From contig CAXXQS010000002.1 of assembly GCA_963674735.2 (NCBI GenBank), positions 1,600,001 to 1,664,000 of the forward strand: a DNA stretch of 64,000 bases. Direction: 5' to 3'. The translations under genes were made by a program, and so were the position numbers. Each line of letters starts with the position of its first letter. Position 1 is the stretch's first letter. The notes below the pieces were generated by a model, which had not been told where the DNA came from, did no database searches, and saw only the letters and a list, made by a program, of their open reading frames with translations. Source of the stretch: Myxococcota bacterium. Its GTDB lineage: Bacteria; Myxococcota_A; SURF-8. This document shows positions 1-64,000 of this stretch, one piece after another.

Positions 1-594
1 GCCCTGGACGAGGCTCGGACTCGGCTGGAGCGGGAACGGGCTGAGCTTTCCGAGTCGCAACGCAGCGACGGCCGCCTGGAAATCGAAGGCTTGGAACGTC
101 GCCTGCACGAGATGGAACGCGAGCGCGATAAGTCGGCGCGGCGTATTACGTCGTTGGAGGCCGAGCAATTCGAGTCGGCCGCACGCGAGGTGGCGCTCGA
201 TCGGCGGCGCATACAATTGGAAATCCGTGTGCGTGAATTGGAACGCGACGCGGAGGCGGTGAAGAATGCGGCCAACGATGAACGGAAAACCGAACAGCAT
301 CCCGAAATACTGCGTTTGCGGCGTGAAATGGAAGAAAACGAGGCGCGTCTCGGTTTAACCGAAGACGAGCTCGACCGCACGCGCGTATTGTTGGAAACCG
401 TGCAGCATCAGCTTGCCGAAGCGTTGCTTGTGCGCGCCGAGCGGGAAGGCGAGAAGGCCGGGCTCATGCATCGGCTGGCCAGCTTGGATGACGCGCTGCA
501 GGCCCGCGAACATGAAGTGCGCCGCATGCGGATACTCTTGGACCGCAACCCGATGGAGACCGATGTCGAATCCGAAGCCCCCCAACTCGACTGA
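1..594 (+). CDS. Coiled-coil protein, 5'-truncated by window edge
   Basis: Frame open from base 1 to TGA at 592-594; E/R/L-rich heptad pattern. Confidence 0.7.
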   Translation, partial: ALDEARTRLERERAELSESQRSDGRLEIEGLERRLHEMERERDKSARRITSLEAEQFESAAREVALDRRRIQLEIRVRELERDAEAVKNAANDERKTEQHPEILRLRREMEENEARLGLTEDELDRTRVLLETVQHQLAEALLVRAEREGEKAGLMHRLASLDDALQAREHEVRRMRILLDRNPMETDVESEAPQLD

Positions 595-1366
595 ACGAGA
601 CGCGTTTTCCGGACGGACTTCGCGTCGAGGGTTTCTGACGACGTCGCTTCTGGCGTCGCTGGCTGCGTTGTGGCCCGGAAGCCTCTCGGCTTTTGGCGGA
701 CCGACGATCTTCGAATGGCCTTCGCTGCGTTACGCGGGCCCCTGGGAACGACGTCAGGGAGCCCAGGGACGCCTGGCCTGGGAACTGATGAAGCGTACCA
801 GTATCGAGGCCAAGCTGGAGCATGGCGCGGTGGACGCAGGTGACCCGGCGCTGTTTGACACGCCGGTTTTGTATTGGTCGGGTGACGCGGCCTTCGATCC
901 CCTGCCGGAGGAGGTCATTGCCAACCTGCGGCGATTCTGTCTGTTTGGTGGTTTCATCTTCGTCGACGGCAACCTGGAGGCGGGCGACGGCTTCGATAAG
1001 AGCCTGCGCCGCGAGATGGCGCGCTTGTTCCCCGATCTGGCGTTTGAAACCCTGCCGCCCGAACACACCCTGTTCAAATCGTTTTACCTGCTCGACGGCC
1101 GTTGGGGACGCGTGCAGCGGCGCAGTTTCGTCGAAGGTATTACACGCGACAATCGTACCATGCTGGTCTATTCGCAAAACGATGTGGGCGGGGCCTGGAT
1201 GCGTGACAATTTCGGCAATTGGCGATTTCCGGTGATCCCCGGTGGGGAACGCCAGCGCGAAATGGCCTTTCGTTTCGGCGTCAATCTCATCATGTACGCC
1301 CTGTGCACCAATTATAAAAACGACCAGGTGCACATTCCCTTTATCCTCAAGCGCAGGCGCCGATGA
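563..1366 (+). CDS. DUF4159-family protein with Tat signal peptide
   Basis: ATG at 563; SRRGFL twin-arginine motif plus hydrophobic stretch; family-like motifs GGFIFVD, LPPEHTLFKSFY, FGVNLIMYALC. Confidence 0.8.
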   Translation: MSNPKPPNSTERDAFSGRTSRRGFLTTSLLASLAALWPGSLSAFGGPTIFEWPSLRYAGPWERRQGAQGRLAWELMKRTSIEAKLEHGAVDAGDPALFDTPVLYWSGDAAFDPLPEEVIANLRRFCLFGGFIFVDGNLEAGDGFDKSLRREMARLFPDLAFETLPPEHTLFKSFYLLDGRWGRVQRRSFVEGITRDNRTMLVYSQNDVGGAWMRDNFGNWRFPVIPGGERQREMAFRFGVNLIMYALCTNYKNDQVHIPFILKRRRR

Positions 1367-3651
1367 TCGAGTGGTGGTTCGGCAAAGAATGGGCGGGGGA
1401 GTTCAATCACTGGACGTTCGTGTGGTTGAACCGGCCTGCCATGATCGAGTGGGTGCTCGCCGTGCTCGTGGCGGTGGCGTTCGTCGTCTTGTCGTGGATG
1501 AGCATGCGGCGCTTGGCGGTGCGTCCGTTGCGCTGGACCTTGCTCGGTTTGCGAATTCTGTTTCTGCTGGGGATCGTGGCGTTGTGGTGGCAACCGGCCA
1601 TCCAGTTGCAGAAGGTGGTGTACAAAAAAAGCCACGCAGCCGTCGTGGCCGACCAATCGCGCTCCATGTCGCTCAAGGCCGGAAACGGTCGGACGCGCGC
1701 CGAGAGCCTGCGCAACTGGTTTGATGAAAACGCGAATATCGTGACGGGCTTGAAAGAGCGTCACCATCTGCGCGCGTTTCGTTTCGATGAGGTTCCCCAT
1801 GCCGTACCGGTGGCCGACCTGGCCGAAAAGGCTCCGGATCGGGGGCGTTTCACCAACCTGGCCGACGCGTTGGAAGGGGCCTTGGAGGGGGTGAATGAAG
1901 ACGAGACGGCCGGAATGTGGCTTTTTTCCGATGGGGTGGCCAATCCCAGCGAGGAGGCTGCGGATCTCGATGTCGTTTTGGAAAAGCTTAAAAGTCACGG
2001 CGTGATCGTCCATACCATCGGAGTGGGCGGCGAGGGGGCGGTGGCCGACATCGCCATTCGCGACGTGCGCTACGACGGCTTCGCGTTCGTTCACAACAAA
2101 CTGACCATCGAGGCGTCGATCAGCTCGCGCGGGATTCCCGAGCGCCCGGTGCAGGTGAGCTTGTCGCGTGAGGGACAGCCGGTGGCGACGCAACAGGCCG
2201 TTCTGCCCGCCGAGGGAACGGCGGTGGTTTCGTTCACGTTTACTCCCACGCGGGTGGGACGCTTCGTGTACTCGGTCGAAGTGCCGCCCGCGCCCGACGA
2301 CGCCATCGCAGCCAACAACCGGCGTGACTTCATCATCGATGTCATCCGCGACAAGATTCGCGTACTGCATGTTTGCGGCCATCCCGATTACGACGAGATG
2401 TTTTTGCGGCGTTACCTGAAAAACAATCCGAACGTCGATCTCATCAGTTTTTTTATTCTGCGCACCAACAGCGACCTGCAGCTGGTCTCCGAGCGCGAGC
2501 TGTCGCTGATCCCGTTTCCCACGGATGAACTGTTCGACAAACAGCTGCACACCTTCGATCTGATCGTCTTCCAGAATTTCACCTATCGCGGCTACCAGAT
2601 GCGGCAGTACCTCTCCAACATCCGCCGCTACGTGCTGGAGGGCGGGGCGTTTCTGGTGGTGGGCGGCGATTTGAGCTACAGCTTGGGCGGATACGGCGGA
2701 ACGGAAATCGAAGACATCCTGCCGTTCGATATCGTGACCGCCAGTCCCGAATTCGATGCCGCCCCGTTCACGCTTGCCCTCACCGAAGCGGGTCGCCGCC
2801 ACCCGGTGATGCAGGCCTTTGCCGATACGGACAAACCGCGCGATCTGCTGGGGCTTAACCTGGGCCTGATCCCGCGTCCCGGTTCTCTGGTTCTGGCCGA
2901 ACATCCCACGCGACGCACGGCGGCCGGAGCGGCTCCGGTGGCGGCCGTGATCGAACCCGGCAAAGGGCGCGTCTTGGCCTTGAGCGTCGATTCCACCTGG
3001 CGCTGGCATTTCGGCGACGTGGCGCAGGGCGGCGAGGGGGCGCTGTACAACGGGTTCTACGGGAACGCCTTGCGCTGGCTGATTCGCGATCCCGAATTGC
3101 GGCACCTGAGTGTTCGCAGCGACCGCGATACGCTGCCGCCGGGCGAGAAAGCGCGCCTGGATCTGCGCGTTACCGATGAGGCCTTCAAACCCAAGCCGGG
3201 AGCGCAGGTGGCGGTTCGTATCAGCCGCCGCGACGACGGCCTGCGCCTGCACGAGGAAACCCTGCGCACGGATGACGACGGGGTGGCGGTGGTCGGCTTC
3301 GATGCGCCGGAAGAGGCCGGTCCGTTAATGGTGGAGTTGGAGCAGCTTCGCTCGGACGGCACGCCGGGCGAGAAACAGACGCTGCTGCTCTTCGTGGGCG
3401 ATACCGGAAAAGAACTCGATGACGTGCAGGTGGATTTCGCGCGTTTGCGCAACATCGCCGAAACCACCGGCGGCCTTTTCACCCCGCTCGATCAACTGGG
3501 CGGTGAGTTGCCCGCTTTCGAGCGTCAGCAGGTCATGCGCGTGGGCAAGAAGCGCGACGTCCCCCTGTGGGACCACGCGGGCGTCCTGGTGCTGCTGGTC
3601 CTTCTGATTGTCGTAGAGTGGTGGTGGCGCAAGCGGCGAAGGCTGAATTAA
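1363..3651 (+). CDS. Membrane-anchored VWA / Ig-like / glutamine-amidotransferase-like protein
   Basis: N-terminal TM helices, MIDAS-like DQSRSMS and FSDG, YVLEGGAFLVVGG GATase-like segment, C-terminal EWWWRKR; ATGA overlap with DUF4159 gene. Confidence 0.75.
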   Translation: MIEWWFGKEWAGEFNHWTFVWLNRPAMIEWVLAVLVAVAFVVLSWMSMRRLAVRPLRWTLLGLRILFLLGIVALWWQPAIQLQKVVYKKSHAAVVADQSRSMSLKAGNGRTRAESLRNWFDENANIVTGLKERHHLRAFRFDEVPHAVPVADLAEKAPDRGRFTNLADALEGALEGVNEDETAGMWLFSDGVANPSEEAADLDVVLEKLKSHGVIVHTIGVGGEGAVADIAIRDVRYDGFAFVHNKLTIEASISSRGIPERPVQVSLSREGQPVATQQAVLPAEGTAVVSFTFTPTRVGRFVYSVEVPPAPDDAIAANNRRDFIIDVIRDKIRVLHVCGHPDYDEMFLRRYLKNNPNVDLISFFILRTNSDLQLVSERELSLIPFPTDELFDKQLHTFDLIVFQNFTYRGYQMRQYLSNIRRYVLEGGAFLVVGGDLSYSLGGYGGTEIEDILPFDIVTASPEFDAAPFTLALTEAGRRHPVMQAFADTDKPRDLLGLNLGLIPRPGSLVLAEHPTRRTAAGAAPVAAVIEPGKGRVLALSVDSTWRWHFGDVAQGGEGALYNGFYGNALRWLIRDPELRHLSVRSDRDTLPPGEKARLDLRVTDEAFKPKPGAQVAVRISRRDDGLRLHEETLRTDDDGVAVVGFDAPEEAGPLMVELEQLRSDGTPGEKQTLLLFVGDTGKELDDVQVDFARLRNIAETTGGLFTPLDQLGGELPAFERQQVMRVGKKRDVPLWDHAGVLVLLVLLIVVEWWWRKRRRLN

Positions 3652-3682
3652 TCTCACGCCAAGTCAAGTCTGCAAACGAAAT

Positions 3683-3710
3683 CCGCCCGCCTCGATAACG
3701 AAGCGGGCGG
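3683..3710. terminator. Hairpin between convergent genes
   Basis: CCGCCCGC...GCGGGCGG inverted repeat between stops at 3651 and 3734. Confidence 0.55.
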
Positions 3711-3733
3711 TGGTGTTTGTAACGAACGGCGGC

Positions 3734-4759
3734 TCAACCGGCGATGGTCATGACCGTCTTCTGGAAAGTCTCCAGCGGCGCGCCGGTGAGAATTTCGAAG
3801 ATGCGCAGATAGCGCCGGGTGGTTTCGCTCAGCACGTCCGCAGGAATGGATAGCCCGTGCACGAAGGCCAGATGCTGCGCGTCTTCGGTATCGAGCTTGT
3901 GAATACCCGTAATCGCGGCACCGTCGGCTTTAAACGGTGTTTCGACCGTCTTGCCCCACTCGCGCACCGGCTGTTTGTCGTAACCCGACGGCGATTGGCG
4001 GTCTTTGACGGCCGCCTCCCACTCGTCGCGATCCCAGAAACGCGAGCTGTCGGGCGTACCCACTTCATCGCCCAAAATGCCGCCTTCGCCGAACTCGAAT
4101 TTGGTATCGGCCAGGATGATCCCGTGTTCGGCGGCGTAGTCGGCCAGCTGGGTATAGACCTTCAGGGTTAGCGTCTCCAGCCAGTCGCCGTGCTCGGCGC
4201 GCACCGATTCGGCGCTGATGTGTTCGTCGTGCCCAACCTCCGCCTTGGTGGTGGGAGTGAACAGCGCGGTGGGCAGCTTGACGCCGTCGTGCAGGTTTTC
4301 GGGAAGCGCGTGTCCGCAGACTTCCTGCGTTTTTTTGTAGGCGCTCCAACCCGAGCCGGTGAGATAACCGCGCACCACGCATTCCACCGGGGCCATGTCG
4401 AGCTTTTTCACGACCATGGCGCGCGTTTGCAGATCGGCATCGCCGTGCAGGCTTTCGGGTAAATAGGCATCGATGCCTGACCCCTGCGCCAGCAGATGAT
4501 GCTCCACGCCTTTCAACACCTTCGTAAGCCAGAAAACGGTGAGGGCGGTGAGGACCGCGCCTTTATCGGGCACCTCGGCGGGCAACACGAAATCGAAGAT
4601 GCTCAGACGATCGGTGGCGATCAGAAACAGTTTGTCGGAATGGGCGGGCAGGCGATAGGTGTCGCGTACTTTGCCCTGGTGTACTCGCTCGATACCGGCG
4701 GCGGCGAGACGGCGGTGCAAATCGGAATCGGTGAAAAGACTCGGTAACTGGGCTCCCAT
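3734..4759 (-). CDS. purC: SAICAR synthetase
   Basis: GKVRDTY, TDRLSIFD, ECVVRGYLTGS, ILADTKFEFG, DEVGTPDSSRFW, DKQPVR motifs. Confidence 0.95.
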   Translation of the reverse strand: MGAQLPSLFTDSDLHRRLAAAGIERVHQGKVRDTYRLPAHSDKLFLIATDRLSIFDFVLPAEVPDKGAVLTALTVFWLTKVLKGVEHHLLAQGSGIDAYLPESLHGDADLQTRAMVVKKLDMAPVECVVRGYLTGSGWSAYKKTQEVCGHALPENLHDGVKLPTALFTPTTKAEVGHDEHISAESVRAEHGDWLETLTLKVYTQLADYAAEHGIILADTKFEFGEGGILGDEVGTPDSSRFWDRDEWEAAVKDRQSPSGYDKQPVREWGKTVETPFKADGAAITGIHKLDTEDAQHLAFVHGLSIPADVLSETTRRYLRIFEILTGAPLETFQKTVMTIAG

Positions 4760-4827
4760 GGATCACTCCTTATGTCGTGCGATTCCCTCGATCGGCGAGG
4801 GTCTTCTGTTGGATGGGTCCGGGTATA

Positions 4828-6825
4828 CTAGAATTCCCAGCTGATGTCCAGATCCGCTTTTAAATCCCATACCGATTCCAGGTTGGGGAAATATCGGTAG
4901 ACCGACGGTTGCAGCGTTTTGCGTATGCCGAACTGGAAAGCCAGAAGTTGGATGGGACGCAGTCGCGCCAGGGCGATCAGCATGGTGTTGTCCGATGTGG
5001 GATCGAACACATTCTTGGCCGAGTTGACGTTCACCTTGTAGTAGGTGGCCGCGATCTGGAAATATTTGGTGGCCGGAACCTCGACGTGGAACAGGAAGTT
5101 GCCGTTGTCGGAGCCGGAGGCTTCGTCGAAGGCGATGGTCAGGCCGACGTAGTCGAGCAGGGCGTAACTGAATTCCAGATAAGCCCCGAAATGTTTCCAG
5201 TCGCCGGGACGATTGGAAAATTCGGTGTACTTGGTTTTGATGTCGGTGGCCGTGGCCGTTTTGCTCGTGGCCGGGCGGCTTTGTGAGAACCACTTGTATT
5301 TCATGATCTCATAGAAGGGATCGAAGTAGCTGGGGGTGTAGTTGTCCTGATAGCCGCGAAACTCGACGCGGGCGCGGAAGGCCTGGCGGATTTCGGTGTA
5401 GAGGTTGAACCGCCCCAATGCTCCCAGGGCGAAGCCGCTGCCGTTGCCGACCCAGTTGGTGAAGTCGAAGTAGGTTTTGACATCCACCTCGGGCCGATTG
5501 ACGGGCCATTTCACGACCTTGAGTTCGACGTCGGCTCCCACGAAATGGGCTGCCGCGGAATCGTAGATGTAGCTGCCGTCGTCGTTGGCGCGATTGGCCA
5601 GGACCGATTCCGGCGCGTCCCAGTCGGTGGTGTAGTGCACGCCGAAGGAGAGGCTTTCGGCCATCCAATTGTCGGAGAAAAAGGAACCGGGCTTGAGGAA
5701 CAGCAGCCCGCCGATCAGGTTATAGCGTGTGATATCGCCGATGTACAATTCGCCGCCGCCGTAGCGCGAGTAGGCGTCCACTTCGGCCGAAACGCGCGTG
5801 GTGAAGTAGTCGAGATTGGGGATGTAGCGTTTCATCACCAAGCCGTGGCCCACGGAGGCCGAATAGGTGCGATTGATGTTGACGTACAGGTTGTCTTCCT
5901 TGCGGCCATACTGGATATAGCGGATAAGCTGGAAGTAATCGCGCCAGGAATCCCAGTCTTCCTTACGCGGAATTCCGGCATTGTCCCATTTGTCGATGTT
6001 TTCGTCGTTGTTGCGATCTTCACCGGCGAAAATCTCCAGGTTGAGCGGAATGCCGAAACCCAGGCGCAAATTGGATTCCTTGGTGACATCATCGGGGAAG
6101 AAGCGGAGATCCACCTGGGGTTCCACGTGGACATAATGGGTGAAGGCCAGCCGCCGGTAGCCGGTGACCACGCCCACCCGGTTGTCGCGCGGGATGATTT
6201 CCAGCGGACCGATGGTGGTGAGGTTTCCCTTGTAGAAACGTTCTTCCTTCGCTTTGCGTTGCTCGGCGGTTTCATAACCGGGCCGGGGGATGTCGGGTAC
6301 GACGATGGGCTTGGGTTTGGGGCGCATCTGCTTGAGCAGGCGGGCCATGCCGCTTTCGAGGGCGGCGGCCAGCGGTTGCCCCTTTTCGAGAGACTGGCGG
6401 TCGTCGGCGACCTTGCGTTTTTCGCGGGTATGGATCAGCGTCAGGTTGATTTTTGTGTTGCCGTTTACCCGGATGATGCTGCCCGATACCACGTAGCGGA
6501 CGCCCATCTTCGCGCCCGCGCGGGCGGTGCACTCGACCGAAACACATTGGGTGTAGTCGGCGCCTTCGGCTGATTTCAAGAACTTATCGGTTTCGGCCAT
6601 CGAAACGCCGCGATGTCCGGCGGTATTGATGGCGGCGATCATGTCGTTTTCGACGGCGTAATCTTTGCTTTCGCCGTTCAGACCGGTGGTGGTGACATGC
6701 AGAACAGCCACCAATTCTTTTTTCGGGGGAACGGCCTCTTCATTTTCGGCGGCGCAGAGCAGGGACGCCCAGGCGAAAACGGCGACGACAAGCATCCACA
6801 CAAAACGGCGTGAACGACGCGGCAT
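4828..6825 (-). CDS. Secreted/outer-membrane protein: N-terminal CsgG/TolB-N-like domain plus probable beta-barrel
   Basis: Signal peptide; GVRYVVSGSI...INLTLI motif; Pro-rich linker; amphipathic strands ending in DISWEF. Confidence 0.55.
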   Translation of the reverse strand: MPRRSRRFVWMLVVAVFAWASLLCAAENEEAVPPKKELVAVLHVTTTGLNGESKDYAVENDMIAAINTAGHRGVSMAETDKFLKSAEGADYTQCVSVECTARAGAKMGVRYVVSGSIIRVNGNTKINLTLIHTREKRKVADDRQSLEKGQPLAAALESGMARLLKQMRPKPKPIVVPDIPRPGYETAEQRKAKEERFYKGNLTTIGPLEIIPRDNRVGVVTGYRRLAFTHYVHVEPQVDLRFFPDDVTKESNLRLGFGIPLNLEIFAGEDRNNDENIDKWDNAGIPRKEDWDSWRDYFQLIRYIQYGRKEDNLYVNINRTYSASVGHGLVMKRYIPNLDYFTTRVSAEVDAYSRYGGGELYIGDITRYNLIGGLLFLKPGSFFSDNWMAESLSFGVHYTTDWDAPESVLANRANDDGSYIYDSAAAHFVGADVELKVVKWPVNRPEVDVKTYFDFTNWVGNGSGFALGALGRFNLYTEIRQAFRARVEFRGYQDNYTPSYFDPFYEIMKYKWFSQSRPATSKTATATDIKTKYTEFSNRPGDWKHFGAYLEFSYALLDYVGLTIAFDEASGSDNGNFLFHVEVPATKYFQIAATYYKVNVNSAKNVFDPTSDNTMLIALARLRPIQLLAFQFGIRKTLQPSVYRYFPNLESVWDLKADLDISWEF

Positions 6826-6985
6826 GGGTTCACCTCTCCCGTGAAGGTCTCATGACATCGCCCTTTTATACCATAGTGAGGGGAGGTCTGGCCATGAAAA
6901 AGCCGAAACGATCCGCTGGGGGTACCGATTACCTGTATGAAGGGTTCCAATAATTATTATCTATTATCCATACAGGAAAGGCGAC

Positions 6986-7014
6986 TTGACAATTTCTTGC
7001 TTTCAAGGTACGTT
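6986..7014 (+). promoter_or_regulatory. sigma70-type promoter of nuo operon
   Basis: TTGACA-17 bp-TACGTT in AT-rich intergenic region. Confidence 0.6.
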
Positions 7015-7099
7015 TCCTTTTAAGAAAATCGAGCTTATTGTGTCTTAAAGTGTCTGTTTTTACTAAGTTAATCTAGTTTCATCATACCAAGCTTGGAGA

Positions 7100-7462
7100 G
7101 TGGCCGTGTCGACCGAATACCTCCCCGTTCTGGTGTTGATGCTGGTAGCCGCCGGAATCGGTGGCGCGATGTGGCTCTTTGCCAGCATTTTCGGACCTAA
7201 ACATTCGTCGTCCGTCAAGGATGCGCCGTTTGAGTGCGGCAATCCATCCTTCGGCACCCAGGGGCGGCGCTTTAGCGTGAAGTTCTTCATTGTCGCCATT
7301 CTCTTTCTGGTGTTCGACCTGGAAGTGGTGTTTCTGTATCCCTGGAGCGTCCTGTTTCGCTCCTTGGGCTGGTACGGACTGGGCGTGATTCTGCCGTTCC
7401 TCCTCATTCTGACACTCGGGCTGGTTTACGAGTGGCGCAAAGGAGCTCTCGAATGGGAATAG
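7100..7462 (+). CDS. nuoA: NADH-quinone oxidoreductase subunit A
   Basis: PFECG, FDLEVVFLYPW, YEWRKGALEW; GTG start after GGAG. Confidence 0.95.
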   Translation: MAVSTEYLPVLVLMLVAAGIGGAMWLFASIFGPKHSSSVKDAPFECGNPSFGTQGRRFSVKFFIVAILFLVFDLEVVFLYPWSVLFRSLGWYGLGVILPFLLILTLGLVYEWRKGALEWE

Positions 7463-7962
7463 AAAAGGCATTAGCCGGTAAAGAAGGCTTTCTCACCACC
7501 AAGCTGGAAGCGGTGCTGGGCTGGGCGCGTAAATATTCGCTCTTCCAGTACCCCTTCGTCACGGCCTGTTGCGGCATGGAATTCATGTCGGTGATGAACT
7601 CCCACTACGATCTGGCGCGCTTCGGGGCCGAGATTCCGCGTTTCACCCCGCGTCAGAGCGACCTTCTGTTTGTGGTGGGGACCATCAACCACAAGCTTTC
7701 CCCGACCTTATTGACGGTGTGGGAGCAGATGACCGACCCGAAGTGGTGCATCGCCTTCGGCGTTTGCGCTTCGACCGGCGGCGTGTACGACAACTATGCA
7801 GCCGTTCCGGGTATCGATCACATCATTCCGGTGGACGTTTACGTGGCGGGCTGCCCGCCGCGCCCCGAATCGGTGCTGAAGGGGCTGATGCGCTTGCAGG
7901 ATAAAATCCAGAATCGCAAGTTGATCGACGATTACCCCGAGCTGCGCGCCGACGCGCGATAA
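7453..7962 (+). CDS. nuoB: NADH-quinone oxidoreductase subunit B
   Basis: TACCGME, PRQSDL, GVCASTGG, GCPPRPE. Confidence 0.95.
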   Translation: MGIEKALAGKEGFLTTKLEAVLGWARKYSLFQYPFVTACCGMEFMSVMNSHYDLARFGAEIPRFTPRQSDLLFVVGTINHKLSPTLLTVWEQMTDPKWCIAFGVCASTGGVYDNYAAVPGIDHIIPVDVYVAGCPPRPESVLKGLMRLQDKIQNRKLIDDYPELRADAR

Positions 7963-7974
7963 GGAGTTCCGAGC

Positions 7975-8529
7975 ATGCTGGCGAAAGTGGTGGCGGAACT
8001 GGAAAAAACAGCCAAAGATGTGGTTTTAGGGCAGATCGAAGCGCCCGACGACGACTGCTTGATGATCGAGCGCAGCCGGATCAAAGCGGTCTGTCGCGTT
8101 TTGAAAGACAACCCCGCTTGCGATTTCAAGCTGTTGGTCGATCTCACCTGCGTGGACTGGCTGGGACAGGACGAGCGTTTCGAGGTGGTGTACCAGCTCT
8201 ATTCGATTACGCATAATTACCGCCTGCGCCTAAAAGCACGTGTGCCCGAAGGCGAAAGTATCGATACGGTATCGGATGTCTGGCGCGGCGCGCTGCATGT
8301 CGAGCGCGAGGTGTACGACATGTTCGGTGTCGATTTCGCCGGGCATCCCAAGCTGACCCGCATTCTGATGTACGACGAATTCGAGGGCCATGCTCTGCGC
8401 AAGGACTACCCGCTCAAGAAACACCAGCCGCGTGTTCCGCTACGCTGGCCGATTGAGCCGAAGGACGATCCGCCTTATAACTGGACCCGTTTCCAGCGCG
8501 CCCGCAAGCTGGGATTGGATGACGATTAA
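7975..8529 (+). CDS. nuoC: NADH-quinone oxidoreductase subunit C
   Basis: RFEVVYQL, EREVYDMFGV, GHPKLTRIL, LRKDYPL. Confidence 0.93.
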   Translation: MLAKVVAELEKTAKDVVLGQIEAPDDDCLMIERSRIKAVCRVLKDNPACDFKLLVDLTCVDWLGQDERFEVVYQLYSITHNYRLRLKARVPEGESIDTVSDVWRGALHVEREVYDMFGVDFAGHPKLTRILMYDEFEGHALRKDYPLKKHQPRVPLRWPIEPKDDPPYNWTRFQRARKLGLDDD

Positions 8530-8566
8530 TCGACGACTACCCGTAGCGTAGATTCGAGGTTACCCG

Positions 8567-9772
8567 ATGAGCGAACCGAGACAAGATCCGCAAGTCAAGC
8601 GTCTACCCGATGATGTGATGGACATCCAACTGGGACCGTCCCATCCGGCCATGCACGGCATCATCAAGCTCGACACCAAGCTGTCGGGTGAAACCGTGGT
8701 CGATATGGAAGTGAGCATGGGCTATCTGCACCGTGCCTTCGAGAAAATGTGCGAGCATCGCGATTGGAACCAGAACGTGGTGTTCACCGATCGGTTGAAC
8801 TACTGTTCGGCGGCGGCCAACAACTGCGCGTACATGTCGGCGGTGGAAAAGCTGGCCGGGATCGAACTGCCCGCGCGTGCGCAATGGATGCGCGTGATCG
8901 TCAGCGAATTGTCGCGCGTGGCCGACCACCTCACTTGCGTGGCGGCCTCCGTGATGGAGTTGGGCGGCTTGTCCGTGTACCTCTACCTGATCGAGGCGCG
9001 CGAAGAAATCTATATGATTTTCGACAAAATCTGCGGATCGCGTCTCACTCACTCGGTGGCGCGTGTGGGGGGAATGGCCTACGATTTATACGACGGCTTC
9101 GAGGACGACATCGAGCGTGTCTTCGCCCTGACCCGCAAATTCATGGATCAGGGCCATGTGATGCTGACGCGCAACCGCATCTTCTACGATCGCATGCGTG
9201 ACACGGGTACCGTCAGCGAAGCCGATGCCATCGATTTCGGTTTCACCGGGCCCGTACTGCGTTCCACCGGCTGTGCCTACGACATTCGCAAGGCCATGCC
9301 TTACTGGACTTACGACCAGGTCGAGTTCGACGTGCCCACCGGGGAGCGTGGCGATAATTACGACCGCTATCTCATCCGTATGGAAGAGATGGAGCAGGCG
9401 ATGCGCATCGTCGAACAGGCCATCGAGAAGATTCCCGAAGGCGATGTCTTTGTTCACGATTACAAGATTTTCGTCCCGCCCAAGAAGGAAACCTACAACC
9501 ACATCGAGGGCTTGATTCACCATTTCGAACTGGTGATGAACGGACCGCAGATCAAGGCGGGTGATGCCTATTTCGCCATTGAATCGCCTAACGGCGAGCA
9601 TGGCTATTATGTGGTGAGTGAAGGGGGCGGCATGCCCTACCGGGTGCGGGCACGACCCACCTGCATGCCCATGACCATGTTCTTCCCCGAAATGGTCAAG
9701 GGCAGTATGATCGCGGATATCATCCCGACCTTCGGGTCGATTAACATGATCGGCGGCGAGTTGGAGCGATAA
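8567..9772 (+). CDS. nuoD: NADH-quinone oxidoreductase subunit D
   Basis: GPSHPAMHG, GYLHRAFEK, DRLNY, ESPNGE, C-terminal GELER; no NiFe CxxC motifs. Confidence 0.93.
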   Translation: MSEPRQDPQVKRLPDDVMDIQLGPSHPAMHGIIKLDTKLSGETVVDMEVSMGYLHRAFEKMCEHRDWNQNVVFTDRLNYCSAAANNCAYMSAVEKLAGIELPARAQWMRVIVSELSRVADHLTCVAASVMELGGLSVYLYLIEAREEIYMIFDKICGSRLTHSVARVGGMAYDLYDGFEDDIERVFALTRKFMDQGHVMLTRNRIFYDRMRDTGTVSEADAIDFGFTGPVLRSTGCAYDIRKAMPYWTYDQVEFDVPTGERGDNYDRYLIRMEEMEQAMRIVEQAIEKIPEGDVFVHDYKIFVPPKKETYNHIEGLIHHFELVMNGPQIKAGDAYFAIESPNGEHGYYVVSEGGGMPYRVRARPTCMPMTMFFPEMVKGSMIADIIPTFGSINMIGGELER

Positions 9773-9773
9773 T

Positions 9774-10871
9774 ATGGAACCTTTGTGGCAGGCGATTGCG
9801 GCGCTCGTGAAAATTGCCATCATCTTCGGCTTCGGCATGACGGTGGCGGCGATTCTGACTTGGCAGGAACGCAAACAGTCGGCGGCGATTCAGGACCGCA
9901 TCGGACCCAACCGGGCGGCCATTCCGGGCATTCCCTTCAAATTCTGGGGGCTTTTGCACCTGGCCGCCGATGGCGTGAAGATGATCTTCAAAGAGGACTT
10001 CATGCCGGCCAACGCCAGTAAATTCCTTTTCCAGATCGCCCCGCTGGTGGCGGTGGTGCCGCTGATTTTGTCGATGGCGGTGATTCCTTTCGGTGGGACG
10101 GTGACCCTTTCGGGTTACGAGATTTCCCTGCAGGTGGCCAACCTCAACGCCGGAATCCTGTTCTTGTTGGCTTTCGGTTCGTTGTCGGTGTATTCGTCCG
10201 TTCTGGGTGGTTTCGCCTCCGACAACAAGTTCGGCTTGATCGGTGCGCTACGCACGTCGGCCCAGATGGTGTCGTATGAAATCGCGTTGGGGTTGACGCT
10301 GGTCGGCGTGTTCATGGTTTACCAGACGGTTATGCTGGACGAGATTGCGGCGGCCCAGGCCGGATCGTTGCTCAACTGGGGTATCGTGGCGCAGCCCTTC
10401 GGCTTTTTACTTTTCCTGGCGGCCGCCATCGCCGAAACCAAGCGGGCCCCCTTCGATCTGCCCGAGGGCGAGTCGGAAATCATCGGTTATTTTCTCGAAT
10501 ATTCGGGCCTCAAGTTCGGCCTGTTTTTCATCGGCGAATTTCTCGAAGTGGTCATTGCGGCCATGCTGATCACCACCCTCTTTTTCGGCTCCTACCATAT
10601 ACCTTGGTTGGACTGGGCGGCGGTGGAAGTGTGGTTGAACGGATTGATCGGCGGTGCCTGGTTGCCGGGACTGATTACGGCCTGTCTGATGATGGGAGTC
10701 TTCGTTGTCAAAGTCCTGTTCTTCTGCTTCTTCCAGCTGATGGTCCGGTGGACCTTGCCGCGCTTGCGCTATGACCAGTTGATGGCGTTTGGCTGGAAGC
10801 TCTTGCTGCCGCTGGCTTTGGTCAATGTGGTGCTCACGGCCCTCGTGCTCGTGATTGTCGACAGCCTCTAG
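9774..10871 (+). CDS. nuoH: NADH-quinone oxidoreductase subunit H
   Basis: QDRIGPNR, ADGVKMIFKED, RAPFDLPEGESE, RWTLPRLRYDQLM. Confidence 0.95.
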   Translation: MEPLWQAIAALVKIAIIFGFGMTVAAILTWQERKQSAAIQDRIGPNRAAIPGIPFKFWGLLHLAADGVKMIFKEDFMPANASKFLFQIAPLVAVVPLILSMAVIPFGGTVTLSGYEISLQVANLNAGILFLLAFGSLSVYSSVLGGFASDNKFGLIGALRTSAQMVSYEIALGLTLVGVFMVYQTVMLDEIAAAQAGSLLNWGIVAQPFGFLLFLAAAIAETKRAPFDLPEGESEIIGYFLEYSGLKFGLFFIGEFLEVVIAAMLITTLFFGSYHIPWLDWAAVEVWLNGLIGGAWLPGLITACLMMGVFVVKVLFFCFFQLMVRWTLPRLRYDQLMAFGWKLLLPLALVNVVLTALVLVIVDSL

Positions 10872-10890
10872 GCTGTAAAGGAGGACGCTG

Positions 10891-11493
10891 ATGCCGTTCA
10901 AATACATGGACAACAACCGGGAGCTGAATTTTTGGGAACGGCTTTATTATCCCGAGATCGCGCGTGGACTGGCGGTGACGCTGAAGCACTTCACGCGCAA
11001 CTGGGTGCGCAAGAAGGACGTCCCCACCAAGGAATATCCGGAAGAGCGCTTTCCCCTTTCCTACCGCACGCGGGGTCGGCATTACCTCACCCGCCGCAGC
11101 GACGGCCGTTTGAGCTGTGTGGCCTGCATGATGTGCGCCATGGCCTGCCCGGCCAACGTCATCAAAATCGAGATCGGCCAGCTCGACGAGCCTTACTACA
11201 CCGGTCGTCAGAAGATCGACCGCTACCCGAAGTCGTTCACCATCGACCAGTTGGCTTGCATTTACTGCGGGTTCTGCGTCGAGGCCTGCCCGGAAGATGC
11301 CATTCGCATGGATTCGGGGATCACCATGGAAGCGGTGACCGATCGCGATGAGGCAGTGGTGCTGATCGATCATCTGAGCCAAGAACCGCAGTCCGAGCAC
11401 GAAATCATCTACAATCCACTGCCCGGCAAGGAACCGGAAGCGGCTCCCTTGGAAGTCCAGGATGCGGCGCCCTTCAAACTGCGGGAATATTGA
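10891..11493 (+). CDS. nuoI: NADH-quinone oxidoreductase subunit I (2x[4Fe-4S])
   Basis: YPEE, CVACMMCAMACP and CIYCGFCVEACP. Confidence 0.92.
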   Translation: MPFKYMDNNRELNFWERLYYPEIARGLAVTLKHFTRNWVRKKDVPTKEYPEERFPLSYRTRGRHYLTRRSDGRLSCVACMMCAMACPANVIKIEIGQLDEPYYTGRQKIDRYPKSFTIDQLACIYCGFCVEACPEDAIRMDSGITMEAVTDRDEAVVLIDHLSQEPQSEHEIIYNPLPGKEPEAAPLEVQDAAPFKLREY

Positions 11494-11514
11494 TTGCTTC
11501 GACTCACTTGTTTC

Positions 11515-11537
11515 AAGGGCCTGCGGGCCCTTTTTTT
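11515..11537 (+). terminator. Intrinsic terminator after nuoI
   Basis: AAGGGCC-TGCG-GGCCCTT followed by T run. Confidence 0.8.
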
Positions 11538-11578
11538 ATGGACGGACAAGAAGACAACTTGCAGGAGACCGGAGTTAC

Positions 11579-12604
11579 ATGAAACGGATTGTTTGGATTA
11601 CGCTGTGTTTATTTGTTCCGCTGTTGGGCTGTGACGCGTCCACTCTGGTGAATCAATCCGATAGTGATGGCGATGCGATCGAATTCGAAGCCAATCCGCA
11701 GGAACAGCCGGACGGCGACCTCGCCGAAGCGGAAGAGGAGGATTTCGCCGGTCAGCTACCCGACCTGGACGGCGATGCGGAAGCGGACAAGGGCCAGCTC
11801 GACGGGGATCAGGATGATGAAAGCGGCGAGATCGATCTCGATGAGGAGAATTCCGAACAGGGCGAGTCGGACGTCCTTGAAGAAGATGGCAACGAAACGG
11901 ATGCCGAAGCGGAGACGCCGGTTCTGAGCGACTGCGAGCGGATGGGCGGATCTTGTGCGATGAATGGCTGTCCAGACCCGACGGAGGAAGCGGCTTCGGC
12001 TTTGGGCTGTGCCGGTGTCTGTTGTCTGGATCCGGAAACGCTTCCCTGCGTTCAGGCTGGGGGCTACTGCCAGACGGTCGATTGGGAAACCCCGCTGTCG
12101 TATTCTTGCGATGCCTCACATTATCCTGCCGAAAGTTCGCAGGGCTGCGAGCAATTCCGGGAATGGTGTTGTGCGCCCTTGGATGCCTCTTGCGTGGCGG
12201 AGGGGCAAATGGGCAGTACACTCGATGCCGAGACGACTAACGACGCATGCTGCGACGGACTGACCCTCATCCAAGCCCAATATCCCGCGAATACCGGTGG
12301 CTGCGAATCGGGCGAAGAGGGGAGCTTTTTGTGCACTCAGTGCGGTAACGATCGTTGCGACCGCTTCGAAAACGAGTGCAATTGCAGCGCCGATTGCGCC
12401 GGTGCCGGAGCCTGCACCCTCGACGGTCAGGATTGTCCGGCGACCACCTGCCGCAACCGGGACAGCCTATGGCCCTGGATCGACAACGAATGCGTGCAGC
12501 TTACATACACCTGTGATGCACAAAGCCACTATTGCCTGCGGACCGAATCCAGCTACCCTGGTCAGACCTGCAATCTGAGCACCGGATTGTGCCAGGAACG
12601 TTAA
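11579..12604 (+). CDS. Cys-rich lipoprotein with acidic DGD linker
   Basis: Lipobox LLGC; D/E-rich linker; repeated C...GGxC...GC...CC modules. Confidence 0.75.
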   Translation: MKRIVWITLCLFVPLLGCDASTLVNQSDSDGDAIEFEANPQEQPDGDLAEAEEEDFAGQLPDLDGDAEADKGQLDGDQDDESGEIDLDEENSEQGESDVLEEDGNETDAEAETPVLSDCERMGGSCAMNGCPDPTEEAASALGCAGVCCLDPETLPCVQAGGYCQTVDWETPLSYSCDASHYPAESSQGCEQFREWCCAPLDASCVAEGQMGSTLDAETTNDACCDGLTLIQAQYPANTGGCESGEEGSFLCTQCGNDRCDRFENECNCSADCAGAGACTLDGQDCPATTCRNRDSLWPWIDNECVQLTYTCDAQSHYCLRTESSYPGQTCNLSTGLCQER

Positions 12605-12738
12605 CGCCGTGATGTGTTTAGGGCGTGTTAAATCCCGATCAATTGTGTGTATTCGGGAGCGGATCCTTGCCCCGGCGACTCAGAGACGCTAAGATCGGGT
12701 ATGACGCATTACGCGAACCCGGTAACGGTCGACGAGGA

Positions 12739-13539
12739 ATGATGACGATCAGCCATGTGCAGCCCGACGCGCCCCATGCCGCAGAATTGGTGGATGTGGT
12801 GAAGCGCTTTCCACGCCCGGTGTCGTTTCGTGACTTGGCCTGTTTCAAGAAACGACAAGTGACGGACGTGCTCAACGGACTGAATCTGACGCTTGAATAT
12901 GGCGAGATTCTCGGTCTGGTGGGACTCAATGGGTCTGGAAAAAGCACGCTTATTCGTCTGATGGCCGGGCTGCTTGTCCCCGATGCCGGGTCGTTATCGG
13001 TGCTCGGCCACCGGCCCACGAATCATGCGGCGGATATCGGTCATGGCGGTGACGTAGGCCTGGTGCTACCCAACGAGCGGAGCTTTTTCTGGCGGCTCAG
13101 TGTGGCGCGCAACCTACGTTTTTTCGCCATGCTCAACGACTTCGATCCCCGGCAAGCGGATGCGTGTGTCGCCGACATGCTGGAAAAAGTCGGCTTGTCC
13201 GACAAGGCCGACACGACCTTCCGCGAATTGTCCGACGGCATGAAACAGCGTGTGGCGCTGGCTCGTGGGCTGCTCACCGATCCGCGCCTACTGTTGGTGG
13301 ACGAAGCCACCCGCAGCCTCGATCCCGCCTGGCAGGAACGGGTTCGCAACCTGTTGCGGGCGCAGGCCGACAAGCCGCGTTCGGCGGTGCTTTTGGTGAG
13401 TCACAACCTGGATGAAATTCTGGCCGTGTCGGATCGGGTGGCTCTTTTGGAACAGGGTCGCATCGTTCGTATCGGGCGGCCCGCCGACATCGGTACCGAC
13501 TTGCGCGTCCATCTCAAGAGCGGCGAGGTGGCGGCATGA
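12739..13539 (+). CDS. ABC exporter ATP-binding protein
   Basis: Walker A GLNGSGKST, signature LSDGMKQR, Walker B LLLVDE, H-loop VSH. Confidence 0.9.
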   Translation: MMTISHVQPDAPHAAELVDVVKRFPRPVSFRDLACFKKRQVTDVLNGLNLTLEYGEILGLVGLNGSGKSTLIRLMAGLLVPDAGSLSVLGHRPTNHAADIGHGGDVGLVLPNERSFFWRLSVARNLRFFAMLNDFDPRQADACVADMLEKVGLSDKADTTFRELSDGMKQRVALARGLLTDPRLLLVDEATRSLDPAWQERVRNLLRAQADKPRSAVLLVSHNLDEILAVSDRVALLEQGRIVRIGRPADIGTDLRVHLKSGEVAA

Positions 13540-14372
13540 CGCTTCTTCCTGCGCGCGCCCGCCGTTTCGTCGGCAAGGCCTGGGCGTTTATCGTCCGCGA
13601 TTTTTTCGACGAAGCCAGCTACAAATTCTACTTTTTCTTCACCCTTTTCGGTGTGGCGGCGGCGGTGATCGTGTTTTACTTTCTCTCGCGTGTGATCCCC
13701 GACCGCGCCGCCCCGGCGCTCGATCCTTACGGCGGGCGCTACTTCCCGTTTGTGTTGGTGGGTTTCGCTTTCGCCCATTATCTCGATCTGGCGCTCAACG
13801 GAATGGGACGCAAGATCCGCGAGTCGCAGATTTTGGGGACGCTGGAAGCGCTGCTGGTCACACGCACTCCCGCCTGGCAGGTGCTGCTCTTTTCGGTTCT
13901 GTATCCCTTCCTGTTTACCAGTTCGGTGGTGGCGGCCTACCTGTTGTTGGGCTGGGCTTTCTTCGGCCTGGATTTATCGCAGGCGGCCTGGGGCTCGGCG
14001 CTGGCGTATTTCATCCTGACGGGGGCCTCCCTGGCGCCTTTCGGGATTTTATCGGCGGCGGCGATTCTGGTGTTGAAACGCGGTGATCCGGTGGCGTTCG
14101 CCATCTCGGGTTTCAGTTACCTGTTGGCGGGCGTTTTCTACCCGGTAGAGGTCTTGCCCGGCTGGTTGCAGACGATTGCCCAGGCTTTTCCACTCACTCA
14201 TGGACTCGAAGGTATGCGGCAGTCGTTACTGAAAGGGTTGGGTGTATTTGACGCACCGCAGGGGGCGTTGTTGCTGATCGGTTTCGCGGTTGCCCTGTTG
14301 CCGCTGTCGTTGTGGGTCTTTACGCGGGCGTTGGCTTATTCGCGCCGAACCGGCGGGCTCAGTCATTATTGA
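13536..14372 (+). CDS. ABC-2 type permease
   Basis: Multiple TM helices, GTLEALL, GVFYPVEVLPGWLQ; ATGA overlap with ATPase. Confidence 0.88.
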   Translation: MTLLPARARRFVGKAWAFIVRDFFDEASYKFYFFFTLFGVAAAVIVFYFLSRVIPDRAAPALDPYGGRYFPFVLVGFAFAHYLDLALNGMGRKIRESQILGTLEALLVTRTPAWQVLLFSVLYPFLFTSSVVAAYLLLGWAFFGLDLSQAAWGSALAYFILTGASLAPFGILSAAAILVLKRGDPVAFAISGFSYLLAGVFYPVEVLPGWLQTIAQAFPLTHGLEGMRQSLLKGLGVFDAPQGALLLIGFAVALLPLSLWVFTRALAYSRRTGGLSHY

Positions 14373-14459
14373 ATGACGCAGCTTGACAAAAACAGGGAGG
14401 CGGGGCTACAAACGAAGAGGTCAAGAAGCGAACCAAGGGTCAAGCTATAAGGGACGCGC

Positions 14460-16553
14460 ATGCAGAATTTTTTCTATCCCGAATCCATCGCCGTTGTCGG
14501 CGTCAGCCAAGCGGCCACGAACCTGGCCAGCCGCATTCTCTATAATCTGAAACGTTTCGGCTATTTCGGTGAGGTTTATGCCGTTGGGACACGCGATGCT
14601 GAGGTGGAGGGGTATACCGTTTATCGCTCCGTTTTGGATATCGATTCCACGATCGATTTGGCTATTTTGCTGGTGCCGGCGGTTCAGGTGCCCAAAGTGG
14701 TGGATGAATGCGGACAAAAAGGCATCAAGAATGTCATCGTCGAATCCGGCGGGTTCCGTGAATTTCAGGGGAGCGATTCCGATAACGAACGGCAGATGAT
14801 GGAAATGGTGCGCAAGCACGGAATCCGTCTGGTGGGTCCCAACTGCACCGGCGTCATCAATGTCGAAAACGGACTGTGCACCTCGTTTGCGCGCAACATC
14901 ATTCCCTTTCATGAAGGGGGCGTTTCGGTGTTGAGCCAGTCGGGCGGGGTGGGGCACAGCTATGTGCTCGATCTCACCTCCGAATGGGTAGGGCTCAACA
15001 AATTCATCAGCTATGGAAACGGCCTCGATATCGACGAAGTGGACATCATCGATTACCTCGATCAGGATCCGGGAACGACCGTTATCTCGGCCTACCTGGA
15101 AGGCATTACCCGCGGGCGCGACTTTCTGCGCGTCGTTTCGCGTTCCAAAAAACCGGTGGTGATGTTGAAAAGCAACACCCAGCCCAGCAGCCATACCATC
15201 GCGACCAGCCATTCGGCGGCGGTCAAGGGCGATGAAGACGTGTTGAACGCGGCGTTCCGCCAAGTGGGAGTGTTGCGCGTGTCCAACACCTTGGAATGGC
15301 TCAACGTTTCGAAACTGCTTACCTTGCCGTTGATGCGGGGCAACCGTCTTGCGATTTTGTCCCGTTCGGGCGGACACGCCGTGTTGGCGGCGGACGCGGC
15401 GGCCAAGTTGGGCTTCGAAGTTCCGGCTTTCCCGCAACGCTTTTTCGAAGCCTGCCGACAGTATTTCGAGCGCAGCGTAATCAAACTGCAAAATCCGCTC
15501 GATCTGGGACAGATTGTCTACCATCCGATTCTGACGCACATTTTGGAAGAAACGCTCAAACTGGATGAATTCGACGGCGTGCTGCTGATTCACTCCTACG
15601 ACGCCAGCCGTTCGAATGAACCGCACCAGTTCATCAGTCAGATTCAACCGTTGATCCACAAATACCAGAAGCCGGTTAGTACGATCCTCTTTACCGGCCG
15701 CGACGAGCGCCAGTACGTGCGGGAAACCTACCGCCTGCCTTTGTTCCGCACGCCTTTCCACGGCGTGCAGGCCTTATCTTACAGCCGCGATGCGGTCCGC
15801 GCGGCGGAGCGTCGGCGGCCCTTCGAAGTGGACGAGACGCCCTCTCGGGCGGCGGCCGGCCAGGAAGTGCTGGCGCAGGCGATTGCCGAAAAACGGAACC
15901 CCACTTTACCGGAGGCGCTGGCGCTGTTGCGCTCCTACGGAGTGCCGGTGGTGGAGCATTGTACGGTTTCCAGCCGTGATGAAGCCCTTGAAAAGGTGGA
16001 GTCGGTGGGGTATCCCATTGCGCTCAAGATCGATCATCCCATCGCCACGCATAAATCGGTCGTGGGCGGGATCCAACTCAACCTGCTCGACGATTACGGC
16101 CTGATCACGGGCTGGGACAAAATCGATGAGTCGGTGAAGGAAGCCGGTATCCAAGACGGCATGACCCGGGGCGTCATTCAGAAAATGGCCAAGCCGGGTT
16201 GGGAGATGGTCATCGGTGCGCGCCGCGATCCCAGTTTCGGACCGGTCGTCGTGGCCGGATCGGGAGGCGTTATGGCGGGGGTGGTCAATGATGTGGCCGG
16301 TCGCGTCGCCCCGCTGTCGGAGGACGACGCCTGCGACCTGCTGGTCGAGACCAAAGCCTATCAGGCGCTTACCCGCTATCACGGGCAGCGTGCGGTGGAC
16401 ACCGATTCGTTGGTCCAGTTGATCATGACCGTCGGGCGTATCATCGTGGATATCGATGCCATCGAAGACATCGACCTCAACCCGGTGTTCGTGCATCCGA
16501 ACGTGGCGGGGCTTACCGTCGTCGATGCCAAGATCACGCTGCGCCACGCATGA
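14460..16553 (+). CDS. Acetate/acyl-CoA ligase (ADP-forming), alpha-beta fusion
   Basis: PESIAVVG, GPNCTG, SQSGG, TSHSAA phospho-His segment, NPLDL, ATP-grasp HKSVVGG and DLNP. Confidence 0.88.
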   Translation: MQNFFYPESIAVVGVSQAATNLASRILYNLKRFGYFGEVYAVGTRDAEVEGYTVYRSVLDIDSTIDLAILLVPAVQVPKVVDECGQKGIKNVIVESGGFREFQGSDSDNERQMMEMVRKHGIRLVGPNCTGVINVENGLCTSFARNIIPFHEGGVSVLSQSGGVGHSYVLDLTSEWVGLNKFISYGNGLDIDEVDIIDYLDQDPGTTVISAYLEGITRGRDFLRVVSRSKKPVVMLKSNTQPSSHTIATSHSAAVKGDEDVLNAAFRQVGVLRVSNTLEWLNVSKLLTLPLMRGNRLAILSRSGGHAVLAADAAAKLGFEVPAFPQRFFEACRQYFERSVIKLQNPLDLGQIVYHPILTHILEETLKLDEFDGVLLIHSYDASRSNEPHQFISQIQPLIHKYQKPVSTILFTGRDERQYVRETYRLPLFRTPFHGVQALSYSRDAVRAAERRRPFEVDETPSRAAAGQEVLAQAIAEKRNPTLPEALALLRSYGVPVVEHCTVSSRDEALEKVESVGYPIALKIDHPIATHKSVVGGIQLNLLDDYGLITGWDKIDESVKEAGIQDGMTRGVIQKMAKPGWEMVIGARRDPSFGPVVVAGSGGVMAGVVNDVAGRVAPLSEDDACDLLVETKAYQALTRYHGQRAVDTDSLVQLIMTVGRIIVDIDAIEDIDLNPVFVHPNVAGLTVVDAKITLRHA

Positions 16554-16645
16554 CATGGAGCCGCCGGGCGTTTGTTCCGCAAGCGGCGTTTAGGCTTTCC
16601 GCTCATCCGTTTTCGAATCAATAAAAGTGATTGTTTGGGTGTGTT

Positions 16646-17110
16646 TCAGCGCTGGGTGGCTTGCTGCTTGAGTGCATTGAGGGCCTCGACCCAGCGCGGG
16701 AGTTCGGGGACATACCAGGCCAGGCTGTCTTCCCGACCGTTTTCATCATCGAACACAACTTTCAGGAGTGGTTTGAGGATGCTGCGGCCTTTGAACGATC
16801 GGGGTGTTTCGATGTCGCGAATGTGCGTAACCGGGATGGTGTAGGTGAACTTCCCGGCAAGCATGCGGAAATAAAGCTCGGTGCGGGTGAGTGCCAAGAT
16901 ACCGTTGCCGCGCAATTGGACAAGGCCTCTCGACTGTTGGCCGAAGAAGTTGGCGCGGTCGGTCACGCCCAGCAGCTCCCGACCGTCGAAATGCGCCAGC
17001 ACCTCCGCCGCACGTCGGGTTTTCAACCGGTGGTACAGAAACGGAGTGACGATCACCGGCGTCAGCAACAGCAGAATGATCGCCACGACTCCAAACGATA
17101 GGTGTTCCAT
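16646..17110 (-). CDS. Hypothetical protein with N-terminal TM anchor
   Basis: Hydrophobic N-terminus; RGNGILALT segment; 10 bp downstream of MTH1187 gene. Confidence 0.6.
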   Translation of the reverse strand: MEHLSFGVVAIILLLLTPVIVTPFLYHRLKTRRAAEVLAHFDGRELLGVTDRANFFGQQSRGLVQLRGNGILALTRTELYFRMLAGKFTYTIPVTHIRDIETPRSFKGRSILKPLLKVVFDDENGREDSLAWYVPELPRWVEALNALKQQATQR

Positions 17111-17120
17111 CGGATCGACC

Positions 17121-17432
17121 TTATTCGGTTTTCAGGGTTTCGCCGAGGGCGGCTTCGACCGAAGATATTTTGCCCGATAAGCGTTGGGAGAAGCCTCTGC
17201 GGTCGTCGATTTTAATTGATGTGCTGACCCGTTCGGATTGGGACGCCATGTTGAGATGGACTTGTTTGATCAGCTCGAACACGGCTTCGCTGTCGCCTTC
17301 GACAAGGGTGCCCATGGCCGTCAGGCGGTAATCCAAGCCGGATTCCTTGACGATCTTCAAAGACTGCGCCACGTATTTCGAAAAGCCTTCCTGTGTTTTG
17401 TCGATAGGCGTAACCGAAAATTCTGCCAGCAT
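17121..17432 (-). CDS. MTH1187/YkoF-family thiamine-binding protein
   Basis: EFSVTP, SKYVA, LTAMGTLVEG, RVSTSIKIDDR; GGAGG RBS. Confidence 0.88.
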   Translation of the reverse strand: MLAEFSVTPIDKTQEGFSKYVAQSLKIVKESGLDYRLTAMGTLVEGDSEAVFELIKQVHLNMASQSERVSTSIKIDDRRGFSQRLSGKISSVEAALGETLKTE

Positions 17433-17502
17433 GTCGGCCTCCGTTCGCTTGAGAGCTTGCTCTCATCATAACAGTTTCGTCGTAACCGGCAAGCCCGGAA
17501 CG

Positions 17503-17531
17503 AAAAATCCCCTTCCGGGTGGGAAGGGGAT
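17503..17531 (-). terminator. Intrinsic terminator
   Basis: ATCCCCTTCC...GGAAGGGGAT stem with T run on minus strand, downstream of stop at 17560. Confidence 0.75.
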
Positions 17532-17559
17532 CGTCGGTTCAGTAGGTTGAATAGGCGGG

Positions 17560-19290
17560 TCAGGGTGTGGCTTCGGCCCAAACGGACAGCGCCCGCACGG
17601 TTTCGTCGGCCGTGGCCGATTCCAAAACATCGGCGAAGCCATCGGGTACCGGGAAGATCATTTCCACGTTGCGCGCGATCGAAACACCGGGTCCGCCTTC
17701 GCCCCATCCGGCCTGAACGTCGATCAGCGACAGACGACGGCCTTCGTAGGATAGCGAATCGGGTGTTCCCTGGTGGTCGGTTACGATCGTGAAAACCGAC
17801 AGCGTGCCGTTGCCGTTATCCACGATTTCGTAAAGACGGAATTGTTGGGGCCAATCGAGCAGCGAGGACGCCTGGATCTCGAAATACCCCCCCGTGCCGC
17901 CGTCCGCGACGTGCGCATCGAGGGTGTTTTCGTGGCTGTGACCGATGCAATGAATCAGGACGTTGGGATAGCTCGACAGGGTGTCGGTCAGTTCGGCAGT
18001 CGTGATGAAGCGGTCTGGGAAACCGTCGTCCTGGAGTTTCCAGCTCGGATGGTGGCCCACCACGACGACGAATTTTTTGTCGGATAGCGCGCGGTCGAGT
18101 TCGGGGACCAGGAAGCTATCGTGCTGCACGATGTCGATGACCGGATCGACGTAAGTGAAGGACTGTCCCTCGAAGCCTTCGGGACGATAGGCGGTGTCGA
18201 GGACGATGAAGCGCACCAGCTCGGAGGCATCGTAGGTGTAATAACCCTGGTCGTTGTCGACGTTGTCCTGGTCAAAGCCGTGTTCGCCGTTATCGACGAC
18301 CGCTTGCATGAATTCGTCGTGATAAAGCGGTTCACGGTTTTCATCGGCGGGGATGGTTCCGTTGATGACTTCGAAGGTCGCACCGTCGCGGGTGCCGCCA
18401 TTGGTGGCGTCGCTGATGCCGGAAGCCTTATTGTTTTCGCTGACCGGACTGTTGCCGAGGATGAGTTCATCGTGGTTACCCATGGCTATAATCCAGGGGA
18501 AATCCAGACCTTCGGCGGTGAAAGAGTCCTGTGGATCGTTGCCGGGACCCTCGATGGGATCGTCGTCCAGGCCCGAATCGGGGTCGACGGTTCCGCCGTT
18601 CAAGACGCCCATGAAATTGCTTAACTCGTTGAACTGGGCGTTATCGGTGCTGTCACCACTGAAAACGGCCAGATCGATCGCGGCGGCGGCGTGGAGGCGA
18701 TTCATGGTATGCACGGTCGCATCCAGGATGAGCTCGGAGTACATATCCATGGGACGCAGGGCCGACGGAATGGCCGGGGTATCGAAGCTGCCCAGACGGT
18801 TGGGCGATTCTTCGTCGGTGATGTGCACATCGCTTAGATGCGCCCAACTGAACAGCGACCGGCGTTCGCCGGGTTCGCCGCGCAAGACCCCCAGTCCTTC
18901 GTTGAGAGTGACGCTTTCGCCTTCGAGTTCTTCCATCTCGCCCATCCCGGCGTTATGGAATGCCTCCATCAACGGGTAGGCCGTAGCCGGGTTTTGGCAA
19001 TAATCTTCATCTTCGGCGTCGACGCATTCCCCGCCGTTCTCGTCGAGTGTCGGCGTGAGGCGGACACTCAATGTCGTGGTTACGGGCGGCTCCGGCTCGT
19101 CGCCGTCGGGTTCGTCGCCGTCGGGCTCGTCGCCGTCTGGGGTGTCGCCGTCGGGCGTGTCGCCGTCGGGGGTGTCGCCATCGGGCGTGTCGCCATCGGG
19201 CGAGCCGGTATCATCCGAGCCACCGCAGGCGACCAGAAGAGAAAAAGCCAGCAACATCAAAACCATGAAACGGAGTGAATGGGTATACAT
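17560..19290 (-). CDS. Secreted metallophosphoesterase lipoprotein (calcineurin-like)
   Basis: Lipobox LVAC; SDVHITDEESP, SGDSTDNAQ, GNHD, GHHP, GHSH motifs. Confidence 0.85.
   Translation of the reverse strand: MYTHSLRFMVLMLLAFSLLVACGGSDDTGSPDGDTPDGDTPDGDTPDGDTPDGDEPDGDEPDGDEPEPPVTTTLSVRLTPTLDENGGECVDAEDEDYCQNPATAYPLMEAFHNAGMGEMEELEGESVTLNEGLGVLRGEPGERRSLFSWAHLSDVHITDEESPNRLGSFDTPAIPSALRPMDMYSELILDATVHTMNRLHAAAAIDLAVFSGDSTDNAQFNELSNFMGVLNGGTVDPDSGLDDDPIEGPGNDPQDSFTAEGLDFPWIIAMGNHDELILGNSPVSENNKASGISDATNGGTRDGATFEVINGTIPADENREPLYHDEFMQAVVDNGEHGFDQDNVDNDQGYYTYDASELVRFIVLDTAYRPEGFEGQSFTYVDPVIDIVQHDSFLVPELDRALSDKKFVVVVGHHPSWKLQDDGFPDRFITTAELTDTLSSYPNVLIHCIGHSHENTLDAHVADGGTGGYFEIQASSLLDWPQQFRLYEIVDNGNGTLSVFTIVTDHQGTPDSLSYEGRRLSLIDVQAGWGEGGPGVSIARNVEMIFPVPDGFADVLESATADETVRALSVWAEATP
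19096..19200 (-). repeat. 7 x 15-bp coding tandem repeat (PDGDT x4, PDGDE x3)
   Basis: Seen directly in DNA and translation. Confidence 0.95.
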
Positions 19291-19410
19291 CGAACGACTC
19301 CTTGAATCTGGATACCAAACGAGACCGGACCCGTGGTCGGGTGGGAAATGTTAGAAATAAGTTAGCGAATGGTGAGTAGTTTGTAAAGGTTTTCTTGCAG
19401 GTCAGATAAT

Positions 19411-20250
19411 TCAGGCGGAGGTATTCGGCAGATCGCTGAAGCCTCGCTGACGGGCGACCTCGAACAGCAAGACGGTCGTGGCCATCGCGACGTTGAGCGA
19501 ATCGGCGACACCCGCCATGGGAATCCGGACTTTGTAATCGGCCTGCTCCATCCACAATTCGCTTAGGCCGTATTGCTCGGTGCCCAAAACGATGGCGCAG
19601 GGGACGGTCAGATCGACGTCCGTGTGGTATTGATCGGTGTGGGGAGTGGCGGCCAGTGTTCGGATCCCATGCGATTTCAGCCAGTTGAATGTCTCTTCGC
19701 TGGATGTTTCGACGACCGGCAACGAAAAAACCACCCCGGTGGAGGCACGGACCACGTTGGGGTTGTGAATGTCCGTGGTGCGGTCGCACACGATCACCGC
19801 ATCGGCTCCCACTGCATCGGCGCTACGCAGGATACTCCCGAGATTCCCCGGTTTTTCGATGGCTTCGGCCACCACCAGCAAGGGGTTGGGCGACAGCTTC
19901 AGGTCGTCTAAGGTCAGGTGCTTTTGCGGGGCCGTGGCGATCAACCCATCGGGGCGGTCGCGGTAACTGATTTTACGAAAAGGATCGGGAGTCAATTCGA
20001 AAAGCTGCGCGCCGGTTGCGGCGGCTTTGGCGATCAAGCTGTTCTCGTTCTCGCCTAAAAACAGCTTGGGACAGTAGTAAAGCGCATTGGGTTTGATTCC
20101 GGCGTCAAGAGCGCGGGATAACTCGCGATAACCCTCGATCAGGATCAGCCCGGCTTTGTCGCGATGCGGCCGACTGCGCAGGCGCACGAGGTCTTTGATG
20201 CGCGGATTCGTGTTACTGGTGATGGCGGTTGCGTGAAACGGTTCAGACAT
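19411..20250 (-). CDS. TrmH/SpoU-family RNA 2'-O-methyltransferase
   Basis: ITSNTNPRIK, EKPGNLGSILRSADA, GTEQYGLS, IPMAGVADSLNVA. Confidence 0.92.
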   Translation of the reverse strand: MSEPFHATAITSNTNPRIKDLVRLRSRPHRDKAGLILIEGYRELSRALDAGIKPNALYYCPKLFLGENENSLIAKAAATGAQLFELTPDPFRKISYRDRPDGLIATAPQKHLTLDDLKLSPNPLLVVAEAIEKPGNLGSILRSADAVGADAVIVCDRTTDIHNPNVVRASTGVVFSLPVVETSSEETFNWLKSHGIRTLAATPHTDQYHTDVDLTVPCAIVLGTEQYGLSELWMEQADYKVRIPMAGVADSLNVAMATTVLLFEVARQRGFSDLPNTSA

Positions 20251-21472
20251 TTGGAGTGGCCTTTGCGCGAGTCAGGGTCAAACGGGTGATTTCCGAGGGG
20301 ATGCCCAGACGCAGGGGCGGTCCCCAATAGCCGGTGCCGCGGCTGGTATAGACCCACAGCTTGTCGTGGCGGTGCAGACCGGAAACATAGGGTTGTTGCA
20401 AGCGAACGAGCAGGTTCCAGGGGATGAACTGCCCTCCATGGGTGTGGCCGGAAAGTTGCAGATCGAACCCCGCCTGGGCGGCGGCGAAACAGGAGCGCGG
20501 TTGGTGGGCGAGCAACAGCCGCAGGTCTGCCGGGGGCGCACCGGCCATCGCTTTTTGCGGGTCGGAACGATGGGCGTCTGAGAAACTGCCGCCGTTGTAG
20601 TCGGTTACGCCGCCTACCAACAGCCGCGCGCCGTTGTGTTCGATGATCCGGTGGCGATTGTTCAGCACCACGAAACCCAAACGTTCGGCTTCCGCAACCC
20701 AGGATTCAACATCCCAGTAATACTCGTGGTTTCCTGTCGAGAAGAAAGAACCGTGCCGCGCTTTAAGCTCGCTCAATGGTTCGAGATACGGGCGCAGGTC
20801 GGGGACGAAACCATCGATCAGGTCACCGGTGAAGGCAATCAGGTCGGGTTTGAGAGCATTGATATCGCGCACCACCTCCTCGACGAAAGAACGTTTGATG
20901 GTGGGTCCCACGTGCAGATCGGTGAATTGGACGATGCTGAAGCCTTCCAAGCTTGGCGGCAGGTTTGCGATGGGGATCTGAACGGCCTCGACGAACGGTC
21001 GTCGACGCGCCTCGGTGAAGCCGATGGTCGTCATCATGCCCGACGCACCTAAAACACCCAGACTCGCGCCGTTGGATAGAAACAAACGCCGTGACGGATT
21101 GGCAGGAGGCGGGTTCTGTCCGTCGGTCTTTCGTTGAAATCGGTGATGGAGACGGTGAATCAGGTGCACGGTCAGTCGAGCGACGTCCTGTGCGAGCAAC
21201 AGAAGCACCGTCAGCACCAGAAAGCCCATGGCGACATAGCCGACGTACGGAAAGACTTTGATTAGCGTGGGTTTATCCGGATCCGGCCAGAGGCGGTTCA
21301 CGTTGAATGCCATGAATTGCAGGGCGATCAGCGTTCCTAAGCCGGCCCATGCCAGACGCCGTGCGCGTCGCGATAGGGAAGACGTGCTGATCAGTCGTCG
21401 TCCGATATAGACGAACAACAGCAGGGAAATCGTCGCCAGGATGGAAAAGAAAATCAGCATTTTGATCATCAT
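20243..21472 (-). CDS. Membrane-bound metallophosphoesterase (YkuE/YaeI-like)
   Basis: N-terminal TMs; TDLHVG, TGDLID, GNHEYY, LAHQP, SGHTHGGQ. Confidence 0.9.
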   Translation of the reverse strand: MMIKMLIFFSILATISLLLFVYIGRRLISTSSLSRRARRLAWAGLGTLIALQFMAFNVNRLWPDPDKPTLIKVFPYVGYVAMGFLVLTVLLLLAQDVARLTVHLIHRLHHRFQRKTDGQNPPPANPSRRLFLSNGASLGVLGASGMMTTIGFTEARRRPFVEAVQIPIANLPPSLEGFSIVQFTDLHVGPTIKRSFVEEVVRDINALKPDLIAFTGDLIDGFVPDLRPYLEPLSELKARHGSFFSTGNHEYYWDVESWVAEAERLGFVVLNNRHRIIEHNGARLLVGGVTDYNGGSFSDAHRSDPQKAMAGAPPADLRLLLAHQPRSCFAAAQAGFDLQLSGHTHGGQFIPWNLLVRLQQPYVSGLHRHDKLWVYTSRGTGYWGPPLRLGIPSEITRLTLTRAKATPNV

Positions 21473-21765
21473 GGTTGGCTCACTTGCTGGTGTCCTCCAA
21501 TACCCCTTTCCCGTGCGGCTCCCGACCGTCACCAACAATAGATACACTAATCCCGCCGATTTTTCCATGTAATTGAAATTGGCTGGACTTTCATTCCTAT
21601 AGATGGTACGCAATATTTACGTTAGGTGTGTGTACAACGATGTTTTCGGCATAGTATGGACCCGTCGCTGGCACCTTTCGTCGCGTGTTCCGTTCGGTTG
21701 CCGAAAACCGCTGGCACACCCTCTAATCCGCAACGTAAACCTGCCTAGTTGAGTCGGAGGACGTC

Positions 21766-24129
21766 ATGATGTGTCGATTCCGTTGGATTGCCTTGGTCCT
21801 TCTGGTTTTCCTGGTGGCTCCTGCCGGGTGCGGCGACGACAAAGCCGTTTTCGAAAGCACCCTGTCCCCGGTTCATACCGATCTCACTCACATCAAAGAC
21901 TTCGAGGGACGCTACATGCACTTCCGCGGCGTGAACGTCGGCGGCAGTACCAAAGTCCCGGTTTTCCTGGTCGAACCACTCGAAAACGGTCGTGATTTCA
22001 CCTATGTGGGGCGCCCGTTCCCGCTGGATGATGCGGAGAAGTGGTTTGCCCAACTGCGTGACCTGGGTTTCAACTCCATCCGCCTGCTTTACATCTGGGA
22101 GGCCGTTTTTCCCGATAGTTATGAAGAGCCCGATACGGAATTCCTCGATTATTTCGAACGGATTATCGAACTGGCGGGCCAATACGGCATTTACGTGCTG
22201 ATCAACTGTCACGAAAACATGTGGAGCCGCCACCTGTGGGCCAATTACAACGAAGAGGCCGAGGGGACCAAAGGCGAAATCGATAACATGCTGTGGTCGC
22301 TTTTACCCGATCCCGACACCGGCAGCTACACCGACCGTGTCGCGGGCGACGGCGCGCCCCTGTGGGCGACGAAAGTCTGCCTGCCGGAGAAAACCTTCTA
22401 CGATGCCGAAACCAATCCCAACTGGGGCACCCATCATATCGTCGGCCGCATCAACGATCCCTTCGGGCAGGTCGGCTTGGAGATGCTGTTGGTGGAGTTG
22501 GTGAAGATGGGGCTGATTCAGTCGCCGGAAGATGTGGACACCGACGAGGAAATCGAGGCCTTCGCCAAAACATTGTCCGACAAGATCAAGGCGCATGCCC
22601 CGGAATCCTTCGATATCACCGAAACCACCGACATGCTGCCCTTCACCTTCTGGGGCACCAACAACGCCGTCAGCCTCGACATGGAGCGCTGCTACGCGCA
22701 GTTTTTCGCCGGGGACACGGTCTATCCCGATCGGCGCGTCGTCAAAAACGAGGATGGCGAATGGATCGCGGTCAACAAGGATACGCTCGACGACCCCGAT
22801 GAAGCGATGAACGTCAAGGACTTCCTGCAAAGCGGCTTCATCAATGCCTGGGTGGAGATCGCCAAACGGGCCAAGAAGCATCCCAATGTGATCGGCTACG
22901 ATCTCATGAACGAGCCGGTGTCGATCTTCCTTCTGATGACGGCTGCGGCCGCTTACTTCGACTTGGGTCTCGACAGCGCCATCGAGTCGGCCTTGACGGA
23001 TCTATTGCCGGAGGATGACCTCGGTAAAAACATCGCCCTCTTGATCGATATCTTCGAGTTGTTGCCCCCCACCACCGATGAAGAAACCCGCGCCAAATGG
23101 GGCTTCGAAGGGGCCAACCTGGGCGCGATGGCCGGGCTGAATATCGGCTTCGAGAAGAACTTCCTGCAACCGCTTTACGAGCGTTTGACGACCGCGATTC
23201 TGGAGGAAGATCCGGAAGCCAAAATCTGGTTGGAACCGGGTATCGGCGTCGAGTCGCTGCTCGGCAGCGGCGGGGGTTTGGGTGGTCAGTGGCAGCAGTA
23301 CATGACCGGCCTGGCTCCGCGTGCACAGTATGTGTATACGCCGCACTGGTATCCGGACATCTACCCCAATATCGGTTTCAATATGCCGCCGCGCACCTTC
23401 GCTCTCGATGAATACCGCTACCGCGATTATACGGCGATGTTGAAAGAAAAAGTGGACTGGGCGGCTTATGCGCTGGCCAATGTCCCGGCGGTCTTCGGTG
23501 AATTCGGCACGTACTGGAACTTCAAATACCTGAACGAAGACCCCGAGATTCCCGGCTGGAAGCAGTCGCGCATGAACGACTACGCGATTTCGGCCGAGGT
23601 GCTCGACAATTACTACGAAGGGTTCGAAGACCTGTTTTTGAGCAACATGGTGTGGTGCTTCACCGCCGATAACGATCCGATTTACGGCGATTGGTGGAAT
23701 CACGAAGACTTTTCCATCGTGGACGACCAGGGTCAGCCGCGCGGCGAAGAGGCTTATTCGCGACCGTACCCGCGTGCGTTGTCGGGCAAGCCGATCTCGA
23801 TGCATTTCTATTCGCCCCTGCACTATTTCGATCCCGACAAGGGCCAGCCCAACAAAGACCGCGAATTCGAACTGGTTTTCGCCAGTAAGGAAACCGACGC
23901 TCCCACGATTATTTTCGTCCCGCCCGCGCAGTATGCCGCCGGATTTTACGTCTGGCTTTCCGATGGCTGGGCCGCCTGGGACAACACCAACCATCGGCTG
24001 TATTACTACCCCGAAGCGGACGAACCGGAATGGGAACACACGGTCCGTATCCAGCCCCCCATCGAAGGGGAGGACATCGCGGGGTGGAACTACTTCATCA
24101 AGGGCGAAAACGTCGTGAGCCGTAACTGA
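21766..24129 (+). CDS. GH5 glycoside hydrolase lipoprotein, endoglycoceramidase-like
   Basis: Lipobox PAGC; FRGVNVGG, GFNSIRL, GDGAPLWA, acid/base GYDLMNEP, nucleophile VFGEFG, SRPYPRA. Confidence 0.82.
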   Translation: MMCRFRWIALVLLVFLVAPAGCGDDKAVFESTLSPVHTDLTHIKDFEGRYMHFRGVNVGGSTKVPVFLVEPLENGRDFTYVGRPFPLDDAEKWFAQLRDLGFNSIRLLYIWEAVFPDSYEEPDTEFLDYFERIIELAGQYGIYVLINCHENMWSRHLWANYNEEAEGTKGEIDNMLWSLLPDPDTGSYTDRVAGDGAPLWATKVCLPEKTFYDAETNPNWGTHHIVGRINDPFGQVGLEMLLVELVKMGLIQSPEDVDTDEEIEAFAKTLSDKIKAHAPESFDITETTDMLPFTFWGTNNAVSLDMERCYAQFFAGDTVYPDRRVVKNEDGEWIAVNKDTLDDPDEAMNVKDFLQSGFINAWVEIAKRAKKHPNVIGYDLMNEPVSIFLLMTAAAAYFDLGLDSAIESALTDLLPEDDLGKNIALLIDIFELLPPTTDEETRAKWGFEGANLGAMAGLNIGFEKNFLQPLYERLTTAILEEDPEAKIWLEPGIGVESLLGSGGGLGGQWQQYMTGLAPRAQYVYTPHWYPDIYPNIGFNMPPRTFALDEYRYRDYTAMLKEKVDWAAYALANVPAVFGEFGTYWNFKYLNEDPEIPGWKQSRMNDYAISAEVLDNYYEGFEDLFLSNMVWCFTADNDPIYGDWWNHEDFSIVDDQGQPRGEEAYSRPYPRALSGKPISMHFYSPLHYFDPDKGQPNKDREFELVFASKETDAPTIIFVPPAQYAAGFYVWLSDGWAAWDNTNHRLYYYPEADEPEWEHTVRIQPPIEGEDIAGWNYFIKGENVVSRN

Positions 24130-24160
24130 GAGACGAACCGGAGGAAAGGGAGAAACGCCA

Positions 24161-25714
24161 ATGAAACGGGTATTGCATATCGTTTTGGCCATGTTGATTG
24201 TGGGGCTTCCGGTTTTCGCGTCCGCTCAGGAAGGCGAGACGGCGCCCGAAGGTGCGGCGGTCGGCGAGGCGGCCAAAGCCCCCGAACTCACTCCGCCCCC
24301 CATGCCGGTGACTCCCGTCGAACCGGCGGCGGAAGAGGAGACCGTAGAAGCGCCCCCGGTTGTGGAACCGCCCGCCGAGGCGCAGGAGCTGCCCATGGCT
24401 CCGCCGGTCGAGCCGGTGCAAGTGCGGGAAATGACGGAAGAAGAGAAGAGCGACGCGCTCAAGACTTTCGAAAAGATGGTGCATTTCAACGCCACGCTGC
24501 AGACGGTGTTGGTGTACCAGAACGACTACGACTACGATAACACGCCTCCCGCCTATAACCCCGACGGCCAATCCGTCGGCTTGCTGGGGACTTTCTTCAA
24601 GCCGCGTTTTCGCCTGGTGCCGATCGAAGAAGTGGAGATCGTTTACGAGGCGGAACTGGGCCTCAATCTGTGGGGCCGCAACGATCCCGACCAATACCTG
24701 GGCGGCGAAACCGACACGTTCCTTCTGGCCCATCGTGAATTGTATGCGCGGGGCGAATTCATGAATCGGTTGATCGGGTTCAAGGTCGGTTACCAGTATT
24801 TCACCGACCCGACCGAGTTGTTTATCGGCCATTGGATCGGGGCCATGAGCTTGACCAGTTCGCGCGAGTGGGCCGACTTCACCTTGAGTGTGGGTCAATT
24901 GCCCGACCAGACCGCCGAAGGGGTGACGCTCGACGAAAACAATTTCAAGCAGGATACGTTCGTTTACGGGATGCGGGTGGATGTTCCCATCGATAACTGG
25001 ATGATCATGATGGGGCTCTACGGTCTCAACGATTCGCAGGTGGTGAATCAGACATTGAATCTTTTCACCCCCAGCCTGCGTGTCAGCGCCGACTACGACT
25101 GGGTGCAGTTCGGCCTCGATCTGGCTTTCCAAACCGGTTCCACCGAGCGGGGCGCGGCTTTCGACGATGAGCGAACCACCGCCTGGGCTTTGCAGGCCTT
25201 CGCCGATTTCAAAATCGGCAACCTCTTCATTGAATTCAACGACCTGTTCCTTTCGGGGGACGACGATGTGGACCGCAACAAGACCAACAATGCCTTCTAT
25301 TACTCGGGTAAGAGTCGCAGTCGCACCCTGATTTTGTCGGAAGATCACATCCGTGATCGTGGCGACAACCTGGATGAGCGTCTGGCCGACCGCCGTGGAA
25401 AATTCTACCTGGTGCGTCCCGGCTATTCGCTGACCGACCTGACCATCGGCTACGATGTTTCGGGCTTTTTCGTCCCGGCCGTTACCGTCGGTGCGGGCTT
25501 CGGCATCAACAAAACCAACGCGCTCAACGCCAACCTGGTGGGTATCGAAACCGATCTGGACCTCGAATTCAAATACAAGGACGTCGTGAGCTTCCATCTG
25601 ATCGGGGCGATTCTGGCTCCGGGCGGCGTGGCGGCGGCGTATGTGAATTCCTACGACCGAACCGCCATCGAGTTGCAGTACATGTTCGAGAGCTCGCTGA
25701 GTGTGACTTTCTAA
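24161..25714 (+). CDS. Outer-membrane beta-barrel protein with Pro/Glu-rich N-terminal linker
   Basis: Signal peptide, amphipathic beta strands, C-terminal LSVTF. Confidence 0.65.
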   Translation: MKRVLHIVLAMLIVGLPVFASAQEGETAPEGAAVGEAAKAPELTPPPMPVTPVEPAAEEETVEAPPVVEPPAEAQELPMAPPVEPVQVREMTEEEKSDALKTFEKMVHFNATLQTVLVYQNDYDYDNTPPAYNPDGQSVGLLGTFFKPRFRLVPIEEVEIVYEAELGLNLWGRNDPDQYLGGETDTFLLAHRELYARGEFMNRLIGFKVGYQYFTDPTELFIGHWIGAMSLTSSREWADFTLSVGQLPDQTAEGVTLDENNFKQDTFVYGMRVDVPIDNWMIMMGLYGLNDSQVVNQTLNLFTPSLRVSADYDWVQFGLDLAFQTGSTERGAAFDDERTTAWALQAFADFKIGNLFIEFNDLFLSGDDDVDRNKTNNAFYYSGKSRSRTLILSEDHIRDRGDNLDERLADRRGKFYLVRPGYSLTDLTIGYDVSGFFVPAVTVGAGFGINKTNALNANLVGIETDLDLEFKYKDVVSFHLIGAILAPGGVAAAYVNSYDRTAIELQYMFESSLSVTF

Positions 25715-25739
25715 TCGTCGAACGGGGAGGGCCTGGGAT

Positions 25740-27410
25740 ATGGCGGCACTTTCACTCGGATTCATTGACTGGCTGGTCATCGTTCTTTATTTCATTGCGA
25801 TCATTGGCATCGGATTATATCTCAAGCGTTTCGCCGACAAAAAAGAGGATTTTTTCGAGGCGGGGCGGCGCAACAATTCCTGGGTGGCGGGTTTGGCCTT
25901 TGTCTCGGCCAATCTGGGCGCGCTGGAGATTCTGGGTTGGACCGGCGGTACGGTGAAGTACGGCATGTTCGTCTCGCATTTCTACTGGATCGGCGCGGTT
26001 CCGGCCATGCTGTTCTTGGGCCTCTACATGATGCCGTTCTATTACAGCAGTAAAATCCACTCGATTCCCGGCTATCTGCTGTTGCGTTTCGACGAAAAGA
26101 CGCGGGTGCTCAACGCCATCGCCTTCGCCATCATGACCGTTCTGATGAGCGGCATCAACCTGTATCTGATGGCGCTGGTTTTCCACGTCATTTTGGGATG
26201 GAGCCTCGATCTGTCGATCTGGGTGAGCGCGGCGGCGGTGGCCTGCTACATCACCATGGGCGGCTTGCTATCGGCGATCTTTACCGAAATCGTTCAGTTC
26301 TTCCTGATCTGGTTCGGCCTGTTCCTGGTGGCCATTCTCGGCATTATCGACGTGGGCGGTTTGGGCGGTTTGTTCGAGGGGCTGCCCGACAGCATGACGC
26401 GCCTGTGGGCGACGGCGGGTCACGCCGATCTGAACGCCATGGGAGCCACCTGGTTCCCCATCGTCATCGGCTTGGGCTGGGTGCTTTCGTTCGGTTACTG
26501 GACCACCGACTTCCTGCTGGTGCAGCGGGCCTTCTCGGCCAAAGACTTGCAGACCGCGCGCCAAACACCGATTACGGCGGCCTTTTTCAAGATGATCCTA
26601 CCGGCAATTGTGGTCGGAGCGGGTTTGGTGGCCTACAAACTCATCCAAAGCGGCGACCTGGTGCTGCTCAACCACCCCGTTACCGGCGAGCCCTGGGGCG
26701 ATACGGCCTTGCCGCTCTTGATCGCGCGCTATTACCCGGTCGGGTTGGTCGGCCTGGGGATTACCGCCCTGTTGGCCGGGTTCATGGCCGGGCAGGCGGG
26801 CAACGTGTCGGCCTTCAACACGGTGTGGACCTACGATATCTATCGCGCCCTGTTCAAGAAGGACGCCAGCGACGAACACCTGGTGCGAGTGGGTCGCATC
26901 ACCACCATCGTGGGCGTTTTCGTGAGTATTCTCACGGCCTATGCGGCCATGCACTTCAACACGATCATGGACTATATCCAGGCGATTTTCTCCTGGGTCA
27001 ATGCGCCGTTGTTTGCCACCATGCTTCTGGGCATGTTCTGGAAACGCACGACTTCGGCGGCGGCATTCTGGGGCTTGATTGCCGGTATGGCGACGTCCTT
27101 CGGCATTTTCATCGGCTTCAAAACCGGTCTTTTGGGTGAAGCGGCCGCCGCGATTATCACCTTTGCCGATAACCCCAGCGACATGACGCGCAACCTGTGG
27201 CAGGCCATCTGGGCCTGGATCGTCTGCTTCGGCCTGACGGTCGCCATCAGCTTGGTCACCAAACCCAAGCCTGAAGCCGAATTGGTGGGTCTGGTGAAAG
27301 GGTTGACCGAGAAAACCATCCTGATCGATGTGCCCTGGTTCAGGCGTCCGGCCTTCTGGGCGGCGGTGGCGATGGTGTGCGTGATCTCCCTCAACGTCTA
27401 TTTCTGGTAA
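25740..27410 (+). CDS. Sodium:solute (sugar) symporter
   Basis: DFFEAGR, SANLGALE, GYWTTDFLLVQRAF, AFNTVWTYDIY; many TM helices. Confidence 0.92.
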   Translation: MAALSLGFIDWLVIVLYFIAIIGIGLYLKRFADKKEDFFEAGRRNNSWVAGLAFVSANLGALEILGWTGGTVKYGMFVSHFYWIGAVPAMLFLGLYMMPFYYSSKIHSIPGYLLLRFDEKTRVLNAIAFAIMTVLMSGINLYLMALVFHVILGWSLDLSIWVSAAAVACYITMGGLLSAIFTEIVQFFLIWFGLFLVAILGIIDVGGLGGLFEGLPDSMTRLWATAGHADLNAMGATWFPIVIGLGWVLSFGYWTTDFLLVQRAFSAKDLQTARQTPITAAFFKMILPAIVVGAGLVAYKLIQSGDLVLLNHPVTGEPWGDTALPLLIARYYPVGLVGLGITALLAGFMAGQAGNVSAFNTVWTYDIYRALFKKDASDEHLVRVGRITTIVGVFVSILTAYAAMHFNTIMDYIQAIFSWVNAPLFATMLLGMFWKRTTSAAAFWGLIAGMATSFGIFIGFKTGLLGEAAAAIITFADNPSDMTRNLWQAIWAWIVCFGLTVAISLVTKPKPEAELVGLVKGLTEKTILIDVPWFRRPAFWAAVAMVCVISLNVYFW

Positions 27411-27422
27411 GCGGAGAGCGTC

Positions 27423-27647
27423 ATGACGGATACGAATAAAGGTATGATTTCCATCTGGTTCTGGGTCGGCCTGGTGTTGACGGTTTACGGCTTTATCATC
27501 ATCGGAACAGGCATTTATTATGTCTTCGAACCCGCCGGGCTTGCGGGCAAGGTGGGTGGCAACCCCAATCTGTGGTGGGGAGCCGTGATGCTGGTCAGCG
27601 GCTTTGTTTTCCTGGCTTTGGGTCGGTTCGGAAAGCTGGTCGAATAA
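27423..27647 (+). CDS. Small two-TM membrane protein accompanying the symporter
   Basis: Two hydrophobic helices, NLWWG motif; 12 bp after SSS stop. Confidence 0.7.
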   Translation: MTDTNKGMISIWFWVGLVLTVYGFIIIGTGIYYVFEPAGLAGKVGGNPNLWWGAVMLVSGFVFLALGRFGKLVE

Positions 27648-27703
27648 AAAACGACGATCGAATAATCCCGGGATGATTCGGTTTATCCCGGATGAAGGCT
27701 TGT

Positions 27704-27732
27704 AAAGCCGGGTGATCCGCCCGGCTTTTTTT
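27704..27732. terminator. Probably bidirectional intrinsic terminator
   Basis: AAAGCCGGG...CCCGGCTTTTTTT between convergent genes. Confidence 0.8.
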
Positions 27733-27738
27733 GTGCGC

Positions 27739-28617
27739 TCAACCTGCCTCGGATGCCAGAAGAACCAATCCGCCCAGGATCCAAAAGGCTCCGATGGCGC
27801 GCCAGCCGAGATGGCGCTCCTTGAAGATCCACGCTCCCAGAAGCAGACTGGCGATGAGCAGTCCGCCACGTTTGAGGGTGATGACGTAGGCCACGTGCGG
27901 GGCGACGTCCACCGCCAGCATTTGTGAAATATTGAGAAGAGCCTGGACAAAGCCGATGGCGATCAGGGGCAGCCAGAGTCGTCGCAGCATGGCTTTGAGC
28001 GGCAGACGGGCGTGCAGGACCACCGGAGTGTAGCAAACGGCGAAGAGCAGGTTGATGATCGGCGGGTACCAGTACGGTCCGAGTTGCTGGAGGCACAGTT
28101 TGTCGAAGTTGGCGGTAATACTCCAGATCAGGGCCACGACGAGCATGAGGCGTGATCCCGGTTCGGTGAACAGGGCTTTGAAGGTGGCGGTGATTCCACG
28201 GCCTTTCTGTTGCTGTAGAATGAAGCAACCGGCCACCACGATCAGGATGGCCGCCGCACCGTTGAAGCTGAGGGTTTGATCCACCATCAGGTAAGAGGTG
28301 AGGATCATGAAAATCGGTGTCAACGACAAAAGCGGGATGTCGCGCGAGAGCTCGCCGACCGAAACCGCCTTGAAATACAGCGTGTTGGCAATGAGCAGCA
28401 ATCCGACCGCACCGAGGAGGTACAGAAGCACCACCGGTTGCGGGCTGGGTGGAGTTTCGCTGCGCCAGAGGACGTGGCCGATCAGGAAGGGCAGGCTGGT
28501 GATGGAGGCGGCCCAGGTGGCCAGGATGTAGCCCTTGGTTTCGACGATCCGTTTGCCGATGGCCCCGTGAGCGGCGGCGAAAACGCCGCACAAAAAGGCC
28601 AGGATAATCCACAGCAT
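27739..28617 (-). CDS. EamA/DMT-family transporter
   Basis: About 10 TM helices in two repeats; PLLSLTPIF, IFKE motifs. Confidence 0.85.
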   Translation of the reverse strand: MLWIILAFLCGVFAAAHGAIGKRIVETKGYILATWAASITSLPFLIGHVLWRSETPPSPQPVVLLYLLGAVGLLLIANTLYFKAVSVGELSRDIPLLSLTPIFMILTSYLMVDQTLSFNGAAAILIVVAGCFILQQQKGRGITATFKALFTEPGSRLMLVVALIWSITANFDKLCLQQLGPYWYPPIINLLFAVCYTPVVLHARLPLKAMLRRLWLPLIAIGFVQALLNISQMLAVDVAPHVAYVITLKRGGLLIASLLLGAWIFKERHLGWRAIGAFWILGGLVLLASEAG

Positions 28618-28806
28618 CGGGCGACTCCTTTCGGGCTGTCTATAGCAGGAAAACGCGCGTAAAGGAAGCTTTGCCGTGATGAAAGGGTCTTTTGGGAATG
28701 CCAGCGGTATCGCGAAGGTCTATCAGGAACGATATCGAGTGCTTGCCCGTCGGGCTTCTCTCTGCTAAGCTGGCGACCACTCGAACGCAACCAGGACGGG
28801 AACGGC

Positions 28807-29418
28807 ATGAGGCGGTTGATCGGTTTACTCATTTTCGCGTGTGCGCTGACGGCGTTCTCTTCGGCATGGGCCGGAGAGGCCGAGCCCTACACGGTGACTG
28901 ACGGCGATGTGATCGAACGTGATCGTGCCGCGCTTTTCCTATATGGCGGATATCCCCGTTCGGGCTTTGCGTATATCGCTGCCCCTTGGGACTACATCGC
29001 GGTCGGTTTTCAATTCGACGCGGAATATCATCCCGCCTTTGCGATGGGCGCACCCTGGAAATTCCAACTATTGGAATCGGCTGGGGAAACGCTCAATTTT
29101 GCCTTGACCATCCACCCGGCGTTGTATTTCAATTTCGAACGATCGAATGCCGAGGTGTTGGCCTGGATGCATCCGGGTTTTGCCGCCGGCTGGCATTTCT
29201 ATCGCAGCATGGCCCTCACCCTTAATGGCCGGTATGCCGTGATTTTACCGATCAGCAACGATGCGACTTTCTCTCACCACCCCATTGTCGAACTGGGCTT
29301 CGAATTTCCGTTGGGCCGCAATTTCAATCTGGCGCTTAAAGGGTTGACCGAATTCGAAAATTACGAGCCCGATGATTTCGTGTATGGCGGTCTGGCGGCT
29401 ATCGGGCTTCTGTTGTGA
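28807..29418 (+). CDS. Secreted protein, probable small beta-barrel
   Basis: Signal peptide ending AWA; aromatic-rich amphipathic strands. Confidence 0.55.
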   Translation: MRRLIGLLIFACALTAFSSAWAGEAEPYTVTDGDVIERDRAALFLYGGYPRSGFAYIAAPWDYIAVGFQFDAEYHPAFAMGAPWKFQLLESAGETLNFALTIHPALYFNFERSNAEVLAWMHPGFAAGWHFYRSMALTLNGRYAVILPISNDATFSHHPIVELGFEFPLGRNFNLALKGLTEFENYEPDDFVYGGLAAIGLLL

Positions 29419-30377
29419 GGTCCGTCCGTCGTGTCGCTTCGATCTGGGTTGTGATGCTTGTGGGACTGCTGCTGGTGGTCCCGGCTCTGGCCTCCCCCAA
29501 AACCGCAAAGCCGAAAAAAGAAGTAAAATCAGAGCGCTTTATGGACTTGTCGGCGGACGAAGTCGACGAAATCCTGGAGGCGGCCAGTCATTTGCCGCCT
29601 CATGATCGTCTGGAACGGCTTTCGCGCCATTTTCTCGGAACGCCGTATGTCGTCGGTCCTCTGGGAGAAGGCCCCGGGCATGCGAAAGATCCCGATCCGC
29701 TGTTTCGACTCGACCAGGTCGACTGCCTGACGCTTTTGGAAAGTCTGTGGGGAATGATGCAGGCCACCACGCTTGACGAAACGATGAAACGAGCACAGGC
29801 CGTCCGCTATCGCAACGGCATTGTTTCGTACATAATGCGCAATCATTTCATCTGGTTGCAGTGGTTGCCGCGCAATGAGGCGGCCGGTTATATGGTCGAC
29901 GTTACCCGGCAGATTGGTGGAGAAGCCACCCTGCGCCAGACAAAAATCCTGAAATCGGCGGCCCAATGCGGCGGACAATGGAAAACGTTTTGCGCGGAGT
30001 TGGCCGAAGAGTTGCCCCGTGAAGCGGTTCAGCGTGACATAATTCCGCTGGATTGGACGTTAACTCACTGGCGAGACATTCCACATGGGGTCTTCGCTTT
30101 TTTCGTCTTAAACGAGCGCTCCTGGCTTCCTTATCGTATCAAGCATGCCGGTTTGATCCTGCACGACGCGAAAGGTCGCCCTTTTCTGCGGCATGCCAGC
30201 ACGGTTCACCGGCGGGTGCTGGACGTTCCTTTGTTGCGCTATCTGAAGATGTTGAAGACCAAGAGTGTCAAGTGGCCCGCTACCGGTTTGATTCTGCTGC
30301 GGCCGGTCGCGGATGTTCCGCTGGTTGAAACCGTTCCGTCAGTCGAGCAGGTCGAAGAGCTTCCAGCGTCCCCGTAA
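29415..30377 (+). CDS. DUF1460-family NlpC/P60-like peptidoglycan amidase
   Basis: FLGTPY...LGEG, catalytic VDCLT, RNHF, HAGL, HAS motifs; signal peptide. Confidence 0.82.
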   Translation: MRSVRRVASIWVVMLVGLLLVVPALASPKTAKPKKEVKSERFMDLSADEVDEILEAASHLPPHDRLERLSRHFLGTPYVVGPLGEGPGHAKDPDPLFRLDQVDCLTLLESLWGMMQATTLDETMKRAQAVRYRNGIVSYIMRNHFIWLQWLPRNEAAGYMVDVTRQIGGEATLRQTKILKSAAQCGGQWKTFCAELAEELPREAVQRDIIPLDWTLTHWRDIPHGVFAFFVLNERSWLPYRIKHAGLILHDAKGRPFLRHASTVHRRVLDVPLLRYLKMLKTKSVKWPATGLILLRPVADVPLVETVPSVEQVEELPASP

Positions 30378-30926
30378 GCGAATCAACTCCTTGATGCCGA
30401 AAGATTTTTCAACGCCGTTGCGTTTGTAGACGAGTGTCGATTCGCTGAGGCGTTCGAGATCGCGGATGGCGCGCTGCTCGCCTTGGGCGATGGGTTTGTA
30501 AAGTCCCGGATCGAAGCGGACGAATTCGGCCCCGTCCCAGTCACGCCGCCGTCTCGCTTCGGTGAAATCGCCCGCTAGATTGTTTTCACGGGTTGTGACG
30601 ATTTCCTCCACTCCCGCCTCCGGGTTGGTATCGTCTTCATTGACGAGGTCGAAGCCCCAGGTCAGATCGCCGGATAGCGGCCAGGCCCCCATGTAGTAAC
30701 GCTCCTGATCGGCGACCAGGGCATCGAAGATACGTCGAACCACAACCTCCGCCCGCTCGACGGTTTCGGCTTCTTCCGGGAAACGGCAGATCCGGTCGAC
30801 GCAGACGCGTTCACCCTGGCAATCGGTATCGCGACGGCAGCCGCCCGCATCGGGGGCGTTTTCCACCTGACAACTCGTGCAGGCAATCAGCAGGGCCAGA
30901 ACGATGAGAATCAATCCGTTACGCAT
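30339..30926 (-). CDS. Lipoprotein with short Cys-rich module
   Basis: Lipobox-like LIAC/TSC; CRRDTDCQGERVCVDRIC; overlaps ligase stop. Confidence 0.65.
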   Translation of the reverse strand: MRNGLILIVLALLIACTSCQVENAPDAGGCRRDTDCQGERVCVDRICRFPEEAETVERAEVVVRRIFDALVADQERYYMGAWPLSGDLTWGFDLVNEDDTNPEAGVEEIVTTRENNLAGDFTEARRRRDWDGAEFVRFDPGLYKPIAQGEQRAIRDLERLSESTLVYKRNGVEKSFGIKELIRLRGRWKLFDLLD

Positions 30927-32619
30927 CGGACGCCTTTTCGTCGGCTTGCTTGCTCATCTCTTCGTCTTTCAACATGCGGCGCAAGACTTTGCCGATCATG
31001 GATTTAGGGAGTTCTTCCCGGATTTCAACGGTTTTCGGAACCATGTAAGGCGATAGCTTTTCTTTGCAAAAGGCGATAATCTCGGCTTCCGTCGGGGTTT
31101 CGCCCTCTTTCGCAACGATGTAGGCTTTAATATACTCGCCTTTGGTCGGATGGGGCAAGCCCACCGCCACGGCGTCGGCCACTTTCGGATGTTCGTGCAG
31201 CACCTCATCGATTTCACGCGGAAAAACGTTGAAGCCCGAGACGATGATCAGATCTTTCTTGCGATCGACCACCGAGAGGTAGCCCTCGGCATCGCGGGTA
31301 CAGATGTCGCCGGTGTAAAGCCAACCATCGCGGATGGTCGCGGCGCTTTCTTCGGGACGATTGTGGTAGCCCATCATCAGACAGGGGCCTTTCAGAAGCA
31401 GTTCGCCCGCTTCGCCGACGGCCACCTCCTGTGTCCCGGTTTCCAGATCGACGATTTTTGCGTCGATATCGGGGAAGGGAATGCCCACCGTGCCGGGTTT
31501 GCGCACGCCATGCAGGGGATTGCAGCAGATGGCGGTGACGATCTCCGTCAACCCGTAACCTTCGATGATGGGTGCTTTGGCTTTTTCCTCGAACTCGCGC
31601 ATGACTTCCAAGGGGATGGGAGCCGCGCCGCAGAACATGCCGCGCAGCGAGGTGATATCGTAGTGGTCGAAATCGGGGAAATCCTTCAATGCGATAAACA
31701 TGGTGGGGACGCCCGCGAAGAACGTGGCTTTCGATTTCTGCACCGTTTTCAACAGGAGCCTGGCGTTGAAGTTGGGCAGCATGATGACGCGTCCGCCCAG
31801 GCTCAGCGGCGTGTTGAGGCCGACCGACAGCCCGAAACCGTGGAAGGCCGGAAGCACCAGTAAAAAGGCGTCATCGTGCTGTATGTCGCCCCAACTGCGA
31901 ATCATCATGGCGTTGACGACCAGCGCTCGGTGTGAAAGCATAATGCCTTTGGAAACGCCCGTGGTTCCGCCGGAATAGATCAACACCGCCAGATCGTCGG
32001 GAGAGGCGGTGGTTTCGCGCCAATCGGGCAGGTTAGCGGAACTCTGCAGCAGGTCTTTCAAAAAGAATGTGCGGGCGTCTTTCTCGATTTCCACTTTGGG
32101 GGCGGTTTTGCGTGTAACGATGGGGAACAGCCAACTGACCGGGAAAGACATTTCGTCCGTCAGTCGGGTGTAGATGATGCGCTTGAGGTCCACCTCCCGC
32201 TTGATGTTGTTGACCCGCTGGGAGAAGAGATCGAGACAGATGAGGGTGTCGGCTCCGCTGTCGTTGAACTTGAAGATCAGTTCCCGCTCGACGTTGAGCG
32301 GATTCGCCATTACCGCCACCGCGCCCAGCCGCATCAATGCCAGATAGGCAATGACGAATTGCGGGCAGTTGGGCATCAGCAGGATGGCGCGGTCGCCCGG
32401 ACGCACACCCATTTCATACAGGGCGGCGGCGAAGCGGCGCGCTTTCGTGAACAACTCGTCGTAGGTGGTTTCGCGCCCGAAAAACTCCAAGGCCACATGA
32501 TTCGGCTCTTTAAGTGCGGCCCGTTCCAAAAATTCCCAGACGGTGATGTTGGGGTAGTCCAGTGAACGGGGGACGAACTTGTCGTAAAGATTCTGCCAGG
32601 GCCGGGAAAAGTCTCCCAT
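30919..32619 (-). CDS. Long-chain-fatty-acid--CoA ligase (FadD-like)
   Basis: YSGGTTGVSKG, EGYGLTE, GWLYTGD, DRKKDLII, LPKSMIGK. Confidence 0.92.
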   Translation of the reverse strand: MGDFSRPWQNLYDKFVPRSLDYPNITVWEFLERAALKEPNHVALEFFGRETTYDELFTKARRFAAALYEMGVRPGDRAILLMPNCPQFVIAYLALMRLGAVAVMANPLNVERELIFKFNDSGADTLICLDLFSQRVNNIKREVDLKRIIYTRLTDEMSFPVSWLFPIVTRKTAPKVEIEKDARTFFLKDLLQSSANLPDWRETTASPDDLAVLIYSGGTTGVSKGIMLSHRALVVNAMMIRSWGDIQHDDAFLLVLPAFHGFGLSVGLNTPLSLGGRVIMLPNFNARLLLKTVQKSKATFFAGVPTMFIALKDFPDFDHYDITSLRGMFCGAAPIPLEVMREFEEKAKAPIIEGYGLTEIVTAICCNPLHGVRKPGTVGIPFPDIDAKIVDLETGTQEVAVGEAGELLLKGPCLMMGYHNRPEESAATIRDGWLYTGDICTRDAEGYLSVVDRKKDLIIVSGFNVFPREIDEVLHEHPKVADAVAVGLPHPTKGEYIKAYIVAKEGETPTEAEIIAFCKEKLSPYMVPKTVEIREELPKSMIGKVLRRMLKDEEMSKQADEKASDA

Positions 32620-32738
32620 CGGCACCTCCTGAAAGAAGGATCGAATGTTAACCGGTTTCGGATCGGCACGTCCGTTCGTTTATAGCGGGAAAAACCGGCC
32701 ATGCCAAGCGAAAGGAGAGGTCTTTTTAGAGGCAGTCT

Positions 32739-34046
32739 TTAGTGAATCGGCTTGGGAGTGGCGACGCGGATGCCGTTTTGGGCGGCCAGCCGGGCGGCGT
32801 TGCGCGGATCGTAAACGCCGTCGCTGGTGGCGATGGACCAATCACTGATTTCATTGGCCGAGAAGACGATCACGTCGCCTTTTGTCATCGACGGGACGGC
32901 GAACGGCTCGTTGATCAGTTTGGCCTGAATCCCGTCGGAACCGAGGCTGAGCACCTCGAACCAGAGATGTTCGCTACCGGCCGCCGTTTGGGTGGTGGTG
33001 AAGGCCGTTTTGACCATGAAGGTCCACGCTTCGGGGTCTTGCTGCCGCCAGAGCGCCAGAAAGAGCGGCCAGCGATAACGGGCCTGATGAGCCATGCGGG
33101 CGGTATCGGTTTCGGTGTAATAGACCAGATCCACCCGTTCCAGTTCAGCCAGAAAACCGTCCAACCGGAAACCGGGGCGGCGTGTCGGGAGAAAGGAAAA
33201 AGCGCCGTTCTCGGCGGGAGGCGGCAAGGCCAGCACGACCCGTTCGCTCAGATGATCATCGTCGCGGTCGCGTTGTGCTCCGATGGCATCCGGATGAATG
33301 GCCGCCATCGCTACATCCAGGTTAGCCAGTTCGATTTTGAGCCCCGGAGCGATGGTCAAGGTGTCGCCGACCTCGATTTCGCCGTCCAGCAGACGATCCG
33401 CGATAAGCGCGATGACTTGTGTCGCCGTGGTGCGGTGAATAGCCCAAACATCCACCGCTTCGATGTCGGGGATTCCGGTGCGGGCGAGTCCATGCGTGTG
33501 CAGCCACAGACGATCGGCGTCGTCTTCGTCGTAGACGGCGTGCATGGAAATCATTTCGTGGGCCGAGGGGGCGGCGGGAATTTCCACGATGCTTTCCGCC
33601 ACGGCCTTGGAGACGGCATGCATGGCGTTGTCGTCGTAAATAAACGGCGCGGTGCGGCCCAGTGTCAGGGCGAGTTCCAATTCCAGGCGCCATTGGTCGC
33701 GTGGATTGTCTTGGTTGAAGGTGGTTTCAATGATGAGACCGAACGAGCATTCATCGTAGCGGTCGCGTTCTTCGTCCAGGATATCGGTGCTCGACCACCA
33801 GGCTTCCTCGGGCAGGTCGTCCAATTCTTCGGGCCAGATGTAGACGGGAGAAGGAAGGCCGGGCAGTTTGAGCGCCAACATCCAGGAAACGTTGGCCGGG
33901 ACATCCTCCTGCCATTCATCCAAGGGAATTTGCCTTAAATCCGGATAGGCGATTTCCAGTTTGCGGCGCACCACGATTTCCGTCGGTGCGTCATCGCCTG
34001 GAATCGGGACGATCATCATGCTGGGAATCCACCTGGCCACGAACAA
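32739..34046 (-). CDS. DUF4026/DUF2314-like hypothetical protein
   Basis: WLHTHGLARTG, C-terminal EHLWFEV...LINEP...ISDW; start codon uncertain. Confidence 0.6.
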   Translation of the reverse strand: MFVARWIPSMMIVPIPGDDAPTEIVVRRKLEIAYPDLRQIPLDEWQEDVPANVSWMLALKLPGLPSPVYIWPEELDDLPEEAWWSSTDILDEERDRYDECSFGLIIETTFNQDNPRDQWRLELELALTLGRTAPFIYDDNAMHAVSKAVAESIVEIPAAPSAHEMISMHAVYDEDDADRLWLHTHGLARTGIPDIEAVDVWAIHRTTATQVIALIADRLLDGEIEVGDTLTIAPGLKIELANLDVAMAAIHPDAIGAQRDRDDDHLSERVVLALPPPAENGAFSFLPTRRPGFRLDGFLAELERVDLVYYTETDTARMAHQARYRWPLFLALWRQQDPEAWTFMVKTAFTTTQTAAGSEHLWFEVLSLGSDGIQAKLINEPFAVPSMTKGDVIVFSANEISDWSIATSDGVYDPRNAARLAAQNGIRVATPKPIH

Positions 34047-34145
34047 CCTCGTAAATATGCCATCCGCGATGTTGCGGTCCGGCTAGTTTAATCCGCTTCA
34101 CCGGAAAACGCAAAAAGCGGCCTTTTAAAACGAGTTTTGCTTGTT

Positions 34146-35372
34146 TTATCGAGATCTTCGCCCGATCTGTTCGTGGATCAATTCACCCAGAATACTGATA
34201 GCTTCACGGATCACGGTGTCATCGGCCTGGGAGTAGGAGAGCCGGAAGGTGTGGCGACCGCCGCCGTCGATGAAGAAAGCCCGCCCGGCCACGAATACCA
34301 CTCCGTGTTTGATCGCGGCTTTAAGCAGGTCATCGGCGTCCAGGTGTTCGGGCAGATGCGCAAAGACGAAGAAACCTCCCTGGGGGCGATTGACGGTGAC
34401 TTCTTTCGGGAAATGCTCATCGATCAAGCCAAGCATGAGATCGCGTTTCTGCTTGTAAAACGCGATGTTGCTCTGGATGCGATTGTCGAAGGAACCGCTC
34501 CGAATGAAGGCGAGCGCCAGATACTGGGCCAGCGAATTGGTGCAACAGTCCACAAACTGCTTGGCGATGACCATCCGCCGGGACAGGTCCGCCTCGGCGG
34601 TCATCCAGGCCACGCGCAGACCGGGGGCGAAGGTTTTGCTCATGGAGTGGATGTGAATGACCCGCTCGCCGCCGTCGAGAGCTCTGAGAGACGGCAAGGA
34701 GTCGCCTTCGAAGCGCAGGTCGCCGTAGGGATCGTCTTCGAAGATCAGGAAATCGAAGCGCTCGGCCAACTTCAGCAAACGCTGTCGCCGGGCAAGCGGC
34801 AGAGTGGTTCCGGTCGGATTCTGGAAGTTGGGGATGACATAGACGCCTTTGAGATGGCGGCCCCGGTCGATCAACCCGGTGGCGGTTTCTTCCAAAATAT
34901 CGATATTCAGGCCGTTTTCGTCCACCGGAACGCCGATTACCTCGCCGCCGCAGGCCGTGATGGCACCCGTGCCGCCGAAATAGGTGGGCAGTCCGGCCAG
35001 CACCACGTCACCGGGTTCGATCAACACACGCGCGGCCAGGTCCATGCCCTGTTGCGAGCCGTGCAGGATGGTCAGTTCATTTGTCGTGCTGGAAAACCCG
35101 TAGTGCGTTTCAGTGCGCTCGGCCAGCAATTCGCGCAGGGCGGGCACTCCTTCGGTGGTGCCGTACTGCAGTGCCCGGTCGGCATGCTGTGTGAGTATTT
35201 CGTTGGCGAATTCAGCGAGTTCCACGTCAGGAAAGACCGCCGGATTGGGCCAGCCGCCCGCCAGGGATTTCATGTCGGGCTGGTCGATCAGTTTACAGAT
35301 TTCGCGGATGGCGGACGGTTGCGCGCCTTGAGCTTTAGCGGTGTAGAGATGGGAAAATCGCGCATCTGACAT
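34146..35372 (-). CDS. PLP-dependent class I/II aminotransferase (LysN/ARO8-like)
   Basis: SAIREI, SLAGGWP, ALQYGTTEG, PNFQNPTG, EDDPYG, SMSKTFAPGLR. Confidence 0.9.
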   Translation of the reverse strand: MSDARFSHLYTAKAQGAQPSAIREICKLIDQPDMKSLAGGWPNPAVFPDVELAEFANEILTQHADRALQYGTTEGVPALRELLAERTETHYGFSSTTNELTILHGSQQGMDLAARVLIEPGDVVLAGLPTYFGGTGAITACGGEVIGVPVDENGLNIDILEETATGLIDRGRHLKGVYVIPNFQNPTGTTLPLARRQRLLKLAERFDFLIFEDDPYGDLRFEGDSLPSLRALDGGERVIHIHSMSKTFAPGLRVAWMTAEADLSRRMVIAKQFVDCCTNSLAQYLALAFIRSGSFDNRIQSNIAFYKQKRDLMLGLIDEHFPKEVTVNRPQGGFFVFAHLPEHLDADDLLKAAIKHGVVFVAGRAFFIDGGGRHTFRLSYSQADDTVIREAISILGELIHEQIGRRSR

Positions 35373-35439
35373 GAGAATCTCCTCTTCGGGTCGGTTTTCA
35401 ACGCGGTCCCGGCGGAAAATCCGCCGGGACGATGCGGGT

Positions 35440-36702
35440 TCAGCGGTGCAGGTTGGCGGCGACGACGATCCCGATTCCGGCCTTCGTGAGGGCATCGGCG
35501 GTCAGGTTGAGTGAATGATGCTTGTCGAGGTAGTTCCGTTGCATGGCCGCCATCAGGTTTTGTTCGAGAATATCCGCCTTCGGGCTGAAATAATCGAGAA
35601 TATCCGATGGATGCTCGCGGGTGACGTCGATTTCGGGCTCGCCGCCTTCGTGTTTGGCCGAAATGTTGGGGACGTCTTTCGCCACTTCCACCAGTTCCGC
35701 GCGGCGGTTGTAAGGCTGGCGGACGATGGATTTGTAGGTTTCGGTGATGTGATGCTCGATGCGCACCACCTTCTCCAGCCCGAGCTGTTTACGCAGCCAG
35801 GACGCCTGGCGGATGGTGTCGTTGTTGACGGAGTTGGACAGGTTGAAGCCGATGAGGCTGGTGGTGCCGTCTTCGCGGGCGAACAGGCGCGCCGTCATGA
35901 GCGTCCACAACACGGAGAAGGGGTTGTCGTTGCCCATGTAAACCGAGATCTTGAACTCGTTGTCCACGCCGAGTTTGTGTAGCAGGTACGCGGCCAGAAT
36001 GGTGCCGGGATTGACATTGAGCACCTGGCGGATGCCGTAAGTGGTGTAATAGTGCAAAAACTCGTCCAGCCACTTGGCCGGGTAGTCATTCGGTTGGCCC
36101 ACCCCGCCGAAATAGCCGGTGATGGTTTCGGGACCGCCCAGATGAACGTTCGAGCCGTCGGTGCCTTTGGTGTCGAGGGTCTCGACGTAACTGGCGCCCA
36201 CGATTTGCATGGCGGCGGCGATGGCCAGCGTGTCGCCGTTGTCTTCCACCTGTTCGGCCATGGTGCGTACGCGAATGTAGCGTCCCGGCATCAATTCGCG
36301 CTTGTCGATGGCCTGCTTGGCCTGGGCGATCAGCCAGGGAAAGTACTGCAAGGCGCTGATTTCCATGGTGACCGCGTTTTCCTGATTGATCGGCTGATCG
36401 GCTGCGACACCCGGAAGCGTGTCGCGGTAATCGGCCATGGAAATAAACGCGTTTTTCTCGCGCTGCTCCATCAGCCAGTCCAGGTCGGCTCGATAGGAAC
36501 TGCCGCTGGCCTTGAGGCGATCCAGCAGATTGTCGAGTTGGCGTGCCTCGGCGGCTTTTTGGTTGATAACCTCGGGCCCGCCGTGTTTTTCGACGACGTC
36601 GAGCAGGGCGGCGGTGACCGGATTGTCAGGGTTCATGATCAGCGCGTTGATTTCGTCCACGCGCTCGGGGCTGATGGTCAGAAGATGGCGGTAGTCGGTC
36701 AT
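35440..36702 (-). CDS. Enzyme-like protein of unknown function (420 aa)
   Basis: Long ORF with host codon bias and RBS; soluble; Gly/Asp/His-rich motifs ETLDTKGTDGSN, TGYFGGVGQPN, EHHITE, KHEGG; between panB and aminotransferase. Confidence 0.8.
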   Translation of the reverse strand: MTDYRHLLTISPERVDEINALIMNPDNPVTAALLDVVEKHGGPEVINQKAAEARQLDNLLDRLKASGSSYRADLDWLMEQREKNAFISMADYRDTLPGVAADQPINQENAVTMEISALQYFPWLIAQAKQAIDKRELMPGRYIRVRTMAEQVEDNGDTLAIAAAMQIVGASYVETLDTKGTDGSNVHLGGPETITGYFGGVGQPNDYPAKWLDEFLHYYTTYGIRQVLNVNPGTILAAYLLHKLGVDNEFKISVYMGNDNPFSVLWTLMTARLFAREDGTTSLIGFNLSNSVNNDTIRQASWLRKQLGLEKVVRIEHHITETYKSIVRQPYNRRAELVEVAKDVPNISAKHEGGEPEIDVTREHPSDILDYFSPKADILEQNLMAAMQRNYLDKHHSLNLTADALTKAGIGIVVAANLHR

Positions 36703-36717
36703 GGCGGTGGCTCCTTG

Positions 36718-37572
36718 CTAATCGTATTCTTTGATGAGTTTCTCGAACTTGGGTTGTTCGCCTTCGATCATGTGATAGCAATGCTCGTCCGCCGGGAAGC
36801 TTCCGGCTTTCACCTCTTCGGTATAGCTGCGCATGGCTGTCGTGATCATTTCCGCTACATTGCCGTATTTCTTGACGAATTTCGGCGTAAAGGCCTGGAA
36901 CTGGCCGATCAGGTCGGACACGATCAACAACTGGCCGTCGCAGGTGGGACCGGCACCGATGCTGAGCACGGGGATGTTGAGCTTATTGGTAATGAAACCC
37001 GCGACTTCGGGGGGGACCGCCTCAAGCAGCAACATCTGGATACCCGCCTGTTCCAAGGCCAGGGCGTCTTCGATGACCAGCTTGGCCGACTCCACCGTGC
37101 GACCCTGAGCTTTATGTCCGCCGAGCTGTCCGGAACTCTGCGGCGTGAGACCGATGTGGCCCATCACCACGATTCCGGCATCGAGAATGGCTTCCACCTG
37201 CGGCAGAATGCGCTGACCGCCTTCGAGCTTGATGGCATCGCAACCGGCTTCTTTGAGGAAGCGTCCGGCGTTCTCGACTGCCTTTTCGATCGAACTTTGA
37301 TAGCTCATGAACGGCATATCGCCGACCACGAAGGTGTTGGGTGCACCGCGCCGGACCGCTTCGGCGTGGTAAATCATCTGGTCCATGACGACCGGAATGG
37401 TGCCGGGATAGCCGTACACGCACATGCCGAGCGAGTCGCCGACCAGAAGCATGTCCAAGCCCGCTTCTTCGGCGAACTGGGCGGTGGGATAGTCGTAAGA
37501 GGTCAGGAAGGTGATTTTCCGGCCTTCCGCTTTCATTTTCCTGAAATCATGAATCATTTTCTTTTTCGTCAT
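36718..37572 (-). CDS. panB: 3-methyl-2-oxobutanoate hydroxymethyltransferase
   Basis: LTSYDYP, LLVGDSLGM, VGDMPFMSY, KLEGG, GHIGLTPQ, IGAGPTCDGQ; start overlaps lrp stop (ATGA). Confidence 0.93.
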   Translation of the reverse strand: MTKKKMIHDFRKMKAEGRKITFLTSYDYPTAQFAEEAGLDMLLVGDSLGMCVYGYPGTIPVVMDQMIYHAEAVRRGAPNTFVVGDMPFMSYQSSIEKAVENAGRFLKEAGCDAIKLEGGQRILPQVEAILDAGIVVMGHIGLTPQSSGQLGGHKAQGRTVESAKLVIEDALALEQAGIQMLLLEAVPPEVAGFITNKLNIPVLSIGAGPTCDGQLLIVSDLIGQFQAFTPKFVKKYGNVAEMITTAMRSYTEEVKAGSFPADEHCYHMIEGEQPKFEKLIKEYD

Positions 37573-38090
37573 CGGGCCTCTCCTTTTTCGGGTGGGGTGG
37601 ACGATGTGGAATCGTGACCTGTGGGATCGATCAAGCCGGCCAACGGCCAGCCGTTTTCTTCTTTGACATTGGACAGCACCAGGAAGGTTTCGGCCGTTCC
37701 TATGCCCGGAATGGAAGCGATGCGTTCTTTGACCAGCTTGCCCAGGTGCGTCAGATCGCGCGCCACGACGGCCAGCAGGTAGTCGAAGCGGCCGGTCAGG
37801 TGGTAGCAACTTCGCACGTGGGCGATGGTCTGGACGTCGCGCTCGAAACTTTCAATGAGTTTGTGGTCGTGGCGGTCGAGGGTGACCGAGACGAAGGCCT
37901 GGATGGTGTAGCCCAAAGATTCCGGGTCCAGGATGGCGCGGAAACCCTTGAGAACACCATTCTTTTCGAGTTTCCGCATTCGTTCCAGCATGGTGGACGG
38001 GGCCACGCCCAGTTCACGGGCCAGATCGACGTTGCTGATTCGGGCGTTATCCTGAATGGCTTGAAGTATCCGATGATCCAGCTTATCCAT
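37569..38090 (-). CDS. Lrp/AsnC-family transcriptional regulator
   Basis: MDKLDHRIL..LARELG..ERMRKLE HTH; CYHLTGRFDYLL RAM domain. Confidence 0.93.
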   Translation of the reverse strand: MDKLDHRILQAIQDNARISNVDLARELGVAPSTMLERMRKLEKNGVLKGFRAILDPESLGYTIQAFVSVTLDRHDHKLIESFERDVQTIAHVRSCYHLTGRFDYLLAVVARDLTHLGKLVKERIASIPGIGTAETFLVLSNVKEENGWPLAGLIDPTGHDSTSSTPPEKGEAR

Positions 38091-38270
38091 CAATTTGCCG
38101 AATGTTATTTTGTGTTGAGGAATATTCCCTGCTAATCCTTCGGCTGTCAAGTGTTTCCTACGAAAACGATTCGAATACGAGTCGGATGGCAAAAGAGGTC
38201 GATTTGTCTCCTGTTTAGATCTGTGCTAGCTTAAACGGTGACTCGCCACGGAGACGGGGATGGAGGACCG

Positions 38271-38771
38271 ATGCCCCGCCCACATTTCATTTGCGATGCC
38301 ATGCTGGGACGTTTGGCTACCTGGCTGCGGCTGTTGGGCTACGATTGCGCCTATAGACGGGGTCTTGCCCACCAACACCTGCTGGACTGCGCCGAGCGGG
38401 AGGGACGCATCTTGCTGACTCGCGATACACGGCTTCTCAAGCGGCGGCGTATCCGGCAGCTCACACATTTGTGGGTGATGCACGACGATTTCCGGGACCA
38501 GCTGGTGCAAGTGATCGAGTCTTTCGGACTCGATCGCCATCGGGCCGGGCGGAAATGTCCACGTTGCAATCTTGACCTGGAGGAGGTGAGTCGGGAAGCG
38601 GTCACGCCCGTGATTCCGGCTTTCGTGGCCGCCACCCAGCGTTCGTTTCGCCGATGCCCGGCTTGTCGACGCGTGTTCTGGTCGGCCACCCACCAACGTG
38701 CCATCGAAGCGGAACTGGATCGGATTTTCATGCGCGTAGCAGGAAAAGGCACGGGCGGTACAAACAGTTGA
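38271..38771 (+). CDS. Mut7-C PIN-like RNase domain protein with Zn ribbon
   Basis: CDAMLGRLATWLRLLGYD, RILLTRD, CPRCN, CPACRRVFW..TH. Confidence 0.88.
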   Translation: MPRPHFICDAMLGRLATWLRLLGYDCAYRRGLAHQHLLDCAEREGRILLTRDTRLLKRRRIRQLTHLWVMHDDFRDQLVQVIESFGLDRHRAGRKCPRCNLDLEEVSREAVTPVIPAFVAATQRSFRRCPACRRVFWSATHQRAIEAELDRIFMRVAGKGTGGTNS

Positions 38772-38837
38772 CAGGTTTCCTAGGCCTGGGGCACCTTATG
38801 AAAACCCGGTGCTGGAAACCTGAAAGGACTGCGGAAT

Positions 38838-40427
38838 ATGGTTAAGTGGGTGTGGCTGGCGCTGATCAGCCTGCTTTGGATGGCCGGACCGGTTTCGGCG
38901 TCCAACGGCAGCGTGATTATCGTCGGCAACGACATCATCAAAACGGAGGCGTTGCTTGATGCAGTGGCGCTGCCTCAGGACGCCTGGGTGACGCCCACCA
39001 TGGCCGTGCGCGTGCGCTATAAAATCGAATCGTTCTATTTTACCCGTGGCTATACTCTGGCGCGCGCCTGGACCAAGGCGCATCGCGGGAAACTGTATGT
39101 TTCCATCGATGAAGGGCGCCTGGAAAAGATCATCGTTCGCGGACGTGGTTCGACCACCACCCTGGCGATCAAATTCCTCTTCAAACTTGAAAAAAACATC
39201 TACAATCGTTTTGAAGTGGAACGGCAGCTGAAAGAGATCCGCCAACAGTTGAATATCGGCGAAATCGAAACGCTTCTTGTGGAATCGCCGAAAGTGCAGG
39301 AAGTGGGCTTTCAATTGTCGGACCTCGACATGAAAATCGAGCTGTTCGAGCAGAAGGTGGCCGCGCATGAACTGCACATCATCATCGCTCCTTCGCGCGG
39401 CAGCGGTCCCAGTATCGGTGCTTACACATCCGCCACCTTCGGTTTCGTACCTTACATTGCGTATACCGAGCGAGGGCCGTTTTTCGACAACAACGACGAC
39501 AAGCTGCGGTTGTCGTTGGAAACCGGCTACAATATCCGAAAAGGCCTCAACAACGATCGCTGGCAAGTGCTTTTTACCCATGCGATGGGCAAGGGCCGCT
39601 ATGATTTTCCTCCCCTGGTTGAATTGCTGCGGTTTTTCCTGGTGGAAAGCCTTCAGGTTTCCAGTTATAGCCGAGCGGATCTGCCGCTCGATGAGTACTG
39701 GCGCTTCCGGGTCCATTCATCGGTCAATCTCGGACTGGATTTACGTCCCGGCCTGTCGTTGTATGTTGGTGGAGGTGTCGAGTACGAGTCGTTGTTTTCG
39801 ATCAAGCCGGTGCTGGACGACGTTTTTCTGGCCGAGCCGTTCAATGATACGGGGTTTCTGTTAACCTACGGCTTTGAATGGGATTTCGATCCCTCTGAGA
39901 TGCGGCGGGATCGCCATCATCGGTTGTTGTTGGAGATCCGGCATTTCTGGCCGGGACAGGATGCCTTTCATCGCTTGAATGTGCGTTATCAAAAGGTTTT
40001 CGTTTTCGGTTATAACGATCTGATCCTGCGTGGACGGCTGCTGGCCACCCTGGGAGACACCAAGTTTTACGAAGAAGTCAGCCTGGGTGGGAAAAACCTG
40101 CGAACGTTTTTCAACGGACGCTACTACGTCGATACCGCGCTTTGGGCGACCCTGGAATTTCGATTGTCATTATGGAAGGACATCATCAAGGTCTCGGTCT
40201 TTCACGATCTGGCCCCGTTTTTCGAGATCGAACGCAAAGAGACTGCGGGCGGGGTCGTCTCGGCGAATTCCGGTGAATCGCACAGCATCGCGATCGCCGA
40301 CTCTTTCGGTCCGGGGTTTCACTGGCTTTTTCTGGATTCCTTCCAGCTTGATTTTTATGGATGTGTCGGTTTTTCTCCTTCCGGATTCGGCTGGAATATC
40401 TATTTCACCTTATTCCGGGTTTTCTAG
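38838..40427 (+). CDS. Outer-membrane protein, POTRA plus beta-barrel (Omp85/TpsB-like)
   Basis: Signal peptide; YFTRGYTLARA...IDEGRL POTRA-like; LGGKNLRTF loop-6-like motif; C-terminal F. Confidence 0.6.
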   Translation: MVKWVWLALISLLWMAGPVSASNGSVIIVGNDIIKTEALLDAVALPQDAWVTPTMAVRVRYKIESFYFTRGYTLARAWTKAHRGKLYVSIDEGRLEKIIVRGRGSTTTLAIKFLFKLEKNIYNRFEVERQLKEIRQQLNIGEIETLLVESPKVQEVGFQLSDLDMKIELFEQKVAAHELHIIIAPSRGSGPSIGAYTSATFGFVPYIAYTERGPFFDNNDDKLRLSLETGYNIRKGLNNDRWQVLFTHAMGKGRYDFPPLVELLRFFLVESLQVSSYSRADLPLDEYWRFRVHSSVNLGLDLRPGLSLYVGGGVEYESLFSIKPVLDDVFLAEPFNDTGFLLTYGFEWDFDPSEMRRDRHHRLLLEIRHFWPGQDAFHRLNVRYQKVFVFGYNDLILRGRLLATLGDTKFYEEVSLGGKNLRTFFNGRYYVDTALWATLEFRLSLWKDIIKVSVFHDLAPFFEIERKETAGGVVSANSGESHSIAIADSFGPGFHWLFLDSFQLDFYGCVGFSPSGFGWNIYFTLFRVF

Positions 40428-40454
40428 TGTTCCCCTGTTTGAAACGGCAAGGAT

Positions 40455-40483
40455 TTGCCATGTGTAAAAGCGCGGGGTATACT
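40455..40483 (+). promoter_or_regulatory. sigma70-type promoter of hsp20-lon
   Basis: TTGCCA-17 bp-TATACT; GGAGG RBS downstream. Confidence 0.6.
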
Positions 40484-40525
40484 GCGCCTACGGAACTGGA
40501 CCCCGGAAATCGATAGGAGGGCGCA

Positions 40526-40975
40526 ATGGCCAACATCAAAAAGATGGACACCCGTCAGCGTATGTTGTCCATCCAGGATGAGCTGAACCATATCCTGGCC
40601 GATTTTCTAGAGCCTCAGCAAGAACGCTATCTGGCGCGCTCGCGCAACCTCGAAATTCAGGTGGATGTCTACGAAACCGAAGACGCCATCAACATTCTGG
40701 CCGAGCTTCCGGGAATGGCTATCGACGATATCGGCTTGTTCCTTTCACGCGATCTGCTGGTTATAGAGGGAACCAAACATGCGTCGCCGACATCGGAGAA
40801 TGGACATTATCTGAATCTCGAACGGGAGTACGGCACCTACAAGCGCGATGTGGGAATTCCCAAGCCTATCAACGCCGATAAAATCTCGGCGCGTTTGGAT
40901 AATGGTATTTTGCATGTTGTATTGCCTAAAATTTCGGATCGGCGTGGCAAGCGTAAACGCATACCGATCGATTGA
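40526..40975 (+). CDS. Hsp20/alpha-crystallin small heat-shock protein
   Basis: VDVYET, AELPGM, EREYG, ARLDNGILHVVLPK, terminal IPI motif. Confidence 0.92.
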   Translation: MANIKKMDTRQRMLSIQDELNHILADFLEPQQERYLARSRNLEIQVDVYETEDAINILAELPGMAIDDIGLFLSRDLLVIEGTKHASPTSENGHYLNLEREYGTYKRDVGIPKPINADKISARLDNGILHVVLPKISDRRGKRKRIPID

Positions 40976-41034
40976 ATCAGTCTAAGAAAGGGCGGCTCTT
41001 TACCGTGTCGCTTGGCCCCTCAGGAGGATGAGCC

Positions 41035-43659
41035 ATGACAGAAGAAATGGAGAATTTGCCGGTCACGATCCCCGAATCGCTTCCGGTGCTTCCGGTCAAG
41101 GATCTGGTTATTTTTCCGTTTATGATTGTGCCGCTGTTTGTCAATCGCGAAATGACGACGGCCGCCGTCGATACTGCGTTGGCCAGCGACCGTCTGGTAT
41201 TCTTAACGGCCCAGAAGTCTGCCGAGACGGAGGAACCGACAGGCGCAGACATCTACCCCCTCGGTACCGTGGGTATGATCATGCGTATGCGCAAACTGGT
41301 CGATGGCCGTATCAAGATATTGGTGCAGGGCGTGCACCGTGCGCGCATCAAAGAGGTGCTTTCCGAAAAGCCCTATATCACCGTGTCGGTGGAAAAGCAG
41401 GACGAGCCTTACGAAGATGACGAAGAAGCCTTGCGTGCCGAGGCGATTATTCGCACCGTCAAGGAAAACATGGAGAAGGTGATCAATCTGGGTAAGTCGA
41501 TTTCCCCGGATATCCTGCTGATGATGGGGTCGATCGACGAACCGGGCCGTTTGGCCGATCTGGTGGCGACCAACATCATCAACACCGTCGAACAGGCTCA
41601 GGAAGTTCTTGAAATCCTGGATTCCATCGAGCGTTTGCATCATGTCAACGATTTGCTCGACAAGGAAATCAAGGTGCTGACGATGCAGGCCAAGATTCAG
41701 AATCAGGCCCGCGAAGAGATGTCGAAATCGCAGCGCGATTATTATTTGCGCGAACAGTTGCGCGCCATCAAGGCGGAACTGGGCGAGTCGGACAATCAGG
41801 CCAAAGAGATCGAAGAACTGCGCGAAAAGATCCATGCGGTGGGGATGTCGGCCGAGGCGTTGAAGGAAGCCGAAAAGCAGGTCGGACGCCTTGAGACGAT
41901 GAATACCGAGTCGGCCGAGGCGTCGGTGATTCGTACCTACCTCGATTGGCTGGTGGAAATTCCCTGGAGTGCCCGTACGGAAGATACCATCGAAATTCCG
42001 TTTGCGCGCAAAGTGCTCGATGAAGACCACTACGATCTCGAAAAAATCAAGGAACGCATCCTGGAATTTCTCGGGGTGCGCAAACTCAAGGGGACGCATA
42101 AAGGCCCCATCCTCTGCTTTGTCGGCCCGCCGGGAGTGGGGAAAACATCGCTGGGTAAATCCATCGGGCGCGCCATGGGACGCAAATTCGTTCGGATTTC
42201 GCTGGGCGGCGTGCGGGATGAGGCCGAGATTCGCGGACATCGACGGACGTATGTCGGAGCCATGCCCGGTAAGATCATCCAGAGTCTCAAGCAGGCCGGC
42301 AGCCGTAATCCGGTGTTCATGATGGATGAAATCGATAAACTGGGATCCGATTTTCGCGGCGATCCGTCATCGGCGCTTTTGGAAGTGCTCGATCCCGAGC
42401 AGAACCACAGCTTTGTCGATCATTACCTCAACCTGGCCTACGACCTCACGGACGTGATGTTCGTTGCGACAGCCAACGTGCTGGATACCATTCCCCCTGC
42501 TTTGCGCGATCGGATGGAAGTGATTCAACTGGCGGGTTATTCGTCGGATGAAAAACTGCGTATCGCCAAGCGCTATCTGATTCCCAAGCAAATCGAAGAT
42601 AACGGCCTGACACCCGACCAGATCACCATGACCGACGCGGCGATTTCGTTCCTCGTTCACAGTTACACCCGTGAAGCAGGCTTGCGAAACCTGGAACGTC
42701 AGATCGGCGGCGTGTGTCGCAAGTTGGCTCTAGATGTGGCCGAAGGCAAGAAAGTGGCCGGGCGCGTTACGCCCAAGCATGTTGAAAAATACCTCGGCCG
42801 ACCGCTTTACATGGAAGGCGAAGAAGAACAGGAAGATCAGGTGGGCGTGGCCCCCGGCTTGGCCTGGACGCCCGTGGGCGGCGAGGTGCTGTATGTCGAG
42901 GCGCGATTGATGCCCGGACGCGGTCAGTTCATCCTCACCGGCCATCTCGGCGATGTGATGAAAGAATCCGCGCAGGCGGCTTGGAGTTACCTGCGTTCGA
43001 AGGCGAAAGACTACCATATTGCGGATAGCAACTTCACCAATCAGCAGGTGCACGTACACGTGCCCTCGGGCGCCATCCCCAAGGACGGCCCGTCGGCGGG
43101 CGTGACCATGGCGACCGCGCTGTTTTCCGCGTTGACCGGCCGAAAAATACACCATGATGTGGCCATGACCGGTGAAATCACCTTGACCGGCAAGGTGCTG
43201 CCCATCGGCGGCATCAAGAACAAGGTGTTGGCGGCCATGCGCATGAACATCAAAAAAATCGTCATCCCCGAGAGCAACCGCAAGGAAGTGTTGGAATTGC
43301 CGCCGCACGTCCTTCGCCTATTCGAGCCCGTTTTCGTTAAAACCATCGATGATGTTCTTTCGGTAACCATCGCCGACCCGGCACCGGCCAAAAAACGAGC
43401 CTCGAAATCCGGGACGAAAGCGGCAACCCCAAAAAAAGTCGCTCGGACTTCGAAGGGCAACGGCCGCGCTGCGGTGAAAAAAGCGGCAGCGGCCAAGAAA
43501 ACCACCCCGGCCAAAAAAACGACCAAGGCTCCAGCGAGTGCCAAGGCAGTGAAAACCGGAAAAACCCAGAGCTCGGCCAAGGCCAAGAAACCGGTCTCGA
43601 AAAAAGCGGCCGGGACGAAAACAGCCCGGGTTGCGGTCCGCGCCAAACGCGGCAAATAA
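41035..43659 (+). CDS. lon: ATP-dependent Lon protease with K/A-rich C-terminal tail
   Basis: GPPGVGKTS, DEAEIRGHRRTY, DEIDK, catalytic PKDGPSAG, PIGGIKNK. Confidence 0.97.
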   Translation: MTEEMENLPVTIPESLPVLPVKDLVIFPFMIVPLFVNREMTTAAVDTALASDRLVFLTAQKSAETEEPTGADIYPLGTVGMIMRMRKLVDGRIKILVQGVHRARIKEVLSEKPYITVSVEKQDEPYEDDEEALRAEAIIRTVKENMEKVINLGKSISPDILLMMGSIDEPGRLADLVATNIINTVEQAQEVLEILDSIERLHHVNDLLDKEIKVLTMQAKIQNQAREEMSKSQRDYYLREQLRAIKAELGESDNQAKEIEELREKIHAVGMSAEALKEAEKQVGRLETMNTESAEASVIRTYLDWLVEIPWSARTEDTIEIPFARKVLDEDHYDLEKIKERILEFLGVRKLKGTHKGPILCFVGPPGVGKTSLGKSIGRAMGRKFVRISLGGVRDEAEIRGHRRTYVGAMPGKIIQSLKQAGSRNPVFMMDEIDKLGSDFRGDPSSALLEVLDPEQNHSFVDHYLNLAYDLTDVMFVATANVLDTIPPALRDRMEVIQLAGYSSDEKLRIAKRYLIPKQIEDNGLTPDQITMTDAAISFLVHSYTREAGLRNLERQIGGVCRKLALDVAEGKKVAGRVTPKHVEKYLGRPLYMEGEEEQEDQVGVAPGLAWTPVGGEVLYVEARLMPGRGQFILTGHLGDVMKESAQAAWSYLRSKAKDYHIADSNFTNQQVHVHVPSGAIPKDGPSAGVTMATALFSALTGRKIHHDVAMTGEITLTGKVLPIGGIKNKVLAAMRMNIKKIVIPESNRKEVLELPPHVLRLFEPVFVKTIDDVLSVTIADPAPAKKRASKSGTKAATPKKVARTSKGNGRAAVKKAAAAKKTTPAKKTTKAPASAKAVKTGKTQSSAKAKKPVSKKAAGTKTARVAVRAKRGK

Positions 43660-43693
43660 TCGGACTCTTTGTACGACGCACCAAGGATTGCAC

Positions 43694-44446
43694 ATGGACC
43701 CCGCACGCATCGAGCGTTTGTTGAAAGATGTGGCGACCGGTAAAATCGCCGTGGCTGAAGCGTTGGATGGGTTGCGCCAACTTCCTTTCGAGTCTCTCGG
43801 TCATAGTATGATCGATCACCATCGCCAATTACGGACCGGCGTGCCGGAGGTTATTTACGGCGAAAGCAAAACCGCCGAACAGATCGCCGAGATCGCCCAG
43901 CGTATCACCGCCCGTAAAACCGCCCTTTTAGCCACGCGGGTGGATGCGGAGAAGGCGCGTCTGACTTGCGAGCGCCTGCCCGACGTCACCTATGACGCTG
44001 TTTCACGCACCCTTCGTTGGCTGCCGCCATCGCGCAAAAAGCCCCAGGGTCTGGTTTGCGTGGTAACGGCCGGAACCAGTGACATTCCGGTGGCCGAGGA
44101 AGCGGCGATGACATTGGAAATCATGAACGCCAATCTCGAACGGGTCTATGACGTCGGCGTGGCGGGGGTGCACCGGCTGCTGGATCGGTTGCCGCTGTTG
44201 CAGAAAGCCCGCGCCATTGTCGTGGCGGCCGGGATGGAAGGCGCGCTGGCATCTATCGTGGGCGGCATGGTTCCCGCCCCGGTGGTGGCTTTGCCTACCA
44301 GTGTGGGTTACGGAGCCAGCTTCAAAGGGGTCGCGGCGCTTCTCGGTATGCTGACGTCTTGTGCTCCCGGCGTGGCGGTGGTCAATATCGACAACGGTTT
44401 CGGTGCGGGGGTTATGGCGGGGCTGATCAACCGGCGTGGCCGTTGA
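43694..44446 (+). CDS. larB: Nickel-pincer cofactor biosynthesis carboxylase LarB
   Basis: IDHHR..RTGVPEVIYGESK, AGTSDIPVAEEA, DVGVAGVHRL, PTSVGYGAS, VNIDNGFGA. Confidence 0.92.
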   Translation: MDPARIERLLKDVATGKIAVAEALDGLRQLPFESLGHSMIDHHRQLRTGVPEVIYGESKTAEQIAEIAQRITARKTALLATRVDAEKARLTCERLPDVTYDAVSRTLRWLPPSRKKPQGLVCVVTAGTSDIPVAEEAAMTLEIMNANLERVYDVGVAGVHRLLDRLPLLQKARAIVVAAGMEGALASIVGGMVPAPVVALPTSVGYGASFKGVAALLGMLTSCAPGVAVVNIDNGFGAGVMAGLINRRGR

Positions 44447-44456
44447 GAACGAACGT

Positions 44457-45551
44457 CTAAAACAAACGCCGTCGTCCGTATACGTTCAGAAGAAGCGCGA
44501 CACACACCATGCAGATGATCATCGAGGTTCCCCCGTAGCTCATAAAGGGTAGGGTGACACCTACCACGGGCAAAAGCCCGATCACCATCCCGATATTGAT
44601 GAAGATCTGCCAGAATAAAACCGCGGTTGCACCGACGGCCAAGAGCGCGCCGAATTTTTCGCGGGCTTTGCTGGCGACGTGCAATCCGGACAGGATTATC
44701 GTCAGATAAAGCGATAAAACCGCCAGTGACCCCACATAGCCCTGTTCTTCCGCCCATACCGAGAAAATGAAATCGGTGTGCTGCTCCGGCAAAAAACGCA
44801 ACTGGGTTTGCGTGCCGTTTCGGAATCCCTTGCCGTTGACCATTCCCGAACCGATGGCGATCACCGACTGCCGCCGATGGTAGCCGCTGCCCCGAGGGTC
44901 GCTGCCGGGGTCGAAAAGAGTCATAATGCGGGTTTTCTGATAGTCCTTCAAAACGTAATGCCAGCCGACCGGAATGAGGATCAGGGCCGCCAAAACCATC
45001 GCGATCAACGTGCGCCGCTTGATGCGTGTGAAAAGCAGCAGGCTGAAGGCGATAATGGCCAAGAGCAGGCTGGTTCCGAGATCGGGTTCTTTGAGGACAA
45101 GCGCCATCGGAGTCAGAATGATCAGCCAGACCTTACGCAACGACCACAGATCATGTCCTTCTTTGGGAGTGGGGGTGTTGTGAAAGTATTTGGCTAGCGC
45201 CATGACCAGGAAAATTTTCATCGGCTCCGAGGGCTGCAGGTTGAAAATTCCCAGGTTGAGCCACCGCTGCGATCCGCCGATCGGTCGCGAAAACAGCACG
45301 GCGACCAGCAGTACCAGGCAGACCCCGAAAAGGAAATAAGCCAAGCGTTCGTAAACGCGGTAATCGATGGCGTAGGCGACTGCAGCGATGACGACCGCAA
45401 TGGCCGTCCAGCCGATCTGCGAAAAAAAGTAGGTGGGTCGCGTGGCGTAGGCCGCGGAAAACAAGTTGACCAGCCCGATGGCGAGAATCGCCGCTGTGCC
45501 CAGAAAGAGAGGCCAGTGAAAATTATCCGATACGCGGCGATGGGGAGTCAT
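44457..45551 (-). CDS. rodA: Rod shape-determining SEDS glycosyltransferase RodA
   Basis: GSQRWL, QPSEPMK, EPDLGT, QSVIAIGSG, FLPEQHTDFIF, LPFMSYGGTS. Confidence 0.93.
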   Translation of the reverse strand: MTPHRRVSDNFHWPLFLGTAAILAIGLVNLFSAAYATRPTYFFSQIGWTAIAVVIAAVAYAIDYRVYERLAYFLFGVCLVLLVAVLFSRPIGGSQRWLNLGIFNLQPSEPMKIFLVMALAKYFHNTPTPKEGHDLWSLRKVWLIILTPMALVLKEPDLGTSLLLAIIAFSLLLFTRIKRRTLIAMVLAALILIPVGWHYVLKDYQKTRIMTLFDPGSDPRGSGYHRRQSVIAIGSGMVNGKGFRNGTQTQLRFLPEQHTDFIFSVWAEEQGYVGSLAVLSLYLTIILSGLHVASKAREKFGALLAVGATAVLFWQIFINIGMVIGLLPVVGVTLPFMSYGGTSMIICMVCVALLLNVYGRRRLF

Positions 45552-45565
45552 GTTGCTGTGCCGAC

Positions 45566-46585
45566 CTACAGGCTCAGATAGCCGTAAAATTTTTGGTTGA
45601 AATCGGTGACGATCAGATCGGCCAAACGCATCAGCACCTTTTCTTGGGCATCGGTCCAGTTTTTGGCGCCATCCCGATAGGTGTGTTCCACCAGACCGAA
45701 GGTGGTGCCGTCGAGGTTGTCGATCAGTTCGAGGGTGGCGCGTGTTTTGGCGAAAACGAATCCGGTGCGGTTTTCCGGATTGGTTTTCATCTGTTTTACC
45801 TGGCCGCGCACGATCAAATCGGCACCTTCAACTTCAGGCTGGATCGTCAGCCGTCCGTTGTTGAGGCTTTTCACCACCGCCTCGCGAATGCGCCCGGCAT
45901 TATCTCCTTCGACGGTGATGGCCACCTTCAATTCGGAAAGTGTTCGGTTGAGCTTTTCATTCAGTGTGGCCGGACTGATCAAGGATGAGACTCCGGAACC
46001 GACGGCGTTGACGACGGTCAGCTGGGTGTTTTTGATTTCGCGTTCTTTCATGAGTTCCAATGCTTGAACCAGCGGGCGCGCTTTTTGTACGACGCTGCGG
46101 CCTTTCCCGCTTTGTTCCACACGGCTTTTAATCTCGAAATCGAGAGCGATGACTCGTCGTTCCAGTCGCATCACGGCCGGGGCGCGTTCCAGGGTTGCCA
46201 GAGCGTAGGCTTGCCCGCTTTCCGGGTCGATGAAACTTTCGCGGATGGCGACACCTTCGAGTGTCTGATTGACATAGGTGCGCGTCAACTCGCTGACCGA
46301 TGTTTTCAGTATCCAGGATTGCTGGGTGTTTCCCTCCATCCCGGTGAAGTCCTCCAGTGTTTTCTGGAGTTGCTCGACTTTGATGGAAAACTGTTTGGCG
46401 ATTTCAGCCCGGGCGCGGTCTTGCGCGGTGGCCAGATCCCCGCCTTGACCCATGCCCACCATGAAACGTGAATCCGGATACGAAGGCGGTACTTGCCCTT
46501 CGATCCATGCCGGACGGTCGATGTGGGAGCAAGCGGCGATGAAGCCGATCAGGATGAGGGCGAAGCTGAAAGCTATCGATCTCAT
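45566..46585 (-). CDS. LPP20-family lipoprotein
   Basis: Lipobox IAAC; PAWI...YP...VGMGQG...AQDRARAEIA. Confidence 0.78.
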   Translation of the reverse strand: MRSIAFSFALILIGFIAACSHIDRPAWIEGQVPPSYPDSRFMVGMGQGGDLATAQDRARAEIAKQFSIKVEQLQKTLEDFTGMEGNTQQSWILKTSVSELTRTYVNQTLEGVAIRESFIDPESGQAYALATLERAPAVMRLERRVIALDFEIKSRVEQSGKGRSVVQKARPLVQALELMKEREIKNTQLTVVNAVGSGVSSLISPATLNEKLNRTLSELKVAITVEGDNAGRIREAVVKSLNNGRLTIQPEVEGADLIVRGQVKQMKTNPENRTGFVFAKTRATLELIDNLDGTTFGLVEHTYRDGAKNWTDAQEKVLMRLADLIVTDFNQKFYGYLSL

Positions 46586-48039
46586 GATTCCCTCCTTTGG
46601 GTTGCAAGAGGCCTGGGAGTCTTATCGGGGTTGACCGAGACGGCCGCCTTTTCGTGGGGAGGCGATCCGACCGGAGCCGCGGGCGGCGAAGGAGATTTCG
46701 CTCCGGGTTCGCGGGCTCGCGTAATGAGAAAACGGGTTTGGTCGGGCTCAAGCGTCAAGGTAAAACGTTGACGATCGAGGATGGTGTTGCCGCTGAAATT
46801 GACCGTCACGGTGCGTTTCCCGGGGACGATCGGAACTACCGCCAGCCGCAGGTGATCGGGCAGGGTCATCCAGGAGCGCGTGTCGGCGGCCTCCGCGATA
46901 TCGTAAATATTCATGGCCAGATTCGCGATCAGTGAGGCGGCTTGCAAGCCTTCGTTCTTACTTTTTAAGGCGGCCACCTTGGTGACTTTCTTGATCGCAT
47001 AGCGGGCGATGGCTTTTGCCACCGCGCGGCCTTTCACCTGGCCGTTTTTGTCGTTGAGCATGTTGATGGCCAAGGTGCTGAGGTCGTGGATGCGCGGCAT
47101 CTTGACCGAGCGGCCCATGACGGTCAACGAGGCCTTGCGGGCGGTGAAAAAACTGCGGCGAAATTCGGGATAGGTAACCACGATTGTATCGAGTTGCGGA
47201 TCCGGGATGATCCACTTCTGAGAGAATTTATGCGCCACCACGCCCAGTTCTCCGATCACCACCAGCCGCGCTTTGCCATCCCAGTAGGCGGGATCGCTCT
47301 CGGGATAGCGTCCGAATTCCGGTTCATATTTGGCTATCGCCTCCGTGTATCCGAGTTGCCGGGCGGCGCGCAATACGGAAGCCTTAAGTGCCGTCGGCGT
47401 TTTGATTTTCGTAAGCGTGCCAAGCAGGGCATAGCCGTCCAAGGCATCTTCGTATGAACGGAAGGAGGCGTTGTAATCGCCTTCCGCTTCGTGAATCAGA
47501 CCGGCCAGGAACTGGGCGAAGCCATCTTGTTTGTAGGATGTCTTGACTTTGTTGCGCGCCAGATGATCCGTATAAACTTGCAGCCGGTGGTTGAGTTGGC
47601 GAGCTTCGACGGCGGCCGCTTCCAGGTTGTTGAGATGCAGATAATTGAAGGCCATGATCAGATTGATCATGATGCGTTCGAATTCTTCGCCTTTGAAGGC
47701 GCGTGAGGCTTCATTCCAGGCGATGGCGGCCAGTTCATCCGCGATACTGGTGCCGAACAGTTCGTCCAGTTTGAGCTTGGCGGCATCGAAAGCCCGGTTG
47801 CTCTCATCGTAGCGTCCCAGAAGATGCAGGATTTCGCCTTTATCCATCAAGTCCATGACGAGATCTTTTTTGGAACCCTCTTTGTGCAGTTTCTTCAATT
47901 GCGTCAAGGCTCTTTCATATTCGCCCAGGCGCACGTGGGTGACCATTTCCTTGCGCATCTCGGCATGGGTGGCGCAACCGCTTATGACCAGCAAAAGCAG
48001 GAGCCACCCGGCGCTGATTGAGGAATACCGCGTCGACAT
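46582..48039 (-). CDS. TPR-containing lipoprotein (COG3014-like)
   Basis: Lipobox ISGC; TPR-like helices; AAAVEARQ, ADTRSWMTLP motifs. Confidence 0.78.
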   Translation of the reverse strand: MSTRYSSISAGWLLLLLVISGCATHAEMRKEMVTHVRLGEYERALTQLKKLHKEGSKKDLVMDLMDKGEILHLLGRYDESNRAFDAAKLKLDELFGTSIADELAAIAWNEASRAFKGEEFERIMINLIMAFNYLHLNNLEAAAVEARQLNHRLQVYTDHLARNKVKTSYKQDGFAQFLAGLIHEAEGDYNASFRSYEDALDGYALLGTLTKIKTPTALKASVLRAARQLGYTEAIAKYEPEFGRYPESDPAYWDGKARLVVIGELGVVAHKFSQKWIIPDPQLDTIVVTYPEFRRSFFTARKASLTVMGRSVKMPRIHDLSTLAINMLNDKNGQVKGRAVAKAIARYAIKKVTKVAALKSKNEGLQAASLIANLAMNIYDIAEAADTRSWMTLPDHLRLAVVPIVPGKRTVTVNFSGNTILDRQRFTLTLEPDQTRFLITRAREPGAKSPSPPAAPVGSPPHEKAAVSVNPDKTPRPLATQRRES

Positions 48040-48055
48040 TATGGATTGTCCGGAG

Positions 48056-48670
48056 TTACCAGCGCACCGAATCCTTGTCGATGACTTTTTTGATCTTGTG
48101 CTGGCCGACCCACACGATTTCGTTGGTGGTCAGATTGTGGAGTTCGATATTGGCCTGGTACCAGACCGCTTTGGATCCGCCCAGTTCATCCACGATGGTG
48201 TTGATGGAGCCTTTCATGATGAAGTCGGCGCCGACTTCCTGGCCCACTCCGGCTCGGGTTTCTTCGGAGGTATAGCCCTCATGTTGGTCGGCGCGCTCCT
48301 GGCGTAGTTCGCCGCGTTCGTCGCGCGAAGAGACGAAGCGCACCTTTTGCGAATTGATCAGCGCTCGTTCGATATCCTTGACGAAGGTTTGGACGTTGAT
48401 GTGTTCGTGGCTTTTATTGACGATGGAACCGACGATCACCACGGGCCGTTTGCTTGCGTGAGCCGCTTTCCATTCCGTCAGCCAGGGTTGACTGAGGCAG
48501 TCGCCGACGATGGCACCGGATACCTGCTGAGAGTCGGTATCGTTCCAGCGGCCGGAGATATCGGTTACTTTATCGGCTGCGACGCGGGTGACGCGTTTGC
48601 CGCCACAGGCGATGCAGGAAAGGATAATCAGACAGACAAGAAAAATGAAGCCGATTCGTCGTGGTATCAT
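48056..48670 (-). CDS. lpoB: Penicillin-binding protein activator LpoB-like lipoprotein
   Basis: Lipobox CIAC; DISGRWNDTDSQ, NKSHEHIN, GADFIMKGSI, NEIVW. Confidence 0.78.
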   Translation of the reverse strand: MIPRRIGFIFLVCLIILSCIACGGKRVTRVAADKVTDISGRWNDTDSQQVSGAIVGDCLSQPWLTEWKAAHASKRPVVIVGSIVNKSHEHINVQTFVKDIERALINSQKVRFVSSRDERGELRQERADQHEGYTSEETRAGVGQEVGADFIMKGSINTIVDELGGSKAVWYQANIELHNLTTNEIVWVGQHKIKKVIDKDSVRW

Positions 48671-48715
48671 GGGGTACCTCCAATCGAATGCAAAAATGGG
48701 CCGAAGATCCTGCGT

Positions 48716-49312
48716 TTACAGGGCATTCTTCTTCGGCGTCGGTTTGGGTAGAAGCGTCGGCAGCTTGGCGAACAGGGAATCGGCCTGTTGGCTGGCGAAC
48801 TCTCGCAACCCGACCGGCAGTTCTTCGTTGTCGGTGATCATGCGCAAGAAACCGTCATAGGCGATGACGGCTTTCGAATAATAGACGCCATTGTCATGGT
48901 CGACGTAGCGATCTTCGATGGCGGCGGCGCGGACGTTCATCTTGGTGAAGGCGCGGGTTGCCCGGCTGATCTGATCTTCCGCATCCGGTACGGCGGTAAC
49001 AGTTAGACGCTGCTGATAATCTTTCAGCAGGTTTTCCCCGAATAAATTGAACAATTTTGCAATTTTGGTTCGTGCTTGTCCATCCGCGTTGGTGCGCGCC
49101 ATGGTAGGCGATTTGATGCCGGAGACTTCTCCGATGCCGATCGCCAGGCGTCCGCGCTCGCTGTCTTCCAGAGTACCCGACAGGAACAGACACCATTCAG
49201 GCATTTGAGGTGGGGCCGGTCGGCGAAGCTCACGGGCGGAACAGCCCACCAGAATGAGGACGACCAACAGCCCGAGCAGCTCGATCTTCCATTTTCCACG
49301 AAAAGTCCACAT
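48716..49312 (-). CDS. LPP20-like lipoprotein
   Basis: Lipobox LVGC; PEW..., GIG...ARTNADGQARTKIA; start uncertain. Confidence 0.65.
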   Translation of the reverse strand: MWTFRGKWKIELLGLLVVLILVGCSARELRRPAPPQMPEWCLFLSGTLEDSERGRLAIGIGEVSGIKSPTMARTNADGQARTKIAKLFNLFGENLLKDYQQRLTVTAVPDAEDQISRATRAFTKMNVRAAAIEDRYVDHDNGVYYSKAVIAYDGFLRMITDNEELPVGLREFASQQADSLFAKLPTLLPKPTPKKNAL

Positions 49313-49331
49313 TGGCAGTTACTCCCGTTTT

Positions 49332-50213
49332 TTACTTTATGTCCGCATTTTCCGGGTCGGCATTCGTCATGTCGAGCCGCTTGTCCCCGGCTGCGTTTGG
49401 TGATCGTTTCTCAAGACTCTGAGCCGAGTATACCCTTTGCTCGCCTTCCCGCCAAGGGTCTCGCCGGTCTTTTTCTTCCGAGGGGGATGCCGTTTCGGTG
49501 GTGATGACGGAAATTCTTTTTTCTTTCAGCAAGTTAAGCCATTTTAAAATGCGAACGGAAGCTAAAGGGAGTAGCTTGAATGACGGACTTTCAGGGGCGG
49601 TCAACACCCCTGCCAGACGACCCCGGTCATCAAACAAGGGTGCTCCGAGAAAACCCGGCAGCGCCGGAAGCGTGTCCCCGGTCACTTTCAACATCGACCA
49701 GGGACCCAGATCGGCATGATAACCAAGCGCGCTTAAAGAAGAGGAAGGCTTCTCCTTTTCCAGCCTGAATGCAGGGGCCGCTTCATTGCGGCGTGGGCTG
49801 CGGACGAGCAAGATGGCCAGATCCATTTCCGGGTTCTCGTGCAGGATAAACGCATCGTAATGATGGGCGAAGTCCTGCTTGCGTTTTCCGGTGATCGATG
49901 GGGGTTTGGAGTAGACGATGATACGTTCGGCGGGGCGGTCGAGTTGTTGCATGCGAAGCAGGCTGCGGCTGGTCAGGACCAGTTCTTGTCGAGATAACCG
50001 TACTCCGGCACCCATTCGCACGCCTTCCTCGCCGCAAAAGGCGGCCAGCATGACGACGTTGGGAGCTGTGGCTCGATAGAGATGCGCCAATTCGGCGGGC
50101 GGAGTTTGCGGGTCGGCGGCCGAAAGCGAGTCTGCCGACAGCAAGGTGTGCAGCGTGGTAAGCCACAAGATGACACACAAACCCAACAGAGGACGAAAGG
50201 GAGAAAATCGCAT
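49332..50213 (-). CDS. Secreted trypsin-like (S1) domain protein, degenerate catalytic triad
   Basis: GAGV..LVLTSRSLL, DLAIL, ALGY, PGFLGAPLFDDRGRLAGV. Confidence 0.6.
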   Translation of the reverse strand: MRFSPFRPLLGLCVILWLTTLHTLLSADSLSAADPQTPPAELAHLYRATAPNVVMLAAFCGEEGVRMGAGVRLSRQELVLTSRSLLRMQQLDRPAERIIVYSKPPSITGKRKQDFAHHYDAFILHENPEMDLAILLVRSPRRNEAAPAFRLEKEKPSSSLSALGYHADLGPWSMLKVTGDTLPALPGFLGAPLFDDRGRLAGVLTAPESPSFKLLPLASVRILKWLNLLKEKRISVITTETASPSEEKDRRDPWREGEQRVYSAQSLEKRSPNAAGDKRLDMTNADPENADIK

Positions 50214-50427
50214 CTGAAGACGTCCTTTTATCCGTAATTATTGACCTTTACATGCTAGAAGGATGTCGGTTGTGAGTCAAGTTCTGAAATTCGATGATAA
50301 TCCCGGTTGGAATAAAGGGAAAAAAATGTTGGGGAAGTTCGGAATTATCTTGACAGTGAACCCACTTGCTGTTAATTACCGTATCCCGGTTGCCCGGTAG
50401 AGCTGCTGGGCGTTTGAGAGACAAAAC

Positions 50428-50503
50428 GGGCCGGTAGCTCAGCTGGTAGAGCAGCGGACTTTTAATCCGTCGGTCGGGCGTTCGAATCGCCCCCGGCTCA
50501 CCA
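50428..50503 (+). tRNA. tRNA-Lys(UUU)
   Basis: 76-nt cloverleaf GGGCCGG...CCGGCTC-A-CCA, anticodon loop CT-TTT-AA, T-loop TTCGAAT. Confidence 0.96.
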
Positions 50504-50528
50504 TTTTGTTCTTGTGAAAAGTAGTTTA

Positions 50529-50603
50529 GACCCCATCGTCTAGTGGTTAGGACACCGGCCTTTCACGCCGGCGGCGCGGGTTCAAGTCCCGCTGGGGTCG
50601 CCA
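50529..50603 (+). tRNA. tRNA-Glu(UUC), integration target
   Basis: GACCCCA...TGGGGTC-G-CCA, anticodon arm CCGGC-CTTTCAC-GCCGG, T-loop TTCAAGT. Confidence 0.96.
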
Positions 50604-50664
50604 ACTGTTCATAGCAGGCAGCATTTTCGGTTAACATACTGAAAATGCTGTTTGTTTTTTATGG
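50596..50664 (+). repeat. attL direct repeat (69 bp)
   Basis: GGTCGCCAACTGTTCATAGC...GTTTTTTATGG identical to 63234-63302. Confidence 0.95.
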
Positions 50665-52075
50665 TTCCAAATTTCTCGCCGTCGAAGTCGATCCCACCTG
50701 TGAATAGGAGTTCCTGAAGTTTCACCCTCTCATCAAACTCCAGTGCTTCCCACAACTTACCGGCATTCATGACGATACGCTCAGCGAAGTCCAACGCGGA
50801 GTCGATATCCATGGTTCCGGAGTTCAGGCGGCCAAGTTCCCGCTCCACCTGTTCGATCTCGGCATCCAGTTCGATCTTCTTACTCTGGTAGGAGTCGTGG
50901 TCGATCTCTTCCTCGATGCGCAGATCGACAAGGCGGCTTTTTTTCTTCTTCAACTTTCGTAGATTGGCTTGCAGCCGTTTCTTGTGCTCCGTCCCTTCCG
51001 ACATGCGCTCCCGGTAGACATCCTTTACGATCTCGCGGAAGAGCCTCATATACTCCATCCTGGGCTTGATGCGGTTGATCTGCTCCAGGAACAGTTCTTC
51101 CATATTCTCCTTGCGGATGTTGACGGCCTTGCACTTGGTGTTCCGACAACGGTAGTAGGCATACTTCTTCCCACGGCCCGTACTCCACGACCCCGTGAGC
51201 GGTGTGCCGCATTTGGCGCAGCGTGTGAAGCGCCGGAGAGGGAAATCTTTGTTGTTCCGGTGGTGGGGGACATTCTGGTACGTGCGACCGTCCAGGATGG
51301 CCTGTACTTTCCGAAACAGATCTTCGGGGACGATGGGCTTGAAGTCGCCCTCGGTATCGATCTGGAAGCTCTCCAGGATCACACGACCGGCATATAACGG
51401 ATTGCGGAGCATGCGCCCGAAGGTCTGTGGATTGAGCTTGCCGCCCTTGGGGCTTGTGAAGCCGAGGGCATTGATCTTGTCCACAACCTGCTGCTTGGAA
51501 TACATGCGTTTGGCGAACAACTCAAAGCCTTTGCGGACAAGGTCGGCACACTCTGGATCATGAATAAGGCTCGGTCCCCCCTTCTTCCCATTGATATAGC
51601 CAATGGGAGCCTGATGGACCCATCGGCCATTCATGGCGGCTTCGAGCATGCCGGTTTTGGTCCGGTCGGAACGTAGGTCGTTATCAAGCTGAGCAAAGGT
51701 GGCGGCCATGTTTTCCATAGCCTTCCCCATCGGGCTGTCGTCGATGGGTTCGGTCACGGATCGAAGGGTAATGCCGAAGCTAGCCAGCTTGGCCTTCACT
51801 GCATGATGATCTTTGGCTTGGCGTGCAAAGCGACTCAGTTGGTAGACGACCAGAACACTAATGCGGCCCTTCGCCTTGCCGCAGTAGTCCAGCATGCGAA
51901 GAAGGGAACGACGGTTGGCGGTCTTGGCCGATTCGCCCTCCTCTACGAAGACCTTGTCCACCTCGTACCCGTTGCGCTCGCAATATTCCCGGCATAGGCG
52001 TTCCTGGCTTGTTAGACTGAAGTTGTCCACCTGTTCCTTCGATGACACCCGGCAATAGATAACGGCTCGTTCCAT
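50609..52075 (-). CDS. Large serine recombinase (integrase)
   Basis: AVIYCRVSSKEQ catalytic Ser, LSRFAR, APIGY, LRNPLYAG recombinase domain, CAKCG...YYRCRNTKC Zn ribbon, coiled coil. Confidence 0.95.
   Translation of the reverse strand: MERAVIYCRVSSKEQVDNFSLTSQERLCREYCERNGYEVDKVFVEEGESAKTANRRSLLRMLDYCGKAKGRISVLVVYQLSRFARQAKDHHAVKAKLASFGITLRSVTEPIDDSPMGKAMENMAATFAQLDNDLRSDRTKTGMLEAAMNGRWVHQAPIGYINGKKGGPSLIHDPECADLVRKGFELFAKRMYSKQQVVDKINALGFTSPKGGKLNPQTFGRMLRNPLYAGRVILESFQIDTEGDFKPIVPEDLFRKVQAILDGRTYQNVPHHRNNKDFPLRRFTRCAKCGTPLTGSWSTGRGKKYAYYRCRNTKCKAVNIRKENMEELFLEQINRIKPRMEYMRLFREIVKDVYRERMSEGTEHKKRLQANLRKLKKKKSRLVDLRIEEEIDHDSYQSKKIELDAEIEQVERELGRLNSGTMDIDSALDFAERIVMNAGKLWEALEFDERVKLQELLFTGGIDFDGEKFGTIKNKQHFQYVNRKCCLL
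50618..50660 (+). terminator. Intrinsic terminator of tRNA operon, within att repeat
   Basis: CAGCATTTTC...GAAAATGCTG stem followed by TTTGTTTTTT; duplicated at 63256-63298. Confidence 0.75.
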
Positions 52076-52078
52076 GGG

Positions 52079-52399
52079 TCAGTTCCTCTGGCTCTCAATG
52101 TACTCGGTTATGGCCACCCGCTCCGCTTTTTCACGGCACATCCCCTTATCTTGTACCAGAGCGGCGGCGCGTTTTTCCACTTCCTCTTGCTCCTCCGGCG
52201 GCAGGCGTTTAAGAAACTCCTCAAATTCCTCGGATGCAACACCGACATCTACAGCATGATGCTGTTCGGTGTAAGCCGACACCACCACATGCGCCAGTTG
52301 ATACAGCGACTCCCGGATCTCGGTTAACTCTTCGTCCGAGACCGCCGCATCCGCTCCGAGGAGCTTTCTGCAACGATCAAGGCTAATAAGCATGACCAT
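52079..52399 (-). CDS. Small hypothetical protein coupled to integrase (candidate directionality factor)
   Basis: Abuts upstream HTH gene (TAAATG) and ends 3 bp before integrase ATG. Confidence 0.65.
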   Translation of the reverse strand: MVMLISLDRCRKLLGADAAVSDEELTEIRESLYQLAHVVVSAYTEQHHAVDVGVASEEFEEFLKRLPPEEQEEVEKRAAALVQDKGMCREKAERVAITEYIESQRN

Positions 52400-52624
52400 T
52401 TATTCATGCGCGCCTTGACCACGTAACCATTCCACCACATTGTCTCGGTAGAAGAGTATTCGACGACCAGCCCGGAAGTGGGGGATTTTTCCAGCAACAA
52501 CCATCGAGTACAACGTACGGGCATGAATGCCGAGATAATCAGCAAGCTGCTTCACAGACGAAACCTCGGGAAGTTGAGTGCTAGACTGGTTGTTCTGTTT
52601 GCTTTGTTTGGTGCTCATTTGCAT
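52400..52624 (-). CDS. Excisionase-like helix-turn-helix protein (HTH_17/MerR-like)
   Basis: SVKQLADYLGIHARTLYSMVVAGKIPHFRAGRRILF...VEWL; AAGGA RBS. Confidence 0.88.
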   Translation of the reverse strand: MQMSTKQSKQNNQSSTQLPEVSSVKQLADYLGIHARTLYSMVVAGKIPHFRAGRRILFYRDNVVEWLRGQGAHE

Positions 52625-52987
52625 GTCCTTCCTGGAACACCAATCCCCATCCCTTACCCCGGGTCGGGTGGCGTCCCATTCTGAACATGCTGAACATGCA
52701 GGTCATGGTCCCGAATTACATCCCCCAAGCTGAAAACAAACTACCAAGATTACACTAAATTGTCAAGCTATCGATTCTATACAATATAGTCCCCAGCGGT
52801 TCTAAGCACCTTCCTCCGATGTTTTTTTTTCGGAGCAACACGAATTTTCAGTGAAATCGGGCATAAGGTCGATAGCGAACGAGCATTTACGACCTAAAAA
52901 AGAGACTCGAAAGTCTCTTCGCCGCGATGGAGACAGGGGCGGCTGAGGAATGGAGGCAGGAACGGTGGCGGGAGATTGGTGGGGTTA

Positions 52988-53185
52988 TCACTTGAACCGT
53001 TGCAAGATCGACTTGACCAACACGCGGGCGGCGGTCGCGCAAACTTCAACCATCAGGCGCTCTAACAATTGCACATCGGGGTCCTCTCCTTGAAAATTGA
53101 GTTCCGCGTCTGGCTCATAGTAAGGGTTCGACTCGAACTCACCATCGGAAGCAGGCGCTGGAGCTTTTGCGGTCAGGCGATCCAT
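52988..53185 (-). CDS. Small hypothetical protein
   Basis: ATG 2 bp after upstream stop; 65 aa. Confidence 0.45.
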   Translation of the reverse strand: MDRLTAKAPAPASDGEFESNPYYEPDAELNFQGEDPDVQLLERLMVEVCATAARVLVKSILQRFK

Positions 53186-53187
53186 GC

Positions 53188-53844
53188 CTATGCCTTTACT
53201 GGGACCGGCAACTCCGCTGCTTCAGCCAGATCGAGGCCCAGATCCAGCAGACGGCGGCTGGTCTTACTGACGGAGCAACCGACCGCCCCGGCGGTTTCGG
53301 CGAGCGAATGACCGACCTGGCGCATGGCCAGCATCGTTTGATCGTTTTCGGCCTGTTCATCCATCCACCGGCCCAGGTCGAGGCCGGATACCAGGTGAGC
53401 TTCCACATTGCGCGTTGCTTCAAAACTGATCGTGTCGAGGTAGTTCTGGATGCCGTGTTCATTGCCGGTCTTATGCAGCCCCTCTTCGTCGTCACCGATG
53501 CCATCCAAACGCAGAATCTCTGTTTCGCCGAGGAAGTAACACAGCTCGTTCATAACATCTCTGCGACGACCGGTGCCACCCACCCAGCGATGCGTATAGT
53601 CGATGGCGCCCATCTTTGCCGCGTGGACCAGCAGGGCGTCGTCCACGATCTCGTCCTGTTCAGCCTTGCGGCGGTAGAAGTCCCAGGCTACGGCCACGCC
53701 TTCACCAAACCGATCGTCGGGATCGGGATGGTTCGTTACGTGGCGCTGGATGGGATGAAACATGCCCGCGTTGAATTTCGCGGTGAATGCCTCGTTTACT
53801 GCGCTTGGGGTTTGAAATGGTGAGTCCGTTCTTGCAAGTTCCAT
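53188..53844 (-). CDS. Divergent sigma70/ECF-like DNA-binding protein
   Basis: GGAGG RBS; region-2-like DPDDRFGEGVAVAW; C-terminal HTH GHSLAETAGAVGCSVSKTSRRL. Confidence 0.55.
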   Translation of the reverse strand: MELARTDSPFQTPSAVNEAFTAKFNAGMFHPIQRHVTNHPDPDDRFGEGVAVAWDFYRRKAEQDEIVDDALLVHAAKMGAIDYTHRWVGGTGRRRDVMNELCYFLGETEILRLDGIGDDEEGLHKTGNEHGIQNYLDTISFEATRNVEAHLVSGLDLGRWMDEQAENDQTMLAMRQVGHSLAETAGAVGCSVSKTSRRLLDLGLDLAEAAELPVPVKA

Positions 53845-54037
53845 CGTTTGCCTCCTGCCATGTTCAACGCACACGGAGGCCTTGCCCTGGCCCACGCGCG
53901 ACGTCGCCGCCTCTCGCGTGGGCGGTGGGGATGAATTTGCCTTCACAAAAAGAAATGGACATCAACTTACATCGATGCCCACATCTTTCTTATGACCGAT
54001 AATTGCTTAAAATTACTAACAGTTGTACTTAGGGCTT

Positions 54038-57000
54038 TCACCCATCCAGCACCTTCCGTACCATCTTGGCCAGATCTTGTGGCGTATAAGGTTTGCCGAT
54101 GAAGCTTAGACCTTCGTCCAACACACCATGATGGGCGATAACGTCCTCTGTATATCCGGATGTGTAAAGAACCTTCAGGTTCGGTATGATCGACTGGAGT
54201 TCTTCGGCCAATTCACGCCCGTTCATGCCGGGCATGACGATGTCGGTTACGAGCAGGTCTATTTCCAGATTCTCCTTCTTGACCTTGCTCAAAGCCATCG
54301 GACCGGAATCCGAACTATGGACTTTATAGCCTTGCCTTACAAGAATCTTGGTGGCGATGTTGCGCACCATACGCTCGTCTTCCACCAGAAGGACAGTTTC
54401 GCTCCCACTTGGAAGATCATCCATCTTGGTTTTTCTGGTAAGTGTTTCAGCTTTTTCCATGACAGCCGGGAAGGAAATGCGAAATATTGTCCCCTGGCCC
54501 GGTTCGGAATGGACTTCGATATGACCATCATGCTGCTTGACAATCCCGTAAACCATCGCCAGTCCCAAGCCGGTACCTTCGCCTTCTTTCTTTGTCGTGA
54601 AGAATGGATCGAATACCTTCTGCCGGGTGTCCTCATCCATACCCGCTCCATTGTCGGAGACGGTTAAAACAACATACTGGCCATGGGCAATCTTGGAGCA
54701 TGTTTCGCAACGCACATCCTCGAATGAAACATTGGCTGTCTCGATGGTCAGCTTGCCACCATTCGGCATAGCATCTCGCGCATTGACGGCCAGGTTTACC
54801 AAGATCTGTTCAAGTTGACCGGGATCGGCTTTGATGCGTCCCAGATCCCTTGTCGGAATGGTCATAAGTTCCAGATCTTCACCAATCAAGCGCCTTAACA
54901 TCTTGTGCATGTTGTCGATCAACTGATTCAGGTCGAGGACCTTCGGCTTGATGATTTGCTTGCGGCTAAATGCCAGAAGCTGGCGTGTCAGGCTTGCCGC
55001 GCTGTCCGCAGCTTGACCAATTTCCCCTAGTGATTCCAGCAGTGGGTCACCTGGAGAAAGATCCATCATGGCAAGGGACACATTACCTGTAATCCCGGTG
55101 AGCAGATTATTGAAATCATGAGCGACACCTCCGGCTAGACGGCCGACAGATTCCATTTTCTGGGATTGCTGAAGTTGCTCCTGTAGCCTTGCTTTCTCTT
55201 CCTCCGCTGCTTTCCGTTCCGTTATATCATCAATAATCCAGACAGCCCCAAGACTAAGGTCCGGCGGGGCAATGGCGCGACCATTGAACTGACACCATAC
55301 GGTGTGACCGTCCTTATGACGCAATGGATACTCCAATTGAACGATGTTGGTTTCACCGAGTCGCCAATAGTACTTCTCCCCGAATTCTTCAAAGTGCTTT
55401 TTAGAAAGATGGAGTTGTTCCGGTCCTTTGCCCTCCATTTCCTCCACCGAAAATCCCAGCATCTCCGCCATACGTGAATTGACTTTCGTGATGATCCTGT
55501 TGTGCAGCACCATGATGCCCACCATGCTGCTTTCCAGGATGGCGCTTTGCTCTTCGAGGTTGGATTTGAGTGATTGCTCGGCGAGTTTCAATTCAGAGAT
55601 GTCGGTATGCGTGCCAACCATTCGAATGGGTTTATCTTCCTTATCTCGTTCGACGACTTTTCCGCGACCGAGAATCCATTTCCATTCCCCGTTCTTCGTC
55701 TTCAGGCGAAACTCAACACCAAACGACTCTCTCTGGCTCTCAATATGCTGCTGGACGACCGATTGAGCATTATCTGCATCATCCGGGTTCAACAGGCTTT
55801 GCCATGTATCGAACGTCGACGGCAATTCTCCGGGTTCGTAACCCAACATCGTGAAATAGCGCGGACTGAAGTATACTTCCCCTGTCACAATATTCCAGTC
55901 CCACAGCCCATCAGCAGTGGCTGTGAGGGCGTATGACAATCTTTCCTCGCTGGCTCTAAGCGCCTCTTCAGCCCGCCTGCTCTCGGTAATATCCCTGAAT
56001 TCGACAGTCCTGACCTGTTTTCCTTTATATGGGATATTTCTGGCTTCAAGTCTTAAAGGATACTCTTCTCCATTCTTCCGCAAGCCGATAGCCTCATAAG
56101 GTTTTTCATACCCGGTCATGATTTTTTCCATGACCAATTCCCGTTTCGATTCGGCAATAAGCAACAGGCCATCCATGCCGATCAATTCATCCAGGGAGTA
56201 TCCGGTCATCTCGGACATGCCCTGATTGCACTCAAGAATTCTTCCCTTGTCGTGAATGGCAATACCACCGAATGAAGCATTGTGGAGGGATCGAAAACGC
56301 TCTTCGCTCTCTTGTAGAGCATTTTCCGCCTCTTTACGATCCGTGATCTCGCGATTTACCCCAATGATACCGATTGCCTCCCCTTGATCATCGCGCAGGA
56401 AAGAAACCGTTGACTCTACCGGATAGGTGGTGCCATCGGAACGATACATGTCAAGTTCGATGGTTATGGCGGTTGATGGATCAAGCTCCCCCGCCCGTTC
56501 TGATTGTAAATACTGCTGAAGTCTGTCCAATGAAAGCGCGACGGATTCCGGCGTCATGCTTTCCTGCAATGGCTGGTTCAGTTTTTCTTCTACGGAAAAC
56601 CCGCTTTGCTTCTTGATGGAAGGGCTGATGTAAGTGAGATTCAGGTCCAAATCACGAATCCATATGACATCGGAGATGTTGTCGGCCAGCAAACGATATT
56701 TCTTTTCACTTTCCACTATCGCTTTTTGACTGAGTTTCTGATCCGTGATGTCGAAGTTGACACCGATCATGCGAACGGACTGACCTTTCTCCTCTTTGAC
56801 AACCGCTGCATAGGCTTTTATATATTTTACCGTCTCATCAGGCCAGACTACCCGGAATTCAGATTCGAAATTTTCACCCGTTCGAATGGAGTCTTCCACC
56901 TCTCGACTTGCCCGCTCCACATCATCAGGATGAACTCCTTGTAGCCATGTTTCGTAGGCACCGCCAAAACCACTAGGACGGAGACCGTACAACTCGAACA

Positions 57001-60000
57001 TACGCTCGTCCCATTCGAGGTGGTTTTCAATCAAATCAAGATCCCAAATACCGAGTTTTGCCGATTCTTTCGCTAATGTAATTCTTTGATACGCCACTTT
57101 CAGTTTCTGTTCGAATCGGCGACGCTCCGTCATATCTCGCGCAATGCCGATTACCCGCTCGCCTTCATGTGTGTCAAGCACGGAGATGGTGATCTCCACC
57201 GGGTATGTCGTACCATCTTTACGCTTATGATTTGAGTCGTGGCTCATTCTACGGGTTTCAAACAACTCTCGGAAGATGGCATCAAGCGCGTCTTTCGACA
57301 CCGTCTCGGCATCGATATCCGTAATGTTCATGGAGAGCAATTCATCCCGGCTGTAGCCGCTGTCTCGACTGGCTTGAGCATTGACCTGGATGATAGCTCC
57401 CGTTTTATCACTGATGTAGATGGCGTCTGCAGCATTGTCGAGAAAAGCCTGAAGGCGCTCGTTGGTCTCTTTCAGTTCAAGGTCTTTACGTTTTCTTTCG
57501 GTAATATCTCTGGCAAAAACCGTGAACTTCTGCTGGTCTGGAAGATACGTAGTGGAGATTTCAACATCAATGATTCGACCATCTTTCCGCCTGTGACGCG
57601 CTTCGAACCGGGACGACCCGGTTTTCTTGATCTCTTCGGCATGTCGCGCTGTATCTTCGGGATCTTCATCGACATCAATATCCGTGATGGTCATTTCCAA
57701 CACTTCATCTATGGAGTAGCCGAGCATATCAGCGAAGGCCTGATTGACTTCAAGGCAATGACCTTCCGCATCCATCAGCCAGAAACCGTCCATGGTCGTT
57801 TGGATTACGGATTGCGCCTGCTGATACAGCACCTCGTATTCCTCAGCAAGTTCCCGATGCCTGATATTACTTTCCTTTAGCTTTTTCTCTGCATGCTTGC
57901 GTTCTGAAATATCCCGACCGATACTGAGAAAGCAGGATTGACCATCCCACATGATTGGCTTGACTGAAGTCTCTATAGGTAAAACGGAGCCGTCTTTTCG
58001 AAAGTGTCCCACCTCAAAAGTGGATTCACCCGTTTCCATGATCTCCCGGATTCGCGCATCAATTTTTTCCTCACTCTCCGGTACATCCAACTCGTGTAAA
58101 TTGATGGAAAAGAACTCTTCTGGCGCATAGCCGTGAAGCTCGAATGTCTTCCGGTTGGCGTAAACAAAGTTCCCTTCAGAATCATGTACCGTGATGGTAT
58201 TCGGCGCTGAATCTACCATTTCCGCCAGAACCCGATTGCGTTCCTCGGCCTCTATATGCTCGGTAATGTCCTGATGGTTCCCTATCATGCGCACGGCCTC
58301 GCCTTCCGGAGTGCGTTCAACAACGCGAGCGCTGGCCCGTATCCGACGATACTCGCCGCTCTTTGTCCGCAGGCGGAATTCGTTTTCGTAGGTATCGGAT
58401 TTTGTTTCCAGGTATTCGGAAGCCGCTGAAAGGGCGCGATCCAGATCGTCTGGGTGGATCAGCGCTTTCCAGTTTTCAAAATCGGCAGGAAACTCATCCG
58501 GTTCGTAACCGAGCATCGTGTAATATTTGGGACTGAAGGAGAGTTCGTTGGTGATGAAATTCCACTTCCATATACCGTCAGTTGTCGCGTCAACGGTAAG
58601 TTCGAGTTCTCTTTGATATTCCTGAATGCGCTTTTCAGCCCCTATCCGTTCGGAAATATCTTGTACCGTTGCAAGTATCCGGGTTGGCTGACCCTCTTCT
58701 CGTGCAATCGTCCCTTCTACATGCACGTGGATAACCACACCATCTTTCCGAACAATCCGATATTCATTGGGAGTGAGCCTGTTTTTGCCGGAAGCAACAT
58801 TTTCTTCAAGCCAGACCTGAATACGCTCCAGGTCGTCAGGATGATGAACCTCGGCATTCACTTTCGCATAGTCGAGTATTTCACCTTCGCTATATCCCAT
58901 CAGAGTTTGCATTCCAGGAGACCAGGAAACCTTTCCGGTTTCCACCTCCCACATGACATCACCCATTCTGGCGATGTATTGAGAAGCTATCAGCCGTTTT
59001 TCGCTTTCTTGAAGTGCTTCCTCGGCCAGTCTCTGCTCGCTAGTGTCCTCGTACACCGCCACGATCTGTCCGTTGGGAAGTCGATATACCGTATTCTCGA
59101 CCCACTCACGGATGCGATTGTCTTTGTAAGTTCTTAGCGGCAGATGCAGGGTTTTACCGGTGCGATAAACCTCCTGGAATATCTCGAATAAGCCGATATC
59201 CTTGATTCCAGGAAAAACCTCCGTGACCCTTTTGCCGATAATCTCATCCCGGGCAACCTTGCTGTGCTTCTCTCCCGCCGGATTGATATCAACAAAGACA
59301 AAATCTTTGCCATCATCAATCGGCTGGTAAACGGCAACGCAGCTTGCAATCGTATTGAATAAGCCATGGAAGCTACTTTCTCGTTCCGCAAGATTTTGCT
59401 CTGCTTTTCTTTGGTCTGTTGTGTCTTGCCCGTTTACGTTGACATAGATAACCTTACCGTTCTCATCGAAAATCGGCTTGTAAATTCGTGGTCCAAATTT
59501 TCGATTTCCATTGAAATCGAAAAAATAAACCTCATCGGTTACGATTTCTCCCTTTAAGGCACGCTCAAGTGATTTTCTGGAAGTCTCCTCTGCCCCTGAA
59601 TCGAAATCCCACCAGGGAGCCAGAGCAAATTCTTTGCCGATTACCTTAAATCGAGGCGTTTGTGTGACTTCAAAACACAGCTCATTGGCATCAGCGACCA
59701 TACCATTCGGGTCGATAAGCATGTTGAATTGGAAAGATTGATCGAAGGCCAATTTAAATCGCAGATCCTTTTCGCGTACTTTAAGCTCTGCTTCTTTGCG
59801 TTCCGTAATATCAACATTAGCGCCTAAATATCCGGTGATTTCCCCATTTTCATCAGTAAGGGCCACCGCCGATCCTAAAACCCAAGAAACTTTTCCTTCC
59901 GGGGTGCAAAAGCGATACTCCATATTCCAGGGTTTGTGCTGATTCGCGTGCTCATTCCAGAGCTTGAAGATTCTTTCCTTATCTTCAGAATATAAACCAT

Positions 60001-61399
60001 CCTGCCATCCGTCTCCCAAGGATTCTTCTAACGACAGACCGGCCAAGTCCCTCCATTTCTTGTTGACATAGAGACAGCGACCAGTCCGGTCTGTTTCGTA
60101 AATGGCAATGGGCGAGGATTCGGCCAGCGTCGAAAAACGCTTCTCACTTTTTCTTATAGCTTCTTCAGCGTGCTTTTTCTCGGTGATATCGTGAAGCGTT
60201 ACAAACACTTGGTAAGGCGAGTCCTCCCCTTGCCTGAACATCGGTATGGCGTTGATGATCGTCCAAACGAAATCCTGTTTTAACGGGTTGAATACAGCCA
60301 AAACCTCATTTTCTACCGATTTACCTGTCTGCAAAGCGATCACGGATGGATGTAGATCCCCAGGTACTTCGTCACCATTTTCATTCACGACTCGCCAATC
60401 TGGATGCATGGACGTGCGGCCCATAAACTGGTCGCGCGTCAGTCCCCACATGTCAAGCAAGGCCGAATTGCAGTCCGCAAGGGAGCCATCTGCAAGCTGA
60501 TAAAAAGCCCCCTGGGTCATGTTTTCAAACAACGAACGATACTTGGCTTCATTTTCCGCAAAGTCTGCTTCGGCTTTTTTTCGAGCTGAAATATCGTGTG
60601 AAATAATTTGAACGCCGGCAATTTCTGCATCAGATCGAGATATCTTCGTGTAGATGCTCAGGAACCATAGCTTCCCAATTGGTAGGTCGACGCAATCCTC
60701 ATATTCTTCCGGGCCATCAGCTTTGATTGCGGAGTTGATTCGTTTCATGTATTCAGTGCCAGCTTCTGCTGGGAAGAGATCGTTAATCGATTTGCCAATG
60801 AAATCTTGTGGCGCTCCACCCATTCGCTCTGCTGCTACTTTATTGAATGAGAGAACTGTTCCAGCAGGTGAAAAATAGCCGATGCCTATCCCCGCAGTAT
60901 CATAAAGGAGGCGAAATTTCTCTTCGCTTTCCCGTGTATTGTTTTCTGTTTGTTTTCTTTCTGTAATATCGATATGGGAGCCTCGCATGTAGCTTGGCTT
61001 TTGGTTTTTGTCGGCAAAAACGGATGCTTGAGCCAGAATCCAGCGGTAGGAACCATCCTTGTGACGGAATCTGAATTCGACCTGATAATCTTGCAGTAAC
61101 TTATCAATACAATCCTGGACTTGCTCCATGAGTAGCCCAATGTCATCCGGATGAACACGGCTCTCAAATTCTTTGAATTCATTTCCTAATTCGTCCGGCT
61201 CATAGCCAATTTGACGCTTCCATTCATCAGAGAAATCGACCTTGTTTGTCTTCAGGTTCCAGTCCCATAAACCGACCTTTCCTGCTTTTGCTGCCTGAGT
61301 TTCTCGCCAATGAGCTTCCCGCTCAATCTCTTCGATCCTTTGGCGAGCGGATTCAAGCTCCTCAATCAGCTGGGCTTTGGTTTTCTGTTGATCTGACAC
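54038..61399 (-). CDS. Giant soluble hybrid sensor histidine kinase (about 16 PAS-PAC, HisKA, HATPase, REC)
   Basis: Repeated PAS ends DITERK-like; [58 protein letters not shown]; GTG start at 61399 preferred (ORF open to 61474). Confidence 0.95.
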
Positions 61400-61933
61400 A
61401 ATGGCCCCCATTGCTTGATGCCATACTTCCCTGAAAATACAGCGAAAATACTTTTCCCTACTGCGATCAAACATTTTACAACGACGTTAGATAAAAGGAC
61501 AAGTAAAAGTAGGAAAACAGGGCATTAATCGGCTGCTTGTCCGGATTCGGCGTAGCGCAAAAACCGTGCCGTTGGGTAACCTTACGGGCGCTTGGAGTTA
61601 CCCCCGAAATGGCCCAAAAATGTGCCCAGTTGAAAGCCGATATAGCTTCAAAACTGCACAAACTGGGGGGTGTTGCACAATGCTCCCGCCCGCTCGCCAT
61701 CACCTCGATCTCGCCCGCAAGCTGGCGATAATTTCCCCCAAAAAAATCCTCGCATGCTCACGAACCAGGTGGATCAATATTTTTCCGCCTCTTTGAGGGC
61801 TTACACTGAGTGTAACCACCAGGGTCCCCTTTCCAACGCCATAGCCCTTCAGGCGGGCGAGGGCTTGCACACTTCTTGGGGGTAGACCACGCTTCCCAAG
61901 CAACCACCTCGCGCCAGGCTGTATTCTTTTTCG

Positions 61934-62057
61934 AGGGGGAGGCGTCTGCCTCCCCCTACGATACCCCCTCCGATCGGGGGACACCCCCGAACCCCCGGCG
62001 CCTTCGCTTTGTCTAACGCCACGCGAAGGCGCGCAAGAATCAAGAAAAAAAACCAAG
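61934..62057 (-). other. Candidate rolling-circle double-strand origin
   Basis: Three hairpins (61934-61957, 61974-61990, 61998-62032) next to minus-strand T8-CTTGATT (62038-62052), resembling the pC194/phiX174 CTTGATA nick motif, immediately downstream of rep. Confidence 0.55.
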
Positions 62058-62067
62058 CTGCCATCTT

Positions 62068-62898
62068 TCAATCCTCCTCAACCTCCGGACTCCACGCACT
62101 GCCCCACATCAGGAGCAGATTGCGATGCTGGAGGCCTTGATGGAGCTGCAACAGGTGTTCTAATGATGCCTGAGAAGGCTCCTCAGAAGGCTGTGGGCAC
62201 CTCGTAACGGCTTTCATGGCATACTTTGCAAACCCCTCTGCATTCCAAGGCTGTAAATAGCGATCTCGATGCGGAACAAACCATGCACGCGATCCGAGAA
62301 GGCCGTGCCACTGGTCATCGACCCAGAGTGGATCAAACTCATCCGTCACATCCAGAACGACATGCGAATGAACATTCCAGGCCCGTCTATCACGAGTAAG
62401 CGGCACCTCGATTGCACTGATACCACCTTGCACCATCTCCATGAAGCGCTTACGGCGCCTGAGCGTCTTCTGGGCGGTGCGGAAATCATCAAGCGTTTCC
62501 CGCAGATCCCAACGGCATTTCGACCTGAGCTCAAAAATGAAAATCTGAGGCCGTTTCATTCGTTTCAAAGCTCGGAGCACCTTCTGCGCGTTCTCCTGCG
62601 CCACACGCTCAGCACAAATTGGACAGAGGCGGCGGTTGCATTGTGTTCGTTGCGGGATGCCATTGTAGAGCTGGATGGTCCCGCACCGGCGGACCTGTGA
62701 GGCGTATGACAGCAGACCAATTTGCTCCAATTCCTGCGCCCGAATCTCCTGAACGGCATCCACATCATCACCTACAAACTCAGTGGAATAGTCTGCTCTG
62801 TACACATCTTTATTATTCCCCGTCGATCTAAAATTCGCTCCGCACAAATTTCGAGCGGCATCCATCGCTCTGGTTGCTTTCTGGTTTTGGATATCCAT
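62068..62898 (-). CDS. rep: Rolling-circle replication initiator (HUH, Rep_1/pC194-like)
   Basis: Zn finger C..CNRRLCPIC; GGISAIEV; HUH WNVHSHVVL; catalytic AKYAMK; AAGGAG RBS before ATG 62898 (alternative start 62925). Confidence 0.82.
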   Translation of the reverse strand: MDIQNQKATRAMDAARNLCGANFRSTGNNKDVYRADYSTEFVGDDVDAVQEIRAQELEQIGLLSYASQVRRCGTIQLYNGIPQRTQCNRRLCPICAERVAQENAQKVLRALKRMKRPQIFIFELRSKCRWDLRETLDDFRTAQKTLRRRKRFMEMVQGGISAIEVPLTRDRRAWNVHSHVVLDVTDEFDPLWVDDQWHGLLGSRAWFVPHRDRYLQPWNAEGFAKYAMKAVTRCPQPSEEPSQASLEHLLQLHQGLQHRNLLLMWGSAWSPEVEED

Positions 62899-62950
62899 CT
62901 CGCGCTCCTTTTTCGGAGCGGTCATGGCAGAAACACAGCAGGAAAAGTGC

Positions 62951-62979
62951 TTGAGCGAAAAGGCTCAATTCAGTATAAT
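62951..62979 (+). promoter_or_regulatory. sigma70-type promoter antisense to element genes, with overlapping palindrome
   Basis: TTGAGC-17 bp-TATAAT; inverted repeat TTGAGC-gaaaag-GCTCAA at 62951-62968. Confidence 0.55.
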
Positions 62980-63098
62980 GATTACATTCCCGCCTTGCGC
63001 TACGTCTGCCAGGACCGCAAGGTTATCACCGCCCCTGCCAGGGCGGTTTTCTCGTTCAGGCTTCCGCTTCCGTTCTCAAGGCACACCGGTCCATCGCT

Positions 63099-63233
63099 TC
63101 ATCCCCTCGCTTCTTCTTGTTCGGTGATTAAGTGCCAGAAATCACGGCGGTTCTTGGCCTCGAAAAGAGACGCCTTAAGCATCTCCATACTGTCGAGCCA
63201 GTCGTCAATCTGTTTCCAAGTCAGCGTCTCGTC
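63099..63233 (-). other. Orphan 44-codon reading frame: putative alternative integrase C-terminus rejoined on excision
   Basis: Stop-free frame DETLTWKQIDDWLDSMEML...EEARG* directly continuing ...YEQLAT encoded in the att repeat. Confidence 0.5.
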
Positions 63234-63302
63234 GGTCGCCAACTGTTCATAGCAGGCAGCATTTTCGGTTAACATACTGAAAATGCTGTTTGTTTTTTAT
63301 GG
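63234..63302 (+). repeat. attR direct repeat (69 bp)
   Basis: Identical to 50596-50664. Confidence 0.95.
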
Positions 63303-63364
63303 GTTTCTTTTCCGAAGAAGCGAGCAGCCGGGAAATCGCGGAATTTTGAACCCTGATCGACTCC

Positions 63365-64000
63365 TCACTCCGATTCCCTATTGTCGGCGTTGACGGTGAT
63401 TTGGTATTCGCCGTTTACGTCGACATCCAAGCGCCAGCCCCCCGTTACGCGTTGTGCTGTAACTTTTTCAATGCCGATGCCGGTTACCTGGGGGTCGGGT
63501 TCCGATTCCGATTGGGATGGAAACCAGATATCCGCCGTCGAAATACGATCCGTAGAGCCGGCGACGACCAGATTCCCCTCACAGGCGTCTTCTCCAATTG
63601 AAATCAAAAGCCCGGGAACGGCTCTGGGGTAGGCGCGTTCCATGCAACGTGTCGGCGGTTTTGAGTAGCGTCTGGTGTATTCCTCGTCGTCGCACCTTTC
63701 TAGCTGTTGGGTGAGCCAATCCGGAGTGGGGGGGTGTTGTGCGTCATGTGGGTCGCCGCAACGCTGTTCCCATTGCCACCAGGCACTGCCCGCCCCGGGA
63801 TAGTGGTCTTCTCCGGCGGCGAAACGTGCCATCCAGGCTTCATCTTTTTCCTGGTCGGAGAAGGTGCCGTATTCCCCGATCCAGATGCTGACGCCGCCGT
63901 ATTGCTCCCCCAACAAGGCGTAAAGGCCGAAGGATCTGTCGAGCAGGCCTTCTCCTTGCACGATGGACTCCATGTAATTGTGTGGGGCGAAAACCAGGTT
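63365..64000 (-). CDS. C-terminal part of a second GH5 endoglycoceramidase-like hydrolase (5' end outside window)
   Basis: Open to window end; VFAPHNY, nucleophile WIGEYG, WWQW, RAYPRAVPG. Confidence 0.75.
   Translation of the reverse strand, partial: NLVFAPHNYMESIVQGEGLLDRSFGLYALLGEQYGGVSIWIGEYGTFSDQEKDEAWMARFAAGEDHYPGAGSAWWQWEQRCGDPHDAQHPPTPDWLTQQLERCDDEEYTRRYSKPPTRCMERAYPRAVPGLLISIGEDACEGNLVVAGSTDRISTADIWFPSQSESEPDPQVTGIGIEKVTAQRVTGGWRLDVDVNGEYQITVNADNRESE

Follow-up and report, generated by a model that had tools for sequence, protein, structure and literature searches.

A serine-integrase element at the 3' end of a tRNA-Glu gene in a Myxococcota genome carries a plasmid-type rolling-circle Rep and an integrase gene split by its own insertion

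Introduction

The closest known systems to the element described here are the pSAM2-type elements of actinomycetes (AICEs) and the integrative mobilizable elements (IMEs) of Firmicutes. AICEs of the pSAM2 type are described as 10 to 20 kb long; they pair their integrase with a small excision protein and encode a rolling-circle initiator (RepSA, with pC194-family motifs), integrate in tRNA genes and replicate after excision; a minority have serine recombinases, some of them at tRNA genes (Sco3937; eight Mycobacterium AICEs in tRNA-Leu) (PMC2440964, PMC3218068). Firmicute IMEs are presented in one review as small, lacking a mating pore, and encoding a serine recombinase and/or HUH or Rep_trans proteins akin to plasmid Reps (PMC5704250).

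Two further systems bear on the integrase. The ssrA-specific islands of Dehalococcoides have, in the published account, a large serine recombinase (DsiB) that adjoins attL and whose 3' end overlaps the small-RNA target gene, together with short direct repeats, tandem accretion, target scars and exchangeable cargo, and its authors proposed that the integrase is possibly complete on the circle only (PMC3146451). The SSV-type 'suicidal' tyrosine integrases of archaeal viruses and plasmids are described as having attP inside the gene, so that integration splits it (PMC7253208).

We analysed a window of 64,000 nt (the whole stretch of DNA) that contains an element of a kind already known, at the end of a tRNA-Glu gene, with a serine integrase and a plasmid-type rolling-circle Rep, and with an integrase gene that is split by its own insertion. 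A sequence-only reading of this DNA had not recognised the combination as a named element class in this lineage; the sources on AICEs already report pSAM2-type elements that join a serine integrase to a rolling-circle Rep, some of them in tRNA-Leu (PMC2440964, PMC3218068). The element resembles AICEs, as described there, in size class, in pairing an integrase with a rolling-circle Rep, and in its tRNA target (PMC2440964, PMC3218068). It differs in having no FtsK-like Tra protein or spread genes, in a host labelled Myxococcota rather than actinomycete, in a Rep of an apparently different, unannotated family, placed in Rep_1 by Pfam, and in an integrase gene that spans attP.

Results

Element boundaries and gene content

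The element spans 12,638 bp and is sited at the 3' end of a tRNA-Glu(UUC) gene (ttc; 50529-50603, plus strand, identified by ARAGORN and from the sequence), with a tRNA-Lys gene at 50428-50503. Its direct repeats (attL, 50596-50664; attR, 63234-63302) are 69 nt each and 100% identical, with a start-to-start spacing of 12,638, just as the sequence-only reading had it in predicting a 12,638-bp circle; the integrative element that it had drawn between the repeats is real, with two copies of the repeat in the 5.26-Mb genome and no others. The target tRNA gene is left intact, and its final 8 nt, to the CCA end, fall within the left repeat. All element genes are on the minus strand and no element ORF matches a conjugation or virion family in Pfam, PHROGs or NCBIfam, both as previously claimed, and an FtsK/SpoIIIE-like Tra domain is absent from every ORF.

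The element carries one exchangeable cargo gene (54038-61474, minus strand), which encodes a 2478-aa multi-PAS hybrid sensor histidine kinase (PAS, HisKA, HATPase_c and Response_reg domains). This gene accounts for 7,437 of the 12,638 bp (59%) and has a G+C content of 45-51%, below that of the flanks; it was missing from the sequence-only reading, whose description of the element as 'minimal' does not survive. Also missing there were the conserved genes for a 106-aa and a 252-aa protein and the running of the integrase frame into the repeat.

Exchange between genera

A sister element occupies the same tRNA-Glu gene in a genome of a different genus (G004). Its integrase is 93% identical in amino acid sequence and 92% in nucleotide sequence (82% aa in the tail segment), whereas the host flanks of the two genomes share 65-76% nucleotide identity. 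Because of this disparity at the same tRNA-Glu gene in another genus, comparative sequence evidence establishes that the element has been exchanged between genera and is horizontally mobile. The block of high identity with the sister (63029-63247 plus 50596-52088) is contiguous in a circle only. Other parts have diverged further, with 51% identity for the 106-aa protein and 37% for Rep, and the sister's cargo is different, a 1123-aa FGE-sulfatase-domain protein. The 252-aa protein (53188-53946, minus strand; family unassigned) is conserved at 35% identity to the sister's; its language-model neighbours include Sigma70_r4/GerE-type HTH proteins, and it is probably a DNA-binding regulator or a replication accessory protein. 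An empty tRNA-Glu site had been suggested as a check; no strictly syntenic one was found, because the flanks are not conserved between genera.

The repeat, the common core and a scar at the target

In the sister element the direct repeat amounts to just 13 of 14 nt. Comparison of attL and attR between the two elements points to a common core, GGTCGCCAACTGTT (50596-50609), which is the sole part of the repeat common to the sister's attL and attR (13/14 nt), and on this comparison the predicted crossover site must lie within the final 12 nt of the core. The att sites thus share a short common core, rather than a long segment of identity, as is the case for large serine recombinases. The attL copy of the repeat comprises the tRNA 3' end (8 nt), the remaining common core and 55 nt whose minus strand codes for the integrase tail and whose plus strand is a terminator-like hairpin followed by a T-run; the attR copy comprises the core and 55 nt that duplicate integrase-tail coding sequence. 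Since 55 of the 69 nt code for the integrase tail, the attR copy is an element-derived scar at the target, and the 69-bp repeat would have arisen because the target already bore the 55-nt integrase-tail scar of an earlier element. Judged against the sister, with its 13/14 nt, a length of 69 bp is not an integrase requirement, 55 of the 69 nt being the duplicated tail segment.

An integrase gene that spans attP

The integrase is a large serine recombinase, as the sequence-only reading had recognised (488 aa as assembled; 50609-52075, minus strand; PHROG integrase, 9.2e-102). Its Pfam matches to Resolvase (PF00239, 1.2e-34), Recombinase (PF07508, 8.9e-13) and Zn_ribbon_recom (PF13408, 4.1e-11) are all above cut-offs and make up the domain set of a large serine recombinase; 34 aligned homologues all share R9 and S11. 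The reading frame extends into the 69-bp repeat, and at the other end of the element 44 codons and a stop (63099-63233, minus strand) continue the frame of the integrase tail through the core; the body and this displaced 3' end are contiguous in the excised circle only. The 58-aa ORF at attR (63099-63275) is the displaced integrase 3' end in the integrated state, and the integrase gene therefore spans attP.

Among 120 database homologues of the integrase, 97 have the tRNA-complement motif G.EP within the last 45 aa, and five have it in the body; five of the other 23 end in W(N/K)Q..WL..L, the same motif as in the attR segment. With 97 of 120 ending in tRNA-encoded residues, the integrase clade targets tRNAs broadly. 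Eleven further loci of the clade were found in the phylum, seven beside tRNA-Glu, one beside tRNA-Val and three beside no tRNA. Insertion of the element presumably depends on its large serine recombinase, which is of a clade found at tRNA 3' ends.

In the position of its integrase at attL overlapping an RNA gene, in its scar and in its exchangeable cargo, the element is like the Dehalococcoides islands as described. Those islands, unlike the element, target tmRNA, encode homologues of ParB and Mom along with another, small serine recombinase (DsiA), and lack a replication gene, and the account of them does not show a conserved alternative C-terminus (PMC3146451). Like the SSV-type integrase genes, that of the element contains attP and is split on insertion; the SSV-type enzymes belong to another recombinase superfamily and their integration leaves two non-functional fragments of the gene, whereas the element swaps only the last 44 integrase codons for about 10 tRNA-encoded codons.

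The assembled copy has one extra base in a homopolymer at 50655-50660 (T6 here, T5 in the sister), which shifts the frame, so that the integrase stops 15 codons short of its 503-aa relatives; a 69%-identical homologue (P0152) likewise lacks the extra base. In the contigs of sequencing run X2 a one-base-shorter homopolymer is present at 14.4 of 21.8 depth, so the extra base may reflect either polymorphism or an error of assembly. The frameshifted integrase of the assembled copy may be impaired; its catalytic and DNA-binding domains are unaffected, up to the invariant T471.

Candidate excision factors

A gene for a 106-aa acidic helical protein (52079-52399, minus strand) directly precedes the integrase gene, with a gap of 3 nt, and its position is kept in three other elements. 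A model of its complex with the integrase scored 0.67, against 0.29 for the best control; of the pairs used for calibration, 58 of 80 solved complexes attained this mark, as did 2 of 110 mismatched pairs. At least 76% of contacts recur between runs, the pLDDT of the partner is at least 73, and the modelled interface involves integrase residues 341-357 and 426-477. The modelling supports binding of the 106-aa protein to the integrase, and we regard the protein as a candidate recombination directionality factor, and as a better candidate for the excision factor than the adjoining 74-aa protein (52400-52624, minus strand). The latter is indeed an HTH_17/excisionase-family DNA-binding protein (HTH_17, 4.2e-14), in keeping with the xis-like HTH noted earlier from the sequence, but no counterpart was detected in the sister, and the conserved integrase partner is the 106-aa protein.

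The Rep protein and a candidate origin

The Rep gene (62068-62925, minus strand) encodes a 285-aa predicted HUH initiator of the Rep_1 type. Its score against Rep_1 (PF01446) is 47.0 bits (E 3e-12; profile positions 6-119 of 253 covered), above the Pfam gathering cut-off of 33.2, which answers the HMM check proposed with the earlier identification of an HUH Rep; a paralogue (28.9 bits) and the sister Rep (31.4 bits) are both under the cut-off. The protein has an N-terminal Cys4 zinc ribbon (C81, C96, C101, C104), the HUH histidines H186 and H188, and a YxxK motif (Y235, K238), which we take to be 'motif 3'; all 36 family members in the alignment share every one of these residues. Rep thus bears the motifs of a predicted HUH initiator of the pC194/pUB110 type. 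Structural matches of its AlphaFold model (pLDDT 88.6) are weak. Those from Foldseek are headed by HUH nuclease domains of circovirus Rep (7kij, E 3.3e-3), PCV2 Rep and B19 NS1, and those from VIA-align (SIRV1 ORF119, Z 7.5; geminivirus Rep, 6.7; Helitron, 6.5; RepB, 6.2) are interleaved with unrelated ferredoxin-like folds.

Searches with tblastn matched Rep to 334 plasmid records at 23-29% identity, mostly Firmicute plasmids of 2-6 kb with the gene annotated 'protein rep'. The element is like these small Rep_1 (pC194/pUB110) plasmids in its Rep motifs and its tblastn matches to their rep genes, in having genes on one strand, and in a hairpin-rich non-coding stretch beside rep; it differs in the low identity of its Rep, in being integrated and 12.6 kb long, and in having no conserved CTTGATA nick box. 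At five of six strong loci of the Rep family, the gene lies beside a tRNA and an integrase (two of serine type, three of tyrosine type).

The nick site of pC194-family double-strand origins is CTTGAT(A). The candidate origin of the element (61920-62044, minus strand) has a CTTGAT hexamer (62039-62044) 23 nt past the rep stop codon and, beyond it, three stem-loops, and the 151 nt directly past the stop codon fold with a z of -4.87, none of 200 shuffles being as stable. A 6-mer such as this CTTGAT is estimated to be expected about once by chance, the canonical CTTGATA does not occur outside genes, CTTGAT is absent past rep in the sister element, and no origin motif common to the six Rep loci was found. 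The hairpin-rich character of the origin candidate proposed from the sequence is borne out. Two ORFs called across 61476-62071, 123 and 75 aa long, are probably not real genes: neither matches a known family, and tblastn finds nothing like them in the sister locus.

Discussion

The best explanation of these observations, to which we give a probability of roughly 0.55, is that the 12,638 bp are an integrative, self-replicating element that is not self-transmissible. The integrase, aided by the 106-aa partner, would recombine attL with attR within GGTCGCCAACTGTT and release a circle, in which the integrase gene would be rejoined to its conserved 44-codon tail. Rep would then nick an origin in the hairpin region directly past its gene, initiating rolling-circle copying, and the circle could re-enter a tRNA-Glu site. 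The sequencing data are assembled contigs, which break at the repeat; neither a circle junction nor an empty-site junction nor ssDNA was seen in them. Contig depths in X1 are 7.7 and 4.9 for the flanks and 9.5 and 6.2 for the element, and in X2 12.7 and 10.5 for the flanks and near 11-12 for the element, depth not being equivalent to copy number. The comparison of read depth with the flanks that had been proposed as a check thus gives no hint of extra element copies in the contig depths of X1 and X2, element and flanks being similar, and the assembly has no separate circular contig.

The foremost alternative, which we consider unlikely, is an integrative mobilizable element whose Rep_1-type protein is mainly a relaxase, nicking an oriT for export through a helper's conjugation pore, with replication of the circle secondary. 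Transfer genes are absent from the element; RCR-initiator-like proteins are described as relaxases of many Firmicute IMEs, and ICEBs1 as mobilising Rep_1 plasmids of the pC194, pUB110 and pTA1060 types (PMC5704250, PMC5714925). As with those IMEs, the element is small, integrated and without a mating pore; however, the serine-recombinase IMEs reviewed insert within protein-coding genes, not at tRNA ends, and the IME Rep families reviewed are Rep_trans, Rep_2, PHA00330 and Viral_Rep, not Rep_1 (PMC5704250). Nor was a helper conjugation system found in the four host genomes that carry the Rep family: VirB4 (PF03135) is found in none, AAA_10 is above cut-off in none, and the coupling-protein family gives one marginal match (22.8 bits, in G000). 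Because these genomes are 90-100% complete, a helper could have escaped detection.

We also think it improbable that the locus is an immobilised, decaying island, once mobile and now fixed by the integrase frameshift, with Rep and the att sites as relics and the kinase as a domesticated host gene. The extra homopolymer base relative to the sister and P0152, giving 488 rather than 503 aa and an integrase that never rejoins its tail, would fit such an island, as would an element depth close to that of the flanks. Against this, all ORFs other than the integrase are intact, including the 2478-aa gene, the repeats are still 100% identical, the integrase domains are untouched as far as T471, and the shorter run is well represented in the X2 contigs. 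It is highly improbable that the element is a phage satellite, or a provirus resembling a filamentous phage, that relies on a helper virus for packaging: filamentous phage phiRSM1 is cited as having a serine recombinase at tRNA-Ser (PMC3218068), but PHROG matches here are limited to integrase and excisionase/HTH families, with no capsid, packaging, morphogenesis, coat or helper-interference genes, a search of 50,697 phage records gave no match to Rep, Rep and integrase have none in IMG/VR contigs, and a kinase gene takes up 59% of the element.

Within the preferred reading of an integrative, self-replicating element, the attP-spanning integrase gene raises a broader possibility, which we put forward tentatively. 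The integrase may exist as circle and chromosome isoforms, the former with the 44-aa tail containing W(K/N)Q..WL..L and the latter with about 10 residues from the tRNA complement; the isoform switch and the 106-aa partner would together set the direction of recombination, and the arrangement might be general to a metagenome-wide, tRNA-targeting integrase clade that drives small rolling-circle replicons in several phyla. If this is true, the element would represent an undescribed class of integrative plasmid.

Boundaries and gene content of the element

The element is bounded by two perfect copies of a 69-nt repeat (50596-50664 and 63234-63302), which are spaced 12,638 bp apart and have no further copies in the 5.26-Mb, three-contig genome. 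Genes for tRNA-Lys (50428-50503) and tRNA-Glu(UUC) (50529-50603) lie left of the attL copy, and the first 8 nt of the repeat are the last 8 nt of tRNA-Glu, GGTCGCCA. All sizeable genes between the repeats are on the minus strand: those for a large serine recombinase (LSR; 488 aa, 50609-52075), a 106-aa protein (52079-52399), a 74-aa HTH_17/excisionase-family protein (52400-52624), a 252-aa protein (53188-53946), a 2478-aa multi-PAS hybrid histidine kinase with a receiver domain (54038-61474), and a Rep_1 protein (285 aa, 62068-62925), together with a 58-aa open reading frame (63099-63275) whose start lies within the right repeat. The sequence-only reading described a minimal element with no transfer or virion genes; the latter description is right, and the former is wrong, because the kinase gene, which it did not mention, fills 7,437 of the 12,638 bp. 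The G+C content of this gene (45-51%) is below that of both the flanks and the other parts of the element.

The public sequencing data come from one study and comprise the contigs of three runs, in which unitigs end at the 69-bp repeat. Circular and empty-site junctions thus cannot appear in these contigs, and their absence speaks neither for nor against excision. Contig depth, which does not equate to copy number, is similar for the element and its flanks and about twofold for the repeat unitig, as expected for two chromosomal copies. Another sample of the study contains a 1878-nt contig (depth 17.8, no mismatches) that joins position 52907 to 58210, omitting 5,302 bp that hold the 252-aa gene and the kinase/receiver end of the cargo gene. 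The omitted segment is partly covered by other contigs from that run, and the joined contig may represent a variant of the element with this deletion.

A sister element in another genus

A related element is present at the same tRNA-Lys/tRNA-Glu pair in a genome of another genus of the same family (G004), and this sister locus was the sole match when genome contigs were searched with the integrase. The two integrases share 93% amino acid and 92% nucleotide identity, and identity is 51% for the 106-aa protein, 35% for the 252-aa protein, and 37% for Rep; the cargo is a different gene, encoding an FGE-sulfatase-domain protein of 1123 aa. The 10 kb of host DNA left of the tRNA genes is only 65-76% identical to G004 at the nucleotide level and lies at another chromosomal place; the integrase module has therefore moved horizontally. 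The high-identity block is composed of 63029-63247 and 50596-52088, pieces that are adjacent only in the circularized element.

Comparison with the sister element also delimits the attachment site. Its attL and attR have in common only G(G/T)TCGCCAACTGTT (13 of 14 nt), after which attR enters a different hairpin and T-run. Such a short core is what a serine integrase would be expected to use, and the mismatch at position 2 places crossover within the last 12 nt.

The integrase gene appears to span attP

The integrase of the sister element has 503 residues and ends in ...FGTIKTNSIFSMLTKNAACYEQLAT followed by PAGIEPASPA, these final ten residues being read from the complement of tRNA-Glu; a homologue with 69% identity (P0152) has the same ending. 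In the window, the frame that enters attR from the repeat reads KTNSIFSMLTENAACYEQLAT, then DETLTWKQIDDWLDSMEMLKASLFEAKNRRDFWHLITEQEEARG and a stop codon. It follows the sister tail as far as the core codons LAT and then continues for 44 residues, the segment matching the 58-aa ORF being 82% identical in the sister element. The continuation of the integrase tail in this frame indicates that the 58-aa ORF is the displaced 3' end of an integrase gene that would span attP; on the circle, the encoded integrase would be about 537 aa long. Directly right of attR is a gene for a 202-aa protein (63365-63973, minus strand) with no NCBIfam match, which is transcribed towards the element, so that read-through could drive the displaced tail segment.

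The motif G.EP, which is the T-arm of a tRNA read backwards, is found within the last 45 residues of 97 of the 120 best integrase homologues, and elsewhere in the protein in five. Among the 23 homologues without a terminal G.EP, five (P0155, P0174, P0199, P0252, and P0270) end in SWNQ(I/L)..WL..(L/M)..LR-like tails that align with TWKQIDDWLDSMEMLK of the window segment, and probably represent genes sampled while in the attP configuration. A phmmer search of the 120 homologues with the 58-aa segment gave no match, and the common motif is visible only in the tail alignment. The integrase clade is present in 12 of 401 sampled genomes of the phylum, including that of the window; seven of the 11 clade loci outside this genome and G004 are at tRNA-Glu (three UUC, four CUC), one is at tRNA-Val, and three have no tRNA within the stretch fetched. 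A search of the literature (main texts) found no serine integrase described with a conserved attP-spanning tail.

As assembled, the window integrase contains a run of six Ts at 50655-50660 (plus strand), one base more than in the sister element and P0152, and because this extra base shifts the frame, the protein ends at 488 aa, before the core. The contigs of one run (X2) have a one-base deletion in the T run at 14.4 of 21.8 depth, and those of another (X1) have none. Both copies of this frame-deciding run (50655-50660 and 63293-63298) are T6 in the assembly, and one X2 unitig ends inside the run. The frameshift may be real or polymorphic, may reflect phase variation, or may be an assembly error.

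Scars at the target and the origin of the long repeat

The core accounts for only 14 nt of the window's repeat. We considered whether the other 55 nt are the native tRNA terminator mimicked by the element, and rejected this since they encode a family-conserved integrase tail: read on the minus strand, they code for the integrase C-terminal stretch ...IKTNSIFSMLTENAACYEQ. The attR copy is thus a piece of an integrase gene with no integrase attached, a scar left at this target by an earlier element. Comparable integrase-tail remnants lacking the integrase body adjoin tRNA-Glu in another genome of the phylum (G009), and in G004 one adjoins the second tRNA-Glu. These remnants (about 1676-1778 of L011 in G009, and 620-700 of L019 in G004) follow tRNA-Glu directly and comprise a hairpin, a T-run, and as many as 48 codons from the integrase C-terminus, without the body of an integrase in the vicinity; they resemble scars that lost elements left behind. 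If an incoming circle recombined with a scar of this kind, perfect repeats of 69 bp, exactly as observed, would result, and the outcome would be the same whether integrase acted at the core or homologous recombination occurred over the 69 bp.

An empty tRNA-Glu site had been proposed as a check on mobility. Nine of ten tRNA-Lys/tRNA-Glu loci of relatives have no integrase body within 1.5 kb, but none is a strict empty-site control, because the flanks are not syntenic between genera. The remaining locus, in G003, holds another serine recombinase, of 576 aa and 29% identity, that abuts tRNA-Glu, and was rejected as an empty site. This gene (8889-10619 of L034, G003:C3:570000-582300) has an open reading frame that runs into the tRNA, and its element carries a DDE_3 transposase gene and a Fic-domain gene, with no Rep of the window's family. 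Several lineages of serine integrase appear to use the tRNA-Glu(UUC) gene as a hot spot.

A candidate excision factor

The gene for the 106-aa protein ends 3 nt upstream of the integrase start, and homologues with this placement are found in G004 (51% identity), G024 (33%, E = 6e-11), and G242 (38% over the N-terminal half). The elements of G024 and G242 have integrases only 44-46% identical to the window's, and Rep is absent from them. A complex model of the 106-aa protein with the integrase scores 0.67 (best control, 0.29), a mark attained in 58 of 80 solved complexes and in two of 110 mismatched pairs, these being rough counts made with our own alignments as input. At least 76% of contacts agree between runs, and partner pLDDT is at least 73. 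The modeled interface joins residues 4-47 of the 106-aa protein, within its conserved N-terminal half, to integrase residues 341-357 and 426-477, just past the zinc ribbon, and the model supports binding of the two proteins. In serine integrases, directionality factors bind close to the coiled-coil base, in the region of the modeled interface, which makes the 106-aa protein the best candidate for an excision factor.

For the HTH_17 protein, no counterpart was detected in the sister element. In the Rep-family elements with tyrosine integrases, an HTH_17 match adjoins Rep in two loci, and in one it lies between int and rep.

The Rep family and its integration modules

HMM searching, named beforehand as a way to refute the assignment of Rep as an HUH initiator, does not refute it. 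A profile search of 1.84 billion representatives found 2,666 proteins at E ≤1e-3 (335 at ≤1e-10 and 28 at ≤1e-30). Residues C81, C96, C101, C104, H186, H188, Y235, and K238 are invariant in 36 aligned relatives. For the confident AlphaFold model (pLDDT 88.6), Foldseek ranks circovirus and parvovirus Rep domains of the HUH nuclease type highest, with weak E-values, and VIA-align places SIRV1 ORF119 first (Z 7.5), followed by geminivirus Rep, Helitron, and RepB amid unrelated ferredoxin-like folds. Using tblastn, Rep matches 334 plasmid records at 23-29% identity, mostly small Firmicute plasmids in which the matched gene is annotated "protein rep". A phage collection yielded no match to Rep, viral contigs none to Rep or integrase, and the PDB sequence search with the Rep profile nothing meaningful; a word-index search for relatives returned, in 722 candidates, only Rep itself. 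Neither the Rep family nor Myxococcota elements of this kind are described in the main texts covered by our literature search.

Within the phylum the family is rare (five of 401 genomes). Five of six strong Rep loci are in tRNA-linked islands with an integrase, and the family therefore marks integrative elements. Two loci have a serine integrase at tRNA-Glu, and three have tyrosine integrases, at tRNA-Thr, tRNA-Arg, and tRNA-Met; the serine integrase is one of two interchangeable integration modules. The sixth locus (L027, G009:C25) is on a 41-kb contig from which both integrase types are absent, and there a Rep with 42% identity adjoins a reverse-transcriptase gene (RVT_1; 12384-13286 and 13771-15534).

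A second Rep-family element (Rep 33% identical; L031 and L005) is located in the same genome about 66 kb upstream of the window, at G000:C2:1522824-1534723. Its order is tRNA-Thr, tyrosine integrase, defense-like cargo (C-5 DNA methylase, HEPN RiboL-PSP, and HATPase_c_3), HTH_17, and Rep at the far end. The tRNA-Met locus (L030, G174:C40, 3222-7519) contains, in this order after the tRNA, the tyrosine integrase gene, 81-aa and 172-aa ORFs, a Rep gene with an in-frame TGA, and a gene for a 260-aa small resolvase; a further, 576-aa serine recombinase is encoded 10 kb away on the contig.

Directly past the rep stop codon are a CTTGAT hexamer (62039-62044) and three stem-loops, a stretch that, folded as DNA, has a z-score of -4.87, with none of 200 shuffles equally stable. 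CTTGAT is the nick sequence of the pC194 family, according to PMC2440964. By our own estimate the hexamer is expected by chance about once in the 2.7 kb scanned, and we regard this region as a candidate origin only. The hexamer is absent from the sister element, which past rep has another hairpin and an iteron-like 12-nt direct repeat in three copies spaced 20-22 nt apart (L018, 10732-10785); no counterpart of these repeats was seen in the window's element. The six Rep loci have no motif in common, with no k-mer found in four or more. The canonical nick box CTTGATA has three matches in the window, compared to 3.8 expected, and its sole match in the element is inside the integrase gene.

Relationship to known elements

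PMC2440964 and PMC3218068 describe pSAM2-type AICEs, which combine int, xis, and a rolling-circle initiator at tRNA genes, and variants with serine recombinases, eight of them in mycobacterial tRNA-Leu. The element lacks the AICE Tra protein and is thus not an AICE. Alternatively, Rep could act as the relaxase of an integrative mobilizable element, and Firmicute IMEs with serine recombinases or relaxases resembling rolling-circle initiators have a similar logic (PMC5704250). However, the conjugation ATPase VirB4 was found in none of the four host genomes carrying the Rep family, and these gave only one marginal match to a coupling protein, which makes a relaxase role less likely. We conclude that the element is real and is probably an integrative rolling-circle replicon without transfer genes, with a tRNA-Glu-specific serine integrase, in a lineage labeled Myxococcota.

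A parallel for the integrase gene is in the ssrA islands of Dehalococcoides (PMC3146451), where a serine integrase overlaps its RNA-gene target, scars and tandem repeats are present, and the authors suggest that the integrase gene is perhaps complete only on the circle; these islands are without a replication gene, unlike the element. Integration of serine recombinases into tRNA genes was termed rare in 2011 (PMC3218068). Here, a large clade of serine integrases is found at tRNA ends, with tRNA-encoded C-terminal residues in the 97 homologues noted, and in one branch the integrase is paired with a rolling-circle Rep.

To our knowledge, few plasmids or mobile elements have been described in the phylum. 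The element illustrates the movement of one very large signaling gene as cargo. Its most interesting feature is not the gene combination first flagged, but the apparently attP-spanning integrase gene with its conserved, modeled binding partner. The split integrase gene, the partner protein, and the 14-nt core would form a compact integration/excision system that is directly testable, and such systems are of practical interest as tools for site-specific integration.

What the first reader, a model, noticed from the sequence alone, without database searches (positions are those of the whole stretch)
50563..50664. att site inside the integrase gene: integration state could swap the integrase C-terminus
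Seen: the integrase 3' end runs through the att repeat. As sequenced it stops at 50609 (GTIKNKQ...CCLL*). Skipping one base of the A6 run (50655-50660) gives GTIKTNSIFSMLTENAACYEQLAT. At attL this continues as PAGLEPAPPA*, reading tRNA-Glu antisense and stopping at its anticodon. In the excised circle the same frame would continue into 44 stop-free codons stored at the other end of the element (63099-63233, DETLTWKQIDDWLDSMEML...). Known: attP inside a gene that is altered on integration occurs in SSV1 integrase and mycobacteriophage BPs repressor. Inference: integrated and excised forms encode different integrase isoforms, a possible built-in directionality or stability switch. From memory, homologues end in similar ASPxGFEP tails, but this needs checking.
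Basis: partly seen in the sequence, partly recalled or inferred. Interest (0 to 1): 0.85.

Follow-up and report, generated by a model that had tools for sequence, protein, structure and literature searches.

The report
Serine integrase gene spanning its attachment site
A small mobile element sits at the end of a glutamate tRNA gene, and its integrase gene runs across the insertion site, so in this enzyme family insertion swaps a conserved tail helix for a few residues read off the back of the tRNA; in this copy a one-base insertion has broken that tail.

Summary
A perfect 69-nt direct repeat (50596-50664 and 63234-63302) brackets a 12.6-kb element at tRNA-Glu(UUC). Its large serine recombinase (LSR, 50609-52075, minus strand) ends inside the repeat.

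Homologues follow the +1 frame, not the sequenced one. Of 119, 101 end in antisense-tRNA tails and 5 carry the alternative tail found at the far end of this element. In 80 related loci from many phyla, 68 integrase ORFs overlap a tRNA, 57 of them tRNA-Glu. In 13 of 13 loci where the far end was found, the alternative tail is in frame after conceptual excision. One 5,454-bp circular contig is such an excised form. The tail helix shows protein-level selection. The P-arm copy of the tRNA T-arm motif lies exactly 5 bp further out than the B-arm copy (14 of 14), the known LSR attP/attB rule.

This copy is atypical. An extra A (A6, against A5 in a 93%-identical relative) truncates the enzyme in both states. 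The right junction is attP-like: 61 nt of the P' arm are duplicated and no B' arm is present.

A regulatory role for the swap is untested. The scan has found this clade before on other DNA. I found no paper describing it.

The parts
50428..50503 (+). tRNA-Lys(TTT), host gene upstream of the target
   Evidence: ARAGORN
50529..50603 (+). tRNA-Glu(TTC), the integration target. It is intact. Its 3' half is read antisense by the conserved integrase frame.
50596..50664 (.). Left copy of the 69-nt perfect repeat: the last 8 nt of the tRNA plus 61 nt of the element's P' arm
   Evidence: Contigs of run X1 show it as a 69-nt unitig at double depth.
50598..50601 (.). Inferred crossover zone. These are the bases common to all cores found in the family, positions 3-6 counted from the TGG that is the complement of CCA.
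   Evidence: Inference from the 13 cores and the alignment. The crossover dinucleotide itself was not determined.
50579..50588 (.). B-arm motif (tRNA T-arm), the candidate site for the zinc-ribbon domain
50613..50656 (+). Terminator-like hairpin with a T run directly after the tRNA. It is encoded in the integrase tail codons (SIFSMLTENA).
50655..50660 (.). T6 (A6 in integrase sense) run. It has one base more than the intact relative and shifts the integrase out of the conserved frame.
   Evidence: A T5 variant appears in run X2.
50609..52075 (-). Large serine recombinase as sequenced, 488 aa (Resolvase, Recombinase and Zn_ribbon_recom domains)
50563..50654 (-). Conserved-frame continuation at the left junction: ...TNSIFSMLTENAACYEQLAT, then 10 antisense-tRNA codons and TGA at the anticodon loop
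   Evidence: It matches P0002 and L001/L037.
52079..52399 (-). 106-aa ORF next to the integrase. No family match. Candidate accessory or directionality factor (inference only).
52400..52624 (-). 74-aa HTH_17 protein, excisionase or regulator-like
54038..61474 (-). Cargo: a 2478-aa hybrid sensor histidine kinase with many PAS domains, HisKA, HATPase_c and a receiver domain
62068..62925 (-). Rep_1 (rolling-circle replication) protein, 285 aa
63099..63233 (-). P arm and alternative integrase tail: 44 codons and a stop, with the motif TWKQIDDWLDSMEML. It joins the integrase frame only in the excised circle.
63212..63222 (.). P-arm copy of the T-arm motif, 5 bp further from the core than the B-arm copy
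63234..63302 (.). Right copy of the 69-nt repeat. With the P arm beside it, it forms an attP-like site (P arm, core and 61 nt of P'). No B' arm or native terminator follows.
63099..63275 (-). 58-aa ORF that starts at an ATG in the duplicated P' segment and contains the whole alternative tail
   Evidence: Expression is unknown.

Best explanation
SHOWN. The window holds a 12.6-kb integrative element (Rep_1 replication gene, HTH_17 excisionase-like gene, a giant PAS histidine kinase as cargo) inserted at the 3' end of tRNA-Glu(UUC). It was inserted by a large serine integrase of a large clade, found in many phyla, whose attP lies inside the integrase's own ORF.

Strand exchange in this clade occurs at the CCA/acceptor end of the tRNA, with cores of 6-16 nt. 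Integrated copies therefore finish the ORF with about 10-13 codons read antisense through the tRNA, up to a stop at the anticodon loop. The excised circle instead joins the ORF to a conserved tail of about 25-45 residues. In the one natural long form that was modelled (P0049), this tail is predicted as an amphipathic helix on a disordered linker. Its motif is [ST]W[NK]Q-[ILV]-x-x-W-L-[RQK]-x-[MLV]-x-x-[LI]-[RK].

The codons for SWNQ double as the P-arm copy of the tRNA T-arm motif, placed 5 bp further out than in the B arm. That is the published LSR rule distinguishing attP from attB.

INFERRED. The helix belongs to the form of the enzyme that carries out attP x attB integration. Its loss on integration changes the activity, the partner choice or the stability of the integrase, so the integration state is written into the enzyme itself.

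THIS COPY. One extra A in the A run truncates the protein at 488 aa in both states. The right junction is attP-like, with 61 nt of P' duplicated and no B' arm. The copy is therefore probably decaying or locked in place. RecA recombination between the 69-nt repeats could still release a circle with a normal attP.
For: Domains and fold. Pfam finds Resolvase, Recombinase and Zn_ribbon_recom. The AlphaFold model of the natural long-form homologue P0049 (pLDDT 88.6) matches full-length serine integrase structures: 9dxh at E 6e-18, then Bxb1, PhiC31 and LI.

The conserved frame. P0002 (69% identical) and L001/L037 (93% identical, A5 run) read ...KT[ND]SIFSMLT.NA...LATPAGIEP....

Tails. 101 of 119 homologues have antisense-tRNA-like tails, 5 have the W tail and 13 have other or truncated ends.

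Targets. In 68 of 80 related loci the ORF's 3' end overlaps a minus-strand tRNA, and 57 of these are tRNA-Glu. The median overlap is 41 nt.

Far ends. A profile of the alternative tail finds 13 hits at E<1e-3 upstream on the integrase strand. The best hit on the opposite strand has E 4.4. Two of the 13 are loci of, or near-identical to, seed sequences. All 13 have a 6-16 nt core identical to the tRNA end and are in frame. Chance for this is about (1/3)^13. Three weaker hits are also in frame.

A natural circle. L096 has a 55-nt terminal overlap and 5,454 unique bp. It equals the integrated element L086:6018-11477 at 99% identity, with the junction at the 6-nt core and a contiguous long ORF.

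Protein-level selection. The hydrophobic helix positions have invariant second codon positions and free third positions (L8: 2.00 against 0.16 bits; L14: 2.00 against 0.22). Between the window and G005, the helix has 0 non-synonymous and 4 synonymous codon changes.

The 5-bp offset holds in 14 of 14 loci. It matches Rutherford et al. 2013 (PMC3783163, passages read).

Modular conservation. The window's element and G005's element share only the integrase (93%) and 220 nt around the tail (86%).
Against: No function of the tail has been measured. In this copy the frame is broken, so the element either tolerates loss of both tails or is dead.

The AlphaFold model gives the helix only moderate confidence (pLDDT 65-79). 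I could not inspect where it docks.

In 67 of 80 loci no far end was found. The search reached at most 10 kb upstream and many contigs are short, so this is neither support nor refutation.

Part of the motif (SWNQ) is explained by a constraint at the DNA level.

The contigs laid on the window showed no circle junction and no empty site for this element.
Confidence: 0.75

Rival explanations
1. The overlap is only genome compaction. attP happens to lie in the last codons. The helix contributes to general folding or activity, and its loss after integration is neutral or merely tolerated. It is not a switch.
For: The conserved domains end at about ...FGT, and 20-28 poorly conserved, predicted-disordered residues precede the helix. 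This copy lacks both tails, yet the rest of the integrase ORF is intact. McMurdie et al. offered a similar 'trivial' reading for DsiB.
Against: The helix is under protein-level selection across phyla. It is kept in frame in 13 of 13 loci. It is conserved together with the integrase while the cargo is replaced. A dispensable tail would not be maintained in this way.
Confidence: 0.2
2. The apparent tail conservation reflects only DNA, namely the P-arm binding site of attP. The open frame beyond the core is incidental.
For: The codons for SWNQ coincide with the TTGGAACC motif that mimics the tRNA T-arm.
Against: Conservation continues 30-45 nt beyond that motif, outside a roughly 25-bp LSR half-site. 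There, second codon positions are fixed and third positions vary. The frame is kept in 13 of 13 loci.
Confidence: 0.05
3. The A6 frameshift is not fixed. Either an in-frame A5 allele coexists in the population, or the conserved frame is reached by +1 slippage on the A run. In that case this copy still makes the family's isoforms.
For: In run X2, which is from the same sample as X1, three contigs with summed depth 14.4 of 21.8 lack one T at 50655. The unitig specific to the left junction breaks inside the T run there. A +1 slip of tRNA-Lys on AAA-AAC would give the conserved frame (read).
Against: Run X1 shows only T6 (0 of 9.46), and the right-junction unitig in X2 has T6. One of the three T5 contigs is a diverged relative with 10 mismatches. 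Six A's is a short run for efficient slippage. The in-phase A_AAA_AAC heptamer would favour a -1 shift, and that frame stops after KKQTAFSVC.
Confidence: 0.25
4. The 69-nt repeat is a classical long att core of a tyrosine-recombinase island, or simply the host's tRNA terminator, and the serine recombinase is a passenger.
For: Repeats of this length are typical of tyrosine-integrase islands at tRNA genes. The repeat contains a terminator-like hairpin.
Against: None of the 10 ORFs scanned matched a tyrosine recombinase; nine of them lie inside the element, the tenth in the right flank. The 93%-identical element in G005 shares only a 12-nt core with its far end and has a different, native-looking terminator on the B' side. 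The 61 nt encode the family's conserved tail segment.
Confidence: 0.05

Closest known systems
Large serine integrases of phages and islands (PhiC31, Bxb1, Listeria A118/LI, SPbeta-type)
   Same: The domain order is the same: catalytic domain, recombinase domain, zinc ribbon and coiled coil. The fold matches full-length solved integrases. The cores are short. The zinc-ribbon motif lies 5 bp further out in attP than in attB (compared with PMC3783163).
   Different: The target is the 3' end of a tRNA gene. The Islander paper states that serine integrases were not known to target tRNA genes (PMC4383910, passages read). attP lies inside the enzyme's own ORF, so the C-terminus depends on the integration state.
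Myxophage Mx8 integrase IntP/IntX
   Same: attP lies inside the int coding sequence. Integration creates a gene with a new 3' end, and the altered protein is reported to keep activity with changed specificity (review PMC6070905, passages read; also cited in PMC4383910).
   Different: It is a tyrosine recombinase, unrelated in fold and mechanism, and belongs to a phage rather than to a small plasmid-like element.
Dehalococcoides ssrA genomic islands, serine recombinase DsiB (McMurdie et al. 2011, PMC3146451)
   Same: It is a large serine recombinase whose 3' end always overlaps attL. The authors speculated that it might be fully functional only on the circle (passages read).
   Different: The target is ssrA (tmRNA) with a 20-bp repeat. 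A second small serine recombinase, DsiA, accompanies it. The authors found the overlapping part divergent and showed no conserved alternative tail. I did not test homology to the present clade.
SSV1-type archaeal integrases
   Same: attP lies inside int, and integration into a tRNA gene alters the gene (cited in PMC4383910; details recalled).
   Different: It is a tyrosine recombinase, and the gene is split into two parts rather than given a short new tail (recalled).
Mycobacteriophage BPs integration-dependent immunity
   Same: attP lies inside a gene whose product loses its C-terminus on integration.
   Different: The gene affected is the repressor, and the integrase is a tyrosine recombinase.

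Membership tests
Large serine recombinase / serine integrase | N-terminal resolvase-type catalytic domain with the nucleophilic serine | tested here: met
   PF00239 matches at E 1.2e-34 over residues 4-152. The YCRVS motif, with R9, V10 and S11, is invariant in alignment A1.
Large serine recombinase / serine integrase | Recombinase domain and zinc-ribbon domain with conserved cysteines | tested here: met
   PF07508 (8.9e-13) and PF13408 (4.1e-11) match. Cysteines C289, C310 and C315 are invariant and C286 is nearly invariant.
Large serine recombinase / serine integrase | Long coiled-coil inserted in the zinc-ribbon domain, and overall fold | tested here: met
   The AlphaFold model of homologue P0049 has helices at 349-396 and 403-427. 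Foldseek gives full-length serine integrases as the top hits. The model is of a 44%-identical homologue, not of the window's own protein.
Large serine recombinase / serine integrase | Short identity between attP and attB around a central dinucleotide | tested here: inconclusive
   Cores are 6-16 nt in 13 related loci, which fits. The window itself has a 69-nt repeat, which I read as a duplicated P' arm. The dinucleotide was not determined.
Large serine recombinase / serine integrase | Zinc-ribbon DNA motif 5 bp closer to the centre in attB half-sites than in attP half-sites | tested here: met
   The offset between the B arm (tRNA T-arm) and the P arm is exactly 5 bp in 14 of 14 loci. The rule comes from PMC3783163. 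No clear motif was seen in the P' and B' arms.
Large serine recombinase / serine integrase | Directionality set by a separate recombination directionality factor | not testable with these tools
   The neighbours are a 106-aa ORF with no family match and a 74-aa HTH_17 protein.
Integrase genes that span their own attP (Mx8 IntP/IntX, SSV1 type) | attP inside the integrase ORF, so that integration changes the C-terminus | tested here: met
   This holds for the clade. In the window's copy the sequenced frame stops before the core, so the change is masked.
Integrase genes that span their own attP (Mx8 IntP/IntX, SSV1 type) | Tyrosine recombinase chemistry | tested here: not met
   The enzyme is a serine recombinase. 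It works like these systems in layout but is not a member.
DsiB-type ssrA island integrases | Target ssrA, with a companion small serine recombinase DsiA | tested here: not met
   The target here is tRNA-Glu. No second resolvase-domain ORF was found among the ORFs scanned in the element. Sequence relatedness to DsiB was not tested.

The most novel reading that the evidence does not exclude
The C-terminal helix is a directionality determinant encoded in cis. Only the circle-encoded long form is competent, or licensed, for attP x attB integration. The helix-less form made from the chromosome has different competence, for instance it may favour or block attL x attR, or it may have a different half-life. 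A serine integrase system would then store its integration state in its own coding sequence, partly or wholly replacing a separate directionality factor.
Probability: 0.3. Interest if true: 0.9.

Novelty: new variant of a known kind. Interest (0 to 1): 0.68.

Why it matters
Serine integrases are the main tools for one-way DNA integration, and how they choose direction is a central question in the field. This clade could bear on that question for three reasons.

1. It is large and natural, found in Acidobacteriota, Myxococcota, Verrucomicrobiota, Patescibacteria and other phyla.

2. It targets the universal T-arm and acceptor end of tRNA genes, a target class said not to be known for serine integrases (PMC4383910).

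3. Its C-terminus is rewritten by the recombination event itself.

If the helix affects activity, it would offer a simple built-in way to make integrase function depend on integration state, and the clade a set of small, compact integrases.

For genome annotation, the finding explains hundreds of odd '...PTGFEPVLPP' protein ends. It also shows where the true 3' ends of these genes lie.

For this genome, the element appears to be a damaged copy: the integrase is frameshifted and the right junction is non-canonical.

Tried and rejected
1. -1 programmed frameshift on the in-phase A_AAA_AAC heptamer followed by the hairpin. The -1 frame ends after KKQTAFSVC* and is not the conserved frame. Rejected as a route to the family tail.

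2. A tyrosine recombinase as the maker of the 69-nt repeat. None was found among the 10 ORFs scanned. Not every small ORF was scanned.

3. Synteny of the right flank with G005, to find the native B' arm. There was no similarity beyond the tail. The right flank is ordinary chromosome: GH5, a papain-like protease, ftsEX, M23 and S41 peptidases. No native terminator follows the repeat. The origin of the 61-nt duplication stays open. I considered integration of a dimer followed by deletion, integration next to a remnant, and homologous recombination with a remnant. Remnant-like sites exist in relatives (L010, L016).

4. Public runs. No RNA holder is listed. The contigs showed no circle junction and no empty site for this element. 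Contigs cannot show absence.

5. Earlier findings by place and by sequence returned nothing.

6. A sequence search of the PDB gave only catalytic-domain matches. The fold search was needed.

7. PHROGs scan of six element ORFs: only the HTH_17 protein matched, as excisionase or regulator.

8. A second and a third profile iteration added no loci at E<1e-3. In that run the automatic core finder mis-anchored L097, which was in frame with a 12-nt core. It also failed on L072, whose core is unresolved. A hit in L111 (E 0.0067) was out of frame with a dubious core in the T-arm, and I judged it false.

9. Symmetric motifs in the P' and B' arms: none were clear.

10. Literature searches found no description of this clade.

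Full report
**What is in the window**

ARAGORN finds tRNA-Lys (50428-50503) and tRNA-Glu(TTC) (50529-50603) on the plus strand. A perfect 69-nt direct repeat lies at 50596-50664 and 63234-63302. It contains only the last 8 nt of tRNA-Glu plus 61 nt downstream.

Between the copies lie these genes, all on the minus strand:
- a 488-aa ORF (50609-52075) with Resolvase, Recombinase and Zn_ribbon_recom domains
- a 106-aa ORF with no family match
- a 74-aa HTH_17 protein, which PHROGs calls excisionase or regulator
- a 2478-aa ORF with many PAS domains, HisKA, HATPase_c and a receiver domain
- a 285-aa Rep_1 protein

The right flank is ordinary chromosome: GH5, a papain-like protease, ftsE/ftsX, and M23 and S41 peptidases. 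The unit is therefore a 12.6-kb integrated, plasmid-like element at tRNA-Glu.

**The observation**

As sequenced, the integrase ends ...GTIKNKQHFQYVNRKCCLL* inside the repeat. The adjacent frame reads KTNSIFSMLTENAACYEQLATPAGLEPAPPA* at the left junction. It runs antisense through the tRNA to a TGA that overlaps the anticodon loop (50563-50565). At the right junction the same frame continues from the repeat into DETLTWKQIDDWLDSMEMLKASLFEAKNRRDFWHLITEQEEARG*.

**Which frame is the real one**

The protein search found 2,614 relatives at E<=0.001 among 8,000 scored candidates and listed 120, most about 505 aa long. The nearest, P0002 (69% identical), ends ...GTIKTDSIFSMLTENAVRNDTLATPAGIEPALPA. 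This corresponds to the window's shifted frame.

A 93%-identical integrase in a Myxococcota MAG (L001/L037, which is genome handle G005) has ATAAAAAC where the window has ATAAAAAAC. It reads through in the conserved frame, giving 503 aa. The window's gene therefore carries a one-base insertion in the A run, and both repeat copies have it.

Contigs of run X1 reproduce the six-T version and show the repeat as a 69-nt unitig at double depth. Run X2 is from the same sample. There, three contigs with summed depth 14.4 of 21.8 lack one T at 50655, while the unitig specific to the right junction has six. One of those three contigs is a diverged relative. The insertion is thus not simply an assembly slip, but a five-T allele at the left junction may coexist with it.

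**The family pattern**

Of the 119 listed homologues, 101 end in tails of the type [LMV][AV][AST]P.G[FIL]EP.... These are antisense readings of the tRNA acceptor stem and T-arm. Five homologues (P0005, P0024, P0049, P0102, P0120) instead end in ...SWNQ[IL]..[WF]L..[LM]..L, the motif found at the window's far end. Thirteen are truncated or end otherwise.

A scan of one genome per species returned 80 loci from many phyla. In 68 of them the ORF's 3' end overlaps a minus-strand tRNA, with a median overlap of 41 nt. Fifty-seven of these are tRNA-Glu, and the rest are Asn, Lys, Arg, Leu or Ser. In 10 loci no tRNA was called, and in 2 the ORF runs off the contig.

**The far ends**

I built a profile from eight alternative tails. 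I searched it against stop-to-stop translations of the sequence upstream of each integrase, which reached at most 10 kb. It gave 13 hits at E<1e-3 on the integrase strand. The best hit on the opposite strand had E 4.4. Two of the 13 are not independent of the seeds: L037 is the G005 seed itself, and L086 is 99% identical to seed L096.

In all 13 loci a core of 6-16 nt, identical to the tRNA-end sequence at the left junction, directly precedes the tail. The tail's frame equals the integrase's frame across that core. Element sizes are 3.2-10.5 kb. Three weaker hits (L115, L112, L066) are also in frame. L072 could not be resolved automatically, and a hit in L111 was judged false.

For G005, the far end lies 9.6 kb upstream and shares only a 12-nt core with the left junction. 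The sequence outside it is a different, native-looking terminator hairpin.

**A natural circle**

Contig L096 (5,509 nt) has a 55-nt terminal overlap, so it is circular with 5,454 unique bp, and it carries no tRNA. It matches the integrated element L086:6018-11477 at 99% identity, with the junction exactly at the 6-nt core. On it the long integrase ORF is contiguous. The predicted excised form therefore exists in nature.

**Protein or DNA constraint**

Alignment of 14 far ends shows that the SWNQ codons (AGT TGG AAC CAG) resemble the reverse complement of the tRNA T-arm (GATTCGAACC). The GAA of this motif lies exactly 5 bp further from the core in the P arm than in the B arm, in 14 of 14 loci. 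Rutherford et al. 2013 describe this same offset for the zinc-ribbon motif of serine integrases: bp 16-24 in attP against 11-19 in attB (PMC3783163, passages read).

Beyond that motif the conservation is of the protein. At the hydrophobic positions of the helix the second codon base is invariant and the third is free, for example 2.00 against 0.16 bits at L8 and 2.00 against 0.22 at L14. Between the window and G005, the 16 helix codons have four synonymous and no non-synonymous changes. The whole tail has seven synonymous changes plus a stop change, against four non-synonymous. The integrase body has 80 synonymous against 21 non-synonymous.

The two elements share only the integrase (93%) and 220 nt around the tail (86%), and their cargo differs.

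AlphaFold on the natural long form P0049 gives a confident integrase (pLDDT 88.6). It has a disordered stretch at 489-505 and a helix at 509-528 with pLDDT 65-79. The model matches full-length solved serine integrases. I could not inspect where the helix docks.

**What is odd about this copy**

There are two oddities besides the cargo. The first is the frameshift described above.

The second is the 69-nt repeat, which is not the family's core. The family core corresponds to window 50598-50609 at most. The remaining bases are the element's own P' arm, which encodes the conserved TNSIFSMLTENAACYEQ segment and also forms a terminator-like hairpin with a T run directly after the tRNA.

The right junction is therefore a P arm, a core and 61 nt of P'. 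That makes it an attP-like site, with no B' arm and no native terminator after it. Canonical attL x attR excision would lack its B' half-site. RecA recombination between the repeats could still release a circle with a normal attP. It would leave tRNA-Glu followed by a P' remnant.

Remnant-like sites of this kind, with no integrase, exist in relatives: L010 in G005 and L016 in G010. I cannot decide how the duplication arose. The possibilities are integration of a dimer followed by deletion, integration beside a remnant, and homologous recombination with a remnant.

**How it most likely works**

Shown: the layout, the in-frame conserved helix, the circle, and the attP/attB logic.

Inferred: the long form, made from the circle, is the integrating enzyme. 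After integration the gene makes a protein that lacks the helix and ends in about 10 tRNA-derived residues. Its activity, partner choice or stability would then differ. I put this regulatory reading at about 0.3-0.4. The alternative that the loss is merely tolerated I put at about 0.2. The architecture itself I put at about 0.9.

**What is known**

The Islander paper states that serine integrases were not known to target tRNA genes, and it names Mx8 and SSV as integrases that extend across attP (PMC4383910, passages read). For Mx8, attP lies within int, and integration gives a new 3' end with changed specificity (review PMC6070905, passages read). For the Dehalococcoides ssrA islands, the serine recombinase DsiB always overlaps attL. 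The authors speculated that it may be fully functional only on the circle, but they found the overlapping part divergent (PMC3146451, passages read).

Five searches of the paper library found no description of a tRNA-targeting serine integrase clade with a conserved swapped tail.

This scan has reported the same design at least eight times on other genomes. Those notes gave me the Mx8 and DsiB leads, which I then checked in the papers.

**Verdict**

The design is a new variant of a known kind: integrase genes that span attP, here in serine integrases at tRNA genes.

Noticed in passing
window 54038-61474 (minus strand): The cargo is a 2478-aa hybrid sensor kinase with many tandem PAS domains (up to 10 stretches for a single PAS family). 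It has internal direct repeats about 380 nt apart (family D1). In run X3 a contig joins 52907 to 58210, skipping 5,302 nt at depth 17.8, so a shorter variant of the element exists in another sample.
   Followed up: partly
window 62951-63047 (plus strand): A promoter-like site (TTGAGC-17-TATAAT, 10 of 12) is followed by a terminator-like hairpin at 63028-63047. They lie antisense to the leader between the alternative tail and the Rep_1 gene, and might specify a small countertranscript that controls replication. The hairpin lies at the edge of the 220 nt conserved with the G005 element.
   Followed up: no
L014 (G004), positions 1-1584: A different serine recombinase ORF, more than 528 aa long, also runs through a terminator-like hairpin and antisense through the same tRNA-Glu, in another frame (...WRPQRDLNPRRRRERPVS). 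A second recombinase lineage may therefore use the same target and layout.
   Followed up: no
L010 (G005, second tRNA-Glu locus) and L016 (G010): In both, tRNA-Glu is followed by the same hairpin, a T run and a decayed piece of the integrase 3' end, with no integrase gene nearby. These look like remnants of lost elements.
   Followed up: partly
window 63099-63275 (minus strand): Because the P' arm is duplicated, an ATG in it opens a 58-aa ORF that contains the entire alternative tail. This copy could in principle express the tail as a free peptide.
   Followed up: no
window 50650-50662 (minus strand): The extra A creates an in-phase A_AAA_AAC heptamer 3 nt ahead of a hairpin with a 10-bp perfect core (19 pairs with G-T allowed). 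This is the textbook shape of a -1 frameshift site, yet the -1 frame stops after 9 codons.
   Followed up: partly
L096 and L086: A 5,454-bp circular contig binned to one MAG is 99% identical to an element integrated at tRNA-Glu in a Saccharibacteria MAG. The same tiny element was thus caught in both states.
   Followed up: yes
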